This document shows positions 1 through 64,000 of a stretch of DNA of 64,000 nucleotides, one piece after another (the stretch's first letter is position 1; the number at the start of each line of letters is the position of its first letter). Position numbers and translations under genes: made by a program. The stretch is from positions 37,512,001 through 37,576,000 of the forward strand of contig CM119372.1 in assembly GCA_051294905.1 (NCBI GenBank). The letters run 5' to 3'. Origin of the DNA: Botryllus schlosseri. Taxonomy: Eukaryota. Under the pieces are notes generated by a model. It saw only the letters and a list, made by a program, of their open reading frames with translations. It made no database searches and was not told the DNA's origin.

Positions 1-593
1 ACCACTTCTAAAAAGCGGAAAATGTATCTCATATCTTTTGTCCATGAAGCTTCAAAGGTGATCTGCTAAATCAGGTGTAACGTTCCTAAAAGTCGGATTT
101 TCCAGATTAGCAGGACACGTCATGGGCTGCTAGATAACGATAGGACAGGTAATTGCTAGATTACGAAACGGTAGTTTCAAACGTTATGGTGGACCATATG
201 GGCGACAATGTGGGGTGAGCGGAACCAAATAGCAATCCGGCACCCAAATTATGTTCACTGATACATTCGTAAAAACATATTTGTCACTCCATAACTACTG
301 TGCGCGAAGCGCAACAAAATTTCTGGGCTTTATTTGACTTTTATGAATATTAAATGTTGGTACTCCGTGAAAACAGCCCCGAAATTCATCAAGCGGTCTT
401 TCGTATTGGGGGCTTAAACTACTTCTACTTGACAAACTGAAAATAGCGAAAAGTAAGTAAGTAGATCACAAAATATTACGAAGTAGAAGTAGAAGTAGAG
501 AAAATCAGATCGACTTGAGTAAGTACCAGAAGTAGAGGAAAACTACTTGAGTACTTCGAAAAAGTAGAAGTACTTCGTTACTGACCACCTCTG
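1..593 (+). mobile_element. Right part of a hAT-type MITE (CAGAGGTGGTCA TIR family), truncated by the window edge
   Basis: Ends in TGACCACCTCTG and is colinear with the right half of the complete copy at 28701-29831, including the AGTAGAAGT subterminal repeats. Confidence 0.85.
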
Positions 594-1309
594 CTTGCAG
601 GGCTGTATTAGTACGTGCATACAACACGTAAGTTGATGTACATACACTGAGTATCATTCCCATTAATCAAATTGTATAGCTGCGTATTCACACGCGTTTC
701 TGATTGAAGGCGGCATCAGGTGGGCGGGCGATGTTTTGTTGACCTCAGCAGCAGCAGCCGTTTCAATCCATAAAATCGATTTTAAATTCGCTGACTACGA
801 ACGAAGTTGGGGGATATATTTGCCTTTGTGAAAGTCTAACGAATAAAATCATTTTTATTGTTCACGCTATTATCGAAGATTATTTCGAGGAAACCGTCGT
901 AATTGTGACATACATTTCATTATAACAAATCAAAATTATTTTCGCTTTCACTCTACTTGAACCATCTCCGCAAAACGAGACTATATAATTTCAATAATAT
1001 CGGTTGACAAATTTGCTGCGCCATATTCGGCAAGGTTCCGTCAATTTTAGAGAATTAGGGTTTAGCTGATCCAAATCTCTACGATTCGAAGCAATCATTC
1101 ATAGTTTTCGTGTTTGAAACTACAGATACAGCTCCTGGTTGGTCGCACGCATCATACTACTTATGAATATCGCGATTGAAGGTTGGCGTATTGTTGTACT
1201 TGGAAATTGACAATAATACGATTCATACCCAGTCGGTAGGCCTGTATACTTTTCTTCTATCATGGTGTATGTTAATCCTGACATGCCCCACGTATAAAAT
1301 CGACTCATT

Positions 1310-1647
1310 TAGGGTTACCATACGTCCTCCTTCAGAAGGATTTGTCCTATTTTTTTTGGTTTTTGAAAATGTCCTCCGATGATGCCGAAATGTCCTCCTT
1401 TAAAGCTTTTGAAGCTAGGATGATGGATAGTTTCGAGTGAAAACGGGCATAAATGACGCTAAACGAGAAATGTGAAAGAAAAAAATGTATTCCGGTGGTT
1501 AAGCCGGGAAGTTGACCTTTTTTCAAGTCAATCAGCCAAAATTTCGTGTGAGATTTAACATTTTTTCCGGATTTTACTCCAGTTCTGTAAGTCTGAAAAT
1601 TTTGAAAAAGTGTCCTCCTTTCCTGATTCCAAAATATGGTAACCCTA
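1310..1647. mobile_element. Short hAT-like MITE (TAGGGTTACCATA TIR)
   Basis: TAGGGTTACCATA...TATGGTAACCCTA termini, repeated internal GTCCTCC motifs and ACTCAT on both flanks (imperfect TSD). Confidence 0.75.
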
Positions 1648-1819
1648 ACTCATGTAAATAAAATGTAGTTACAGATAGTTACTTTATTCATCAAAATCGA
1701 TTCGTGTTGTTGCTAATTCTATTGTTACTCTGTTTTACCCCTCACAATTTTATTTCAATGTATTTCAAACTGCGATGGAGCAAAGATATGAGTTCGGGCT
1801 AATACCAGTAAAAGATTTA

Positions 1820-2032
1820 CCAATTGTAATGGAAATGTTGGAACACTGGTCTTGCAACCTGTAGGGCCATGCTCAAATGTGTCGACGGCTGTCACCACAA
1901 GGCCAAGTCCCTCAATAGCAAAATCAATTCCAGGGTCGGTAGAAAGCCCCGAAGATATTAGGGTCCTCGATCGTCGTAAAAATCGTTTAGCTGCATGCTG
2001 CATACTTGTGGCTTTCTGGTGACACCTGCTTC
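1820..2032 (-). CDS. Candidate internal exon of the same host gene
   Basis: TTTGACAG| acceptor, open frame SRCHQKATS...VPTFPLQL and G|GTAAAT donor. Its phase is compatible with the 7154-7430 exon. Confidence 0.35.
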
Positions 2033-2707
2033 TGTCAAATTTATTTCACACCATATCTTTAATTTGACGCCGCATCCTATTTAGAGGGTTCAATCGCTCT
2101 ATTACTATAAACCAATACAGGGCACATTAGGGTTGTTCAAAATTTGGATATCCTAAAAAGACTTCGTGATTTTGTCTCATTCTGTAGATTATTGATTAAA
2201 AAAAAAAAATTAGCCTGAAAGAAGCTTACAGGAAAACCGTTAAAATTTCGGGCAAAGCGGTTGAAAGTAGCTGCTGAAGAATAGGCGTGCCACCGACCAT
2301 AGAACGTCGAGAAGACTAGTAATCAAATAACGACGGCTCTTGATTGGCTAATCGGATTTGCTTCAATGATCACGGCAGCAGCTGCCTGCTGATAAAGTGT
2401 TCAAGGAGTCTGCTACCGGCGGGGATTCTGAATGCGCATTGTTAGTAGGTTGGCAGGTGATGATTTAAGATTAATTCAGGACATGTCGAGGTACGAAATA
2501 CATGACAAACAAACAACAGCTGCTTCACAAAAACGTTTACAGCATGACCTCTTTATTGTGAAGGCAACGGCTGTAGCCTACATGCCGTGTTTTCATCGAG
2601 GGAAAGCAAGGGCGCTTGTGCAAGTGTTGAGCGAATTCACCGTTTCAGAAGGGATCCATCATCAGTGAATATAAATATAAAGCTTAACAATGACGCTATA
2701 CTTTGTG

Positions 2708-3334
2708 CATAGTGTCCTAGAAGGTGTCGACACAGGAAAATCTCACGCCTCAGTGAAATTGTATCACGTCACAATTTCCATTTGGCTACAGGCAATTTGA
2801 CGGTCATTTTTGACCGGCTTGACGAGCATTAAATTTGGTAAAACGGGTATCAATCGAAAGCTGACTCTGCAATGATTACGAAAATATACATTTTATTCCG
2901 CTCATGTCCCTGGAACTCCCACAATCAGCCTCGGATTTTTCATTGTTATGGAGATTGGCATTGGGACGCAACAATGGTGTCTGGCTCTTTTTCTCTTGAG
3001 CTACTCTCTCGTTTCGCCAGACAGCATTGTTACGTTCTGAGCTACTCTCTCGTTTCGCCAGACAGCATTGTTGCGTCCCAATGCCAATCTCCATAACAAT
3101 GAAAAATTCGAGGCTGCTCGGGGAAGTTCCAGCCCCACGAGCGGAATAAAATTTATATTTTTGTAATCAGTGGAGAGTCAGCTTTCAATTGATACCAGTT
3201 TTACCAAATTTAATGCTCGGCAAGCCGGTCAAAAATGACCGTCAAATTGCCTGTAGCCAAATCGAAATTGTGACGTGATGCAATTTCACTGAGGCGTGAG
3301 ATTTGCCTGTGTCGACACCATATAGGACACTATG
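2708..3334. mobile_element. Fully palindromic MITE with CATAG termini and a 7-bp TSD (P-element-like by inference)
   Basis: CATAGTGTCCTA...TAGGACACTATG with inverted arms of about 280 bp and a tandem duplication of about 40 bp at the centre. TSD CTTTGTG/ATTTGTG. The empty site is visible in the opposite arm of the host element at about 6170-6200. Confidence 0.8.
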
Positions 3335-4747
3335 ATTTGTGTGATCTTATTGGGCTGAAGCTGTAGTATATAGGTGACGTTTTGATTGCTCTAGGGATCG
3401 GCTGAATGAGCGAGTTGTGCTTGGCACTTATCAGATGCTTACAGCAAGTTATTCAAGACCTTAATGATAAGAAAAGAGCTGTTAAAGTACGCACACTAGC
3501 ACAGGCTATGCTGGGTATGGTATATCAAAGTCTTTATTGATCCCGCAGAAAAGAGGTGTAAAGAAAAGCACAGACTATGCTGCATAGTATTCAGCATAGT
3601 TTTGATATCATATCCAGCATAGTCTGTGCTTATATTACACCTCTTTTCTGCAGCATCATTAAGGACTTCGGTAACACTTATAAGCAAAGGTCGTCAGTAA
3701 CGAAGTACTTCTACTTTTTCGAAGTACTCAAGTAGCTTTCTCCTGCTTCTATTACTTACTCAAGTAGATCTGATTTTCGCTACTTTTACTTCTACTTCGT
3801 AATATCTTGTGATCTACTAATTTACTTCTCGCTATTTTCAGTTTGTCAAGTAGGAGTAGTTAATTCTCCAATAAGAAAGATAGCCTGACGAATTTCGGTG
3901 CGGTTTTCACGGAGTAGCAACATTTAATTTTCGTAAACGTCAAATAAAACCCAGAACTTTTGTTGCGCTTCGCGCACAGTAGTTTTGGAGTGTCAAATAT
4001 ATGTTTTCACGAAAGTATCGGTGAATATAATTTAGGCAGCGGATTGCGTGGGTCCGCTCACATCGCATTGTCGCCCATTTCAAATATTTCATCACAGTAA
4101 ATATGACCCACCATAACGCTTGAAACTACCGTTTCGCAATCTAGCAATTGCCTATCACATCGTAACTAGCAGCCCATGACGTGTCCGAATGCGGAAAAGT
4201 GGACTGCGGCTTTTTTGAACGTTACACCTGCTTTAACAGACCACCTTTCTGGACAAAAGACGTGAAATGTATTTTCCGCTTTTTCAAATTTCTCTTTCAA
4301 TTCCGAGTATCATACTTCGAATTTTAATTAATTTCAGTTCTATTGTCTGCAGACATACATGTTGAAGTATAAAAGCAAGTGTGATAATGACTCTATTTTC
4401 CGAAAATAAAGCTCTACTATATACAATTTTACGATCCACCATATTTTTCATTAACGTATACTAATCGTGCAAAGTGTTGAAACCGTATCCGATACAACTT
4501 CTCCGTATTGCTCTTCGCCTAAACCAGGGTTAGGCAACTTCTCCAGTCGGCGGGCCGGATATAGGAAAATTAAGTACTTGGTGGGCCGGATTGTTGAATC
4601 GATAGATTATTCGCCCATTTATTCACATATACAAGGAATAAATCGTATTTAAAGAATGTATTTTAACGTCAGCAATGTCATTTCAAAGCAATTTCTCGCT
4701 AATAATGACGAAGACACGGTGGAGTACATAACCGCATTGTCATACAG

Positions 4748-5044
4748 CAGTGGTTCTCAAACTTTCTTCAACACGCCCCCCTTTTTGATAGTGAAAAATT
4801 CCGGGCCCCCTGATCGTGATATCACAAAATATTAAAGAGATAAATCAGAATGCTAGCCATCCCAACGGATAGGTTGACGGCATTAAAGGTTATGGCTATT
4901 GATGAGAGAATTCTCAAATATGACTTCGGACAATAGACAGAGGAATCACCATGAGCTGGAGGTAAATCGCGAAAAATTTTCAGTTAACTGTGACTTCGCG
5001 TCCCCTTTCAGATGCTTTCCAATCCCCCAGCTTGAGAACCGCTG
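4748..5044 (+). mobile_element. hAT MITE (CAGTGGTTCTCAA TIR)
   Basis: CAGTGGTTCTCAA...TTGAGAACCGCTG with TSD TCATACAG/TCATACAT. A reverse homolog lies at 55889-56203. Confidence 0.85.
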
Positions 5045-5170
5045 TCATACATGCATCGCCATGTCTGCTTCTCTCTGATCAACCAACACAAGGTGCAATC
5101 CTAAATTACGATTTTAAGGCGTGCGATAAGCCCGGTATACCCCTGATTTACGAAAGTATCAATTCAGTAG

Positions 5171-5441
5171 GTGGCGAGATAGCGTATAGTGGTATAATCC
5201 ACAGCTACAAAACCGATGTGTTGTAGGTTCCAGTCCGACTCCAGAATTCCTACCTAAGTTATGAAGCTTTATCTAAGCGCCTCCTCGCCATCTCATCGGC
5301 ATAATTATGAAGCGGTGTCTCACAAAAGCCTTGACGTGTGCCGTGCTACCAGCAGTGCACGGTTACGGATTCAGAAATATGAAATATCGGCCTGGTGTAA
5401 ATGACCATTGTAGTCGACAAACACTATGATTACCACAAACA
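5171..5441 (+). mobile_element. Degenerate tRNA-derived SINE
   Basis: Colinear with the SINE at 47881-48137: GATAGCG..AGTGGTATAATCC head and GGTGTAAATGACCAT.GTAGTCGACAAACAC tail. Confidence 0.7.
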
Positions 5442-7153
5442 TCATTAAGCATGAGTAGACTACATAGTAAATGCTGACAATGCAATAAGTCTTCTCGCTT
5501 CGACAAACTTACCCGTAAGTTCCACTCTCGCACGCTGCGTAGTGCGCAAACACGGATATATTAACATACAGTCACTAAAATCTGACGTATTAGGCAAGTA
5601 GTGGGGGCAAATCTCGGCAGACTGATGGGCCGCGGACCACATTATCATGTAAGACGGGAATCTGTCCGCGGGCCGGATCCGGACCGCGGGCCGTATGTTG
5701 CCCGCCCCTGGCCTAAACTATAGGGACTTATAATATGGGGTAGGGCGCCATGTCATGATATTTTCAAAAACGGGGTGTTTGAGTGAACAAAAGGGTTAGT
5801 ATCGCATTTTCATATCAATACTATAATTTGCATCCCATGATGCGGACGAATGCTCATTCTGTCGAAAATCGATACCTCCTGGCATGCATCAATACGAATC
5901 AAAGCTCTCTGCACATCCCGCATAGCTCGATTTGCAGCTTTTGACTGTCCATGCGAACGAATTACGACCGTTTTCAAAACTACTTACTTACTTGAGTAGA
6001 TTTTTCGTCGCTACTTCTACTTCTACTGGAGTAGCGTTCTTGACTACTTTGACCACCTCCGCTTATAAGTGAATTCAATTTGCTGTAAGTATAACGGCCA
6101 AGAATAACCGGCTGATTCAGTCGATCCCTAGAGCATTCAAAACTTCAACTATATACTACAACTTGGGTCCAATAAGATCACACAAAGTATAGTGTCATAG
6201 TCAAGCTTTATATTTGTATTCACTGATGATGGATCCCTTCTGAAACGGGGAATTCATTCACCACTCGCGTAAGCACCTCTGTCTGCTTTTTCTCGACGAA
6301 AACACAGCATGTAGGCTACAGCCGCTTCCGTCACAATAAAGCAGTCATGCTGTAAAAGTTTTTGTGAAGCGGCTGTTCTTTGTTCATCATGTATTTCGTA
6401 CCTCAACATGTCCTAAATTAATCTTAAATCATCATCTGTGAACCTACCAACAATGCGCTTTCAGAATCTCCGCCGGTAGCAGACTCCTAGAATACCTAAT
6501 CAGCAAGCTGCTGCTGTCGTGATCATTGAAGCATAGCCGATTAGCCAATCAAGAGCAGTGGTTATGTAACTACCAGTCTTCTCGCCGCTCTATGGTCTAC
6601 GCCCGTTCTTGAGCAGCTACTTTCAAACGCTTTTCCCGAAATCTTACCGGCTTTCCTGTTAGCTTCTTTCAGGCTCATAGTTTTTTTTTATATCAATAAT
6701 CTACAGAATGAGACACAATCACGGGGTATTCTCAACATTTTCCAAATTTTGGACAACCGTATGGCACATGCACAATGTTCCTGATTCATGAAGTAGCAAT
6801 ATAGCTCCACATGACGGCCTGTGTCCGTATTCGTGGTCATGTGCATTGCTCATACACGTTCCATGACCGTTCGAGCTCACACCAACCCAAACCTATCAAA
6901 GGTTTGTTAACCCGTCCCAATTATGCGCTCTGAAGCAGACGGAAGGAGCATAGATCATGCACCTCTAATCCTATGTTGCTGGAATCAATTAATGTCTTCT
7001 AATGGGGCATCATTTAGGCTGGGGAAACTAATGCTTATTATGCTATTATGACTGTGAGAGCCAGTAAAATATCAAATGTAATAGGTATGATATATGGTAG
7101 GTTACATAATGACCATAGTAATGTTTGGCAACCTGTCCTTACCGCGGCTCACT

Positions 7154-7430
7154 TTAGTAACGGTATTTTGTCTTGCAACTCATGATTTACATGACGAGTT
7201 AACCAAACACGTTTATGTATACTGTAGATGTGATGTATTGATCTTCGTAAATAGAACACATCATTGAGACTGTTGGCACTACAATCAAATATTTTGTGAT
7301 TGCATCTTCGAGAGCGCACGTCTCCATCAACTACCATCCTATTCCCGTAATTGGTCAATATGGAAACGAGGGAAGAGAACGCAGCCTTGCAATGATACGT
7401 CGGCCCAAACAAGATCAGAGTCGTAATAGC
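7154..7430 (-). CDS. Candidate internal exon of the same host gene
   Basis: CTGCAG| acceptor, open frame AITTLILFGPTYHCK...QDKIPLL and AA|GTGAG donor (phase 2), in non-repetitive DNA. Confidence 0.35.
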
Positions 7431-10400
7431 CTGCAGTGTATAAATGTGTGCGCAGGTATGAGATTAGTCTAATAAAAACTATTCCAGATCAATTTATTTA
7501 AAGTGAACAGCTGCTGCGGAATCGAACTGGAGGTCTCGAAACTCTTTTTATACATCTTTGAAAATTGCAGCTACTTTACATCGTGTACTTTGACGTGGGT
7601 GCAAAGAAAATTGACCACCGTTTGTTTGATACACGAAAAGATATTGGCAATTGAGCATGAGTGGGTGTGGAATTATCAAAATGTTGTTAGACATAGGCAG
7701 CAATTACATCTTATGATTTTTTTACAGGTTTGCAATGAGTTTACAGCATTTTCGGCATGCAGCGCACTTGAACAACGAACTCACTCAATTCACTACTGAG
7801 TCTATCTTCAATTCGAAATCTTTGTACCTAATCTAAATCATTTAAATCCATTCCCTTTGACATTCTCAGTAGTGTGATAAGTGGAAACTGCTGCAAAATT
7901 ACCAGCTAACAAAAGAGATATATCCATGAATTTCGATTTGTAACATTTATCAACGCATAGATTTACAGATACCGATTTTGATTGATGACTAGAATTGGGA
8001 TGTCTTTACATCTTTGCCAGCTTTAATCTGTGTTTATTTCAATTTTTCTTGTTACCATCTCGGTGAAATGCGGCAGACTCATAGCTTATGATATGATTAG
8101 AATCGAATTGATCATTTCTGATGACATGTCTTTCATCCAAGTTAAGATGCTGGTACTGAAGATTGCATTCTTTCTATATTTTAACTTTGAAGATAGGTAA
8201 AACACTCATTGTTTTGCGGCGTGAATCTACGTCACGAATGCTAGTGTCAACGTCTTAAGTTTGTACCATATGTATCGTATACAAAGGTCGTTAATAGCAA
8301 CTACGTAACGGTGTCAATTTTGGTTTCAGTTTGCGAAATATAATAAAATATTCATGTTCACCAAAATTTAACAACAAAACTATAGTGTACTGCTGGGAGT
8401 GTTTCACAGATCATTATAATGAGAGTTGCGAATGTCATATGTATCACAAGCTCTCAAAATTGGTTTTAAACAATCCTTATGCTAAGTGCCCAAGAACAAC
8501 GCAATACTTCCAACAAAAATTTAATTCGATGGCATCGCATCTTGAGCGTGAACAATTTGAAAGAATATGGGCCAATTTTGAAATTTTGATTGACTTACGT
8601 CTTTTCTGATGCTTATCAACGTTTTTGACAATTTAGAGGCGACTCGTAACTGGTTGCTCGTGATGAAGAAAATCCATTATCATTGTCAATGCACAGTCTT
8701 GCAGTCATTATAAGACCATTTTGATCGTCCGACAGGCATAGAATAATAAACATCTGTTTCAGAAGACAATTACAAACGTTTGTCATGCCATATCCTTATT
8801 GCTCAATAATTATACGGTCAATTACAATTACAATCATTGCCAATAAACATTACGCAATATGCTGTAGGCTATTTTTGCGAAATTAGGGTATCTTTTGGTT
8901 ATTATTTCTCGTTTTCTTTATTCGATTCAATTGAAGTTAAGCTGAAATGTAAGAAATTCATATAGATTCCTAGGCATCGTATTGTCGATCTCCCACGAAT
9001 GTGAGATTCATGATAACGCCAAATGCGTAAGTTAGTATGTATTAAGTACTATCAGGCGAAGAGCTCTGTACGAGCTCAGGATGATAGGAATCTTTTAAGT
9101 CAATTATTCAAGCAAACAGATAAGCCTCCGATATTTGTTTAACTATACTTTTAATAGATATTAATGCAGAAAAGTATCCGTTACTGCAGTACTAGATATT
9201 TTTCCTACAATTTTTTGCCGTATGCGAGCAGTCGAATCGAAACTGTAAGAGCTTGACATTCCATTATGTTCTGAAAATAAGGTACATACGTAGGCAAATA
9301 TAGTCACTACACAAAGACTCACCAACGACATTCCATACCTCATTTACAGACATAGCTGAACGACGAGTGGTGTTGACTGTTGCGTAGTTTTACCTATAGA
9401 AGGGCACAGGTCGACTGGATGAATTGATTACTGTAATGAAGTAATGCACACCGAAAATTGTTGCAATTGTTGTTTGCAAGTTGCGATAGCCCGAGGCTGA
9501 TCGCACGCGAGGAATCCTAAACCCGCCAACCAAATCATCGCTCCCGTGTTGCGCGAACATATGAACTCTAGCACCCTCTGGTTACCATCACATGAAGAAT
9601 ACGTATCACAATGTACTACATTTGACGCGGTATTATTGCGTCCCGATAATAATTAAGCAACGCTTGGTCTGGCGACATTCAATCTTATTACCAAAGTATA
9701 CCAGATGTAAGTCTCTCGAATTCGAGCGAAACTCATGTATAATCCGTCATATTGAACGTCTGAAATACAGGCTGCGTTGTTAGCATTGAGCATATCTGTG
9801 GGTTGTACATCTTACGAATCTCAGGACATCCCAGATTATTTAGCCAAATCCGCTAAGCTGATTAAATCCGGTCTGCTATTAATCTGATAACCGGTAGCCG
9901 TACCTGATGGCTGATAAGTCCTTTGTTACTGTCCCAAGCAAGGCACAATTTTAGAGTTAAATTATTGTTTCGGGTCATATTTTCAAACGAAAACCTTAAA
10001 ATACGTTATTCGACACCGTTCAATAGTAGGTTCAATATATTGTCTACATATGATCTGCGATCTGCAGGAGACTTTTCATTATCCGTCAATCACCAGTTTC
10101 TTTCTCTTCCAACCATCCAAATTGAGGGCTAAAACAAAAGAACGTCATTTCGAAACATAATAACTGCAAATCGAAAAAATCAGAAGAAATCCTTCTAATG
10201 TTGTGTGTAAGACTGGAAGAAATTGATATTATGTCGTTGATGTTTTTGCAAATTTTTGATAGCGTCAAGGTAAAATGCAAGACAAATATAAATTTAATTG
10301 AATATCTCTTCCTCACAATGCAACATACATAATTCACGGTAATAGTTCCTAAATTGAAATAAGACAAACTAGTTGGAATAACCTAGTGATTAACATCTGT

Positions 10401-10730
10401 TATGCATTATCGATTTTTTAATTGTAATCATCCATCAGCAAGGGATGATTAACACGTCCACCGTACATCATGCATGTTCCGTTCATTCGTTTGATATCTA
10501 CCATTGGGCTAATCGTCAAAAGTCTCCATTAGCAGAAAATGCAAGAAAACATGTGAATTGAGGATTACATAGCTAGAATCAAAGCTATCTGCTTGAATAA
10601 TGTGACGAATATGCTGTATATATACTCACAATCCCACCTTTCTTTCGAAACCAAACTTCGTCGACGTCTGATGAAGGAAAATGAATTCTACTTGCGGGGT
10701 ATGATGCGTGCATCAAAACTGTGGACAACA

Positions 10731-11916
10731 CAGGGATGGTGTGAACCTCTGAAAGGTTCAGGTTCGTGTGAACGCGAACCTTTTTGAAAGGTTCTGTGTG
10801 AACACGAACGTGAACCTCATGACGTCACGTGACGTCATATTGCTAATTCCAAGCCTATCCTTCAATGAAATGATAGCCTATATTAATGTACACGATACCT
10901 AGTGACGACTCGGGCAACATAACGTCACAATGCTGAAGTATATATTGACGTTTTAAACGTCGCCAAATATATCAACTGATGGTGCAATCAAATGACATAA
11001 TAATCCCAATATATCTTCCGCCGCTTTGCCAACAATTTCGACGAAGACTTACCAGAGAATATAAGTAAAGGAAAGTTTATTTTTGTCTTTGATGTTTTTG
11101 CAGCATATACACCGAATCATGATATACATACATACGATCTGCGCATATGCATACCTTGATTACATGATGTGCATATGCCGCCGGGCAAGGAAGATGCAGA
11201 TATAGTCGCTTGTAGCAGTGTTGGGATGACTCGAGTCATGACTTGACTCAAATCAGACTCGAATCACCTTTTTCGTATGACAGACCGGAAAATGTATTCG
11301 GCATCCGAGTATTGCTACATTGGTATTGATCAGAGTGTGAACCGGGTTATCTATGCTTGCTACTGATATTACCCCATTAGCACGATTTACAACAGTAGCC
11401 AACACCTCAATTGCAATGATTTGGTTTTAATGATACAGTAAACATGAAGTCAAGATTGACCGCGTGCGTCGGCTGGATTTTCTACATCAGAAAACGATAT
11501 CAATCTCATTGATTGGTTAAATAAGCATCATTCGCTGACTGCATAGCTTATTTCGCTCGTGATGTTTTGTGATTGCGGGTCAAGCTCGCAGCAGAGAGTC
11601 ACTAAATATTTACAAACGGAAAGCTGGATCTTTCGAGCAAACTTTTGCAACAAAGCAAGTAAAACTTTTGAGATTGTCAAGGTGCATGCTCGTTTAGTGT
11701 TGATTTTTTTATGCTGCCAGCGCCATGCACGGAGTGGCCTGCAGTTGAAATGCAATAAATTTAAACGAACGATGCTATAATGAAGTGAAAATCGTTATAT
11801 ATGAAAAAGGTTCACAGTGCAGAACCTACCAAGGTTCTGTTGTGAACGCGAACCTCGAAATTTCCGAGGTTCACACACAGAACGTGAACGTGAACCTCAC
11901 GTTCACTCCATCCCTA
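10731..11916 (+). mobile_element. hAT-type MITE (TAGGGATGGTGTGAACC family), near-empty copy
   Basis: CAGGGATGGTGTGAAC...GTTCACTCCATCCCTA with GAACGTGAACC subterminal repeats. Colinear with the expanded copy at 47561-59247. No clear TSD. Confidence 0.8.
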
Positions 11917-12669
11917 GTATCTATGCTCGCAATGCTCACATGTTGATAATACAGTTTATTATTACGCTTTATACGGACCAGATAATCCCGACAACCGTTT
12001 TATGTGACCAAAATGATCGGAAACGAAACAAACGTGAAACTTTCACGTTCAAAATTCCGACACAGGTACGCGATTCATATCGTTATGACACATTTAATAT
12101 ACTTCGTCCAATACAACATGGTTAATGACGGTAAACAATGACGATCCATGTAGTAGCAATCGGCAAGGCACTCATATAAGACCGCGTCAGCTTCATGGTC
12201 GTTTTTTTTCGGTACAAACGCGTTCCTTTTCCAAATCATAATTTTAATTATTCACGTGAAGAAAATAACATTTCGGCCCATGCGGCACAGATTAGCATTA
12301 TTTGAGAAATTATTTTAATATTATAACCCTCAATTTGTGTGTTATAAATCATACAATATACAGTATTTGTTGAGTAGCTTGATATCGAAATCCTCTACAA
12401 TTTATTATGGAGAAGGTCGGTGCCAATAACAGCAGTGAAGCGCATGTGTAATACATTTATGTATGTATATTGGGGGTTATGGTGCTTAGCTGCTACGGCC
12501 TTGTGCACCAGGCCAACGTTTTGTAGGCATATGCGCTCGATTTGCCTACTGCATTATAGTTGCCTGTCGGTGAGGAAAACATAATCAATCACAGGCAAAA
12601 TTATGTAGGGGTTGCCGAAAAGTGATACAATGTATATTGACACATGGTTTCGTAGTGTTATGTCCTTAA

Positions 12670-14780
12670 CCTTTGTCCGACTGCATATTTTTACACCGCT
12701 AACAGGCGGCATGGGTACAATTGTACCCACGTACATTTTCCATTGAAATTTCCAAGTTAGTTATATTTTTGTACGGTATGCCGTATTTATTGGTCAGAGC
12801 GTTTAAATACTGTGCTCTGGGGAAGTATAGCACGTGTTGCTGCACCAGTTCTCTCTCCATTCCCCTTTTATTTTTATCATCCTTTCTGCCCCTGCGATCA
12901 GCTATCGTCATGCCAGTCGTCCCACTTCGTTTCCTCTCCCTTCGTCTCTTGCCTTAGCTGTTCAAATCCATCATGAGTCCAGAGATGTGTGGCATCATAC
13001 TTAGAGAAACAAATCGAAGACTAGAAGAGTTTATGAAGCTTTCAACAACAATCTCGCAGAAAGATTTCGTAATGCTTCTGAACGGCCACCACTAAGAACA
13101 TTCGAGCCCTTCACTGAAGTTGAGCTCAGTGCATTTATTGGCATCCTTATTGCTGCTGGTGTACACAGGAATAACAAAGAGAATCTGGACAATATGTGAA
13201 AAGTAGATGCTTTGCCTCTTATACGTGCAGCTATGTCTCGTGACCGCTTCAAGTTGATGCTCAGATTTATCAGATTTGACAACGATAATACACGTGCAGA
13301 GCGTGTGCAAACAGATAAATCTGCACCAATACGAGATCTGTGGCTAATGCTGAATAAAAATTTCGAGAGAGCCTACAAGCCACATGAATGTATCACGATA
13401 GATGAACAATTGTTTCCATTTCGAGGACATACCAAATTCACACAGTATATACCATCTAAACCAGCTAAATATGGTATCAAGGTGTTCTGGGCTTGTGATG
13501 CATCAAACGCCTACCCACTGCATGGTCAGCTTCATACTGGAAAACCAATAGATGGTCCCCGACAAACAAATGTTGGTGAGCGAACAGTTTTGGACCTGGT
13601 CTGTTTGTATAAAGGCTCTGGAAGAAATGTCACCACCGATAATTTCTTCACAGGTATGCAGTTAGCTAAAGTATTGAACACCTGCGACATGACTTTAGTT
13701 GGAACAGTCAGAAAAAACAAGAGGTTTTTGCCAAGCAACATGCAGCCTGGCAAGGAAAGAGCACTTCACTCGACCAATTTCGCCTACCATCGAGATGCAA
13801 CAGTCTGTTCATATGTGCCAAAGAAAAACAGAGCAGTTGTGCTTCTATCATCTATGAACATGACCGGAGAAGTCGAAGCAACACAATCAAGCAAACCAGA
13901 GATCATCAGGTACTATAATAAAACCAAAAGGGGGGGTGGACACAATGGACAAAATGCTGGGTGAATACACAGTAAAACGACGGACAGTGCGTTGGCCTTT
14001 GGCGTTTTTCTATAACATGATCAACGTCACTGGCTTAGCGTCGTTTATCATCTACAGCGAACACAAGCCAGTGTTTAGGAAAAAGGACCAACGGAGAAAG
14101 TTCCTGAAAGATCTTGCGAAACAGCTATGTATGCCTTCAGTGGAAGCTCGTTCTAGCAACCGCATGATGATGAGAAACCGCTTCCTTCGAGCTGCAGTGG
14201 AAATGGTTCTAGTACGGCCCATTGCAACACCACCAGAAGGGGCAGAAGCTAACCCCAAAGAACCCCATGGAAATCGAGGAGCTACACCGATTGTTGGCAG
14301 TTGCTATGTCTGCAGAGATCAGAAACGAAAACGACGTAAAACCAGGAAAGGCTGCGTGGCTTGCGTTCAGCATGTGTGCGACGAACACTCCATAACAAAA
14401 ACAAAGTGTATTACTTGTGACACTGACTAAACCCATCTCGACTAAGTTTTCTCTCATATTTCTGTGTCAAATAAATCATTTCTGTACTCTGTTTCATTCA
14501 ACATTCAAAAATTGTCTTTGTGTTATGTATACTGGCATTATTTAGATACACAATGTGCAAGGGTACATTTGTACCCATACCGCCTGTTAAGGGCGTAAAA
14601 ACAACTCGACCCTGAATCTCGGTAACGTGTAAAGATTTTTTGCCGACATTTAGTCTGCATAATCTAACACAGAAATGTAGAGATGTCAGGAGGTTTCAGG
14701 TCTCTCGGGTTTCTAGAAAAAAGACTGTCGTATTTTAAAATTGGAATGGGTACAATTGTACCCATGCAGTCGGACAAAGG
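12670..14780 (+). mobile_element. piggyBac transposon (defective)
   Basis: Perfect 17-bp TIR CCTTTGTCCGACTGCAT/ATGCAGTCGGACAAAGG flanked by TTAA on both sides (12666-12669 and 14781-14784). GGGTACA.TTGTACCCA subterminal palindromes at about 12713, 14561 and 14748. Confidence 0.95.
12958..14430 (+). pseudogene. piggyBac DDD transposase pseudogene (PGBD4-like)
   Basis: Motifs MSRDRF, IDEQLFPFRG, YIPSKPAKYGIK, TDNFFT, YNKTKxGxDTMD and a C-terminal Cys-rich domain (CYVC...CVAC...VCDEH...CITC). The N-terminus is missing, there is a TGA near 13198, and frameshifts occur near 13020 and in the G-run near 13930. Confidence 0.92.
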
Positions 14781-14784
14781 TTAA

Positions 14785-15030
14785 AATAGTTTCGCTCCGA
14801 GCTATATCGAGAACATTGCAACAAGAAATGCTCAGCCGTCTCTATAACACCACATGTTGCACAGAGGCCATCGTTGCGACAGACAATTCTACGTAAGTGC
14901 CCGTTCAGCTTGCAGTGCCCAGTCTGAAGCCGTAAAATAATACATTTATTACGCAATAACACAGTATTGTTAATGCGATGTCTGCCTTTATGCGTGGCCT
15001 GGCCATGAGTCTGTAGCAAAGTGTCCTAAT
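14785..15030 (-). pseudogene. Non-LTR retrotransposon (LINE) ORF2 C-terminal fragment
   Basis: ILRLQTGHCKLNGHL...CATCGVIETAEHFLLQCSRY matches the RxxTGH...CxxC...ETxxHxxxxC zinc-knuckle tail of LINE ORF2 proteins. It is interrupted by the piggyBac TTAA. Confidence 0.8.
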
Positions 15031-15650
15031 TAAGCGCAGTCGACTTAATGTTGGAAAGTAAATGCAATGCCATTTCTATCTGTCCACGACGACTTCAACG
15101 TTTCACCTGTCATGAGAAACTTGACTTTCTGCTATTCTAGTATTTTTTAAATGCGGGTCATAGGTTTTGCCCATGGATATTGTCGGAGGTGGATTCACCC
15201 AGGTATTTAAAACTGTTTTATCCCTTTCTGCGTCTTTGTGCTGCACCAGAATGAAAAAAATTGATAGTCAGATTTGGTTTGCCATCATGTCCAATACCAA
15301 AGCCAGTTGATGGATATAGATTCCAGTCGGACGGATTCAGTATTAGTGGAAGTAATTGGTATATATTCTGTATCCTACGTCTTAGGTATGCACGGTACAG
15401 TGTACATACTCTGCATTTTTCCACGAAATGATGCCAAATGTTTTGCTATCAAGTAAACCGATACAGTAACCATTCTGCCATGCCCAAAAAGGCATTAGGA
15501 AAATAACCCGAACTCACATCTGAATCCTCCATACTGCGAGTGAAATCCCACATATTTGAAATAGTTGCATGTACCAGTAGAGACTCGAGAAGATTAGTTT
15601 CATCAGTCACGTCTTATAATTAATTTGACAACAAACTTCGAACACCATAC

Positions 15651-15768
15651 CTATCCTGCCTCTTGATTGGCCTGCTTTTTTGTGGATTCCGGTAAGTCTG
15701 CTAGCATAGACGGATTCGGTGAGCACCAAAAAGCACAACGCAAATTTTAATACCGTCAAGGCCAGCAT
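15651..15768 (-). CDS. Candidate first coding exon of a host gene encoding a secreted protein
   Basis: Acceptor TTATTACAG| at 15820, ATG at 15768, a signal-peptide-like MLALTVLKFALCFLVLTESVYA, and donor AG|GTATGG at 15651. Confidence 0.45.
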
Positions 15769-16137
15769 ATATTTCGTCAAAGAATTGCGAAATACAATAC
15801 GATTCTCTACGGACTCGTTACTGTAATAAGGCGTAACTATACACTGCTGCACAGCATACATGTACAATGTACATGTATAACAGTTGCGCCATCTATTTGC
15901 AATCGGAATGTCGCTCTCGACAAACACACGCTTAAAAGCGATTCATCGGAGATAAGCCGTGTTGATTATAAGTCAGTGATAGTCAGTGGTGGCTTTTGGG
16001 GTAGGCGAGGTAGGCGGTCGCCTAGGGCCCCCCTGGTTGATTTACGCGCTTTCGAGGGCCCCCCATCCTCGGTTCACGCGCTTTTTCCAACTATTTCTCG
16101 GGTTTACGCGCTTTTTTTCAAGTATTACCATTTTCTG

Positions 16138-16731
16138 AATAACCGCGGAATCCTTGTATCCCTAAAGAATATGGTATTGTGCCGCAAAGACAGGTCAATC
16201 ATCAATTCTCACTTTTTAGTAATCATTTTATGAATAACCACAAAAATCCATGCACCAATGTAGAATATGGTACCGTGAGCAGTAGTCGATCATTAAATTT
16301 CTGCACTAGTTGCAAGAGCTCACTTTGATTTGATGATCTCCATCCATTTTGCCATTAGCTAAAGGCTTCCCCCTCCTACATTTACGCGAATGTTATCATT
16401 TTGCAAATAACCGTGAAAATACATGCACCCATGTAGAATGTAATACCGCACACAGTAGTCAATCATTAAATTACTGCACCCGCTAAAAGCTTACTTTGAT
16501 TTTATGAGGGGGGCCCCCCCTTCTTCATTTACGTGATTTTTGGTTATCATTTTACGAATAACCGTGAAAATATATGTACCCATGTATAGCATATGGTACC
16601 GTAAACAGTAGTCGATCATTGAATTTCTGCATCCGATAAAAGAGCTTACTTTGATTTTATGAGCCCGCCTCCTACATTTATGGGAATTTTAGTTTATCAT
16701 TTTGGGAATAACCGTGAAAATACATGGTAGG
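16138..16731 (+). repeat. Subterminal tandem repeat (about 150-bp unit) of the CAGTGGTGGC element
   Basis: AATAACC...GTAGTCGATCATT...CTTTGATTT units start near 16138, 16232, 16405, 16556 and 16706. The last unit is split by the hAT and resumes at 21018. Confidence 0.85.
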
Positions 16732-19700
16732 CAATGTTCCCTCTAAGCTGCGCGCGTGCGCAAATGCGCAGTACTGAAACGGTCTCCGCGCACAGAAAAT
16801 CTTGGCCGCGCACAAAAAATCCGAAGTGATGACTTTTTTTTAATCGTTGCGCACTGTTGTCCAAGGCACCGCGCAGGCGCTCAGACTCGAGAAAAATGAG
16901 AGGAAACATTGCCAGGGGTAAATAGTGCTATCGCTGAAGTCTGAAACCGAGGTAAGCCTGCAGCCCGCAAAGGTAAATATTGCGCTCTGCGAAGCAATGA
17001 GAATTTGCAATCGTGTGCGCCTCACGAAACAGATTTTTTTTTAGAATGATATCGTACGCGTGAGCGATACTGATATCATTTCAATAGCGCATTCCTTGTG
17101 GGAATGGCGATATAAAATGGTGTAACGAAGTTGTAAATAACAATGGGCTCTAGCTCGAAGTTAAACTACGAGAAACTAACGAATAGTCTTGTCCGCGTGG
17201 CATGATTGTTATGTAAGATTTACTTTACAATTGCATGTCGCGAATTTTTGAAGTCATCACTTCCATCAGGCAAATCTGATCACGTATGGTGATATAGGGT
17301 AATATGCAGAATATGCAAGTACAAGCACTAATATTGTTGAAAAAATCCATCCCTTTGCAAACGTTGATCAGGAAATGCAGCAACTATGTGCACTTTAGGG
17401 CGTTGCGTTGGATCAGCTTCTCAGCAGCACAAATTTGTGATTTTATTCGATTAGTTTGAACGGGTATCTTCTGTAGATAAGGTCATACGGTGATCTTGTT
17501 CTTGCTTCAATCAGACTTGAATATTCGTATCATTATATCTGACTGTATGTCTTGAAAGTAATGAGTGCGTTGCCGGTATCAAGACGTCACATCAGTGTTT
17601 TAACGCGATAGGCCTACATCGATCGCATGTATTGATTTCGGGTGCGTTCTCGTGCGTGTATGTCTGTCTTCTAGTAATCAACATACGTACATTGATTAAT
17701 TGTGACGTCACACGTAGTCGCACAGCATTACGATTCGCCGTATATAGTAATTGCGGTTACATGCGTCCATTTGTGTCGCTATAAGTGTTTTAGCTAGCTG
17801 CTTGCCGGTGGGCCAACGTTGAGTGAATACTCACAAATTCTGCTTAGCACTGTTTCTACTGACCGCTTTTAATGATGGCAAAACGAATGGGTGGTTTCTC
17901 ATCCCCCCACCAAGCCAAATTGACAAAGAGCTGTGATTCGTTTAAAATAGAATGGTTGTCGGAGCACGTGAAAACGGAAGACAAAACTATAAAATTACGT
18001 GAGATTTTTTCTTTCTCGAGCGAGAAAGGTCTAATGTGCAAAAAATGTCGAGAAGCCAAAATATCAAACGAGTTTTCGGATGGTAAAATGTGGAAAGCAT
18101 GGAGGCTGGATTACCTTAAGCGTCACATTAAGCACAAAACCCACGTGAAAGCGGTCGGAATCGTAAGAAGGTGCAAGATGAGAATTGGAATCGGTACATT
18201 ACTGACTGAGAGCATCAACGATCGAGAGAAGAGGAGCGAGCTGTCACTCGTGAAGAAATCCAACCCCGAGCAAGTTAAGGTTCTCGTCGACAATATTCTC
18301 CTAGCCATAAACATGAATACTTCTATGCTGTCAGTTCAACAAATTCACGATCACATGGCAAAGTACGTGAGTGTTCCAGAGAGCTGGCGAAGCAAAAATT
18401 ATGCCTTTGAGTTTGTGAATTCTATCAATCAAATAGTGCAGAATGAGACAATGTGCAAACTTAGAAATGCACATTGGCACACTCTGATCGTGGATGAGAG
18501 CACAGACATAACAGTGCACAAAATGCTAGTGCTTTACATTAAATATAGAGAGGAAAATGAGGTCGACTACAAAACTGTGTTTGGAGGCATTTCCCAGCTG
18601 ACTGGATGCACCGCTCGGGATATTGTGCAGGCAATAACTCAGTTTTACGCCAAGCATAAATTAGACATGCAGAGAATGGTGATGCTGACCTCCGACGGTG
18701 CCTCAGTGATGTTGGGAAAGCACAACGGAGTTGCAGCGTTATTAAAGCAGCAAATACCACATCTAACAGAACAGCACTGTGTTGCCCATAGAGAAGACTT
18801 GGGCATTGTTGATGCATGGAAAGATGTCCCGGCGATGCGTGACGTGGAAACGTTTCTTACAACGGTGTATTCCACTTTCTCTAGATCCACTGTAAAAAAG
18901 GGGAAATTGGAAGACCTATCGAAGATTCTTGATGAGGATTCGCTGTCATTCAGACCTCTGAACGAAGTACGGTGGCTTTCGCGGCACCAAGCTGTGAAGG
19001 CTGTTCTGAGGAACTACACAGTTCTCGAAGAATACTGCAGGAGAGAATCATCCAGTAATTATAGAGATCCAGTGACAAAATACTGTTACAAAAAGCTGAC
19101 GGATTCAAAATTCAAGTTTATTCTCACCGCTCTGGGAGATGTTTTGTATGACCTGGCACAACTGTGTCTTTCTTTTCAAAAACGCAATCTGACTGTGATG
19201 GAGGGACACTGCCTTGCAAGAGCAAAGATTGAGAAGCTGCGTTCTCAGTATCTGAAAGAAGGAAAGGTTATCAAGTGGAGTGACCGCGTCAAAGAGGTGA
19301 TGAGGGCTGGGTCAGCTGAAGTCATAGATACCGACGCGATTATTTGTTTTATTCGTAATCTTTGCGATCACTTGGATGCTCGATTTCCAGAGAATGAATT
19401 GAAGGAGTGGTCTGCATTGGACTGTGAGGCATTGAGTTCAGATATCAGTTCTGACTTCGAGTACGGAGCAGCAGACATTGCCATATTAACAAAGAAGTAT
19501 GAGGACATTTTCCACCAGCCAAATTCTATGGAGGCCATTCACGATGAATATCCTGATTTCAAATATGTTATGAAGCAAAAATTGAAACAAGGATCAATCG
19601 GAACATTTTCCGATATGGTGGCTGCGACACTAAAATGCGAGGAGCTGAAGCACGTCTCACAGCTTGTGGATATTTGTGCTACATTTCAAGCATCCAGTGC

Positions 19701-21017
19701 GGATTGCGAAAGAGGCTTTAGTTGAATGAATCGGATCAAAACAGCATCGAGAAATCGTCTTCAAGTGGCTCATTTGGACCAGCTGATGCGCATAAAGTCA
19801 AAACTGAATACAGACGATGCCATTGACCTGGACAATGTATACAACCATTGGAGAGCTGAAAAGGACAGACGGGAAAATAAGGATTAAATGTAAAGGGAGA
19901 CTGCGATCTAGATACGACGGGGTCTTAAATTTGAGATAAATTTGTGAACAATTTTGGAAGCACTCATTTTTTTCAGAAAGGCACCGCACTCGAACTGAAG
20001 CCAAAACACCCTCAAAATACGCGACACAGCACACGTGCGATATCCATGATGTCTAGATTTATCGTTATTGCGCATGAATGCGTCTTAGCCCTTTGCGATC
20101 CCACAGATTCGCACGTGTGCTATGGTGCATATCCCGAAAATATTTCAGTTACAGCCGAAATTCGCTGGCTTTCTGAAAAAAAATGCCCTCAATGGCCGGG
20201 CGTCAAGTCAAAACCACATCATGTTCAGAGCGCAGTTCCCCTTCTTCACTCATAATGAGATTATTTGGTGCCATGCAATAGAACTAAATGTAAATGTTGT
20301 ACTGTGATTCTATCAATAAATAATGTGACTTGAATGGATACACGCACGTCTGGTTTTAAGCACAGGACCGTAACTGCCGCACCCAGACCCCCCGAGCTCG
20401 AAGGGGCCGCAAATTATTGAAATCAAATCGTGAATTAACATAAATCATGGAGTATGTTTTTGGAAATTTATGCAACTTTTTCAAAGAAGAAATACCAATT
20501 TGAAAGGTGTACGTCTTTTAGTTTAGTACGTTTGGGCGATTTCAATATCTTTTGACATAGCAGATTGGAGGTCACGAAATAGCATCAAGTAAGTAAGTCA
20601 TTATACCAACGGGTAGGCAGGCCTACGCCCGAAGATATTCAATTATTATTTAGGGGTCCTACCTTTTCCAACACATCTCACTCAATCAGGTTAACCGGTA
20701 AATCTGATTACGTGAGCAGAGACAGGATAAAAATTGATAGCAATATATACGCAAATTCCCGATGATATTGACCGATTTGATCATGAATTATAGATAAAAT
20801 TTCGCGCGTTTAGCCGGAACGCCCACTAAACGAAGACCGAACATAGATGACTAGTAGCAGCGAAAAGCGTGTAGGCCGAGGGGGGTCTGGGGCGCGAAGC
20901 CCCCCAGAAGTTTGATTTATCACCCTATAGGGGGCCTGGTTGCGCACTGCTGTCCAAGGGCCTGCGCAGTGAGTTGGCGTATTTGCGCAGACTCGTGAAA
21001 AATTAGAGGGAGCATTG
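16732..21017 (+). mobile_element. Full-length hAT transposon
   Basis: TIR CAATGTTCCCTCTAA/TTAGAGGGAGCATTG with a perfect 8-bp TSD ATGGTAGG. The empty site is seen in the paralog near 62037. Contains the transposase. Confidence 0.95.
17872..19887 (+). pseudogene. hAT transposase (ZNF862-like) with a single in-frame TGA at 19723-19725
   Basis: N-terminal CxxC...HxxxxxH finger and motifs VDESTD, SDGASVM, HCVAH, VRWLSR and SSADCERGFS. After the TGA the frame continues MNRIKTASRNRL...LMRI to TAA at 19885-19887. Confidence 0.9.
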
Positions 21018-24000
21018 ATGGTAGGCCTACTTATGTAGAATATTGTACTGTAAACGGTGCTCGATAATTGAATTTCTGTGCTTGTTAAAAGGGCCTACTT
21101 CGATTTTATGTTAATGAGGTCATATTGTAACATGGAATGAATTATTATTGAGTATATTATACTTCCTAGTGGCAGCAGTGTATATTTCAGTGCATCAAAA
21201 TTTTCCAGTATAAGTTTGTGAGATTCTACTTGCTGGCTCTTGATGCCAGCTTTCATATGATACCGTATGTTAATTTATAATGAAGCGTGTCCACACTGAG
21301 CCTGAATATCCGAAATATCAAAGGAAATAGTCATTTGAAAGCCAATGAAAGCATGTAGGCTATTATAGCCTATATATTGTTGTTTACTGAACCATTCTCA
21401 TGACTCAACATATTAGTTGTGAATTAGGCCTTTTCTAAATGGAAATCCATTCCTAGGGTTGTCATGATGGAAAATTTGTTCATTTCTTGTCCTCGGATTG
21501 GCAGCGTATTTTCAAAGCTTTACCACGCTATATGTGCACCCGGTGCAGTTAGTCAGAAAGTGTTTATGGTGTTGTCACAAAGCGTTTTTTTTTTATCACA
21601 GGTGGATGTCTTTTAATTGGTGGTGTACTACAGATAGATATGCAATAGATCTTGCATGCAGGAAAGTTTCTAGCGGCCTAATGCCTGATATTTATGCCTC
21701 AAAAATCTATGTCGATATTTGAAAGGTTTGAATGGCTATCATTGAGAAAGGTGTACGGAAGGCTACATATATTCAATTTGTTGTGAGGTTGATAATTTAA
21801 TATGATGTCACAGAAAAAGACCAAAATGTGACCAAACAATTTAGCAATGGAATCAATTTCGGCAGGCAGAGGAAAGAATTAAATGATCACAGGGCAAGTT
21901 TTTGCAACTTTATTTACAGCTTCTGGCAGCTTCCCAAATACTCGGAAGTTATGTAGTATGGTGTTTTAAGGTGTTTGGAGGAATCTTATATTGCAACTTT
22001 GCTTCATTTTTTCAAGCAACTTTTGGCAGCTTTTTGATTTTTCTTGCAACTCACGTTTTACTGGAAATATTTGGTACTTCATGTAAATAGATCGCTTGAT
22101 TATCACTGTCGTTTAAATTTGAGGTCATTTCTCATTTGACATACATTCAGGCTAGACCGCTGTAAATTATATTACTACTGGGTCAATTTTTTCAGGCTAT
22201 TGATTTTGTTGAAGGCGCCAACACTGAGTTTTGCGTCAGTGCCTTGGATATGCATCGATTCAAGTATCTCATACCTTAATAATTTCAAGAAATTTATCCA
22301 TGAATGTACCATTTTAGTGTAACTTTAGTGAAAAATAAATGCGACTTTTTACTTCTAACTTTTATGAAAAATATGTGCAACTTTCCACGGATTTGACTGC
22401 AATCAAAATTTGCCCTAAGATCAAGTGTTGCATAAGACAATTTTGACCATTACATTCTTGAAATGGGCTACCAGTTCAATATAAATATGACTCGGTTTGG
22501 TATTGATCACTCAGTTATATATATGTTATGTTGTAATTGGTAGCATCAGTATCTCCTAATTACTGCAGTCATGTATCTGCTACAATGCCGCGAGTACAGG
22601 CTAAATGTAAGTCAGGATCTCAGAAAAGGAAGTGGTTCAGATTTGGAAAGAAAGCGACAATGCAAATTTTGGACTACTACACAAATATTTAACCATCTAT
22701 GTCAGCTCAGGAATGTTCTGCAAAAATTGAGGATGATGCTGTTTTTCCACCAACTACAATGCCTTATAGACTTGAATGATGTAACAGTGCTTTCAAATAC
22801 GTATATTGTATTTGATTGTAGTGGTCTATTGTCTATGCTATTTGTGGCGTTTTAGGTTTAATCCAACCAGGCAAGTTCTTACAGACAAAAATATTTTTTC
22901 TATAACTTACAATTTTCTCATTAGTGCGTGTTGTTTCGTGTGTGTAACTGTTTATTTACAAATTGCGCTGCTACTATAGTACCGTATCTCCGTATACTTC
23001 AAAGTTTGTTGTTGTTGTTGTCATTGTGACAATGCGAATATCATGGTTTTTGATTTTGATTGTTGCGTCATACTTCGCCTTTTTGGTTTTGCTTTTAAAT
23101 CTATTAAAATCCCTTAGGTTGAAGTTAACTCTTGAAAAGAGGCACCCAAAAATTCTCTGAGTTCAATAAATATTATATTACAATGGATGTTGTTTTGAAA
23201 GCTATATTCTTACAGATCGTGCAACTAGCTCTTCACAGGTGATACCAGTACTGATGTGTTCCTGTGGTATTACTGGTGTTGTATCACATTGTCGCACATT
23301 TTGCTTCTATGCCTTATCATGCAACAAAATCTTCTTTGTAGCAAAAAGATAGGCCCAATCCAGCACCTGGCTGAAACCATGACGTGGTGTGCTGGCTTAT
23401 TACTAATGTCAGCCGACAGCTTTCTGGATTGATGTGGTCTATTTGGCGTGCAGTTGTCTTGTTATACTATTATGTCATGCTACATCCCATAATTTTTCTA
23501 AATAGGTAGGTCTCGAAACCAGGGCATGGTATGGTATGGTATGGAACGAGAAATTTCCATACTCCATACTTGCCTTACTCTCTCCGTACCATACTTGCAA
23601 TTTTCCATGCCATACCAACATTGTTCCATACCATACTTGATACATATTCCATACTTTCAAATACTTCAATATCATAAGTATAGTACCTTTTCTAGCACCT
23701 ATATTATTGATATTTCGGATGTCGTTATTGCTTAAACTAGCCATGATGCGAATCTTACTCCTGGTAATAGTTTTACAGAGTCTGTTTTGGTGAGGTTTAG
23801 TTCACAGTGGTGAGGTGCCGTGTACCTCTACTCGACAGCTTCCGCGAGCAAAATGAGATAGTCAGTAGATTGTTATCTAGGAATGTCCACAAAAGGGACT
23901 GGCAACATATGGCGCGCAACGAGATTTTGTCCGGCCCGCGACCAGTTTCCCGTCTTACATGATCATGTGGCCCGCGGTCCCAATCTGCCGAGATTCCCCA

Positions 24001-26999
24001 CTAGTTGCCTAAACATCAAATTTTAGTGACTGCATGTTATTATATAGGTCTGCGCACTGCGCGAGACTGGAGCTTACGGGTAAGTTCTTCGAAGCGAGAA
24101 GACTTGCATTATCGGCATTTACGATGTACTCAACCCTAATGAATTGATATTTTGGTAAATTTTGCGTAAAGGGCCTTGTAAAACGCGTTGAAACCTTAAT
24201 TGAGGATTGCACTGCGAGTTAGTTGATCAGAGAGAAGCAGACATGGCGGCGCCTTATGTCAATACTGTTCTCAAATCCACATTGTATTTTCATTATTGGC
24301 GAGAAATGGCTTTGAAGTGACACTGCTGTCGATAACATACATTCGGTTCACATATACCTAGTACCCTCTGTTACACGAAGAACACTGTTGGAAATTCGAG
24401 AGAATGGTTGTAAAAGAAGTGAATTATGACGAAGCATATAATTTATTGAAGTTTATTTGAACTTATATGGAACAGATGAATTTAACCCCACCAAAAATTG
24501 ACGTGTAAGCGTAAAGAAAATGGTAGAATTGTAGTGTAGAGTAATCTGAACTTGAGGGTATTAATGTGGTGTACGTATAACAAGGATAATTGCTAGAAAC
24601 AACCATAAATTGCCAGAAGAATAATTCGTCGGCCATTTTAAATAAAGCGGAGTTTGAGGTCGACAGCGGTAGCCTATGATTCACGGCAATCACATGTTTC
24701 AAAATAACGGTTAGCGCTTGATGCGATGCGAATTCAGGAAGTTATAAGGAGCCGAGGCCGAATCGTGACACTTAGTCATTTCTGCTCGTGCACGAAGTCG
24801 TTATAATGGGTCATTTATAATGATGAGGGAGATTAACTCGCACACGAAGCTGTGCCATTTTGGTAGCTGATAGAGCCGAAAACAATTGGTTAATGAGTAC
24901 GGCTGGTCCACGAACTGTGATTCATAAAGAATAAAGAGAGAATAACTTGTCACGAGCTAGGTCCGAAATTAATTACCAGCTATTAAGTAAAGGAAGTCTT
25001 AGTTTTTTTTGAATCAGAAACCCATATAATCCGCTGCGCAACACAGTCTAATTCAGTCCGATCTGGACTCGCAACACGGAGCAGAAGGAATTGAAGCTTA
25101 GAAAGGACACAGAAGCAAGGCGGCCATCCTTGCACCGAGGCTACGGCAAAGATCACAGCGCTGAGTTGAGTACTTTATAAATATTGCGTGTCCCATGTAG
25201 CGGTAGCTAAACGAAGTTGCAGACGTGGAAGGTTGGGGTTTTGCTCGGTTTTCTACGCGCTTGAAGTAGTGCGCACCAAGTCGCCTTGTGCTTGCGCCCT
25301 GTAAAGAGAAAATTTAGTTCACCGAATATGAGCCCGATTGTAAAAGGCCGGCCTGTGTTTTCTTATTCGATTGTCTTTGATCGTGCTGGTCCTTTCAGTT
25401 TGAATCTGAGCCCCTGGGCTCACAGATGCGAGCGGCTTATGGTAAAAGTTTCGGGGACAGCCCGTGGGCCGCATGCACCCATGCCTATGTTTCGGACGGG
25501 CCGCGGCGGAATTTGGAAATTTCAAGTGTTGAACAAAATATTTAAAGGCCACGTACCTTTTTAAATAAAAAAGGTTGAAGTTCGCTCCAAAGTTGCTGTG
25601 GAAATCCCGGCAAGTTTTGCCATAATATGGCTCTCGAAATTACAAATTGCGGTTGGCATATAGGCGATCCTGTTGGAATGTCTGAAGTACTGAGTTTTTT
25701 TTGTGTCAAACGTAAGATACTATCATAAGTAATTTGGATTTTTTTGACGATTGTGGGATTCTCGTTTATGGAGACCCGTCGAATGGGGCCCACTTGGAAT
25801 TGCTATATTGAATATCCCTATTAAAAATGCCGTGGCCCGCGGCACCCCCAAGGCTTGGGAGAGGGGCCCGCGAGCATGTCCGAATTGGAGCCTCTGGATA
25901 GAATAGGGAGGCGTGAAATGATAAAGTAATTAACTTGGTAAGGTAGGCCTTGGAGCCATGACGGCTACCGTAGGTGTGGGAAGGTGTCTGATTTAAGTGC
26001 ATGCTAATTCTAGTTTTTCTATGGCTCTTTCAAATATTTACCTCTGACAGGTACCCTGAAACGAGGGTCGTCCATCGTCGAATATTATTACCTATTCTAG
26101 AAACGTATTAGATATAAGGGGCGGCGGAATCAGGCTTAGAATTGCTGCGATAATTCCGGCACATACGAACGCGGCCGTGGACAAGGAACTCACACTACGT
26201 GGGAATTGCGATGAGATGGTATAGTTTCAAATCGGAAAATAAGCCAAGGTTGAATAAAATTTAATTCGTGTCACATTTTTTCCTAGGCTGGCAGCCTCCA
26301 GCGGGATTAGTCCCTAGATCAGAGCATCCGTCGCGGACTTGTGGACGGCGCGGGGGACGGTGTCTCTATTGCCACAGGTCCAAGATGGGCTCTGTTCCAG
26401 TAGTGATTAGATAGAGTGTAGTTAGGGTGGGATAGGTCCATTTTTAGATGATTGCTCTTTAGTAATCTTGGGCCCAAGATCCAGCACTCGTACCGATGGC
26501 AACTAAACCTTATGTGGAGTTGCTTCATGTGCCGTAGATCTCCCCGAGAAGCATTGCATAGCCCTCACGAGTCATGGCACACATCGATCGAGTCTAGACT
26601 ACGGCCTGGAAAAATTTTGTAGGAACGGAATTAGAATAGGTAGGGCGAAATCTAGAAGCGTAACGTCCTTGGTTCAAAAGGAACCCTAAAAACCCACGAG
26701 GGTGTATAGGCATAAGACCGGCCAATTCGTGGCTAGTAAGGAGGTTATGAGTGACGGTGAGGTAGTTTGTAAAATTAGCAATAATTGCACGAATTGCGAG
26801 CTTACAAGACCGGCCAGAGATTGATTAGTCTGGCCGCCTCTGTTGAGATGTGGTGACTAAAATATCAGTCCCGACGCAATATACCAGATCCACTAGTCGG
26901 TCACATTTTGGTAGGTCTTCGTACAATACTATAAATAAGCAAAATAATTTGAGATGGATTTATCAAAAGTAGAAACTTCCTACACGCTTTGCGCAACAT

Positions 27000-28191
27000 A
27001 CCGCTCGATTGCTTACCTCTAATAAGGTTACCTCTTTGTAAGAATGAAAGAAACACCTAAGGTATCAGATTGAGCCGGACTGCATTTGGCATTACGAGAT
27101 AAAATGTCCCGTGCCGTTTGCGCTCACAGAAAGATCGTCGGCTATGAAACCTAGGCATGGTTGAAGCTTTCGTTAATAAGGTGTCCAGGCGCCGAATAGT
27201 TCATCTTCGGACTGGCCCGCGACATAGCAAATAATTATCGCAAAAATGCGACATTGCCACGGTATAATAGTAACCTACATCGTCTAAATCAAATGCGTTA
27301 TGCCTACACGAGTGTATGAACTGAGAAATGAAATAGCAACTTTCCTCGAAAACACAAATATCGCCGGCGCATAGTCCCGCAATCGAAAATGGGTATCTCA
27401 TCTTGCTTTCCTGGTATATTTAACGCCACATCTGAACAAGTTTAATTTGCAACTCCAGGGGGAAAACAACTAAACGCGTGGGAGGTCGGGGCACATTTAA
27501 AACAAATCTGTAACTCTGGAAATGTAGACAGTACAAAGAAAATTGTGCTCACTTTCCTATGCTGGAGAAGGTACTGTGGTGCGACATTTAACTACTGAAT
27601 ACTCACCCGCGTTTCCGACATTCCTTCTCTACAAAATGAATTCTGACTATTCAGTGCTCTGTTTAATGCGGACGCCGATACCATTGCCTGTAAATTTCAA
27701 AAGGCCTTTCTGAAATGCGATGCAGTTGAATTGAATGACAAAATTTATACAAAGAGCTTATCGACAAAGAGTACGTTCTTGAAATTGGTCTTTATCCCAG
27801 CTTGAATAGTAATGCAAAAGGAATTGCATCAAATTTTGGAAGCTCGTACGCCTGTGAACAGTAGTTGCAAACAATAAAATTCACGAAGAGCAAGTTAAGA
27901 TCACGTATTTTTGACGTCCATTTTGAATAAGGGTCTGATTCTTGTTGCATTTGACTTGTTACCAGAAGTTGAAAACCTTTCTCAGAGCAAGCCGCGTCAA
28001 TTGTCACAATTGTTCTGGGCTGTTGAGGTGTAGAATACGTGTGTCTTCTGATGGATATGATTGGGATTGCAGCAATGTAGGATAATATACCGAAGTGAGC
28101 GTAGAATATAGTACTAGGGAAAATTTCGGCCCGCCAAAAAGTTGTACACCTGAAATTTGGCCCGCGGCTAGCAAAAGGTTGCCGACCCCTG
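27000..28191 (+). pseudogene. Decayed hAT transposase (SPIN/GTF2IRD2-like) with its right TIR
   Basis: KWVSHLAFLVYLTPHLNKFNLQLQGE near 27390-27465 and FGSSYACEQ...KSKLRSRI near 27835-27910. Ends in AAAGGTTGCCGACCCCTG. The left boundary is approximate. Confidence 0.75.
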
Positions 28192-28700
28192 CTGTAAGTA
28201 TCATTTGACTTGATTCGAGGCATTGCGACTCTGCACTTTTAGACCAAAATTTGTTGAGTCCACCATCAAAATTTATGCTGGATGGGGGAGGCAAAAAAGG
28301 GGTTGACCTGCAATGGCCTGCATTGACGATGTAATTTTCGGATCTTTATTTGGAAAAATAATACGACTTGTAATATGGGCCAAGTTTTCGTCCCGCTAGT
28401 TCACAATTGACTAACCTGAAAATATTTGCACACCCCTGATTGAGCTAGGTCAGGGCCAGCCAACCTGTGGCCGCGGGAAGGTTTTGAATGGCCCGCGACG
28501 TAATTTCTTAAATTACGAATTGTGGTCAAAAACGGATCCCACAGAATGTGATGGTTATAGCTATTCTGGAACACAGTGCAACTGTATAAAAAGTGCTAGT
28601 CGTTTTGAATTCAAATAAAGGGAACGCTGAAGGACAGAGAGGGTCCGAATTATATGACAATTGCTAAAGAAAAGAAAAACTGACTTATGGATGATATCAG

Positions 28701-29831
28701 CAGAGGTGGTCAAAGTAGTCAAGAAAGCTACTCAAGTAGGAGTAGAAGTAGCGACGGAAAAATCTACTCAAGTACAAGTAGAAGTACTTCTTCAATAAAC
28801 CACCTAAAACTACTTGAAGTAGAAGTAGAATTAACTAACTTTATATCTACTCAAGTAAGTAAGTAGTTTTGAAAACAGCCTTAATTCGTTCGCATGGACT
28901 GTCAAAAGCTGCGAATTGAGCTATGCGGCACGTGCAGGGAGCTTGATTCGTATTGATGCATCCCAGGAGGTATCAATTTTCAACATAATAAGTATTGTTT
29001 CGCATCATGGGATGCAAATTATAGTACTGATATGAAAATGCGATGCTTATCTTTTGTTTACTGGAACACCCCGTTTTTAGAGAATATCATGGGATGGCGC
29101 CCTACCCCATATTATAAGGCCACAAGTTTAGGCGAAGAGCAATACGTAGAAAATGTATCGGATACGGTTACATCACTTTGCGTGATTATTATACGTTAAT
29201 TAAAATGCAATACAAATACCACTACTAAAAAGCGGAGAATATATTTCCTGTATTTTGTCTACAAAGCTTAAAAGGTCATCTGCTAAAACAGGTGTAACGT
29301 TCAAAAAAGCTGGATTTTTCAGATCATCAAGACACGTAAGGGGCTGCTAGATTACAATATGATAGGCAATTGCTAGATCGTGAAACGGTAGTTTCAAACG
29401 TTGTGGTGGGCCATATTTACTGTGGTGAAATATTTGATAAAGACGACAATGCGGTGTGAGAGGAACCAAGCAATCCGGTACCTAAATTACATTCACTGAT
29501 ACTTTCACGAAAACATATTTGTCACTCCATTACTACTATGCGCGAAGCGCAATAAAATTCCTGGGCTTTACTTGACTCTTATGAATATTAAATGTTGGTA
29601 CTCCATGAAAACAGCTGCGGAATTCCTCAAGTTATCGTTCGTATTGGGGAATTAGACTACTTCTACTTGACAAACTGAAAATAGCGAAAAGTAAGTAAGT
29701 AGATCACAAAATATTACGAAGTAGAAGTAGAAGTAGAGAAAATCAGATCTACTTGAATAAGTACCAGTAGTAGAGGAAAACTACTTGAGTACTTCCAAAA
29801 AGTAGAAGTACTTCGTGACTGACCACCTCTG
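28701..29831 (+). mobile_element. Complete hAT-type MITE (CAGAGGTGGTCA family)
   Basis: Perfect 12-bp TIR and perfect TSD GATATCAG at 28693-28700 and 29832-29839. It sits inside another hAT remnant that begins CAGGGCCAGCCAACC at 28451. Confidence 0.93.
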
Positions 29832-30754
29832 GATATCAGTCATATTCTGTTGTAATTCGAATGGGTGATGACATATGAAATCCTTCGCGAATGTTGCCGT
29901 TTGTTCTCAAACATGCGCGATATATAGTCCTAGTCGCCATGGATGAAACAAAGAAGGCTACACCATATTAACACGTTTTATCGATAGTATTCAAAACGGA
30001 TCATGCTTAACGGTATTGATCCATATCTGCAGAAACCCGCTCGAATTATCAATACGAAAAATATGTAATTCATTTACGCGAAAATTTGAGTAGAACAGTT
30101 AGTATAGTTTAATTAAAGTCCAGAGATACTAATGTCTAGAGATATAAAAGCAGGGAATGACGAGTGCTTATGCCGCGTTTAGTCAATCAGTATTAATAAT
30201 ATTTTCATCATTTCAAAACACCACGAAACTGCGATCCAGGGCAGTCGCACTAACTATCCTGTCCCGTGTAGTAATTAACTGAGACAGATTTGGCGAGATG
30301 AAAGTGTCTAGTTGAAAGTGAGCCTGACTCCAGACAAGATTTGAATATGCCGAAAAACACCCTATTATTTCGTGTAAGCTTACATGGGCCGAACTAGGAC
30401 CAAGAATTAGTGAGGATGACAAATAATCACTAGCAGCGATAAAGTTTCCGTAGGGTATGTTGCGGCGTTGTAAATGTGTAGTATCGCAGCGCGTCAATAA
30501 ATATGTGCCGTTCGCTGTGCATATTCATGCCGACTATAAGGCGGGTGCCTTTGTACCTAGATATTCCATGGTTTTGTCAGCATTTTAGAGCATTCTTGTT
30601 TAGTGTTTTTGAGGACAATTTACCTCGCTGACGTAAGATGAAACGCACTAACTCAAAAATAGCTTCAGAAATATACCAACTTGTCGCATTAAGTAATAAC
30701 AAGGACAAAGTCAAATTGGATTTATTATTGGTACTGCAAGCAGGCGACTCGAAC

Positions 30755-30950
30755 CAGGCTTGGACAACTAAATAATTCTAGTTGTCTAATTTCACTGAAT
30801 TAGAACGAAATGCAAGTAATCTAATTCTAATCTAATTTGGATAAAGCTGCTTAGCTCTAATTCTAATTTTAACATAATTTGGAAAAGCTGTGTAGCTCTA
30901 AATCTCATCTAATTGGGAAAAGCTGAAAATTTTCCAGTTGTCCGGGTCTG
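30755..30950. mobile_element. Small MITE
   Basis: CAGGCTTGGACAACT...AGTTGTCCGGGTCTG with TSD ACTCGAAC/ACTTAAAC and internal TCTAAT/AAAGCTG repeats. Confidence 0.6.
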
Positions 30951-31230
30951 ACTTAAACAGAAAATATATTTACCTATATCTGAACGTCACAAGCGCTACT
31001 AGTCCGGCAAGGTCAATACACTCAATACCATTCTGATCAGGAAGTCAATGCCCCTGTGGAGACGCTGTAAATGGTCATGGAGCAGCGGGTCAGTTCGTTG
31101 GCTACTATGTCCATTTTGTGTTGTCACATATATCGGGCCTTGTGTCGATTTTACGTCGTAGCGCTGAAGCGCCAGTATAGTTGCCGACTATCTAATCGCA
31201 AACAACAATGTCAGCGGATTTCAAATTGCT

Positions 31231-31406
31231 ACATCGATACCTTTGGTGCTAGACCTTGGAGAAGATCGACTAATATTCCAAAAGTTTAGGGCTACTATTG
31301 TGATTAATAAACATTGATACCTTTGGTGCTAGACCTTGGAGAAGATCGACTAATATTCCAAAAGTTTAGGGCTACTATTGTGATTAATAAACATCGATAC
31401 CTTGGT
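31231..31406 (+). repeat. 80-bp tandem duplication (about 2.2 copies)
   Basis: ACAT(C/T)GATACC...GATTAATAA repeats at 31231 and 31311, with a partial third copy at 31391. Confidence 0.9.
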
Positions 31407-34099
31407 CACTAACTAGGATTAATAAAGGAGTATAATGTAACCGGAATTACTAGGCCTATAACATTAGGAATACTTCAGGCCAGTACTGCTAATATAAAGA
31501 CCTTAGAAAAGTAACCCATGGTTGAACTTATCCACACATTCGTTTTTCGAAACTGATGTGTCGATGATGGAAAATGACACTAGCCTAAAACCCGCTTTGT
31601 CCGCGTATTCACTTTACGAAGTGAATGCGCCTGACGAACGCCATTTTGTCGCATCGCAATCATTACGTGTACGAACTATGAAAGTTTACTGTATTGGCAA
31701 AAATCAATCTGCAAAAGGGTATTTTCATGTGAGGGTTTACTATGACGTATTATTGCAACGTGACGCCTATCTTTCTTATATTGTTCAAGTACTGCATTTA
31801 CCTAATCTTTGACATCTACCATCATATTCCTTTAAGATGACGCTAACATGTCTTAGATATAGGTATAAGTTATGAACATTTAATATGAGAATAGTTGGCT
31901 GTTACTGCGGTAATTTAATAGCGAATACTACAACTGTAGGTATTAATAAGGCGTCATAACTGACCCCGCCCCTATACTAGTGTCAGGACCCTTCACCCCA
32001 ACGGGACAAAAGTTTGAAAATTTGATGTGTAATGGACCATAAGACAATAGTAACATGGGTATTTAAAGACCTCTTGGGGTAACGCATTGGAGCATATGTG
32101 AGTTCGAAATTCGCGATAAGCCTAGTCTATTGCCTATGAAGCACGATATATACGAATGAATAAAAAAGCTTAAGCACACCAATACTGGAGATTAAGGAAT
32201 ATAGCATGATTACAATTGGGATATTGGTTCACATATGACTATTATAAGTGAGATGGTATCATTTTGTGCTTATCTGGGACTGTGTCGTATGCATGTTAAG
32301 TGTTAGCTATACCATCAGTTGCTTTACCAAAAATGGCGCCACCATTTTTTCATGTATGCGAGCTTTTACAGTGAGCCGAAGTATGACTGATATATGTATG
32401 CATATCTATGCCATGTATGATGTCCACATGAATTGTACAATCAGTTGTAGTATCCAATTATTGCATATAAAGACGACATCGGTGCGTCCGCTAGTTTCGG
32501 CGAACTTGTGACTCTATGCCAAGTAAATCCGCCAGTCTGAAACAGAGCCCCAAACGAAGCATCCAGTAGCAGACTATATCCAGAAAACCGGACATTGACG
32601 GAGGCATTGCGAAAGGGTTTGACGTCTTTTGAGATTGAAGGGTGATGTTCCGATGTCCCTCTGAAAAATCTTGACATGCTATTGATTGGATCGGCTGCTT
32701 GCTGCAGTTGCAAAGTATACAGAAATAAAGCAGCGCGATGAAATGGGTGCGACTGCTAACCGAAATTGCAATGTATACATAAATGAAGCAGCTCGATCAA
32801 ATTTGCTGGAATAGCTCCATAAAGCCGATGAGCTAAAGATGGAAAGAGCCAAGAACATGGAGGTATTGCATTCGGGATATCGTTACAACGAACCCTCAAC
32901 AAACCCTGCGTTCTATTGGACTTGGAATGCCCGATCTCCGAATCGACAGCACGCAAGTAGGCTACTTGATGATCCTAAGTAGTAACGACTCAAACAAGGG
33001 GTCGGTTCCTGGACTAATTGCAGTTTGATATCTGCATCTGGAAGACTGGGGAACTCTTATAAACAAGGTGGTCGGCAAATTGGTCAACTTGAACTCTGTG
33101 TGGTATTGTTTTTTTGTGGCATCGATTGGCATATTTTTTGTATATTATATGCATGTATATTGTCGGCAGGAAATACCGTCACATTTATGGTGTAAACACA
33201 CCTTGGAGTATTGAACTGTTATTAATCGTGCATGAATATGAATAGGTTAAATCTTGACTCGTGTTGTGATTGACGTATGTTCCGTGTGCCAACTTAACCG
33301 AGTTTTGCATAGATACTTCATTGCTGTCTGCATGATAATTATTGGAGTATGTTGGTTGTATTAAGCCAAGGGGCTTGTCTATTGTATGAATAGTTTGAGC
33401 CGCTGGACCTTCCAAGGTCACTGCTTCGTTCGATCAATCTACAACCAATGCTTCAATCAACGTCGACAAAACCGGGTTGTATAAGGGGTGTGGGAAAATG
33501 TGGAAAAGCCAGGAGATGGGGTTGAGCTCTGTGAAGTAAATCGAACCAAGTGTGGAATACTTGCATGGCAAGCGCCATGAAGCTACACTATAATCAAATG
33601 GAGGCACCAACTGAACTTCTTCCAGGGCTGAACGTCATTTCTTGGCAATTTCAGTGGACGGGGGAGAGTCTGAAGACGAACACATCGATTACCTCCTTAC
33701 TATCTGCGAACGCCAATCTATGAAAAGAAAGGATCGTCGAAGGATCACTACTGGGGTTTTCTGCGCCGACACGGGAAGCGTCCTCAAATTGAAAAACGTC
33801 GTAGAAACCTAAATACCCGCCAAGCTGGAAAGAGCGGCAACCTATAGACATGAAACTACGTGATATAGGTGACTCCTCCCACGTTGACTCCTTAGTAATA
33901 ATCAATTTCGACGGACTGTCGGCTCCATTTGCGATCGAGAAAGGAGACCTTTCGATATTGTAGGACTAAAATGGATTGATCATGTACAACAATTATCAAA
34001 CATAGCGACTGAATTTGAATCTCCGCCTAATGCAAACGAAGAGTTGTCTTTAGTAACGCTTCATGACGAGATCTCGTGTGATCAGCGGGACGGAACCAA

Positions 34100-36308
34100 A
34101 GTCGGAAGCAGTCTTCGCGACACTGTAACCGATGATGGGTTGATGGAAGCTGCAAATCAAATAAGCGTCGAGTCGGCACGTTGTCTGTGTCGCCGCAGGC
34201 CGTTGCCGCTGGCGCAAGTGTCGAGATGGTAATCACCACTGGCGCGAAATGTGTCGAGTCAGGAATCCCTGCTGGCACCAATCATAAATACGCCGATCTT
34301 ACGACGGCAACTGTCTTACCTTCTTTCCCAAAAGGTCAAAAAAATATGGGAAATCCCTAGTGTTGGGTCAGGTAGCCCCTGCTGGCACTAGTCGAGAAAG
34401 TGTCGGGTCAGTTAGCACTGCTGGCACTAACTAAAGATGTGTCGAGTCAGGAATCCCTGCTGGCACCATTAATGAAGACGTCGAGCGCGGAATCCCGGCT
34501 GGCGTAAATAAGGACCTGCACGAGAAAACTGGTCCTAAATGCTCTCGTGGATGCACTTGTCCGAATAACTGTAATGATTCGGCACATAGATGCATGACGA
34601 CAGCCACAGTCATGAGTACTACCCCAAAAGGTTTAAACAAAGCAGCTATTGCCGGTCAACCGGATACACGCCCGGTCATGTCCGGCAAGGAGTCTGGGGA
34701 TTTTAAGATGCACGTCTCCCCATAAACGGGCCCCGGCGGCGACCGAATCCGCCGGCGTGACGGTAGGCGTGGGCACACGCCGAGATCAGAGGTCAGATTG
34801 AATAGGTTGGGAATCCCCGCTGACAACGAAGAACCTCGCCCTCTCTCCACCAACACCAAAACCCCGTTCATCACGAGATTCGCATTGGGCCAATAACTGG
34901 CCCAATTACTATGTAGCCTAACCTTACAACAAGACACCAGTCCCAGCGTGAAGACGGAACTCGAAAGTCTCTGTGCACAATCGGTAGCACTGGCGAAACT
35001 GTCATACAAACCTCCTGACTTTTGACTGGCCTTGAAAATATCGCCATTCCTGAAGGAGTCTTGACAGCCGTTTATGATCCATTTTCTTCCGAACTTGATA
35101 GCCTGCGGGGCCAACTCAGCGCCCCCCAATCCATGAAATACCAATGCGACATCGGACGTAATGACCCATCGAATAAGCCTTTCGTTTCTGGCCCTTATAA
35201 CCCGACGCTGGAGGGTCAGGCGAAGGCACTAAAGGAAGCAATAGATATAATACCTTATTTTGGTATTATTAAACAAGGTTTTGCCGAATGAAAATTGGCT
35301 ATTTTTGTTGTTCATGAGAAAATGAATGAATTACTACAAGACAAGGCGAGTCGCACTCGATAGTAGCAAGACGGACGTCAGAGGTAAACCCCATCCCAAG
35401 AAGTGTACATGATCGCTTACTACAGTCCGACGTGGTTAACTCCAGCGGCGAAAGACTATGATCCAAGCACTGCAGCGCTGAAACATCTGGCACCCCTAAC
35501 AATACAATGACGAATGAAAGCGAGACTGGTGCAAGTAAGACGATCGAAATCGATGGCTAACAACAAGGGGGAGTATAAAACTGTCAAACCAACTGATGCG
35601 ACTTATGGGAAGCAACAGTTGCAAACTCTTCGCGCGCGAAACAAAACCGACGGAATGACGAAAATCATTGGTGAAACACCTACAACGACGCGAGTGCATC
35701 CGGTTACCACTGCGAAGGCTCTGCAGAACTCCACAGAAGACGGCAGGACCGACATCGGAACGGACTACCAAAACCCGGACCACAACCGTAAGGTAAGTAC
35801 CGAAACAACTGTTTTGTATTCAACAGGAGACGACAAAGACGACTCGTCCCCGAGGACTGTCGAACTAATGAATACTACCTTGGAGTCAACGATGGCTGGC
35901 GCATCACCTCTGCCTGGGCAGAAAAACCAAAGGTTGGGAACACCCTAACCTGGATATTCCCGACTATCAAGAACCCCCGTGGGGAAGACAACCACAGATT
36001 TCGTTGAATACAACTATACACGATGGCTGCACGAACTGGTGATGATGGAAGGTGGATATAAGGTAGGAGAATTATCCTCGATCGATAGGGTTATTATGGA
36101 AGGTGCAAAGCTGATACCTATCATGGAACCGGTGGTTGTAATATTGGTGGTAACAGGGTTGATGGCTCTGGTGATTGTGTTATGGGTAGGTTGTATAAGG
36201 TGTCGTCGACGTAGAACCTTGAATCTTCTGGGGAACACGAGGAGACGTAACGGAACAAGTCAATGGATGGCGATAAGAGTAATACGGAACACAACGGAGA
36301 ATGACTAA
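34100..36308 (+). pseudogene. Decayed ORF(s) for a type I membrane protein with a Thr/Ser/Pro-rich, repeat-containing ectodomain
   Basis: GTCGAGTCAGGAATCCCTGCTGGCAC (VESGIPAGT) repeats at about 34250-34510 and 34810, a Thr-rich frame at 35514-35948, and a hydrophobic segment VVVILVVTGLMALVIVLWVGCI followed by RCRRRR. Confidence 0.5.
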
Positions 36309-39276
36309 ATCCGAAGGTAAGAATTGGTGTTTAAGATTTAGATGTAAATACGAGATTTTCATAGTTTGTTATGGGGAAGTAATGAAGTGTAACGTTATAA
36401 TTTTGGTAAATCGTTAAGAAAAGTGGTGATAGGTATCATGCGTACAAAACAAATCCTTTGGCGCATCGTTTATGATGAGTCCCAAGCACTCCGTATTTCA
36501 CGTAATGGGCGTTAAAGGAAAAAATGTGAGTCATGGTAAGATAGCTATGTAACGAAGCATAAATGAATGGCAGTGCATCGTTTATAATAGGTATCAAGTG
36601 AATTACTTTACGTAATGGGCGTAAACGGAAAAAACTGAAACCTCGTAACTAGAAATCTGCTGAGTCATGAAATATCAATTCGAGAGAAATATAAAAGAGA
36701 AAGGTTGACGTGTAAAAGTACTTAGTCAATAAAGTGATCACCATGAACGGGTAATGTTGGTGTATAGTGCACTAGTTCCCATACATTCAATAAATACGAT
36801 TTATTCCTTGCATATATGGGCGAATAATTGATCCATTCAGCAATCCGGCTCGCCAAGTACTTAATTTTCCAATATCCGGCCCGCCGACTAAAGAAGTTGC
36901 ACGCCCCTGCTCCATAAGAATATCATCGCATTTCCGGTACATCGGCATGAGGCACATGCAAGTTTGAAGTAAATACTCGCAAAATAATTTATAATATAGG
37001 CGCACCCATGAAATATCCCAGCTGCAGGCGATCAATACTGCAGCGATCTGCGCGATTATTAGTACAGTATTTTGTTGGGGTTAGTGTGGCGAGAATTTCA
37101 AACTAGATCTACCCCACTCCCTGATCTATAATCCTAATGCCTAATGCGAGAGTGTTTGAGATATAACCAATGAGATGTAACCAATAAGATATCTCGGTAT
37201 GTAAATAGTATAAACATGCGCATAATGTTTTATAAGAAATGTAATCATCAATCAATCACATTGAGCATCAAGTACGTTGCATTATGATTGCTTGTAAGCT
37301 CTCGTCGCTCAAGGAATGAGGTAGTTGGAGTAGCCAACATTACCAAATACTGCGTCACATGATAGACTACGCTCGGAGACGTCGTGTCTAGACTCAATAG
37401 AATATATATCGGATAAACATTACTGTTGTCATTATTACATCACAAAATCATGTCATTCCAAGTGCTCGTAAAACCGTTGCACAAGCGTGTATTTGATCCT
37501 ACACAGCGTTCATGTTCACTAGGGTTGTTCAGATTTGAAAAATTGTCAGGAAACTTCGACCATTGTGATCCAAATGATGGTTTAGTGCATAAAAACACTT
37601 TTATGAGCAATTTTGGTCATCTTCATCGCGATCTTCCTTTTCCTCAAGGCCCCCAAAGATGCTGAGGTCGTTTCTCCTTACTACAGCTGATACACCAGAG
37701 TGTTTACGGTGACGTAGTGTTCTGTAGTGTTGACCGTGTAACCAGTTTGTAACTTTTGTGAAGTTATCAGTTGAAAACGGTTGTGTAGAAATGAGAAATT
37801 GCAAGGTAATGTATTTGTTTTTAAAACTGTACTTAAATATCGTCTTATACATGTCAGATGTATCTCCGTTTTCTTGTTCAAAACCTGTCTGTCGTGTTCA
37901 TGGGAAGCATTTATTAGTTGCACGGGTGACACTGGTTTGTTATGGATCGTACCTCGAAGGAGCGCCGTTTGGTTGCAAAGTCGTGAACAAATGCAGAGAT
38001 TTGCAACTAGTTTTTAGGCAGTAAATGTTATTGAAAGGTGTATGATATGTAATGTCAGTAACATTTGCCTCATTTTTAGTTTATCTGTAAAGTAACGAGT
38101 TATCTCATTTGATGGTAAAGTGCAATTTAGTAGATGAAGAATGCCTAACACAAAGCGGAGAAAGGTTCTGCCGGATCCACCAAGAACAAGGTCGAAGTCT
38201 GGTCACTATTTGAGCGCTGAGTGTATAAGTCACTCAAAGTTACCGACTCTACGTCAGGTTCTTGAATCTTTGCTATATCTGAAGGAAAACGGCCCTAATA
38301 CCACCAAAACGCAGGAATTTCTTCTTCAAACTGTTCAAGAGGTTACAAGAATATATAATGACAAGAATATATAAGGAAGGAAACGCAGAACATTGTTCCG
38401 ATGCTGTGAAAAGTTCATGAAACTTGAACTGTGTTATATTAAAAAGAACATGGCTCGGTCAAGTGACGTTGAGGGAAAGCGCCAAGCATTTTGTGATAAA
38501 CTCGATAAGTTGTGCGACATTGCGACGCAATATCACTTGTAAAAAGAGATTCGCAGTTGTCACCATCTCAGAAAAACGAAGACATCGAATTTTATGAGGA
38601 CAAATAGTATTCTCGTAGCGCACAACTCGCAGGAAAATATAAGACTTTGAGAGAAGCCAGGCACAGATTCCAACTGAGATCAGTGACGAACCTGTTTCAG
38701 CATATGCGAGCACAAGCAGTGATGAATTTGTCACATTAATGTCCTCGTCATTTGAGATAGAAACCAGTACTCCACCCTCTGATTATGATGCTGCACAATC
38801 AAATATCCTTCACGCTACTCCTATGCTACTTAGGGATTTCATACAGGCATACGGAGGGAATATTGACGCCTTTGTGCAATACATATCAAGTATAAATAGA
38901 CATATAAAGGCTAATCTACCCAATCATGCTGCTATACACTGGGATGGAAAGTTGACAGAAGACAGATTTGGAACAAACTATGAAGCAGTGGCTGTGATAT
39001 TGTCTTCTTATCCTCTGCATACAGATGAAAAATTACCTGGAATTTTTGATAATAACAATTGTCGCAAGTCACGAAAATGTTATAAACGTGCTGATTATTT
39101 TCTGCCATAATCTGCTTCATAAGTTTGATTATGCAAAATGTTCTCACAATAAAATTCATTGAGTTTCAGAAACATACATTACAAGAGCAAGCGTAGTATC
39201 ATGAACTTGTTGCATTTTCACAATTCTGCTTCGTAGGTACCCTTGTCATATTCCACACTATGACAACCTTTTAGAC

Positions 39277-40565
39277 CAGTGGTTCCCAACCTTTTTCGAC
39301 TCATCGCCCCCTTTTCAAAATCCAGACCGATCATCGCCCCCCAAATATTGGGAACCGAAAAATGGGCATACAGACTGAAATAACCGGCGAGTTGACTAAG
39401 AAAAAGGGTCAACTTTTCGGCTCGACCTCGAAATTACATTTTTCCAGCTAAATTTTGGTGAGTTGACTAACAGAAAAGGTAATTTCTCCGACTTGATTCC
39501 AATAGGACCGTAACGGCACTTCGTCATCCCCCACCCCAATACGTTGGTCTTGAACCTCCTCCATAGGGCGATAAAGCAAACTTCTGCACCCCTCAGACCC
39601 AACTCCCCCGATACCTCTTCACCGCTACTTCTCAGCACAAATTTTTGTTGTCTTTAGTTGGTCAGCTTAATTCGCGCGAAGCGCGAAAAATTTCTATCAT
39701 TCATGATTGAATCGGTCAATATGATCGGGAATTGCATATATATTGCTGTCAATTTTTTATCCTCTCTTGGCTCATGTATTCAGATTTACCGGTAAAGCTG
39801 AGTAAGGTGTCTTGGAAAATGTAGGGCCAGTGGGTATAATTACTTCGTTACGTAATGACATTTCGTGGCCTGTCTGCTGTGTCAAAAGATATTAAAATCG
39901 CCCATACGTACTAAACTAAAAAACGCTCACGATTTCAAATTTGTATTTCTGCACTGGCAATTAATTTTTCTCTGCGAGATGGCATTTTTTGTGGGGTTTT
40001 GATTGCCAGGACAGAAACATTTGGCGCCCATGGACAATTAAATCTGTATATGTATATAGTATTTATATCAAAGTTGGTCAGCATAAAGGCAGTCCTTTTC
40101 CGCCAAGGTTTTCTCATTCTGGCACACTTCTCAGAGTCGCATGTTACATGGCCTGAAACTTTATATGTATTGGTGCGATAATGGCTGACGCCGAGATGCC
40201 CATTTCTATAACTCATGCGTATTATTTCTTGGAGGAAGGGTAACCAATAAGCAATAAATATGTGACCATGAAATGGCGCGTAGCGCGAAATTATTTGGAA
40301 AAAGTTGCCTTAATTTCCAGAATAATACTTTATTATTTAATTAATGTTAATTCGCGAAAAAACTGTGGGCCCCCCATCCCAATTGAGGGTTTGGGTGTGG
40401 CAGTTATGGTCATGATCGCCAATATAGCCATTTCAACGCGCAATCGCCCCCCTATCGCCCCCTTCGTCCATTTTCGCCCCCCTATCGCCCCCTTGGCTAT
40501 TTTCGCCCCCCTGGACCGACAAATCGCCCCCTGGGGGGCGATATCGCCCACGTTGGGAACCACTG
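39277..40565. mobile_element. hAT MITE (CAGTGGTTCCCAAC TIR)
   Basis: Perfect TSD TTTTAGAC at 39269-39276 and 40566-40573, with ATCGCCCCC subterminal repeats. Confidence 0.92.
39503..40414 (-). mobile_element. Probable nested element with (C/T)AGGACCGTAAC termini
   Basis: TAGGACCGTAACGGCAC...GTGGCAGTTATGGTCATG. The body is the reverse complement of about 41374-42190. TSD is degenerate. Confidence 0.55.
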
Positions 40566-40882
40566 TTTTAGACTGATTGAACAGGACGGTCCTGCGTTTT
40601 CGTCGTCTTCGGGCAGTAAGTGAACTGGAATATTGAGCAGTGAACTTGACTCTTGCTCTTTGCAGGACGGGTACAACCCTTCTCCGCATTGTTTCAGATA
40701 TTCTTCAACTAAAATCCGGTCCTTTATCAAATTAGATAACTCATTACTTTACAAATGAACTGAAATTGGGGCGGAGACACTGGCATTGCACATTACATTC
40801 CTACTTATCCGTTCACCAACGTTAACGGAGTAAAAACAACCTGGAAATGCATGCATTTGTTTCATTCATATAGCCTGACCAG

Positions 40883-42354
40883 CAATGTTCCCTCTAAGCT
40901 GCGCACGTGCGCAAATGCGCAGTGCTGAAGCGATCTCTGCGCACAGAAAATCTAAGTTGCGCACAGAAAATCCGAAGTGATGTTTTTTTTAAGTCGTTGC
41001 GCACTGTTGTCCAAGGGACCACGCAGGCGTGCAAACTCGTGAAAAATTAGAGGGAACATTGCCAGGGGCAAATAGTGTTACCGCTGAAGTCTTACACCGA
41101 GCTACAAGTGCGGCCCACAAAGGTAAATATTGCGCTCCGTGAAGAAATGAGACTTTGCCATCACGAGCGCCTACCGAACAATCTTTTCTTTTAGTATGGT
41201 CTCGTACGCGTGAGCGATACTGATATCACTTCAATAGCGCAATATTTTCTGGGAATGGCGAAATAACATGGTTTAACAAAGTTATAAATAACAATGGGCT
41301 AGCTCGAAATTAATCTGCGAGAAACTAGCGCATAGTCTTCTCCGCGTGTCATGAACATTGCGTAAGATTTCATCAGGACCGTAACTGCCGCACCCAAACC
41401 CTCAATTAGCGGGCCGAGAACGAAGGGAGCCCAAAATTATTTCGTGAATTAATATAAACCATGGTGTATTTTGGGGGAATTTTTCAAAGTATTTTTCGCG
41501 CCGCGCGCGAATTAATTTTGTCAAATATCTTGATTATTGGGTACCCTTCCCACAACAAAAAATACGCGTGATTAAGAGGAATGGGCACTTAGGCGTCGGC
41601 CATTTCCTTGCCACGAAGCACCAAGACATATGTAGTTATAGGCTATGTGACATGCGAACTTCGAGAAGTGCGCCAAAACGATCAGCTGCGAGAAAACCTT
41701 GGCCGAAAAGGACTGCCCTATATGCTGACCGAAAACTTCGATTCATATAACTTTAATTGTCCATAGGCGCGTAAATGGCTGGCGCTGAATGTTCATGTGC
41801 TGGCGATCCGAGTCCCACAACAAGACAAATGCGATGTCGAGAGAACATTATTTGCCAGTAGAGAAATACCAATTTTAAATCGTGTTCGTGTTTTAGTTTA
41901 GTACGTTTGAGCGATTTCAATGTCTTTTGACATAGCCGATTGGAAATCACGAAATAGCATCATGTAACGAAGCCATTATACCAACGGGTGCGCGCGAAGA
42001 TGTTTAATTAATATTTAGAGGACCTACCTTTTCTAATACACCTCACTCGAACAGCTTTACCGGTGAATCTGATTATGTGAGCAGAGAGAGGATAAAATGG
42101 ATAGCAATAGATATATGCTATGCAATTCCCGATCATATTGACCGATTCAATCATGAATCATATAAAATTTTCGCGCTTCGCGCGTTCAGCCGAGACAACC
42201 ACCAAACCGGCCCCCGATGCAGATGATAAGTATCGGCAAAAAGTGCAGAGCCCGATAGGGGGGTCTGGGGGGCTGGTTGCGCACTATTGTCCAAGGGCCT
42301 GCGCAGTGAGTTGACGTGTTTGCGCAGACTCGTGAAAAATTAGAGGGAACATTG
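40883..42354 (+). mobile_element. Non-autonomous relative of the 16732-21017 hAT
   Basis: Perfect TIR CAATGTTCCCTCTAA/TTAGAGGGAACATTG and perfect TSD CTGACCAG. Confidence 0.93.
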
Positions 42355-44269
42355 CTGACCAGCTGTAGCAATGGGCCTGGAGATTACAACACATGTACCA
42401 GAAGGTCGCACTGGCATATGTAGTTCAATACCTTTGTCAAAAAAGATGTATTACCTTGATTTTTCTCACCTATAGACGGTCGTTTTCAACTGCAAACTTC
42501 ACTAACGGTACAATATCACCTCGGGGCTCTGCATTACAATAAGAGCTACGTATAAATAGTCTGGGGAATCCCCAATAATTAGGAGAATTGGCCTCTGATA
42601 TTTGGGGGCTTTGAGGAAAAGGAAGATCACGACGAAGATGACCAAAATTGCTCAAAAAAGTGTTTTTGTGTACTAAACCATCATTTGGATCACAATGGTC
42701 GAAGTTTCCTGAGAATTTTTGAAATCTGAACAACCCTAATGTTCACACATAACAAAAGCGATCGTATTCCGTGAACAGCGAACAACGTATGCTTCTTGAA
42801 GCTTGCACAGATCACGATAAAATGTATAAAACACTAAAGTATGGAAGTATGGAAATGTCGTTCCATACCATAGATTAAAATCTTCCATTCCATACCATAC
42901 TTGCATTGTTCCATATTCCATACCAAAATATCGATCCATACCATACCATACTTCCATACCATACCATACCATACCATGCCCTGCTCGAAACACGCCATAG
43001 TTCACTTGAGTCACTTGTTTTCGAATATGCCAAGTCGTTTATTGTACTGTGGCATGACATTATAATTATTTGATATTATTTGATATGCTGAAAGCTTTAT
43101 CATGAAGTACAGACAAAGCACTATCGGAACAGTGTATACGAGGTGCAGAACAATAAAAGTATCATGAAGTGTTAGGGAGGGGGGTCTGGGGGGCGAAGCC
43201 CCCCAGAAGTTGCGATAATTTAGATAAGGAGAGCCCCCCCCCCCCCGGAAGTATCGCCTAGGGCCCCCCCCAATCGTAAGGCCACCACTGATAGTCGATG
43301 GTTAAAGTATTAGTGGAAGTGAAAAATGCCGGTCTGAAAAGTGCGTGAGTCGGTAGTTCTCAAAGGTAATTTCGAAATTACATAATACATAACTACGAAT
43401 CGGTTTAATTTTTGAAAATATATCCAATTACCTGGTTTATGGGATATTAGATATGACATATAAAACATATGAAACTACTCCGTACTTTACAAATCATAAT
43501 TGTAAATACGTCTAAATTTGACCAATACTCGGTTAAATAGAATTGGAAGTACTTTAAAAACATATCCCACTGGGTACGTAGGCTACTCGACGTAGGCAAG
43601 ATCTAGTAGCATATTAAGAGAAAGTCGAAGTGCACTGAAGATAAATAAGCACCGAGAATTCTAGCGATAGGTCGGGTTGATATTGAAATGAACCAAAGAA
43701 ACGTGACTTCCAAAAAATATAGTTAGCGTCAAGAACTAAATTCAGGTAGACTCAAGAGAAGCTGCTTTATACCTTATGGTCTTTGGTAGCTACTGATCGA
43801 CTTGTGAAAATTTTATTCCTCAACTGGATTGACTTGTTCACTATTGGTCTATTGCACACTTCTTGTCCATTTGCGTATCAATGTGAATGGAAATAGTAGT
43901 CTTTTCTGTGGTCGATAGGTTATATTATTACTATTGCAGATATTGCAGTGTGCCGAACACTCTAAGGTTTGGTCGATACCTTCGACTTTCATCGCAAAAT
44001 CCTCACAAAAAAAACATTTATAAGCTTGCTCATTTTAAGTTACTAGATTCATAGAATACCAGAAGCAAAACTTTACGTGCAATGTAATAAGGATAAATTG
44101 ATCAATCATTTGTAGCGTGTAAAATCTTTCTACATGGTTCAATCGAGTTTATTGCACTAACATAACTTCGATAGTGTTATCCGAGAAAGTCAAACTTCAG
44201 AGAGAAAGTGTACAACACAACACGAGGTACATCTACAAGTACAACACCACAGCACTGTGACGAGTAGAC

Positions 44270-45625
44270 TAGCGTTGGGACCCCGGGAAATCCCGATCCC
44301 GGGATCCCGGGATTTGAAGCAATCCCGATCCCGGGATTACTACCAATGAAATCCTGGGATTTGTAAAAAGCATTTTCCAAGGCTTACGTAGCGCCATATC
44401 TCTTATTTTGGTAATAAAGCAATGTCACAAACTCTGTTGATTGTCTAAAACAATTCACAATTATTTGATATTAAAGCCAGCTATCCTTCAAAAAGGAATT
44501 ATTCAGTCACCTCATCTCCCATTACCGATGATCTGCTTGTCTCACACCAAATTTGTAGTTTCTTTAGTATTTTATTTTATTTTTATGCTGAGCTGAATTG
44601 ATTGATCCCAACCAATGCATCCAAATTTATGACACAATATCTGTATTTGTTAATGCAGGGTGTGATCAGACCAGTTGACCCTACCCAGAGTCATATCGGT
44701 CACACCCTGTCCTATACCGTTAAGTTCATTTATTGTTGTCTCATGTGCCAATGATGTTTTCATTACGGTTGGACAAATCAATAAATATCTCTCTCTCTCT
44801 CTCTCTATCGCATAACAATGTACTACACAATCACTTCCGTCGTAGTCTACGAATCGTAGCAGTGTAACTGAGTATCGGACGGTGCTGTGGAGGACGATGC
44901 TGTGGAGGTGAAATACAGGTTGAATAATAACGAATTTCGAAGATGTCAATGCAAAGAAAAAATCACATGTTTAGCGAAACTGTTTGTTTTTTAAATCTAC
45001 ATAAAAAGCCAAATGCCACTTGTGTCAAGACGTTTTAAAAGCTTCAGTGTCTAGCACAAAGGTACTAATAACGCATTTAAGGTCCGTACAAATGATAGTA
45101 ATTAAATCATGCATGATTCAATCGGACACGTCAAAGAAAGATCAGCTAAAAATAAAGATGAGGAAGTTCGATTCCTATAAAATAAATCGCATTTATTCAA
45201 TTACCCAAAGTGAGTGAATTCGTCGGGCCTTTTGGCTATGACTTGTCAAGATGTCGCAAACGGGTTCGTGACTTGGTGATCGAGCACAGCAAATAAATCC
45301 GTAAGTGTGTGGAAGAAGAGCTTATAGCAATGAAACGCAGCATTGGACGTTTTTCGGTCACGTTTGACGAATCAAATTCTTCACGAAACAGGCGGTACAT
45401 GAATTTAAACGCTCATTATCCGGGTGGCCTTCGGTCGCTGGGTTTCATTCGTATTCACGGGAGCATGTTTTTTCGTCAATACTGCAAGGAATAAATGTTG
45501 TGTGTGTAGCTTGTATGGGTATTTTACTTCTTTGCTAATCCCGGGAAATCCCGGGATTGAGAAGCGCAAATCCCGGGAAATCCCGATCCCGGGATTTCAA
45601 ATTTGATCCCGAAGTCCCAACCCTA
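44270..45625 (+). mobile_element. Internally deleted hAT (Ac-like) element
   Basis: TAGCGTTGGGAC...GTCCCAACCCTA with a perfect TSD GAGTAGAC and TCCCGGGA subterminal repeats. BED-finger remnant (KCHLC...THL) near 45010 and FSVTFDE...RYMNLNAH near 45350. Confidence 0.9.
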
Positions 45626-46983
45626 GAGTAGACTATACGGGAGTACATTACATTTATGATGTCTTGGCGCAAAAGCAATATAAACATGATCTCATAACCG
45701 AAAATAAGGACATACCGGCCGAATATAAGGACAGAACGCAAACTCAAGACGGATGATGGAAATAAGGTCAATGTAATTTTTATCAGACATCCCACTTACC
45801 AATAAGTACGATTCTGAGGAATCAGGACGGTATAGCGAACCTGCTTGCCAATAAAATAGCATAATGGCGGAGCGTCCGACTTCTTCCCGCTTGGCGCTCA
45901 GCATTTCTGAGATAACATGAAAGGGCAAGGGCAAACCTTAGAAAGTCTTCGAAGGCGATTTCTGAACCCTCCTTGTCCAGCTGCATATGTACATGTTGCA
46001 CTCATGGCATATGCACATCAACAATGCCACGAAACATCTGGGACAATAATAAAAAAACGTCCATATTTCACATATAACAATAAATCACTAGCCTCAGAGA
46101 AAATTGCAAAATTAAAAAATCCACGTCCAATAGTTCGGCGTCCGTGATTGAAAATATTATTCGAAATAACGATTGCAGAGAAGTGAGGCCGTCGAGAGCT
46201 ATTAGGAATTATTGGAGATATTGCGGATCACATTTTGAACATTTATTTCCTCTACTGATGACTTGCCTCTCTTTTTTATTATTCAATAAACTGATCGACT
46301 CAACTTAGCCGTTGATGGTTATATTGGGTGGCTAAAGAAAAACTAGTCGGTTTGATCTAAGCGTAAGCAGTCAGCAAATAATTAATACACCGTCAATATT
46401 GCATCCCGTAGAACAGATTGACTCATACAATAAGTCCACTCTGAATGACGAATTAGGTGACTTTAATGAAATCATCTTATAAAACTATATTGTCGGGATG
46501 AGGCAAGAAATGACTACTTTGTCCTGGACTTCAACAAGAATATAAAGTCGAAATTTTTATTTCCTGTATTTTCCCATATCGTTCTGGGGTTGTACTTTTA
46601 TGTGATGTTCGCCTGAAACATCAAGCGATATCCTGAACGTGTATTCCGATTGCAATCAGAAGAGATTTATTCAATATAATGCTTGGACATTATGTCAACA
46701 TATTATATACACATAAGCGACAACGCTATCGCTTAACGGATGGCATAAATATGGTATCATATGAATATCAAATGGTATTTTAGCAATACATGGCTTTGTT
46801 TATTTCTACGACAATAATCTCAATCTGCAATCAATTTGCGTCTCTGTGTATTACGATAAAGATGAACACTTAATCCATTTACTTTCAAAGCAGTAGCTCT
46901 TGCTCCCTTGATGACCAAAATTGCTGTCGTGGTGGGATTTCCGATCCGAAACGTTTTATGCGGAAAATCATTTCGCAATAGAG

Positions 46984-47519
46984 CAGGGGCGGGCAACTTC
47001 TCCAGTCGGCGGGCCGGATATCGGAAAATTAAATACTTGGCGGGCCGGATTGCTGAATCGATACATTATTCGCTCATTTATCCACATATACATAGAATAA
47101 ATCGTCTTTAATTAATGTATTTCAACGAAAGTAATTTCAATGCCATTTGTCGCCGACAATGACGAAAACAATGTGGATTTCCGAACATCATTGTCATACA
47201 GCCGCCGCCATGTCTGCTTCTCTATGATCAATTAACACACGGTGCAATCGATAATTAAGATTTCCAGGCGTTCGATAAGCCCGGTGACCCAAATTTATCA
47301 TGGTAAATGCCGATAATGCAAGCCTTCTCGCTACGACGAACTTACGCGCAAGTCGTGCGTCGTAAGTTCACGCACATTGCGCACATACGTATGTAATGAC
47401 ATACAGTCACTAAAATTTGACGTAAGCAAGTAGTGGGGAATCTCGGCAAACTGGGGCCGCGGGCCATATAATCATGTAAGACGGGAAACCGTCCGTGGGC
47501 CGTATGTTTCCCGCCCCTG
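46984..47519 (+). mobile_element. hAT MITE, CAGGGGCGGGCAAC family
   Basis: TIRs present with a perfect TSD CAATAGAG. Confidence 0.92.
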
Positions 47520-47880
47520 CAATAGAGGATCGTTGGTCGGCACTTATTCATGTCATATACTAGGGATGGTGTGAACCTCTGAAAGGTTCAGGTTCGGGTG
47601 AACGCGAACCTTTTTGAAAGGTTCTGTGTGAACGCGAACGTGAAGTGATGGCCTAAATTATTGTACACTATACCTAGCGACGTCTCGAGCTACATAACGC
47701 CACAATGCTGAAGTACATATTAACGTTTTAAACGTCGTCAAATGTATTAACTGGGGCAATCAAATGATATAATAATACCGTAAAATCAATATGTTGCGTC
47801 GCTATGCATACAATTTCGACGAGGACTTGCAAGGGAATATAAGCTTACGCATTGACGGTCCAGGCCAGAACGGAAAATGT

Positions 47881-48137
47881 GTGTGAAGAGATAGCGCAGT
47901 GGTATAATCCGCGGCTGCAACACCAATTGGTTGCGGGTTCGAGTCCGACCGAGGTCGACTTCAGAATGTTTATACCCAGGTGTAGGAGGTTTTTCTAGGC
48001 GTAAGCGGTGTCTTACAACCAGCCTAGAAGTCGACCGTGCTATAAGTCGGCAGTTATGGAATAAAAATGAAGAATATTGGTCTGGTGTAAATGACCATAG
48101 TAGTCGACAAACACCATGAATACCACAAAACAAACAA
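47881..48137 (+). mobile_element. tRNA-derived SINE
   Basis: Pol III A box TAGCGCAGTGG and B box GGTTCGAGTCC, a unique body and a (CAAA)n tail. Degenerate TSD (..GGAAAATGT/..TGACAATGT). The empty site is at about 11285. Confidence 0.85.
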
Positions 48138-49378
48138 ACCTGACAATGTATTCGGCGTCTGACAATTGTTACGTTGATATCGAGCAGAGTGTGAAATTAT
48201 AGATAACTAACCTACGGATAGCTACGCAACACCCGTCGTCACGCTTGCTTGCTCGGAGGCAAATACTGCTCAGCAATCGGAACGCAATGTAATTGCTAAT
48301 CCCATACACTGTAAAAATTATTCTTGTAAATTTACAGGAAAAAATATGGTATATTCGATTATTAGTTAACAGTATTTTTCTTGTAATCGATTACTAGTTT
48401 ACAGTATTTTTCTTGTAATTCGTTACAAGCTCTACAAGCTAAATCTAGTAATCTCAGTACAAGCTATAGCAATCTCAGTACAAGCTATATCTTGTAACAC
48501 TCTTTTTCTCTCTCTTATTATACCCAAATCTTACACCTGTACTGGCAGAAAGACCCAATGCATTCGGCGGCCATGATTGTTCACAAAACTATAGCGAAAA
48601 GGCTCATTTATTTAAAGCCGATTAACAGCAGCAGATCAGCAGGAAATATACAGCATAATAGGCTCAAGCACAGTATATGAAAATCAACAGCAGCATGTAT
48701 AAAAAGAAATTGTGCAAAAAATATTTGCATGACTTAGCCTGCAGCAGACCAAGCATGCTCCACAGGAGTGCAGCTAATGGCTTGACAAGCACTCATGTAG
48801 TTCCTAAAGTATCATTAGGTCCAGTACAAACCTATTTTCTACTTCACAACGTCAGAATTGTCAAGTAATGAAGTATGCTGAAAATATAATCACTTGAGGC
48901 CAAATCTACTTCAGCACTCCCAAAAAAGCAAAACTATTTACACTTACCATTGTATATCAATGATCAAATGAATTTAAAAACTGCAAATCAATTTGTTTCA
49001 CACATTGAAGCGACCGCAGACGGCATATGCAGCCCTTTGATTTTTGCAATGCAGATGGACAAGAAATGTAGAGTCTTATCCACACCACGTGCGAACTGGA
49101 TATTGAATACCCAATGTATTGACAGGATGAGAGCTAAAGCATGTGTGAAATCTACTACGTCATTTATCACTAGCCCGTCGAAGTGCACCGTCCACTTGGT
49201 TTGTCGAGTGTCAAGATGTATGACTGGGTGCGGTGATTCTGGATTATCCTGAAAAAAGAGGGCACACAACTGTATACTGAAAGGCAAAGAGAGTATGAAC
49301 TTATATAGCCAATAATACTATCAGAGTAATAATGGCTGATGTATTAGGTCAAAATTATGACTATGACAGCACTTATAC

Positions 49379-50173
49379 CAGGGGTACCTTTTCAGCCAAA
49401 GGGACACAAGAGATTTGGGAACCATTGAGTGGGCCACTTGAATGTTAATGACCTTTCTTAAGTCGTCCGATAGGAGCCAACCGAATTAGGTAACATAAAA
49501 ATAAGACTTACATTTTACATTATGTCATGAGAACTCTGTGGGCATTCATGTCGTGATCGCGCTAGGTGGGATATATTTTCAAAAACAACAAATGAATTCG
49601 ATAAATAAATGTGTTACTTGCAAATATTGAGGGTTGCCTTTGTATACCACTGGGTTCATTTTGCAAGGACATGATTATTCGGCGTTTAGATATAGCAATA
49701 TCGAAGGTTTCGGTGAACATCCCTCCGTCCTATTGTGCAAAGTTTCATCGTCGACGATCTCGCTGCGAGCACACAAGCGAAGTCGCATGTTGGACGACAC
49801 AACGTATCTCCTAATTGCGAATATATAGTTGGACTCAATTCTGTAAGTGATGCGTATTTTAATTTTCAGGAGGGCCCCAATACTAAATGCAAAAAATCGA
49901 GTGACAAGAAATCATGCGAAGTGCCAAGAAAAATATCAAGTCGAATAAATCTGCTGCGAGATATTCTACTTAATGGTCATATACGAAAATCTGCGATAAA
50001 TGTGGCTGGCCCCTAAATACGCCAATGCGTCGGAACTGATTTTTTAGTCATCATCAAATTTCGCGGTCAGACCAATCAAATTTTGGCAGGCCTTGCTATT
50101 TTACCCGATGTTTCGAGAATTACCTCGAGGGCCATACACAACCATCTCGCAAGCCACGGGTTAGCCGCCACCG
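49379..50173. mobile_element. Intronic hAT MITE
   Basis: CAGGGGT... start, degenerate right end and a perfect TSD ACTTATAC. Confidence 0.7.
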
Positions 50174-51102
50174 ACTTATACTGACATATCTAGCTGTGAG
50201 CCTATTATCAGCGCAGTAAAGTATATTTTATAGCAATGCAATGTCGACATGTACTTGGTACAAACCTTGTTTATAACCAAGAATTTGTCATAGGATTCGT
50301 TGAACATTGAAGGTATACCGAGCATCCAATTGAGTTCTGCGGAATATGAAAAAAACACAAATTCATATTTTGAGTTGTCCAATAATTTGTATATTCAAAG
50401 CATTGTACCTATCACATCTACAATGTCGGCTGACAAGCGATCCCACTTGATTCTTCTTGCATGCTTGGAGAATTTATTTTCTTTGATCTTGTCCAGAATA
50501 TCTAGACCATTGTTAATCAGCTTCATTTCTTCCAATAGCTGAAACATTATCAGTGACCGTTAAACAGAAATCAAACCGATGATATTGCTTCTTACCCAAT
50601 ATGAATTTCTGAGAAGGGGATACTCCACAAGAATGTCAGCAGTTGGCATGTTCCCGTCTTCTATATCGAACCGACGCCTTTTGAAAGTGGCTTTCATTGC
50701 TTTCATAAGCCTTGCCTTGGCTGGGTTAGATGAATTTGATTCCGATAATATGATTGACTTATGTTCGGCGAAGCTTTCCTCATTGTTCGAAGATTCTCCG
50801 ACCTGAAATTTTTAATTAATATATGAATCAGCGGTTCCCGACCGACAAGTCACGAAAATAGTAATTTCCTACTTCGTTAGCAGGAAGACCAGAACTTCGG
50901 GGTTTCTTGCATCGAGGGCTGCTCGTGTCGGATTCTTCAGTATGGAGCCGTCTCCGTGGACCAGGTCTTCCATACTTTATTCTATTTGCGATGAGAACCG
51001 GATCGTCTGGATTTTCTACTTTCCGACGTTCGTTAAAAATTTTGTTATCGAGTTTCTTTTTCCAATCGTGCTAAAATGTTACGGATTTTAAAGAGTGTAG
51101 CA

Positions 51103-51377
51103 CAGGGGTGGGCAAACTTTTGAGCTCGCGGGCCACATTCAACATCTGAATTCATTCGCGGGCCGCACTATATAAAATTGGGATTATAAACCAAAACGCA
51201 ATATTGATATTTGATTATATAGTGAGGACATGGAGATAACATATGTGCTTATTTAAAACAAGCCAAACATTGCTTTGACGCTCACGTGTCAGAAACATAT
51301 AGTGGCGAGATTTCATAGGCTGGCGGACCTCAATAACCAATTTGTCAAAACTATAGAGATGAAAGTCGGTCGGCCCG
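51103..51377. mobile_element. Intronic hAT MITE (short relative of 55725-56872)
   Basis: CAGGGGTGGGCAAAC start. 51103-51260 is the reverse complement of about 56715-56872. TSD GTGTAGCA/ATGTAGCA. Confidence 0.7.
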
Positions 51378-52432
51378 ATGTAGCACTACCATACTTCAAG
51401 CTTCAAAACTCACCCATGCAGGAAGATAATGATCTTCATCTGCCAAGCTTGATCTCAGGACTTTATATTCTTGCACTAGAGCTGTACATGCCAGAGTTTT
51501 TGTATACGGTGGCACGTCAAGTCTGAATGAAAAGTGGACGAAAGTTACATAGTCAAGAAGCTGAATGCACCAAAATTGGTATCGGGTCATCTCCAGTATT
51601 TTCATTCAGTATATCGTGAGTACAGAGGACTATGGTTGTCACAAAGCGTTAGTCTGTGAATAAGGAAGTAATAGAACCGACCAGATTGTGTGCAGAGCCC
51701 AAAATTATACCCTTTGCGACCAACCCCACACGTTGAAAAACGCTGCACTAGAATATAGATCACTTTAACAGCCAATACCCAAAGTGTTTCGTTAGATCGT
51801 AGAACAGATGGTCCACAATTGCTCTTCTTAACCTTGGCCTCGAGTCGCTTTTTGACTCCAGTTTTTCCACCTCGTTGTGCAGATAAGCAGGAAGGCACAC
51901 CTCATACTTGTGGTCAGAACATCTTTGAGGCTTTTTAGTACATTCTTCAGCATCCATCAATGGCGTATCAGTTATAGATGTAGAGGGCTCCAGATCATTC
52001 ATGAATGATGAAGCATCAACGCCTTGTTCTGAATTTCGCAGACCACTGCACATATCTCCTGCAATTGAAATATCACTTATGAGACAAAATTCTGGTTCCC
52101 AAAGGAAGCGCTAGCTACAAACAAGGCGACTGGGAGGGGGAGATAAATTTTAAAATAATTGATATTAATCGAACGTTACTGTCACACTGATCCCGAAAAA
52201 TCTAAATATTGATCGACTTCTCCATTCTCAAAGTATTCGGCTGTAAGATAACGTTGCGCAACACGACTACATTTTAACGCCGGAACTAGAAAGCTATACT
52301 TAGCTGTCAGTGTTCATATTCTTGATTAAACTATGGCGTGGTTTGTAATTTGAATTTGTAATTGTGAATGTCACTTACACATTGTGTAAGAATGTATTTG
52401 GGAACACTGCTATACACCGTCAAACAGTGGGT

Positions 52433-52546
52433 CAGGCGTGGCCAACCTTTTCGGCAGAAGGGCCACATGCAAGCGACGAACCGTTGCGCGGGCCACTATC
52501 CACACTATTCACATGTAGCCCGCGGGCCACGGGTTGGCCGGTCCTG
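52433..52546. mobile_element. Tiny intronic hAT MITE
   Basis: CAGGCGTGGCCAACC...GGTTGGCCGGTCCTG with TSD CAGTGGGT/CAGTAGGT. Confidence 0.75.
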
Positions 52547-53021
52547 CAGTAGGTGGCATAAAACTTACTATTCGTCTGCTCTTCAGTCAATGATACATCC
52601 ACATTACTGGTGCAATTTGAATTACGAACACCAGCACCAAGCAAATCTGTCACTTTCGAAGGCTCTGCAAGACAAAAATATCAAGTAACGAAGCATGTAT
52701 ATTATGGCAATTGTATATGAGACTAAATTACCTGATGATTTTTTTTCACTCAATTTCAAAATATCGCCACTGCATAGTTCCACATCAGAATCAAATTCAG
52801 CCCAGCCAAAATCTTTGTCATGGTACTCAATGTTGGCATTGTCAGCGGGAACTTCAGGAAATTTATGTAATACAGCAGTTTTCACTTCTAATACAGAGGT
52901 TACTCTAAACACTTTTTAACGGTCACCATAGGTCACCTTCAACTTTAACTGTGCTTCAGCGTTGGCCATAGCAATCAAGACTATTTCAATAACCTGAAAT
53001 ACATCAAATCACAAATATTGA

Positions 53022-53460
53022 TCAGTGATATACGCCGCGACGTAACCTCATCAGGTTAATGTCATTGATTACATATATCTGCTGTGGTTCATGATACATC
53101 AAGTCTGTAGGACGAAAAACACGAACGCCATCTTCTTTAACAGAGTAACTATGAAAATGATTGATAAACTGAATAGACTTTATCAATTTAGTACAAAAGA
53201 AGCACTCGGCATTGACAAACAATATATTGACTATTGCTGTCTGTCGTTTTTGTTGAATTTTCTAGTACTTCTTTGTGCATTCGATAAACATGTACCTCAT
53301 AACTCTTGTACGTACCAAACGTCCGGTTGCAGCAGTCAATTTTGCACAGGAAGCTACTTTCGTCTCGGTGGAACCGCCTCAGGTGAGATAATAAGGACCT
53401 CCTATTGGGAAACGACTCTACACCATCGCAACATTCGGTAGGACACAGCCACAGACTCAT
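53022..53460 (-). pseudogene. Internally deleted transposase: N-terminal C2H2 zinc fingers joined to the C-terminal end
   Basis: CPTECC...LLSHLRRFH and CKIDCCNRTF...HVYRMH, then a frame change near 53225 into ...FINHFHSYSV...RRGVYH*. No catalytic core remains. Confidence 0.65.
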
Positions 53461-53974
53461 CCTAAGTTGCAATAAACGGAGAAACCAAAACGTAAAAAAC
53501 CTGCACCACCAAAAAACTGGCTGGTTTCGCCATTCGCGTTCGCGCCGAAATGGTCTGATATAATATTGTAAAATCCAAATCCTGTTACGAATTCGAGATT
53601 AAAATCCAAGTCCAAATCAATAAAAGGTAGGCTTCTGATCCGAATAACACGTTGAAGTGTAAAGTTATGTGACATTTCAAGTTCATTTCTACATATATTG
53701 ATCGTAAAATTAATCTAAAATCGATATCCATTGTTCTTGAATCAGATAAAAATTATTAATTGCGATTATTTGAAATCGAAATCCAAATCCTTCCTCGTTT
53801 TGTTCTCGCGCCTTTTTGATAAACCGCTCAACCAAAACCGGCGGATTTATTTTGTGCAAACAGGGTGAATTGGGAGTTTATATTGAAATATAATGACCAA
53901 AAGGAAGATAATGAAAAATAGTAACATTGGAATCGCATCGTATTTTGTGTCTTGTGCATTTTCCTATTGTCGGA

Positions 53975-54870
53975 TATGATGTCTGGGTGTTTTTGAACAA
54001 CGTTTCAATTCACATATCTTAGGGGCTTGTCAGGGGTGTGTTCGAACTGCGTTAACACTCGGACATCATGTCTGAGGCGTGACTGGAGTAAGTTCGGACT
54101 GCGTTGTCTATCGAACATCATGGTAGGGATGTGTTCGGACTGCGTTATGACACTCGAGCATCATGTCTGGAACACATTTAGGGCATGTCTGGGGTGTGTT
54201 CGGCCTGTATTGACACTCGGATATCATGTCTGAGGCTTGTCTGGAGATAGGTTCGGACCACGTTGTTAATCACCCATCATGTCAGGGGGTATTTGTAGCG
54301 CGGTGGACACTCGAACATCATGTCTGGGACATGTCAGCGCATGTCGACGGGGGGGGGGGGGTGTTCGAGCTTCGTTGACACTCGGACATCATGACTGATG
54401 CATGTCTGAAACAGGTTCTGACTGCGTTGTCTATCGAACATCATGTTTGGGATGTGTTTGGACTGCGTTTTTACATTTGAGCATCTTGTCTGGGTCATGT
54501 CTAGGGCATGTCTGGGGTGTGTTGGGCCTGTATTGACACTCGGACATCATGTCTGAGGCATGTCTGGAGATAGGTTCGGACTGCGTTGTCAATCGAACAT
54601 CATGTCAGGGGTGTGTTCGAACTGTTGTTGACACTCGAACATCATGTCTGGGACATGTCTGGGGTGTGTTCGAAATGCGTTGACAGTAAGAAATCATGTC
54701 TGAGGCATGTCTGGAGTAAGTTCGAACTGCGTTTTCGATCGCACATCATGTCTGTGACATGTCTGGGGCATGTCGGGGGCGTGTGCGAACTGTGTTGACA
54801 CTCAGACATCGTGTCTGGGCATGTCTGTGGTGTGTTATGGTGTCTGGGGTGTGTTGTCGTGTCTGTGACG
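53975..54870 (+). repeat. Complex minisatellite inside the CACTG element
   Basis: Many interleaved CATCATGTCTG, GGGTGTGTTCG and TTGACACTCG modules with variable periods of about 40-55 bp. Confidence 0.9.
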
Positions 54871-55724
54871 AATCTTGAGTGAGTATACAGACTGCTATTT
54901 TTGTTCATTCTTCTTGCAGAAAATAAACAATTTACAAGCACAATTACAAGCACCGACCTATGACAGCTTGTTATATGCTTGCATTTGGCATTTACAAGCT
55001 CCATCGAGCTTGTATCAAGCATTTATTAGCTCGTTACAAGCTATTTTACAAGAATTCTTTTTACAGTGTAGGTGCCGACCTGAGCGCTCAAATTAAATAA
55101 ATTTGACCTTATTTGAAAGCTTCTGTCGCACTGATACCGAAAATATACATTAAAATCTGTTAAGGGCGATGGAACCGTCTCGAAATACACCTCAAAGTCT
55201 GAAAATCGGTATTGTTCCGAACAATCGCAGCCACGCAGGGGTCATTGTTATGGTCATCGTGGTGCGTCGCTGCGATTGTTTGAAACAATGCCGATTTTCA
55301 GACTTTGAAGGCTATTTCGGGCTGGTTACTTTGCTTTGATGAAAGTTTAATGTATATTTTCGGAATCAGTACAAAAGTAGCTTTCAAATAAGATCAACTT
55401 TATGTAATTTAAGCGCTCGGGTCGTCAGCTATGGGAGTAGCAATTACGTTGCGTTCAGATTGCTGAGCAGTATTTTCCACCGAGCAAGCAAGCGTGACGA
55501 CGGGTGTTGCGTATCTATCCGTAGGTTAGTTATCTATAGTGAAATGGGTTTCTGTACCTGCTACCGATGTTACGAATCACCCCATTAACAAGTAATACAG
55601 CAGTAGCCAAGCCAATCGCAAGGACTTGGTTTTTATGATACAATAAAAATATAAAATCAAGATTGAGCCCTGCTGGATTAATTACATCAGTGCTCTTCAA
55701 CCGGGTGTTTCGTACACCCTAGGG

Positions 55725-56872
55725 CAGGGGTGGACAAACCGCGGGCCGCATGCGGCCCTCCGAACCGTTCTGTGCGGCCCACGAGAGTCTAAAGAAACTT
55801 GATAAAGATATTGGTTATTAAAAGTCCAATTAATGCAGGGACTTGATTGAACTTGTTTTTAGGATATTTCTCCATGATAAATCGAAGGCAGTGGCTCTCA
55901 AAACTGGAGGGCGCACCCCCCTTAGCATGAAAGCATTCGCAAGGGGGCCTTAAGCTGAACTCGACTGAAAAAAAATTTCGCGCTGGGTGCGATTTACTTC
56001 CTATTCATAGTTATTGCTCTGTATTTAGCCTGAATTTCATATTTAATATTCTCTCATCCGCAATCGTAACCTTCCATGCCATCAAACTACCCGTAAGGTT
56101 TGCTAGCATCCTAGTTGCGTTTTGTGATATGACGGTAATACGTGGACGCGAAATCTTTTACCATTATAAGGGGGGCGTGTCTTAAAAATTGTGAGAACCA
56201 CTGTTATAGGGTAATTACTTCCTATGTCATTTTTACGTTTAATTTCTAGCGCGACAGCCCGATCTCACGGCCCACGCAGTTTGAAAGGTTTTACCTGCTT
56301 AACATCACAGAAATCCTAAACGAGACTGACATAATTAATTCGGATCACGAGTATGATTTCAGATTGGCCACTCCAGTTTTAATTATTTCAGTGATGTGCT
56401 TAGAAAAAAAAAACGATTCGAACGTGTCTTAGGTAGACTCGTTCTCTGTATGCGTAGAATCAGTGTATTTATATTTTATCCACACATAGTAGAAGCGTGT
56501 TTGAAGCATACATGTCATGGAACTGAACCAAAAGTGGAATTAGTAAATCTATAAACATATCGCTGCTCACAGATTTAAAATTCAATCCTGTTCTAAGAAT
56601 AGGGACAACCAACTTCCATCTCTACAGTTTTGACAAATTGGTTAATGAGGTCGACCAGCCCCAAAAATCTCGCCACTATTTCTGACGCGTGTTCGATAGC
56701 ATCAAAGCAATGTTTGGATTGTTTTAAATAAGCATATTATCTCCATGTCCTCACTATATAATTAAATTCCAATATTGCGTTTTGGTTTATAATCCCAATT
56801 GTATATAGTGCGGCCCGCGAATGGATTCAGATGTTGAATGCGGCCGCGAGCTCAAAAGTTTGCCCACCCCTG
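55725..56872. mobile_element. hAT MITE (CAGGGGTGG TIR)
   Basis: Perfect TSD CCCTAGGG at 55717-55724 and 56873-56880. Confidence 0.9.
55889..56203 (-). mobile_element. hAT MITE, reverse relative of 4748-5044
   Basis: CAGTGGCTCTCAAA...TGAGAACCACTG. TSD is poorly preserved. Confidence 0.7.
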
Positions 56873-57289
56873 CCCTAGGGTGTACCAAAATATTAAAAGG
56901 GTGTACCAGTCAGATGGGGTGTACCAGATTCGCATTAAAATTGACCAATGACTAGCTATCACAATAAATAGGCAGTTTATACCTCAGAACATGTATTTCG
57001 CACAATTACATTCCTTTTCTGATGTCATAAGCAAATGCTTCTCCTTATTTAAACGTTGGTAATGGATTTATCGATTCCTTTTGGAGTAGAACAGGATGGA
57101 GTTGACGTGTTGACGTGCTGATGTGTTTCGCTTGCGAAATCTGTCTATAATGATTCTTGTCTAAATAGCGTATTGTACATAATTGCAGGGCCGGCAGTAG
57201 CCAGCCGGTCTCGGTGGGTCGAGGTTGAGAATGTTGGTCCGGTAACTTCGAGCCCTGATTAGTATTAAGCATTTCAAGTACGTTACAAC

Positions 57290-57807
57290 TAGGGCTGGGC
57301 AAAATCGAGTTCCCGGGTGATTCGATTCTGAATCACGCATTTTGCTTCGAGTCGAGTCGAGTAATCGAGTATCACTTATTATGACGTCATAACCGAAAAT
57401 AGTATTTCAAAGTACAAATATAGTACCTTTTATGCCACCACAAAGAATGTAATGTCCATTATCCATCATATTAAAGATAGCTAGGTATATTTTGAACCAC
57501 ACTGATTTCATTTCACCGGGTGGCAAAGTTGTGGAATGATCATGACTTCAGAAATGCGTTATTCCCAGTAACGTTTGTAGCTTTGTACTATATGTATTGT
57601 ATGCTACGGTGCGACCAGTCAAGGTTTCAAGGCTTCCTCTCTGAAAATTAGTATCGAAACTATAATTCTGGTTGATAAATTAACTTTCAGCGGCGAGGAG
57701 CGTATAATTTCAGTACTCGAAAAAATCGTATTTTACTACTCGACTCGAATCATTAAAATTACTACTCGATTCAGATTCGAGTACTCGAATCATTATGCCC
57801 AGCCCTA
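57290..57807. mobile_element. hAT MITE (TAGGGCTGGGCA TIR)
   Basis: Perfect TSD GTTACAAC and TCGA-rich subterminal repeats. Confidence 0.92.
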
Positions 57808-59428
57808 GTTACAACCTCGTTCATCCTTATTTCAACAGGCTGGAGGCGGCCAACCTGCAGACGTACGTTCGCATGCAGCGGCTAAACAATAATTATTCGG
57901 CTCTCTGCAGGTAATTAACTTTGCGTGTGTTGGCGTCCGTCAATATGCAATTTGAATTTGAATCTTCAAGAGATTTTCAACTTGAAAATTTCATTCACGC
58001 TTTTCTCGATTGAGGGCGACGTGGATTTTTTGTTTTTAATATAATAGTGTAATCTGAGTCCACCGTACAAATGCGAACCGCAGAGGAAAATGATGTACCC
58101 CATGAAGAAATACCGAGTGCGCGCCTCATGTGAGTCCCGCAAATAGAGATTTTTCAAGTACGTTTGGCCGATTCCAATATATATTTCGACTATATGCCTA
58201 GAAACCTGATGGGAGGTCAAAAAATAAAAACAGGCAACAAAGTGATTAATAAAAACCCGAAGATGCATCATCGATAATTTTGTGCCCAGCATTTTCAAAG
58301 ACACCCTTCATCAGCTATGTTGGTTAATCTGATCACGCTGACTGATAATAATGGACAAACATTGGACATTAATATATGAAACTGACAATATTATCGACGA
58401 AATTTACCCCCGAGATGGTAAATGTTTTTGCGCTTCGCACGACTAGTCGGAGAATCCAGTATTTGGTGTATAGATGGCAAGCATGCAGGGGTGTTCTCCT
58501 GCTACAATTTAAAACTTTTATACGCAATGTATACCTCAAAAAACAGTGATGACACAGAACACCACAAGGGCTCTCCGCGGTGTGAAGTTCCCAGAAACCA
58601 ATTTAACATTAGCATATGACGTCCAGATGGGCCATGACGACTTTCCGCCGGAATGAGGCCTCATGCTATATATCAAATCCAAGCACGTCCGTGAGTAGCA
58701 AGTAGTTTGAACAGTGAACACCCCTAGATTAGGCTTATATGCGGAATCAGTGAGTTATGTGGTCAGGGGTGCACGAGTATCGAGTAAACGTTAAAAGGGT
58801 GTACCACGACGAAAAAGGTTGAAGAGCACTGATTTACATCAGACCACGATATCAATTTTATTGATTTGTTGAATAAGCATGCAGTGTATTTGGCTCTTGA
58901 TGTCGTGTTAATGCGGTCAAGGTCACAGCAGAGAGTCACTAAATATTCACAAACGGAAAGCTGGATATTTCGAGCAATTTTTTGTAACAAAGCAAGTAAA
59001 ATTTTTGAGATTCTCAAGGTGCATGCTCGTTTAGTGTTGATTTTTTTATGCTGCCAGCGCCATGCATAGAGTGACCCGCATTTGAAATGCAATAAGTTTC
59101 AACCAAAGATGTTATAATGAAGTGTAATATATGAAAAATGTTAACAGTGCAGAACCTAGCCAAGGTTCGTTCGTGAACGTGAACCTCTGAATTTGCGAGG
59201 TTCAAACACAGTACGCGAACGTGAACCTCACGTTCACACCATCCCTAACATATACTATATATGCCTATCCATAATAACGACTGCAGACATGGGGTAATCG
59301 CGATTAGTAATCGTAATCGATTACGACGATTACAGCATTTTGAAGTAATGTAATCGCAATCGATTACATTCGAAAAAAATCTGAAGTAATCGTAATCGTA
59401 ATCGACTACTTTCCATATCTAATCGATT

Positions 59429-59982
59429 TTTTTTATGAAAGAAATCGCCAAGTTTATGTATCAGTTTCACTGCGGTCGTTGCCCCGAATATTTCAATGAC
59501 TTCTTTACCTCTGAATCAAAAGCGCACAAGTACAACACACGCGCGTCCACGTCGTCCAAATATCATATGATCGACCGAAAAGATCATCGCTCCATCAAAT
59601 ATGCCGGACCTGATGTGTGGAACAGTATCCCGCCGGCCATCCGACAGTCGACGAGCATGTCCACATTCAAGTCGAAATACAAGCAATTACTACTAAATAA
59701 ATACAGTCCATCCTCAAGATTACCGGACCACGACTGACCTATCGATCTCGCTTCCCATGACATGCCGCCCTATTTCTTGTCGCTTTCTTTTTCTATACTG
59801 TATTCTTTACTTTCATTCAGTGTGCATGCCTCCTCTTTACTACGCCTAGGCCAAGGTGGGTGTCCGATTCCATTGACAAATCCAAGTCGCTTCGACATCT
59901 TCCTGTCTATTCAGTGTATCGCATTTTTTGTGGTGTATTGAAGTGATAAAATTGCTAATAAACCAATGATGATGATGATGAA
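59429..59982 (+). mobile_element. 5'-truncated LINE (CR1/L2-like) 3' end
   Basis: ORF 59435-59737 has HKYNTR...SIKYAGPDVWNSIP...TFKSKYK, the typical ORF2 C-terminus. It is followed by a 3' UTR with AATAAA and an (ATG)n tail. It is inserted in a GTAATCG-repeat MITE end that starts near 59284. Confidence 0.85.
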
Positions 59983-61007
59983 AGAACGATTACTTTTTGT
60001 TTGTACAAGGACTATGACATAAACTGAATATTCGTGAACAAGAATGAGATAATGTACCACGTTAGCGAAAGCACAAACATCTGTTTTCAAACGCCACTGA
60101 CTCATTATTACGTCATAAGTATGAACTCCGCTCATCATTGCGTAAAGCCTGGAATAGACGATCCGTACGGAGCGCATGCGTTCAGTGGAATTGGTGAGAT
60201 AGTGGGATTGCGTCATCGCAAGGGCAGTAAACAACATGCGCTCAGCCGTGACTTTCACGTGATCATCACCTGCACACTGCACAGTTGGGACTGTTGGTAA
60301 TATTCACAAATGTTTATCGAGCATGAGATTATTGTCGCTTTGGTGTTTGAGCTTGAGGGTTCATTGGTTTCGAAGTATGCCCCGTTTCAAAAAAGTGGTT
60401 AAAATATGAAGCCTTAGGAAGAAAAATGTTAAACTTTTAGGTGTTCTGGCTGCTTTTATGTCTTCCCCCGTTGGATTCCGAATGTCGATGTGTACTATGC
60501 CGAGCATGCAAAGACTTCACATATCTTCAAGTCCATATCACAGAACAATATCACGCCAAATTGTGTTCCTGGCTACCTTGTTATAGTAGTCTGGATTGGT
60601 GTGATTGTACAGCTCTATACACAGCAGCAATCAGATTCTCGTCTTCTATATTATTCATTTTGTTTTACAACTGAAAATAGCATAAAATCGCATGGTTAAT
60701 CACTGCAACTTCAGGAAGTGCGATGTACGATCACTACTGAGACAGATCTGCTTGCTGAACGGATGGAAAATACGCGTGGAAGCGAACGCGTGCGGGTCCT
60801 CACACTTTTGCTCTTTCTGCTCCTCATTTTTTCCTCGTCCCTCTTCTCTCTCGCACGCATCCGTTTGAGAAGAGAAATAAGGAGAGAAAGATACGGACGC
60901 GTTTACGGATCGTCTATTCCAGGCTTAAGAAGTATCCACACATAGTAAACTTTGTAGTGTGATTGTAAGAACACCTCCCGTGGTGTATATCAGGTTATCA
61001 ATACACT

Positions 61008-63820
61008 CAGTGGTGGCTTTTGGGGTAGGCGAGGTAGGCGGTCGCCTAGGGCCCCCCCCTGGTTGATTTACGCGCTTTCGAGGGCCCCCCCTCCTCGGTT
61101 TACGCGCTTTTTCCAACTATTTCTCCGGTTTACGCGCTTTTTTTCAAGTATTACCATTTTCTGAATAACCGCTGAATCCTTGTATCCATAAAGAATATGG
61201 TATTGTACCGTAAAGACAGGTCAATCATCAAATCTCATTCTTTAGTAATCATTTTACGAATACCCACAAAAATCCATGCGCCAATTTAGAATATGGTACC
61301 GTAAGCAGTAGTCGATCATTAAATTTTTGCGCTAGTTGCAAGAGCTCACTTTGATTTGATGATCTCTATCTATTTTGCCATTAGCTAAAGGGCCCCCCCT
61401 CCTACATTTACGCAAATGTTATCATTTTGCAAATAACTGAAAATGCATGTACCCATGTAGAATGTAATACCGCACACAGAAGTCAATCATTAAATTACTG
61501 CACCTGCTAAAAGCTTATTTTTATTTTATGAGGGGGGCCCCTTCTTCATTTACGCGATTTTTGGTTATCATTTTACGAATAACCGTAAAAATACATGTAC
61601 CCATGTAGCATATGGTACCGTAAACAGTAGTCGATCATTGAATTTCTGCATCCGCTTAAAGAGCTTACTTCGATTTTATGAGCCTGCCCCCCTAAATTTA
61701 TGCGAATTTTAGTTATCATTTTGCGAATAACCGTGAAAATGTATGTACCGATGTAGAATATGATACCGTAAACCGTCGATCATTAAATTTCTGCATCTGG
61801 TAAAAGAGCTTAATTTGATTTTATGAGCCCCCCCCCCCCCTTACATTTATGCGAATTTTAGTTGTCATTTTACGAGTAACCGTGAAAATATATGTACCCA
61901 TGCAGAATATGGTACAGTAAACAGTAGTCGATCATTAAATTTCTGCACCTGCTAATAGAGCTTACTTTGATTTTATGAGCCCCCCCTCCATTTATGCCAA
62001 TTTTAGTTTATCATTTTGCGAAAAACCGTGAAAATACATGTAGGCCTACCCATGTAGAATATTGTCTTGTAAACGGTGTTTGATAATTGAATTTCTGTGC
62101 TTGTTAAAAGAGCCTACTTCGATTTTATGTTAATGAGGTCATATTGTAACATGGAATGAATTATTATTGAGTATATATTTCCTAGTGGCAGCAGTGTATA
62201 TTTCAGTGCATCAAAATTTTCCAGTATAAGTTTGTGAGATTCTACTTGCTAGCTCTTGATGCCAGCTTTCATATGATACCGTATGTTAATTGATAATGAA
62301 CCGTGTCCACACTGAGCCTGAATATCCAAAATATCAAAGGAAATAGTCATTTGAAAGCCAATGAAAGCATAGGCTATTATAGCCTATATATTGTTGTTTA
62401 CTGAGCCATTCTCTTGTTGTGAATTGGGCCTTTTCTGAATGGAAATTCATTCTCAGGGTTGTCATGATGGTAAATTTGTTCATTTCTTGTCTGCGGATTA
62501 GCAGCGTATTTTCAAAGCTTTACCATGCTCAATGTGCACCCGGTACAGTCAGTTAGAAAGTGTTTATGGTTTTGTCAGAAAGTGTTTTTTTTTATCACAG
62601 GTGGATGTCTTTTAATTGGTGGTGTACTATAGATAGATATGCAATACATCTTGCATCTTGCATGCAGGACAGTTTCTAGCGGCCTGCTGCCTGATATTTT
62701 ATGCCTCAAAAATCTATGTCGATACTTGAAAGGTTTGAATGGCTATCATTGAGAAAGGTGTACGAAAGGCTACATATATTCAATTTGTTGTGAGGTTGAT
62801 AATTTAATGTGATGTCACAGAAAAAGACCAAAATGTGACCAAACAATTAGCAATGGAATCAATTTCAGCAGGGCAGAGGAAAGAATTAAATGATCACAAG
62901 TCAAGTTTTTGCAACTTTTTTTACAGCTTCTGGCAGCTTCCTAAATACTCGGAAGTTATGTAGTATGGTGTTTTAAGCTGTTACGAGGAATCTTATATTG
63001 CGACTTTTCTTCATTTTTTCAAGCAACTTTTTGCAGCTTTTCGATTTTTCATGCAACTCACTTTTTACTGGAAATATTTGGTACTTTATGTAAATAGATC
63101 GCTTGATTATCATCACTGTCGTTTAAATTTGAGGTCATTTCTGAGTTGACATACATTCAGGCTAGACCGCCGTAAATTATATTAGCCTACTACTGGGTCA
63201 ATTTTTTCAGGCTATTGATTTTGTTGAAGGCGCCAACACTGAGTTTCGCGACAGTGCCTTGGATACGCATCGATTCGAGTATCTCATACCTTAATAATGT
63301 CAAGACACTTATCCATAAATGTACTTTTTTAGTGTAACTTTAGTGAAAAATAAATGAAAAATGAATGCAACTTTTTACTTCAACTTTTATGAAAAATATG
63401 TGCAACTTTCCACGGATTTGACTGCAACCAAAATTTGCCCTAAGATCAGGTGTTGCATAAGACAATTTTGACCATTACACTCTTGAAATGGGCTACCAGT
63501 TCAATATAAATGTGACTCGGTAAACAGCATATTTAGTAAGGCGCACTCGTCAGTTGACAACCGTACCTTTCATTAGCTACGATGAGTTTGGTATCACTCA
63601 GTTATATGTTATGTTGTAATTGGTAGCATCAGTATCTCCTAATTACTGCAGTCAAGTATCTGTTACAATGCCGCGAGTACATGCTAAATGTAAGTCAGGA
63701 TCTCAGAAAAGGAAGTGGTTCAGATTTGGAAAGAAAGTGACAATGCAAATTTTGAACTGCGACACAAATATTTAACCATCTATTTCAGCTCAGGAATGTT
63801 CTGCACAAATTGAGGATGAT
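61008..63820 (+). mobile_element. Second copy of the CAGTGGTGGC element (left part)
   Basis: Colinear with 15984-16731 plus 21026-22738, lacks the hAT insertion and has 7 tandem units. Confidence 0.92.
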
Positions 63821-64000
63821 TGTAGCGGTCGCTGCAACGGCTTGTTGCAAGACGCGCTGGTATAGTGCTTGATTGGAGTCGACGCTACAGCTTACAGTTC
63901 CTGTTGTACGCACTAGTCACTGACTAATGACAGCTCTGAGTATACTCTTGCAATCCTGATCACACACGCAGATCCAAGGAGCTTTCTTTATAGCACAGAA
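63821..64000. mobile_element. Start of a new insertion, possibly an LTR
   Basis: Similarity to the paralog (...TGAGGATGAT|GCTG) stops abruptly and the new sequence starts TGTAG. Confidence 0.45.

Follow-up and report, generated by a model that had tools for sequence, protein, structure and literature searches.

The 12.4-kb block at 24345–36779 of the window, the 64,000-nucleotide stretch of Botryllus schlosseri DNA analysed here, is a real insertion: it splits a local MITE and is bordered by an exact duplication on either side. The block is probably a deleted and decayed, LTR-less, retrovirus-like remnant that a Merlin/IS1595-type transposase, provided in trans, likely inserted as a single DNA unit. 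With chances that we judge about even, it is also a non-autonomous satellite, amplified after its decay, of enveloped elements that lack integrase, carry a protease–RT–RNase H–Tpt1 (PR-RT-RH-Tpt1) pol, insert via a Merlin-type transposase and form a class not described before; the nearly TIR-less ends of the block have motifs in common, in the same orientation, which would be possible cis signals for reverse transcription and insertion. The features are listed below, with depths as summed contig depth in run X1, which does not equal copy number.

24336–24344, plus strand: left target-site duplication, 9 bp long, or 8 bp if it begins at 24337
24345–25240, plus strand: left end, starting GG, no clean TIR; depth 2,500–5,000
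25241–26600, no strand assigned: rarer left arm, depth 460–820, G-skewed on the plus strand like the rest of the block
~26800–28700, no strand assigned: nested very-high-copy repeats, presumably hAT-like, with no Pfam match
28701–29831, no strand assigned: nested hAT-type MITE, 11-bp TIR, 8-bp TSD GATATCAG
30755–30950, no strand assigned: another small nested repeat, with loose ends at either edge
31900–33700, plus strand: stop-riddled abundant region 5′ of the protease, containing hydrophobic stretches and stretches rich in Cys
33750–34100, plus strand: aspartic protease remnant, DTG at 33768–33776, profile iE 8e-10 and 6e-7
34218–34523, plus strand: 39-bp repeats within the linker between protease and RT
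34897–35351, plus strand: pre-RT helix with RT N-terminus (51% identity to P0001 across 99 aa), iE 1e-30
35331–35399, plus strand: internal deletion junction, 69 nt in place of 317 residues of P0003
35391–35591, plus strand: C-terminal part of RNase H, in the frame of the RT piece, weak alone (iE 0.001–0.003)
35650–36308, plus strand: Thr/Ser-rich (22%) tail with three upstream N-glycosylation sequons and a basic tail
36309–36780, plus strand: right end, with a 110-bp tandem duplication and an AATAAA at 36728, ending CC (36779) or CCC (36780)
36780–36788, plus strand: right target-site duplication, 9 bp long, or 8 bp if it begins at 36781

Insertion site and termini

The exact duplication CATACATTC occupies 24336–24344 and 36780–36788. 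Once the block is excised together with one of the two duplicates, the flanks align without gaps across the junction to both of the other MITE copies in the window, and the joint 24336→36781 is seen in nine contigs of run X1 and two reads of run X23, bearing out the proposal of the first-pass annotation that a 12.4-kb block splits a local MITE with flanking duplication. The 9-bp length assigned there to the target-site duplication (TSD) stands only in part; the duplication is exact, but its length is ambiguous. At the first position of the duplication, both other MITE copies have A instead of C, and an 8-bp TSD, ATACATTC, with the right end reading …TTCCC at 36780, therefore fits equally well. 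At the right end, the match of one contig stops at 36783.

As annotated initially, the block has GG at its start, CC at its end and no TG…CA pair; LTRs are likewise absent. Merlin elements also start with GG and have 8- or 9-bp TSDs (PMC8101967). The GG ends and 8-/9-bp TSD of the block, as read from one copy, resemble Merlin/IS1595 elements (IS1016 group) and suit Merlin at least as well as Mutator, to which a 9-bp TSD had been taken to point. TIRs of Merlin/IS1595 elements span 24–462 bp and may be imperfect; the inverted identity of the block ends is 10/25 without gaps, and a gapped, offset likeness over ~30–50 bp is borderline (p 0.008–0.44 over 36 settings). In one Merlin family, 12 of the first 26 TIR positions are mismatched, and the block ends are more degenerate than this most extreme published Merlin case (PMC8101967). 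End hairpins were not significant (z 0.5 and –1.0), and searches with the block end patterns gave no matches in metagenome, viral and prokaryote collections.

Four exact words of 10–12 bp are common to the left and right ends in direct orientation (0.1 expected; none of 500 shuffles reaches four), with no inverted words. Among 2,526 windows, words of at least 10 bp shared with the left 250 nt peak at the right end, and the reciprocal is also true. The shared words, an AATAAA ~50 nt before the right end, the common orientation of all 16 single-cell reads at 36524 (10 starts) and the preservation of frame by both deletions would suit the same parentage with passage through RNA, in which a plus-strand transcript was reverse-transcribed in trans and the cDNA inserted by a transposase. 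We consider this route rather improbable. The words are not collinear and, when aligned locally in direct orientation, the ends show no significant similarity (p 0.05–0.12), leaving no usable terminal repeat; in addition, RNA depth varies greatly from one part of the block to another, and the RNA-type contig runs may contain DNA. For the left end, an origin by patchwork repair was considered and rejected: coverage by right-end words is significant only at ≥10 bp (43 nt vs 2.7), weak at ≥8 bp (p ~0.02) and absent at ≥7 bp.

The pol remnant, its tail and its relatives

The earlier statement that the block holds no RT motif is overturned by remnants of a protease, an RT N-terminus and RNase H at 33750–35591, which are collinear in tblastn and profile searches. 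The protease remnant is scattered over frames through frameshifts. The lost RT core (~317 residues) includes the YIDD catalytic motif, and the reading frame is kept across both deletions. In a frame-bias test, 35019–36308 on the plus strand was the only one of six stretches that was clearly coding (0/200 Markov controls). An alternative genetic code is ruled out by the presence of all three stop codons. Upstream of the protease, 31900–33700 matched no protein family and none of the relatives' gag, and bears a plus-strand RNA pile at 32840–33286; candidate RING/BIR-like stretches at 32.3–33.4 kb were dropped because Pfam did not support them.

The pol remnant is joined in frame to the Thr/Ser-rich, membrane-anchored tail, in which a single 19-aa hydrophobic segment at 36132 has a mean hydropathy of 3.1. 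Judged from its sequence, the tail resembles a type-I membrane glycoprotein. A word-index search with 35019–36305 found no homologue, and the membrane ORF matched only generic small membrane proteins in the Atlas. The glycoprotein-like cargo described at first pass survives as this tail, but is not anonymous, being fused to a decayed retroelement pol. No functional product is demonstrable from the block copy.

That annotation had also recognised no transposase or integrase in the block, and Pfam returned no family of any kind in 30 X-read frame pieces. Neither gag nor Tpt1 was detectable in the block. Pfam searches of 16 shorter pieces gave sub-threshold matches only, in five of them; PHROGs searches of six ORFs gave none, PDB sequence searches of five frames one chance match (E = 0.25), and Rfam and tRNA searches and three protein scans of viral contigs none.

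A phmmer search of 1.84 billion proteins with the X-read frame gave 12 matches at E ≤ 0.001, the strongest at 5e-27, and the best stretches of all 12 fall in the RT N-terminal region. Two of these, P0003 and P0011, reach the end of pol and contain RT and RNase H, together with a match to Tpt1/KptA that scores 42.5 bits in P0003, above the cut-off, and 22.3 bits in P0011, below it. No integrase family was found in either full-length relative; the other ten matches are partial and uninformative on integrase, and the parents might carry integrase in a separate ORF. The best PDB matches of P0003 are a Ty3-type RT (1e-22) and chain 8r0s (2.6e-22), which we take to be a caulimovirus polyprotein. A gag zinc knuckle lies upstream in the relatives P0012 (Styela clava) and L001, the gag piece of the latter having an uninformative predicted fold (pLDDT 49) and no PDB match at E ≤ 0.001. 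Pol relatives occur in Styela clava and in marine assemblies, an indication that such a class would not be limited to one genome. The parent of the block would have carried a PR-RT-RH-Tpt1 pol without integrase.

Abundance, nested repeats and the left arm

Summed X1 depth, which does not equal copy number, is 13,200–16,200 at 31.5–35.1 kb, 7,200–8,500 at 35.1–36.4 kb and 460–820 at 25.2–26.6 kb; DNA depth in the first of these intervals is 16–35 times that in the last. Long contigs match the right half of the block at 98–99%, where the 1–2% differences may partly be allelic; contig matches span the deletion junctions (34439–36316, 16 differences and one gap), and long contigs of the same identity also cross the nested-MITE junction. 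Depth and identity together refute the unique interior that had been proposed.

The repeats at ~26800–28700 are taken as hAT-like from their end and protein motifs. The nested MITE at 28701–29831 has many different flanks in the sequencing runs. A contig at 29787–30782 (14 differences in 996 nt, depth 80) joins the right end of this MITE to element DNA, so its insertion is likely older than the amplification; at least this repeat, then, is unlikely to be one of the later hAT inserts supposed before. Decay and at least one nested MITE may both have preceded amplification, in which case the copies would have spread without enzymes of their own. The inserting enzyme would be a Merlin-type transposase, supplied in trans by intact relatives.

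RNA-type contigs listed for the left arm are only ~85–92% alike. G skew on the plus strand is 0.157 and 0.063 in the two arms versus 0.010 and 0.004 in the flanks. The minus-strand coding claimed at 25.0–26.8 kb did not hold up (frame-bias p = 0.14, with the best frame on the plus strand), and 24345–26800 has a marginal coding signal (p = 0.035). The left minus frame had no homologue in the word-index search, the left ORF no usable match in the Atlas, and the predicted fold of the arm is uninformative (pLDDT 30). A candidate integrase-like motif near 25330 was dropped for want of Pfam support.

The 16–35-fold depth step between the arms, and the accompanying step in identity from 85–92% to 98–99%, are concealed beneath nested repeats at 26.6–29.8 kb and could reflect a local chimera, in which an old left arm became attached, through recombination or repair, to the right half of a young and abundant element and the same event produced the duplication. 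Such an origin appears very improbable, given that the MITE was split without loss and with exact duplication, the block termini are GG…CC, and the left 250 nt and the right end are reciprocally richest in shared words. The left 900 bp are also 3–11 times deeper than the inner left arm, at a depth well under the ~13,000–16,000 of the right half. Under insertion as a single unit, the left arm would be a rarer, older internal variant.

Comparison with known elements and significance

Ricksha is an animal precedent for Pack-MULE-like capture and a comparator for non-TIR MULEs and Pack-MULEs. MULE TSDs measure 8–11 bp, and non-TIR MULEs include an animal group with a 9-bp TSD and no TIR (PMC6446971); the TSD range, the absent or degenerate TIRs and the foreign cargo of such elements all find a likeness in the block (PMC6446971). 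An unrelated non-TIR Mutator-like element might have captured a decayed retroelement piece as passive cargo, as the 9-bp reading of the TSD, the lack of a clean TIR and the heavy decay of the cargo would allow. This seems unlikely to us: the block has neither a MULE transposase nor a remnant of one, the 8-bp TSD reading is equally good, and the cargo forms a single retroelement remnant, collinear and in sense orientation, with G skew on the plus strand through both arms as expected of a single sense-oriented unit. Moreover, a pol type without integrase needs another inserting enzyme anyway.

Merlin elements, too, differ from the block. The block lacks a DDE_Tnp_IS1595 domain, although non-autonomous copies need none, and unlike Merlin elements it bears retroelement pol and glycoprotein-like remnants. 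Caulimoviridae have PR-RT-RH without integrase. The integrase-less pol and the match of P0003 to 8r0s recall this family, from which the block differs in its animal host, defined ends, clean TSD and glycoprotein-like tail, and its relatives in their Tpt1-like domain. As in LTR retrotransposons, the block holds a protease–RT–RNase H pol, here a deleted remnant; the order gag (zinc knuckle)–protease–RT–RNase H in the relatives is that of Ty3/Gypsy (Metaviridae) and of Troyka/Kuafuorterviruses (PMC12440569, PMC11673190), and their RT is closest to Ty3 in the PDB. However, LTR elements have 3–6-bp TSDs (PMC12440569), whereas the block has an 8–9-bp TSD and neither LTRs nor TG…CA or CG…CG ends, and integrase is absent from its pol and from both full-length relatives, which end in a Tpt1-like domain. 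Teratorn similarly places virus-type genes within DNA-transposon ends, but joins a herpesvirus to piggyBac over 41–182 kb with 18-bp TIRs, while the block is small, defective and of retro type (PMC6431247). A search of the open literature found no description of an RT-plus-Merlin element or a Tpt1-bearing pol.

Of the two origins suggested initially, the second, in which a DDE enzyme moved an element of viral descent, fits, with the cargo now given an identity as a decayed pol and glycoprotein-like tail. Insertion by a DNA-transposon enzyme would be an unusual genome entry for a retrovirus-like element. If this reading is correct, retro-type elements have, independently of the classical LTR integrase, entered a partnership with a DDE enzyme and given rise to a non-autonomous family of their own. 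The abundant, near-identical defective copies would then map the minimal ends needed, and movement as DNA or as RNA would become testable.

Insertion joint and termini of the block

The 12.4-kb block (24345-36779) is flanked by exact copies of CATACATTC at 24336-24344 and 36780-36788. Removal of the block and one duplicate leaves flanks that align gap-free at the junction with 2/2 other host-MITE copies in the window, bearing out the clean split of a local MITE described in the first-pass annotation. The joint also occurs in nine contigs of sequencing run X1 and two reads of run X23. The claimed 9-bp duplication is exact, but its length of nine does not hold as the sole solution: the first duplicated position is A in both other host-MITE copies in the window, so a private C is needed under either a 9-bp or an 8-bp reading, and the TSD is 9 bp with ends GG…TCC or 8 bp with ends GG…CCC. 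A contig of run X2 matches 36354-36783 with 6 differences in 430 nt, its further 663 nt remaining unaligned; because this match stops at the block's right end in either coordinate reading, it supports that end as the boundary of a repeat family.

No LTR was found in the block and no clean TIR at its ends (ungapped inverted identity 10/25), as had been described, and gapped inverted likeness at an offset of 6-7 nt gave p values of 0.008-0.44 over 36 settings. Capture of a retro remnant by a non-TIR MULE (cf. the available text of PMC6446971) is, in our assessment, unlikely. The two terminal 250-nt stretches have in common four exact 10-12-bp words when read directly (0.1 expected; attained by 0/500 shuffles) and none when inverted, and by shared-word count each end is the top match of the other among ~2,500 windows. 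These words are not collinear, direct alignment of the ends does not reach significance (p 0.05-0.12), and the signal weakens with shorter words. The shared direct words tie both ends to one element; a local chimera appears very improbable.

Terminal features of the block
24393-24508 and 36552-36715: shared direct words, four exact 10-12-bp words, order differing
right end: 110-bp duplication
36728, right end: AATAAA

A second loose cluster, at 24770-24850, is similar to the right-end 110-bp repeats.

A pol remnant and its relatives

Thirty frame pieces of the block contained no Pfam families. The plus frame 33000-36305, with stops read as X, matched 12 proteins by phmmer (best 5e-27), from which protease, RT N-terminus and RNase H remnants were mapped, overturning the initial view that no RT-type motif was present.

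Pol features of the block
33768, plus: DTG of protease remnant; frame broken by frameshifts
after the protease remnant, plus: linker with 39-bp repeats
35034-35330, plus: RT N-terminus, 51% to P0001, a phmmer match
35391-35591, plus: end of RNase H, 69 nt past the RT N-terminus; weak alone (iE 0.001-0.003)

Where this 69-nt gap lies P0003, another match, has 317 residues, YIDD included; searches of the block for the RT core, Tpt1 and gag gave no match (best E 0.15). The RNase H frame runs on into a Thr/Ser-rich stretch that contains three sequons and a single, strongly hydrophobic segment and has a basic tail; no homologue was found for it. Among six stretches tested for coding, only the 35019-36308 plus-strand frame, with six internal stops, is clearly coding; the left arm, of which ~25.0-26.8 kb had been read as apparently minus-strand coding, is not shown to code on either strand.

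Two of the 12 proteins reach the pol end, the remaining 10 being partial. Each has an RT-RNase H-Tpt1-like organisation and lacks any integrase family, a Tpt1/KptA RNA 2'-phosphotransferase-like domain (P0003 872-969, P0011 894-967) standing in the integrase's usual place. The nearest PDB neighbours of P0003 are a Ty3-type RT and chain 8r0s; apart from P0003 itself, a word-index search with it recovered a single protein, an ordinary pol with an integrase (26% identity). P0012 is a Styela clava record. In L001, a marine-metagenome contig carrying a relative of this pol, a zinc-knuckle ORF lies upstream of pol, and 3-4701 holds overlapping plus-strand frames of 504, 280 and 845 aa, which correspond to gag-like, zinc-knuckle and pol parts joined through frame changes. 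These relatives make an invertebrate chordate the probable host.

Copy abundance and RNA

Depth and copy structure were drawn from the 4 of 24 listed runs matched to the window. Summed X1 depth, which does not equal copy number, is 13,200-16,200 over 31.5-35.1 kb, 7,200-8,500 over 35.1-36.4 kb and 2,500-5,000 in the leftmost 900 bp, versus 460-820 over 25.2-26.6 kb; contrary to the first view, the interior is not unique. In the right half, long contigs are 98-99% identical; one covers both deletion junctions (34439-36316) and one the right end of the nested hAT-type MITE (29787-30782). Contigs listed for the left arm are ~85-92% identical. We infer that decay and nesting preceded amplification of the family, and the 1-2% difference could partly be allelic. 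The block also carries a nearly perfect 80-bp tandem duplication at 31231-31403.

Single-cell reads pile in one orientation (106.6 versus 0.32) at 32840-33286, a region without a recognised protein, and are read as plus-strand RNA. Because the deepest nearby contig of the RNA-type run X5 is only 85-90% alike, this RNA may derive from a relative; the fall in X5 from 115 to 5 past 33733 suggests a short transcript from such a relative. Spread of defective copies through RNA seems to us quite unlikely.

Other features of the window
13200-14430: piggyBac-type transposase in two frames (DDE_Tnp_1_7, E 1e-44)
16369-16726: 153-bp array, related to the next two arrays
54356-54768 and 61418-62129: tandem arrays, ~42/52/158 bp and 148 bp
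17863-19725: hAT-like transposase ORF, 620 aa (zf-C17orf113 and DUF4371 below cut-off)
38643-39110: open frame, 155 aa, no Pfam family

Mode of insertion and classification

In the available text of the respective sources, LTR integrases leave TSDs of 3-6 bp (PMC12440569), and Merlin elements have GG ends and TSDs of 8 or 9 bp, like the block, one Merlin family having 12 mismatches per 26 TIR positions (PMC8101967). A retro remnant that has GG ends, an 8/9-bp duplication and no LTRs needs an enzyme of another kind than LTR integrase for its insertion. On balance we favour reading the block as a non-autonomous derivative that carries deletions and that a Merlin-type transposase, supplied in trans, would have inserted as DNA.

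Teratorn is the closest published analogy (PMC6431247, available text), and Kuafuorterviruses, as described in the available part of PMC11673190, have LTRs whereas the block does not. No comparable element was found in the open-access literature searched. Because this copy has no transposase, it is not filed as a categorically new class, and we give its membership of one an even chance. The block is a retro-derived, LTR-less unit that combines DNA-transposon-type insertion marks with a pol type without integrase.

Follow-up and report, generated by a model that had tools for sequence, protein, structure and literature searches.

What kind of coding sequence occupies positions 34100-36308 of the window, the whole 64,000-nt stretch of DNA analysed here? 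The window is transposon-rich, with ~40% GC and few long open frames. A first-pass annotation, made from the letters alone, read this interval as one decayed mucin-like type I membrane protein, similar in architecture to viral attachment or envelope glycoproteins or to a captured host mucin. Our analysis partly confirms the observation of a membrane protein and partly supports its interpretation. The viral-glycoprotein-like architecture applies to the 3ʹ end, which has a single-pass membrane build in a virus-like context; it does not apply to the 5ʹ two thirds, which are pol. The features of the remnant, as positions in the window, are:

33747-34025, + strand: decayed aspartic-protease domain of pol with a CADTGS motif, in two frames (tblastn against L002 pol)
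34026-34896, + strand: linker between protease and reverse transcriptase (RT), of low complexity and frameshifted, with 39-nt VESGIPAGT-type repeats at 34218-34523
34897-35330, + strand: N-terminal part of the RT (homology to L002/P0001)
35382-35495, + strand: RNase H scrap (L002 match at 35394-35489)
35511-36125, + strand: Ser/Thr-enriched, cysteine-free stretch, probably disordered, with four sequons, an internal stop at 35946 and no signal peptide
36126-36191, + strand: transmembrane helix (Kyte-Doolittle 3.13; pLDDT 79-95 over residues 201-230)
36192-36308, + strand: Cys/poly-Arg juxtamembrane motif and short tail (~38 residues) with the stop at 36306-36308 (translation)

A decayed pol gene

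Judged by homology, 33747-35495 is a decayed pol made up of a protease remnant, a repeat-rich linker, the RT N-terminus and an RNase H scrap. The relatives used for comparison all come from outside the window; they are proteins P0001, P0002, P0006, P0008, P0011 and others, together with the metagenome loci L001 and L002. In a tblastn search of 7.8 kb, the protease matches L002 pol in two segments, one of 43 aa (44% identity) and one of 51 aa (27%), with a joint E of 1.6e-11; the relative P0006 scores 20.4 bits against Pfam RVP, just below the cut-off of 20.7. The RT start matches L002/P0001 with 51.5% identity over 99 aa and 34% over 41 aa (E 6e-30), and the RNase H scrap matches L002 at 47% over 32 aa (35394-35489, E 6.7e-5). 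When 1.84 billion representative proteins were searched with the frame 35019-36305, its stops written as X, all 11 matches fell on query residues 4-118, which correspond to the RT start, and the 11 matched proteins are pol polyproteins or fragments thereof. The earlier suggestion that this is not ordinary DNA-transposon cargo was right.

Much of the gene is gone. Across the whole window, a profile of the relatives' RT core found nothing below an i-E of 0.84, and the best match, at 0.84, lies elsewhere. The scrap (i-E 3.4e-5) was the only match below 0.4 to a profile built from RNase H-Tpt1 of the relatives, and no remnant of the Tpt1 part was found anywhere in the window. Together, these searches indicate that ~300 codons are missing between the RT start and RNase H; the second also indicates that ~275 codons of pol are missing after the scrap. 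What is left contains stops and frameshifts throughout and encodes no working enzyme. Two integrase readings were considered and rejected: 33200-33600 has no Pfam integrase match, and the peptide PYNPTLEGQ (35200) aligns with the relatives' RT start, again with no Pfam integrase match.

The peptide repeats that were taken for part of the membrane protein do exist, as 39-nt units at 34218-34523 encoding VESGIPAGT-like peptides. However, the seven copies are split over three frames (1, 3 and 3), and the frame of the membrane anchor has 17 stops in 34100-34896; hence, no one protein spans 34100-36308. The repeats sit in the linker, which is flanked by collinear protease and RT matches. Ser+Thr+Pro make up 25–27% of 34202-34700, compared with 20–29% of the protease-RT linkers of eight relatives. 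The linker is variable and of low complexity in the relatives too, and that of P0008 is also built of tandem repeats. The interval 34100-35495, which had been read as a glycoprotein ectodomain, is thus pol (linker, RT start and RNase H scrap), and the lesson for annotation is that a protease-RT linker may be mistaken for a mucin domain.

Relatives of the decayed pol

In the relatives, the domain order of pol is protease, linker, RT (RVT_1), RNase H (RT_RNaseH) and a Tpt1/KptA-type domain (PTS_2-RNA), with the fuller protease-RT-RNase H forms in P0011, L001 and L002. Of the relatives, P0002, P0011 and L002 extend as far as the pol stop; in all three it comes right after the Tpt1/KptA-type domain, and none of them has an integrase within pol, although one could lie in a separate ORF. 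The Pfam score for PTS_2-RNA is 42.5 bits in P0002, above the cut-off of 26, and 22.3 and 23.4 bits in P0011 and L002, below it; the C-terminal domain of L002 matches solved Tpt1 proteins at E 2.8e-5. P0002, P0011 and L002 (3083-4699) share 35–45% identity with one another, and P0011 lies on a 246-kb contig, which could span the element in full. Since L001 and P0002 are 98% identical, we count them as one lineage.

Upstream of pol, L001 and L002 carry a gag with a CX2CX4HX4C knuckle (zf-CCHC) that overlaps pol in another frame. The L001 gag resembles retrotransposon capsids in language-model (Atlas) features (0.93), whereas the structural likeness is weak (TM 0.45–0.51). The RT motif of the relatives is YIDD/YMDD. 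Searched at E ≤1e-20 against 8,000 candidates, P0002 matched, apart from its own sequence, only a single integrase-bearing pol, the nearest of that kind found, with 26% identity.

Two of 217 pattern matches in metagenomes are family loci (L001 and L002). Viral contigs, with 56 and 167 pattern matches, and prokaryote genomes, with 88, yielded no further locus, and none of 124 short candidates matched the Tpt1 region of P0011. In the literature searched, mostly open-access papers, there is no report of a Tpt1-bearing or Merlin-ended retroelement. The integrase-less pol that ends in Tpt1 apparently represents an undescribed retroelement lineage. The copy in the window is dead, and its own contribution is the membrane-protein tail; the family is of more interest than the copy. 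The remnant points to animal retroelements that have Tpt1 at the place in pol usually taken by integrase, as in P0002, P0011 and L002, none of which comes from the genome of the window.

The 3ʹ membrane piece

The interval 35511-36308 lies directly 3ʹ of the RNase H scrap, shares its strand and frame, and encodes a single C-terminal transmembrane helix with a positive-inside tail. There is one stop in the coding frame of 35511-36305, while the other two frames have 19 and 11; 5 of 5,000 shuffles were as open in any of six frames. Since the frame is open beyond chance, we take the 3ʹ piece to be genuine coding sequence that has decayed. The pol-frame stop is at 35508 and is followed by an ATG at 35514. 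The GC content of the piece is 47.5%, compared with 49.1% for the pol remnant and 35.8–40.3% for the flanks.

Most of what the first-pass annotation saw in this piece stands. Its hydrophobic segment is 36126-36191, with a 19-residue Kyte-Doolittle mean of 3.13; no other of the 2,378 stop-free stretches found in the six frames of the window reaches 2.8. CIRCRRRR follows the segment, with the stop at 36306-36308. The sequons were located at 35640 (NKT), 35727 (NST), 35871 (NTT) and 36012 (NYT), and four sequons were equalled in 7% of shuffles. The term “mucin-like” overstates the composition: in the 206 residues that precede the helix, Ser+Thr come to 20%, and Ser+Thr+Pro reach 33% in 35649-35945. 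Short MEG/MEP repeats (family D9) precede the helix.

A single-sequence fold model of 35514-36305 has a pLDDT of 49 and a pTM of 0.23; only the helix is confident, and pLDDT is below 50 over residues 1-158. There is no signal peptide, the best 11-residue hydropathy in any frame of 35496-35800 being 0.65. The 206 residues before the helix contain no cysteine and no furin site, and a search for Env-type features upstream of the anchor found no fusion-protein motif. No homolog of the membrane piece was found among 4,986 long candidates or among the 11 matches from the 1.84 billion representatives; Pfam, PHROGs and PDB sequences gave none beyond weak matches to PDE8 (E 0.009) and MLANA (E 0.21). 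We rejected a gag reading of 35598-35750 (E 0.06) as chance, since the conserved continuation is absent and the DNA score is under that of the best shuffle. The sequence of L002 stops 77 bases past its pol stop, and no sequence of a relative shows the post-pol region. The post-pol bases of L002 have a faint DNA likeness to 35503-35570, at rank 28 of 1,276 tiles.

Evidence from sequencing runs

One contig of run X1 covers 34439-36316 with 16 other letters and one gap; the joined form of pol and membrane piece is therefore present in that run. Hence, the joined structure is no assembly artefact of the window, unless X1 is the window's own source. Among the 15 joints listed, none lies within 34100-36308; 409 further joints exist.

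Summed contig depth over 31172-36515 is 45–288 in X1 and 5,700–17,800 in X3, versus 10 and 411, respectively, at 38186-38500. In X7, which carries another species label, it is 35–191 versus 34. The excess suggests several copies in organism A, summed contig depth itself being no copy number. Pieces in X3 go down to ~86% identity.

No RNA run is listed among the sequencing runs that hold the sequence. Raw RNA reads from one run, of which ~6% was read, gave a depth of 0–1.5 over 34178-36181 at 80% likeness. At 32174-33843, the RNA depth in X24 is 3–13, on both strands, and exceeds the 0–1.5 over the pol and membrane parts.

Origin of the membrane piece

What is a membrane anchor doing at the end of a truncated pol? 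The explanation that we favour, by a little over even odds, is that the locus is what remains, after two deletions, of a dead copy of an undescribed retroelement without integrase, and that 35511-36308 encodes the stalk and anchor of a surface protein belonging to that element. An element of the family would have inserted and lost most of its RT and the end of pol, either by template jumps during reverse transcription or by later deletion at the DNA level. The second deletion would have joined the 3ʹ end of one of the element's downstream membrane genes to RNase H. The piece would then comprise a glycosylated stalk, an anchor and a positive-inside tail, most likely from an envelope/attachment-type or accessory surface protein. 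The remnant would have decayed; it is enclosed by nested hAT-type DNA transposons, which may have carried it along as a passenger when they were copied.

Several observations are consistent with a surface protein of the element itself. The pol homology is collinear over three domains, and the relatives have a gag-PR-RT-RNase H-Tpt1 architecture. The piece lies directly 3ʹ of the RNase H scrap and in frame with it, which is the position of env in retroviruses; its GC content is near that of pol and away from that of the flanks; and the X1 contig carries the joined form. On the other hand, no search found a homolog of the piece, and the post-pol region is seen in no relative. The signal peptide, cysteines, furin site and fusion-protein motif are all lacking before the helix, although the upstream part of the gene may be deleted. 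Furthermore, the window has no LTR, own inverted ends or target duplication for the element, and no remnant of gag, integrase, Merlin or Tpt1. The likeness of the post-pol bases of L002 ranks only 28th among the tiles.

An alternative explanation, which we consider unlikely, is that the pol remnant captured a host membrane-protein mRNA by template switching during reverse transcription, in the manner of a transduced oncogene. Capture of an mRNA would account for the piece being intronless. It would also fit a piece that stands, in frame, in place of the 3ʹ half of pol and has neither a viral homolog nor a fusion motif. Host proteins are often single-pass with a Cys/poly-Arg tail. However, there is no host homolog among the 1.84 billion representatives, and the GC content is like that of the element and unlike that of the flanks. 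The low RNA depth (0–1.5, in ~6% of one run) gives no sign of an expressed parent gene, which counts weakly against capture.

It is similarly improbable that the piece derives from the element but not from an envelope gene. It could be a small accessory membrane ORF (type III, with no signal peptide) after the pol stop, or a sequence unrelated to any envelope, with GTN-rich codon repeats that translate into an apparent helix. The ATG at 35514 that follows the pol-frame stop at 35508 without a hydrophobic leader is what such an ORF would have; the MEG/MEP repeats before the helix also argue for this explanation, as does the likeness to the post-pol bases of L002, which is in the top 2% of tiles. 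That likeness was spotted post hoc, however, and is not significant, and the combination of helix and positive-inside tail is unique in the 64 kb. Moreover, a luminal part of ~200 residues without a leader is unusual.

A single decayed mucin-like gene of 2.2 kb, for which the repeats, sequons and helix are indeed all present, is ruled out for practical purposes by the RT and RNase H homology at 34897-35495 (E 6e-30 and 6.7e-5) and by the position of the repeats, which fall in three frames of the protease-RT linker.

If 35511-36308 is indeed part of the element's own surface protein, what might the intact family be? We raise, as a possibility that we doubt more than we believe, an undescribed lineage of enveloped animal reverse-transcribing viruses that lack integrase, have a Tpt1 NAD-dependent phosphotransferase at the end of pol and use a Merlin-type transposase to integrate, with 35511-36308 as the stalk, anchor and tail of the attachment glycoprotein. 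Surface glycoproteins combined with integration by a DNA transposase would, if true, be a new genome-entry route for a reverse-transcribing virus. The same reading would raise the question of what role an enzyme that modifies RNA or DNA phosphates has in reverse transcription. Our guess is that Tpt1 in the intact family might serve replication by repairing or capping phosphorylated ends of RNA or DNA; the analogy is with the roles of viral KptA proposed in the available text of PMC9503650.

Comparison with known systems

The relatives resemble Metaviridae (Ty3/Gypsy), a family that includes the env-bearing errantiviruses and the Tor elements, in having a retrotransposon-type capsid gag with a CX2CX4HX4C knuckle followed by PR-RT-RH. 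They differ in having Tpt1 where Metaviridae have integrase after RNase H, and the copy in the window differs in that no LTR was found, as against LTRs with a 4–6 bp target duplication. The P0002 RT scores about equally against the Ty3 RT (83.1 bits, E 1e-22) and the CaMV RT 8r0s (81.7 bits), and these scores do not demonstrate that the relatives belong to Gypsy.

Tor elements of the tunicate Oikopleura are described, in the accessible part of PMC4402516, as carrying, behind pol, a third ORF whose product has a transmembrane domain at its C-terminus. In the Env of Tor3b/4b, seven cysteines are conserved, and both a furin site and an F-X-G fusion tripeptide are present (PMC4402516, same part); in contrast, cysteines and a furin site are absent from the 206 residues before the helix here.

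Caulimoviridae share PR-RT-RH without integrase with the relatives, as far as the available text of PMC11363490 describes them. They infect plants and have a movement protein and circular DNA. The relatives and the window copy have between them a probably animal host, Tpt1, a membrane protein and a long linker between protease and RT; neither a movement protein nor a circular genome was seen.

Troyka/Kuafuorterviruses, as portrayed in the accessible portions of PMC12440569 and PMC11673190, are animal and largely marine, occur in ascidians and, like the relatives, have PR-RT-RH outside the classic families. The same portions give them LTRs, an integrase, a CX2CX8-10HX4C knuckle, IADD/VADD/LADD motifs and no envelope. 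The relatives instead lack an integrase in pol, and their motifs are CX2CX4HX4C and YIDD/YMDD. We therefore rejected identity with Troyka/Kuafuorterviridae, as the knuckle, the [ILV]ADD motif and the integrase of these viruses are not those found in the relatives.

The C-terminal domain of the relatives' pol is of the type of the Tpt1/KptA RNA 2ʹ-phosphotransferases (PF01885). KptA is present in two RNA-virus polyproteins, one of them from a tunicate-associated nidovirus, according to the available text of PMC9503650, and that text contains no report of KptA in a retroelement. The accessible part of a review of retrotransposon accessory domains (PMC6338049) has no occurrence of KptA, Tpt1 or phosphotransferase.

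Teratorn, a piggyBac-herpesvirus fusion (described in the available parts of PMC5601938 and PMC5822658), sets a precedent for viral integration by means of a DNA transposase. Teratorn joins a herpesvirus to piggyBac, whereas here no transposase of the element was found in the window.

Surrounding DNA

Two further features bear on the setting of the remnant:

23520-42983, strand not assigned: outer hAT-type inverted-repeat element, 19.5 kb with nested insertions, which encloses the remnant (ends and target duplication)
31231-33640, strand not assigned: upstream DNA with a depth like that of the pol remnant, where gag would be expected from gene order (depth)

The ends of the outer element match at 20 of 20 inverted bases, starting CAGGG, and are flanked by a perfect 8-bp target duplication; CCATA repeats are present at both ends. 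The enclosing elements are presumably hAT, a label that we take from the CAG/TAG end signature. The outer element is one of a nest of five inverted-repeat elements with perfect 8-bp duplications (23520-42983, 28701-29831, 37520-42738, 39277-40565 and 40883-42354). For the remnant itself, no convincing inverted ends or target duplication were found among 16 candidates, the best having 12 of 18 with 7 of 8. The window has no LTR or long direct repeat around the remnant, which could reflect loss in a damaged copy. Neither a Merlin or other transposase of the element nor an integrase gave a Pfam match in 92 stop-free stretches of at least 55 residues or in 15 read-through frames, and decay could hide one. 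There are 94 such stretches in all, and the remaining two were Pfam-scanned separately.

No gag profile matched in the window at E ≤5, and 31231-33640 has no Pfam match. On the + strand of 31480-33200 there is a frame with several cysteines, sequons and a 101-codon open stretch (31507-31809), with no match in Pfam or PHROGs; it could be another decayed gene of the element. At 31231-31403, a near-perfect 80-bp tandem duplication lies near the point at which read depth falls to that of the remnant, and this is possibly an end of the element. One repeat ends at 30235, and a search of the window did not find its continuation. Also inside the outer element, 24345-27300 is a 3-kb stretch of 44% GC whose repeats elsewhere in the window are at most 70 bp long and which has no six-frame Pfam match.

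Other mobile elements lie farther from the remnant. A piggyBac-type transposase remnant in two frames occupies 12688-14601 (DDE_Tnp_1_7, E 1.2e-44), with 50-bp inverted ends that are 84% alike. At 17863-19725 there is a hAT-like transposase with a 620-codon open frame, for which zf-C17orf113 and DUF4371 score below cut-off. The presence of piggyBac-type and hAT-type transposase sequence suggests that the window is from an animal. Long imperfect palindromes at 2708-3334 (85% self-complementary) and 55069-55431 (77%) are probably MITE-like.
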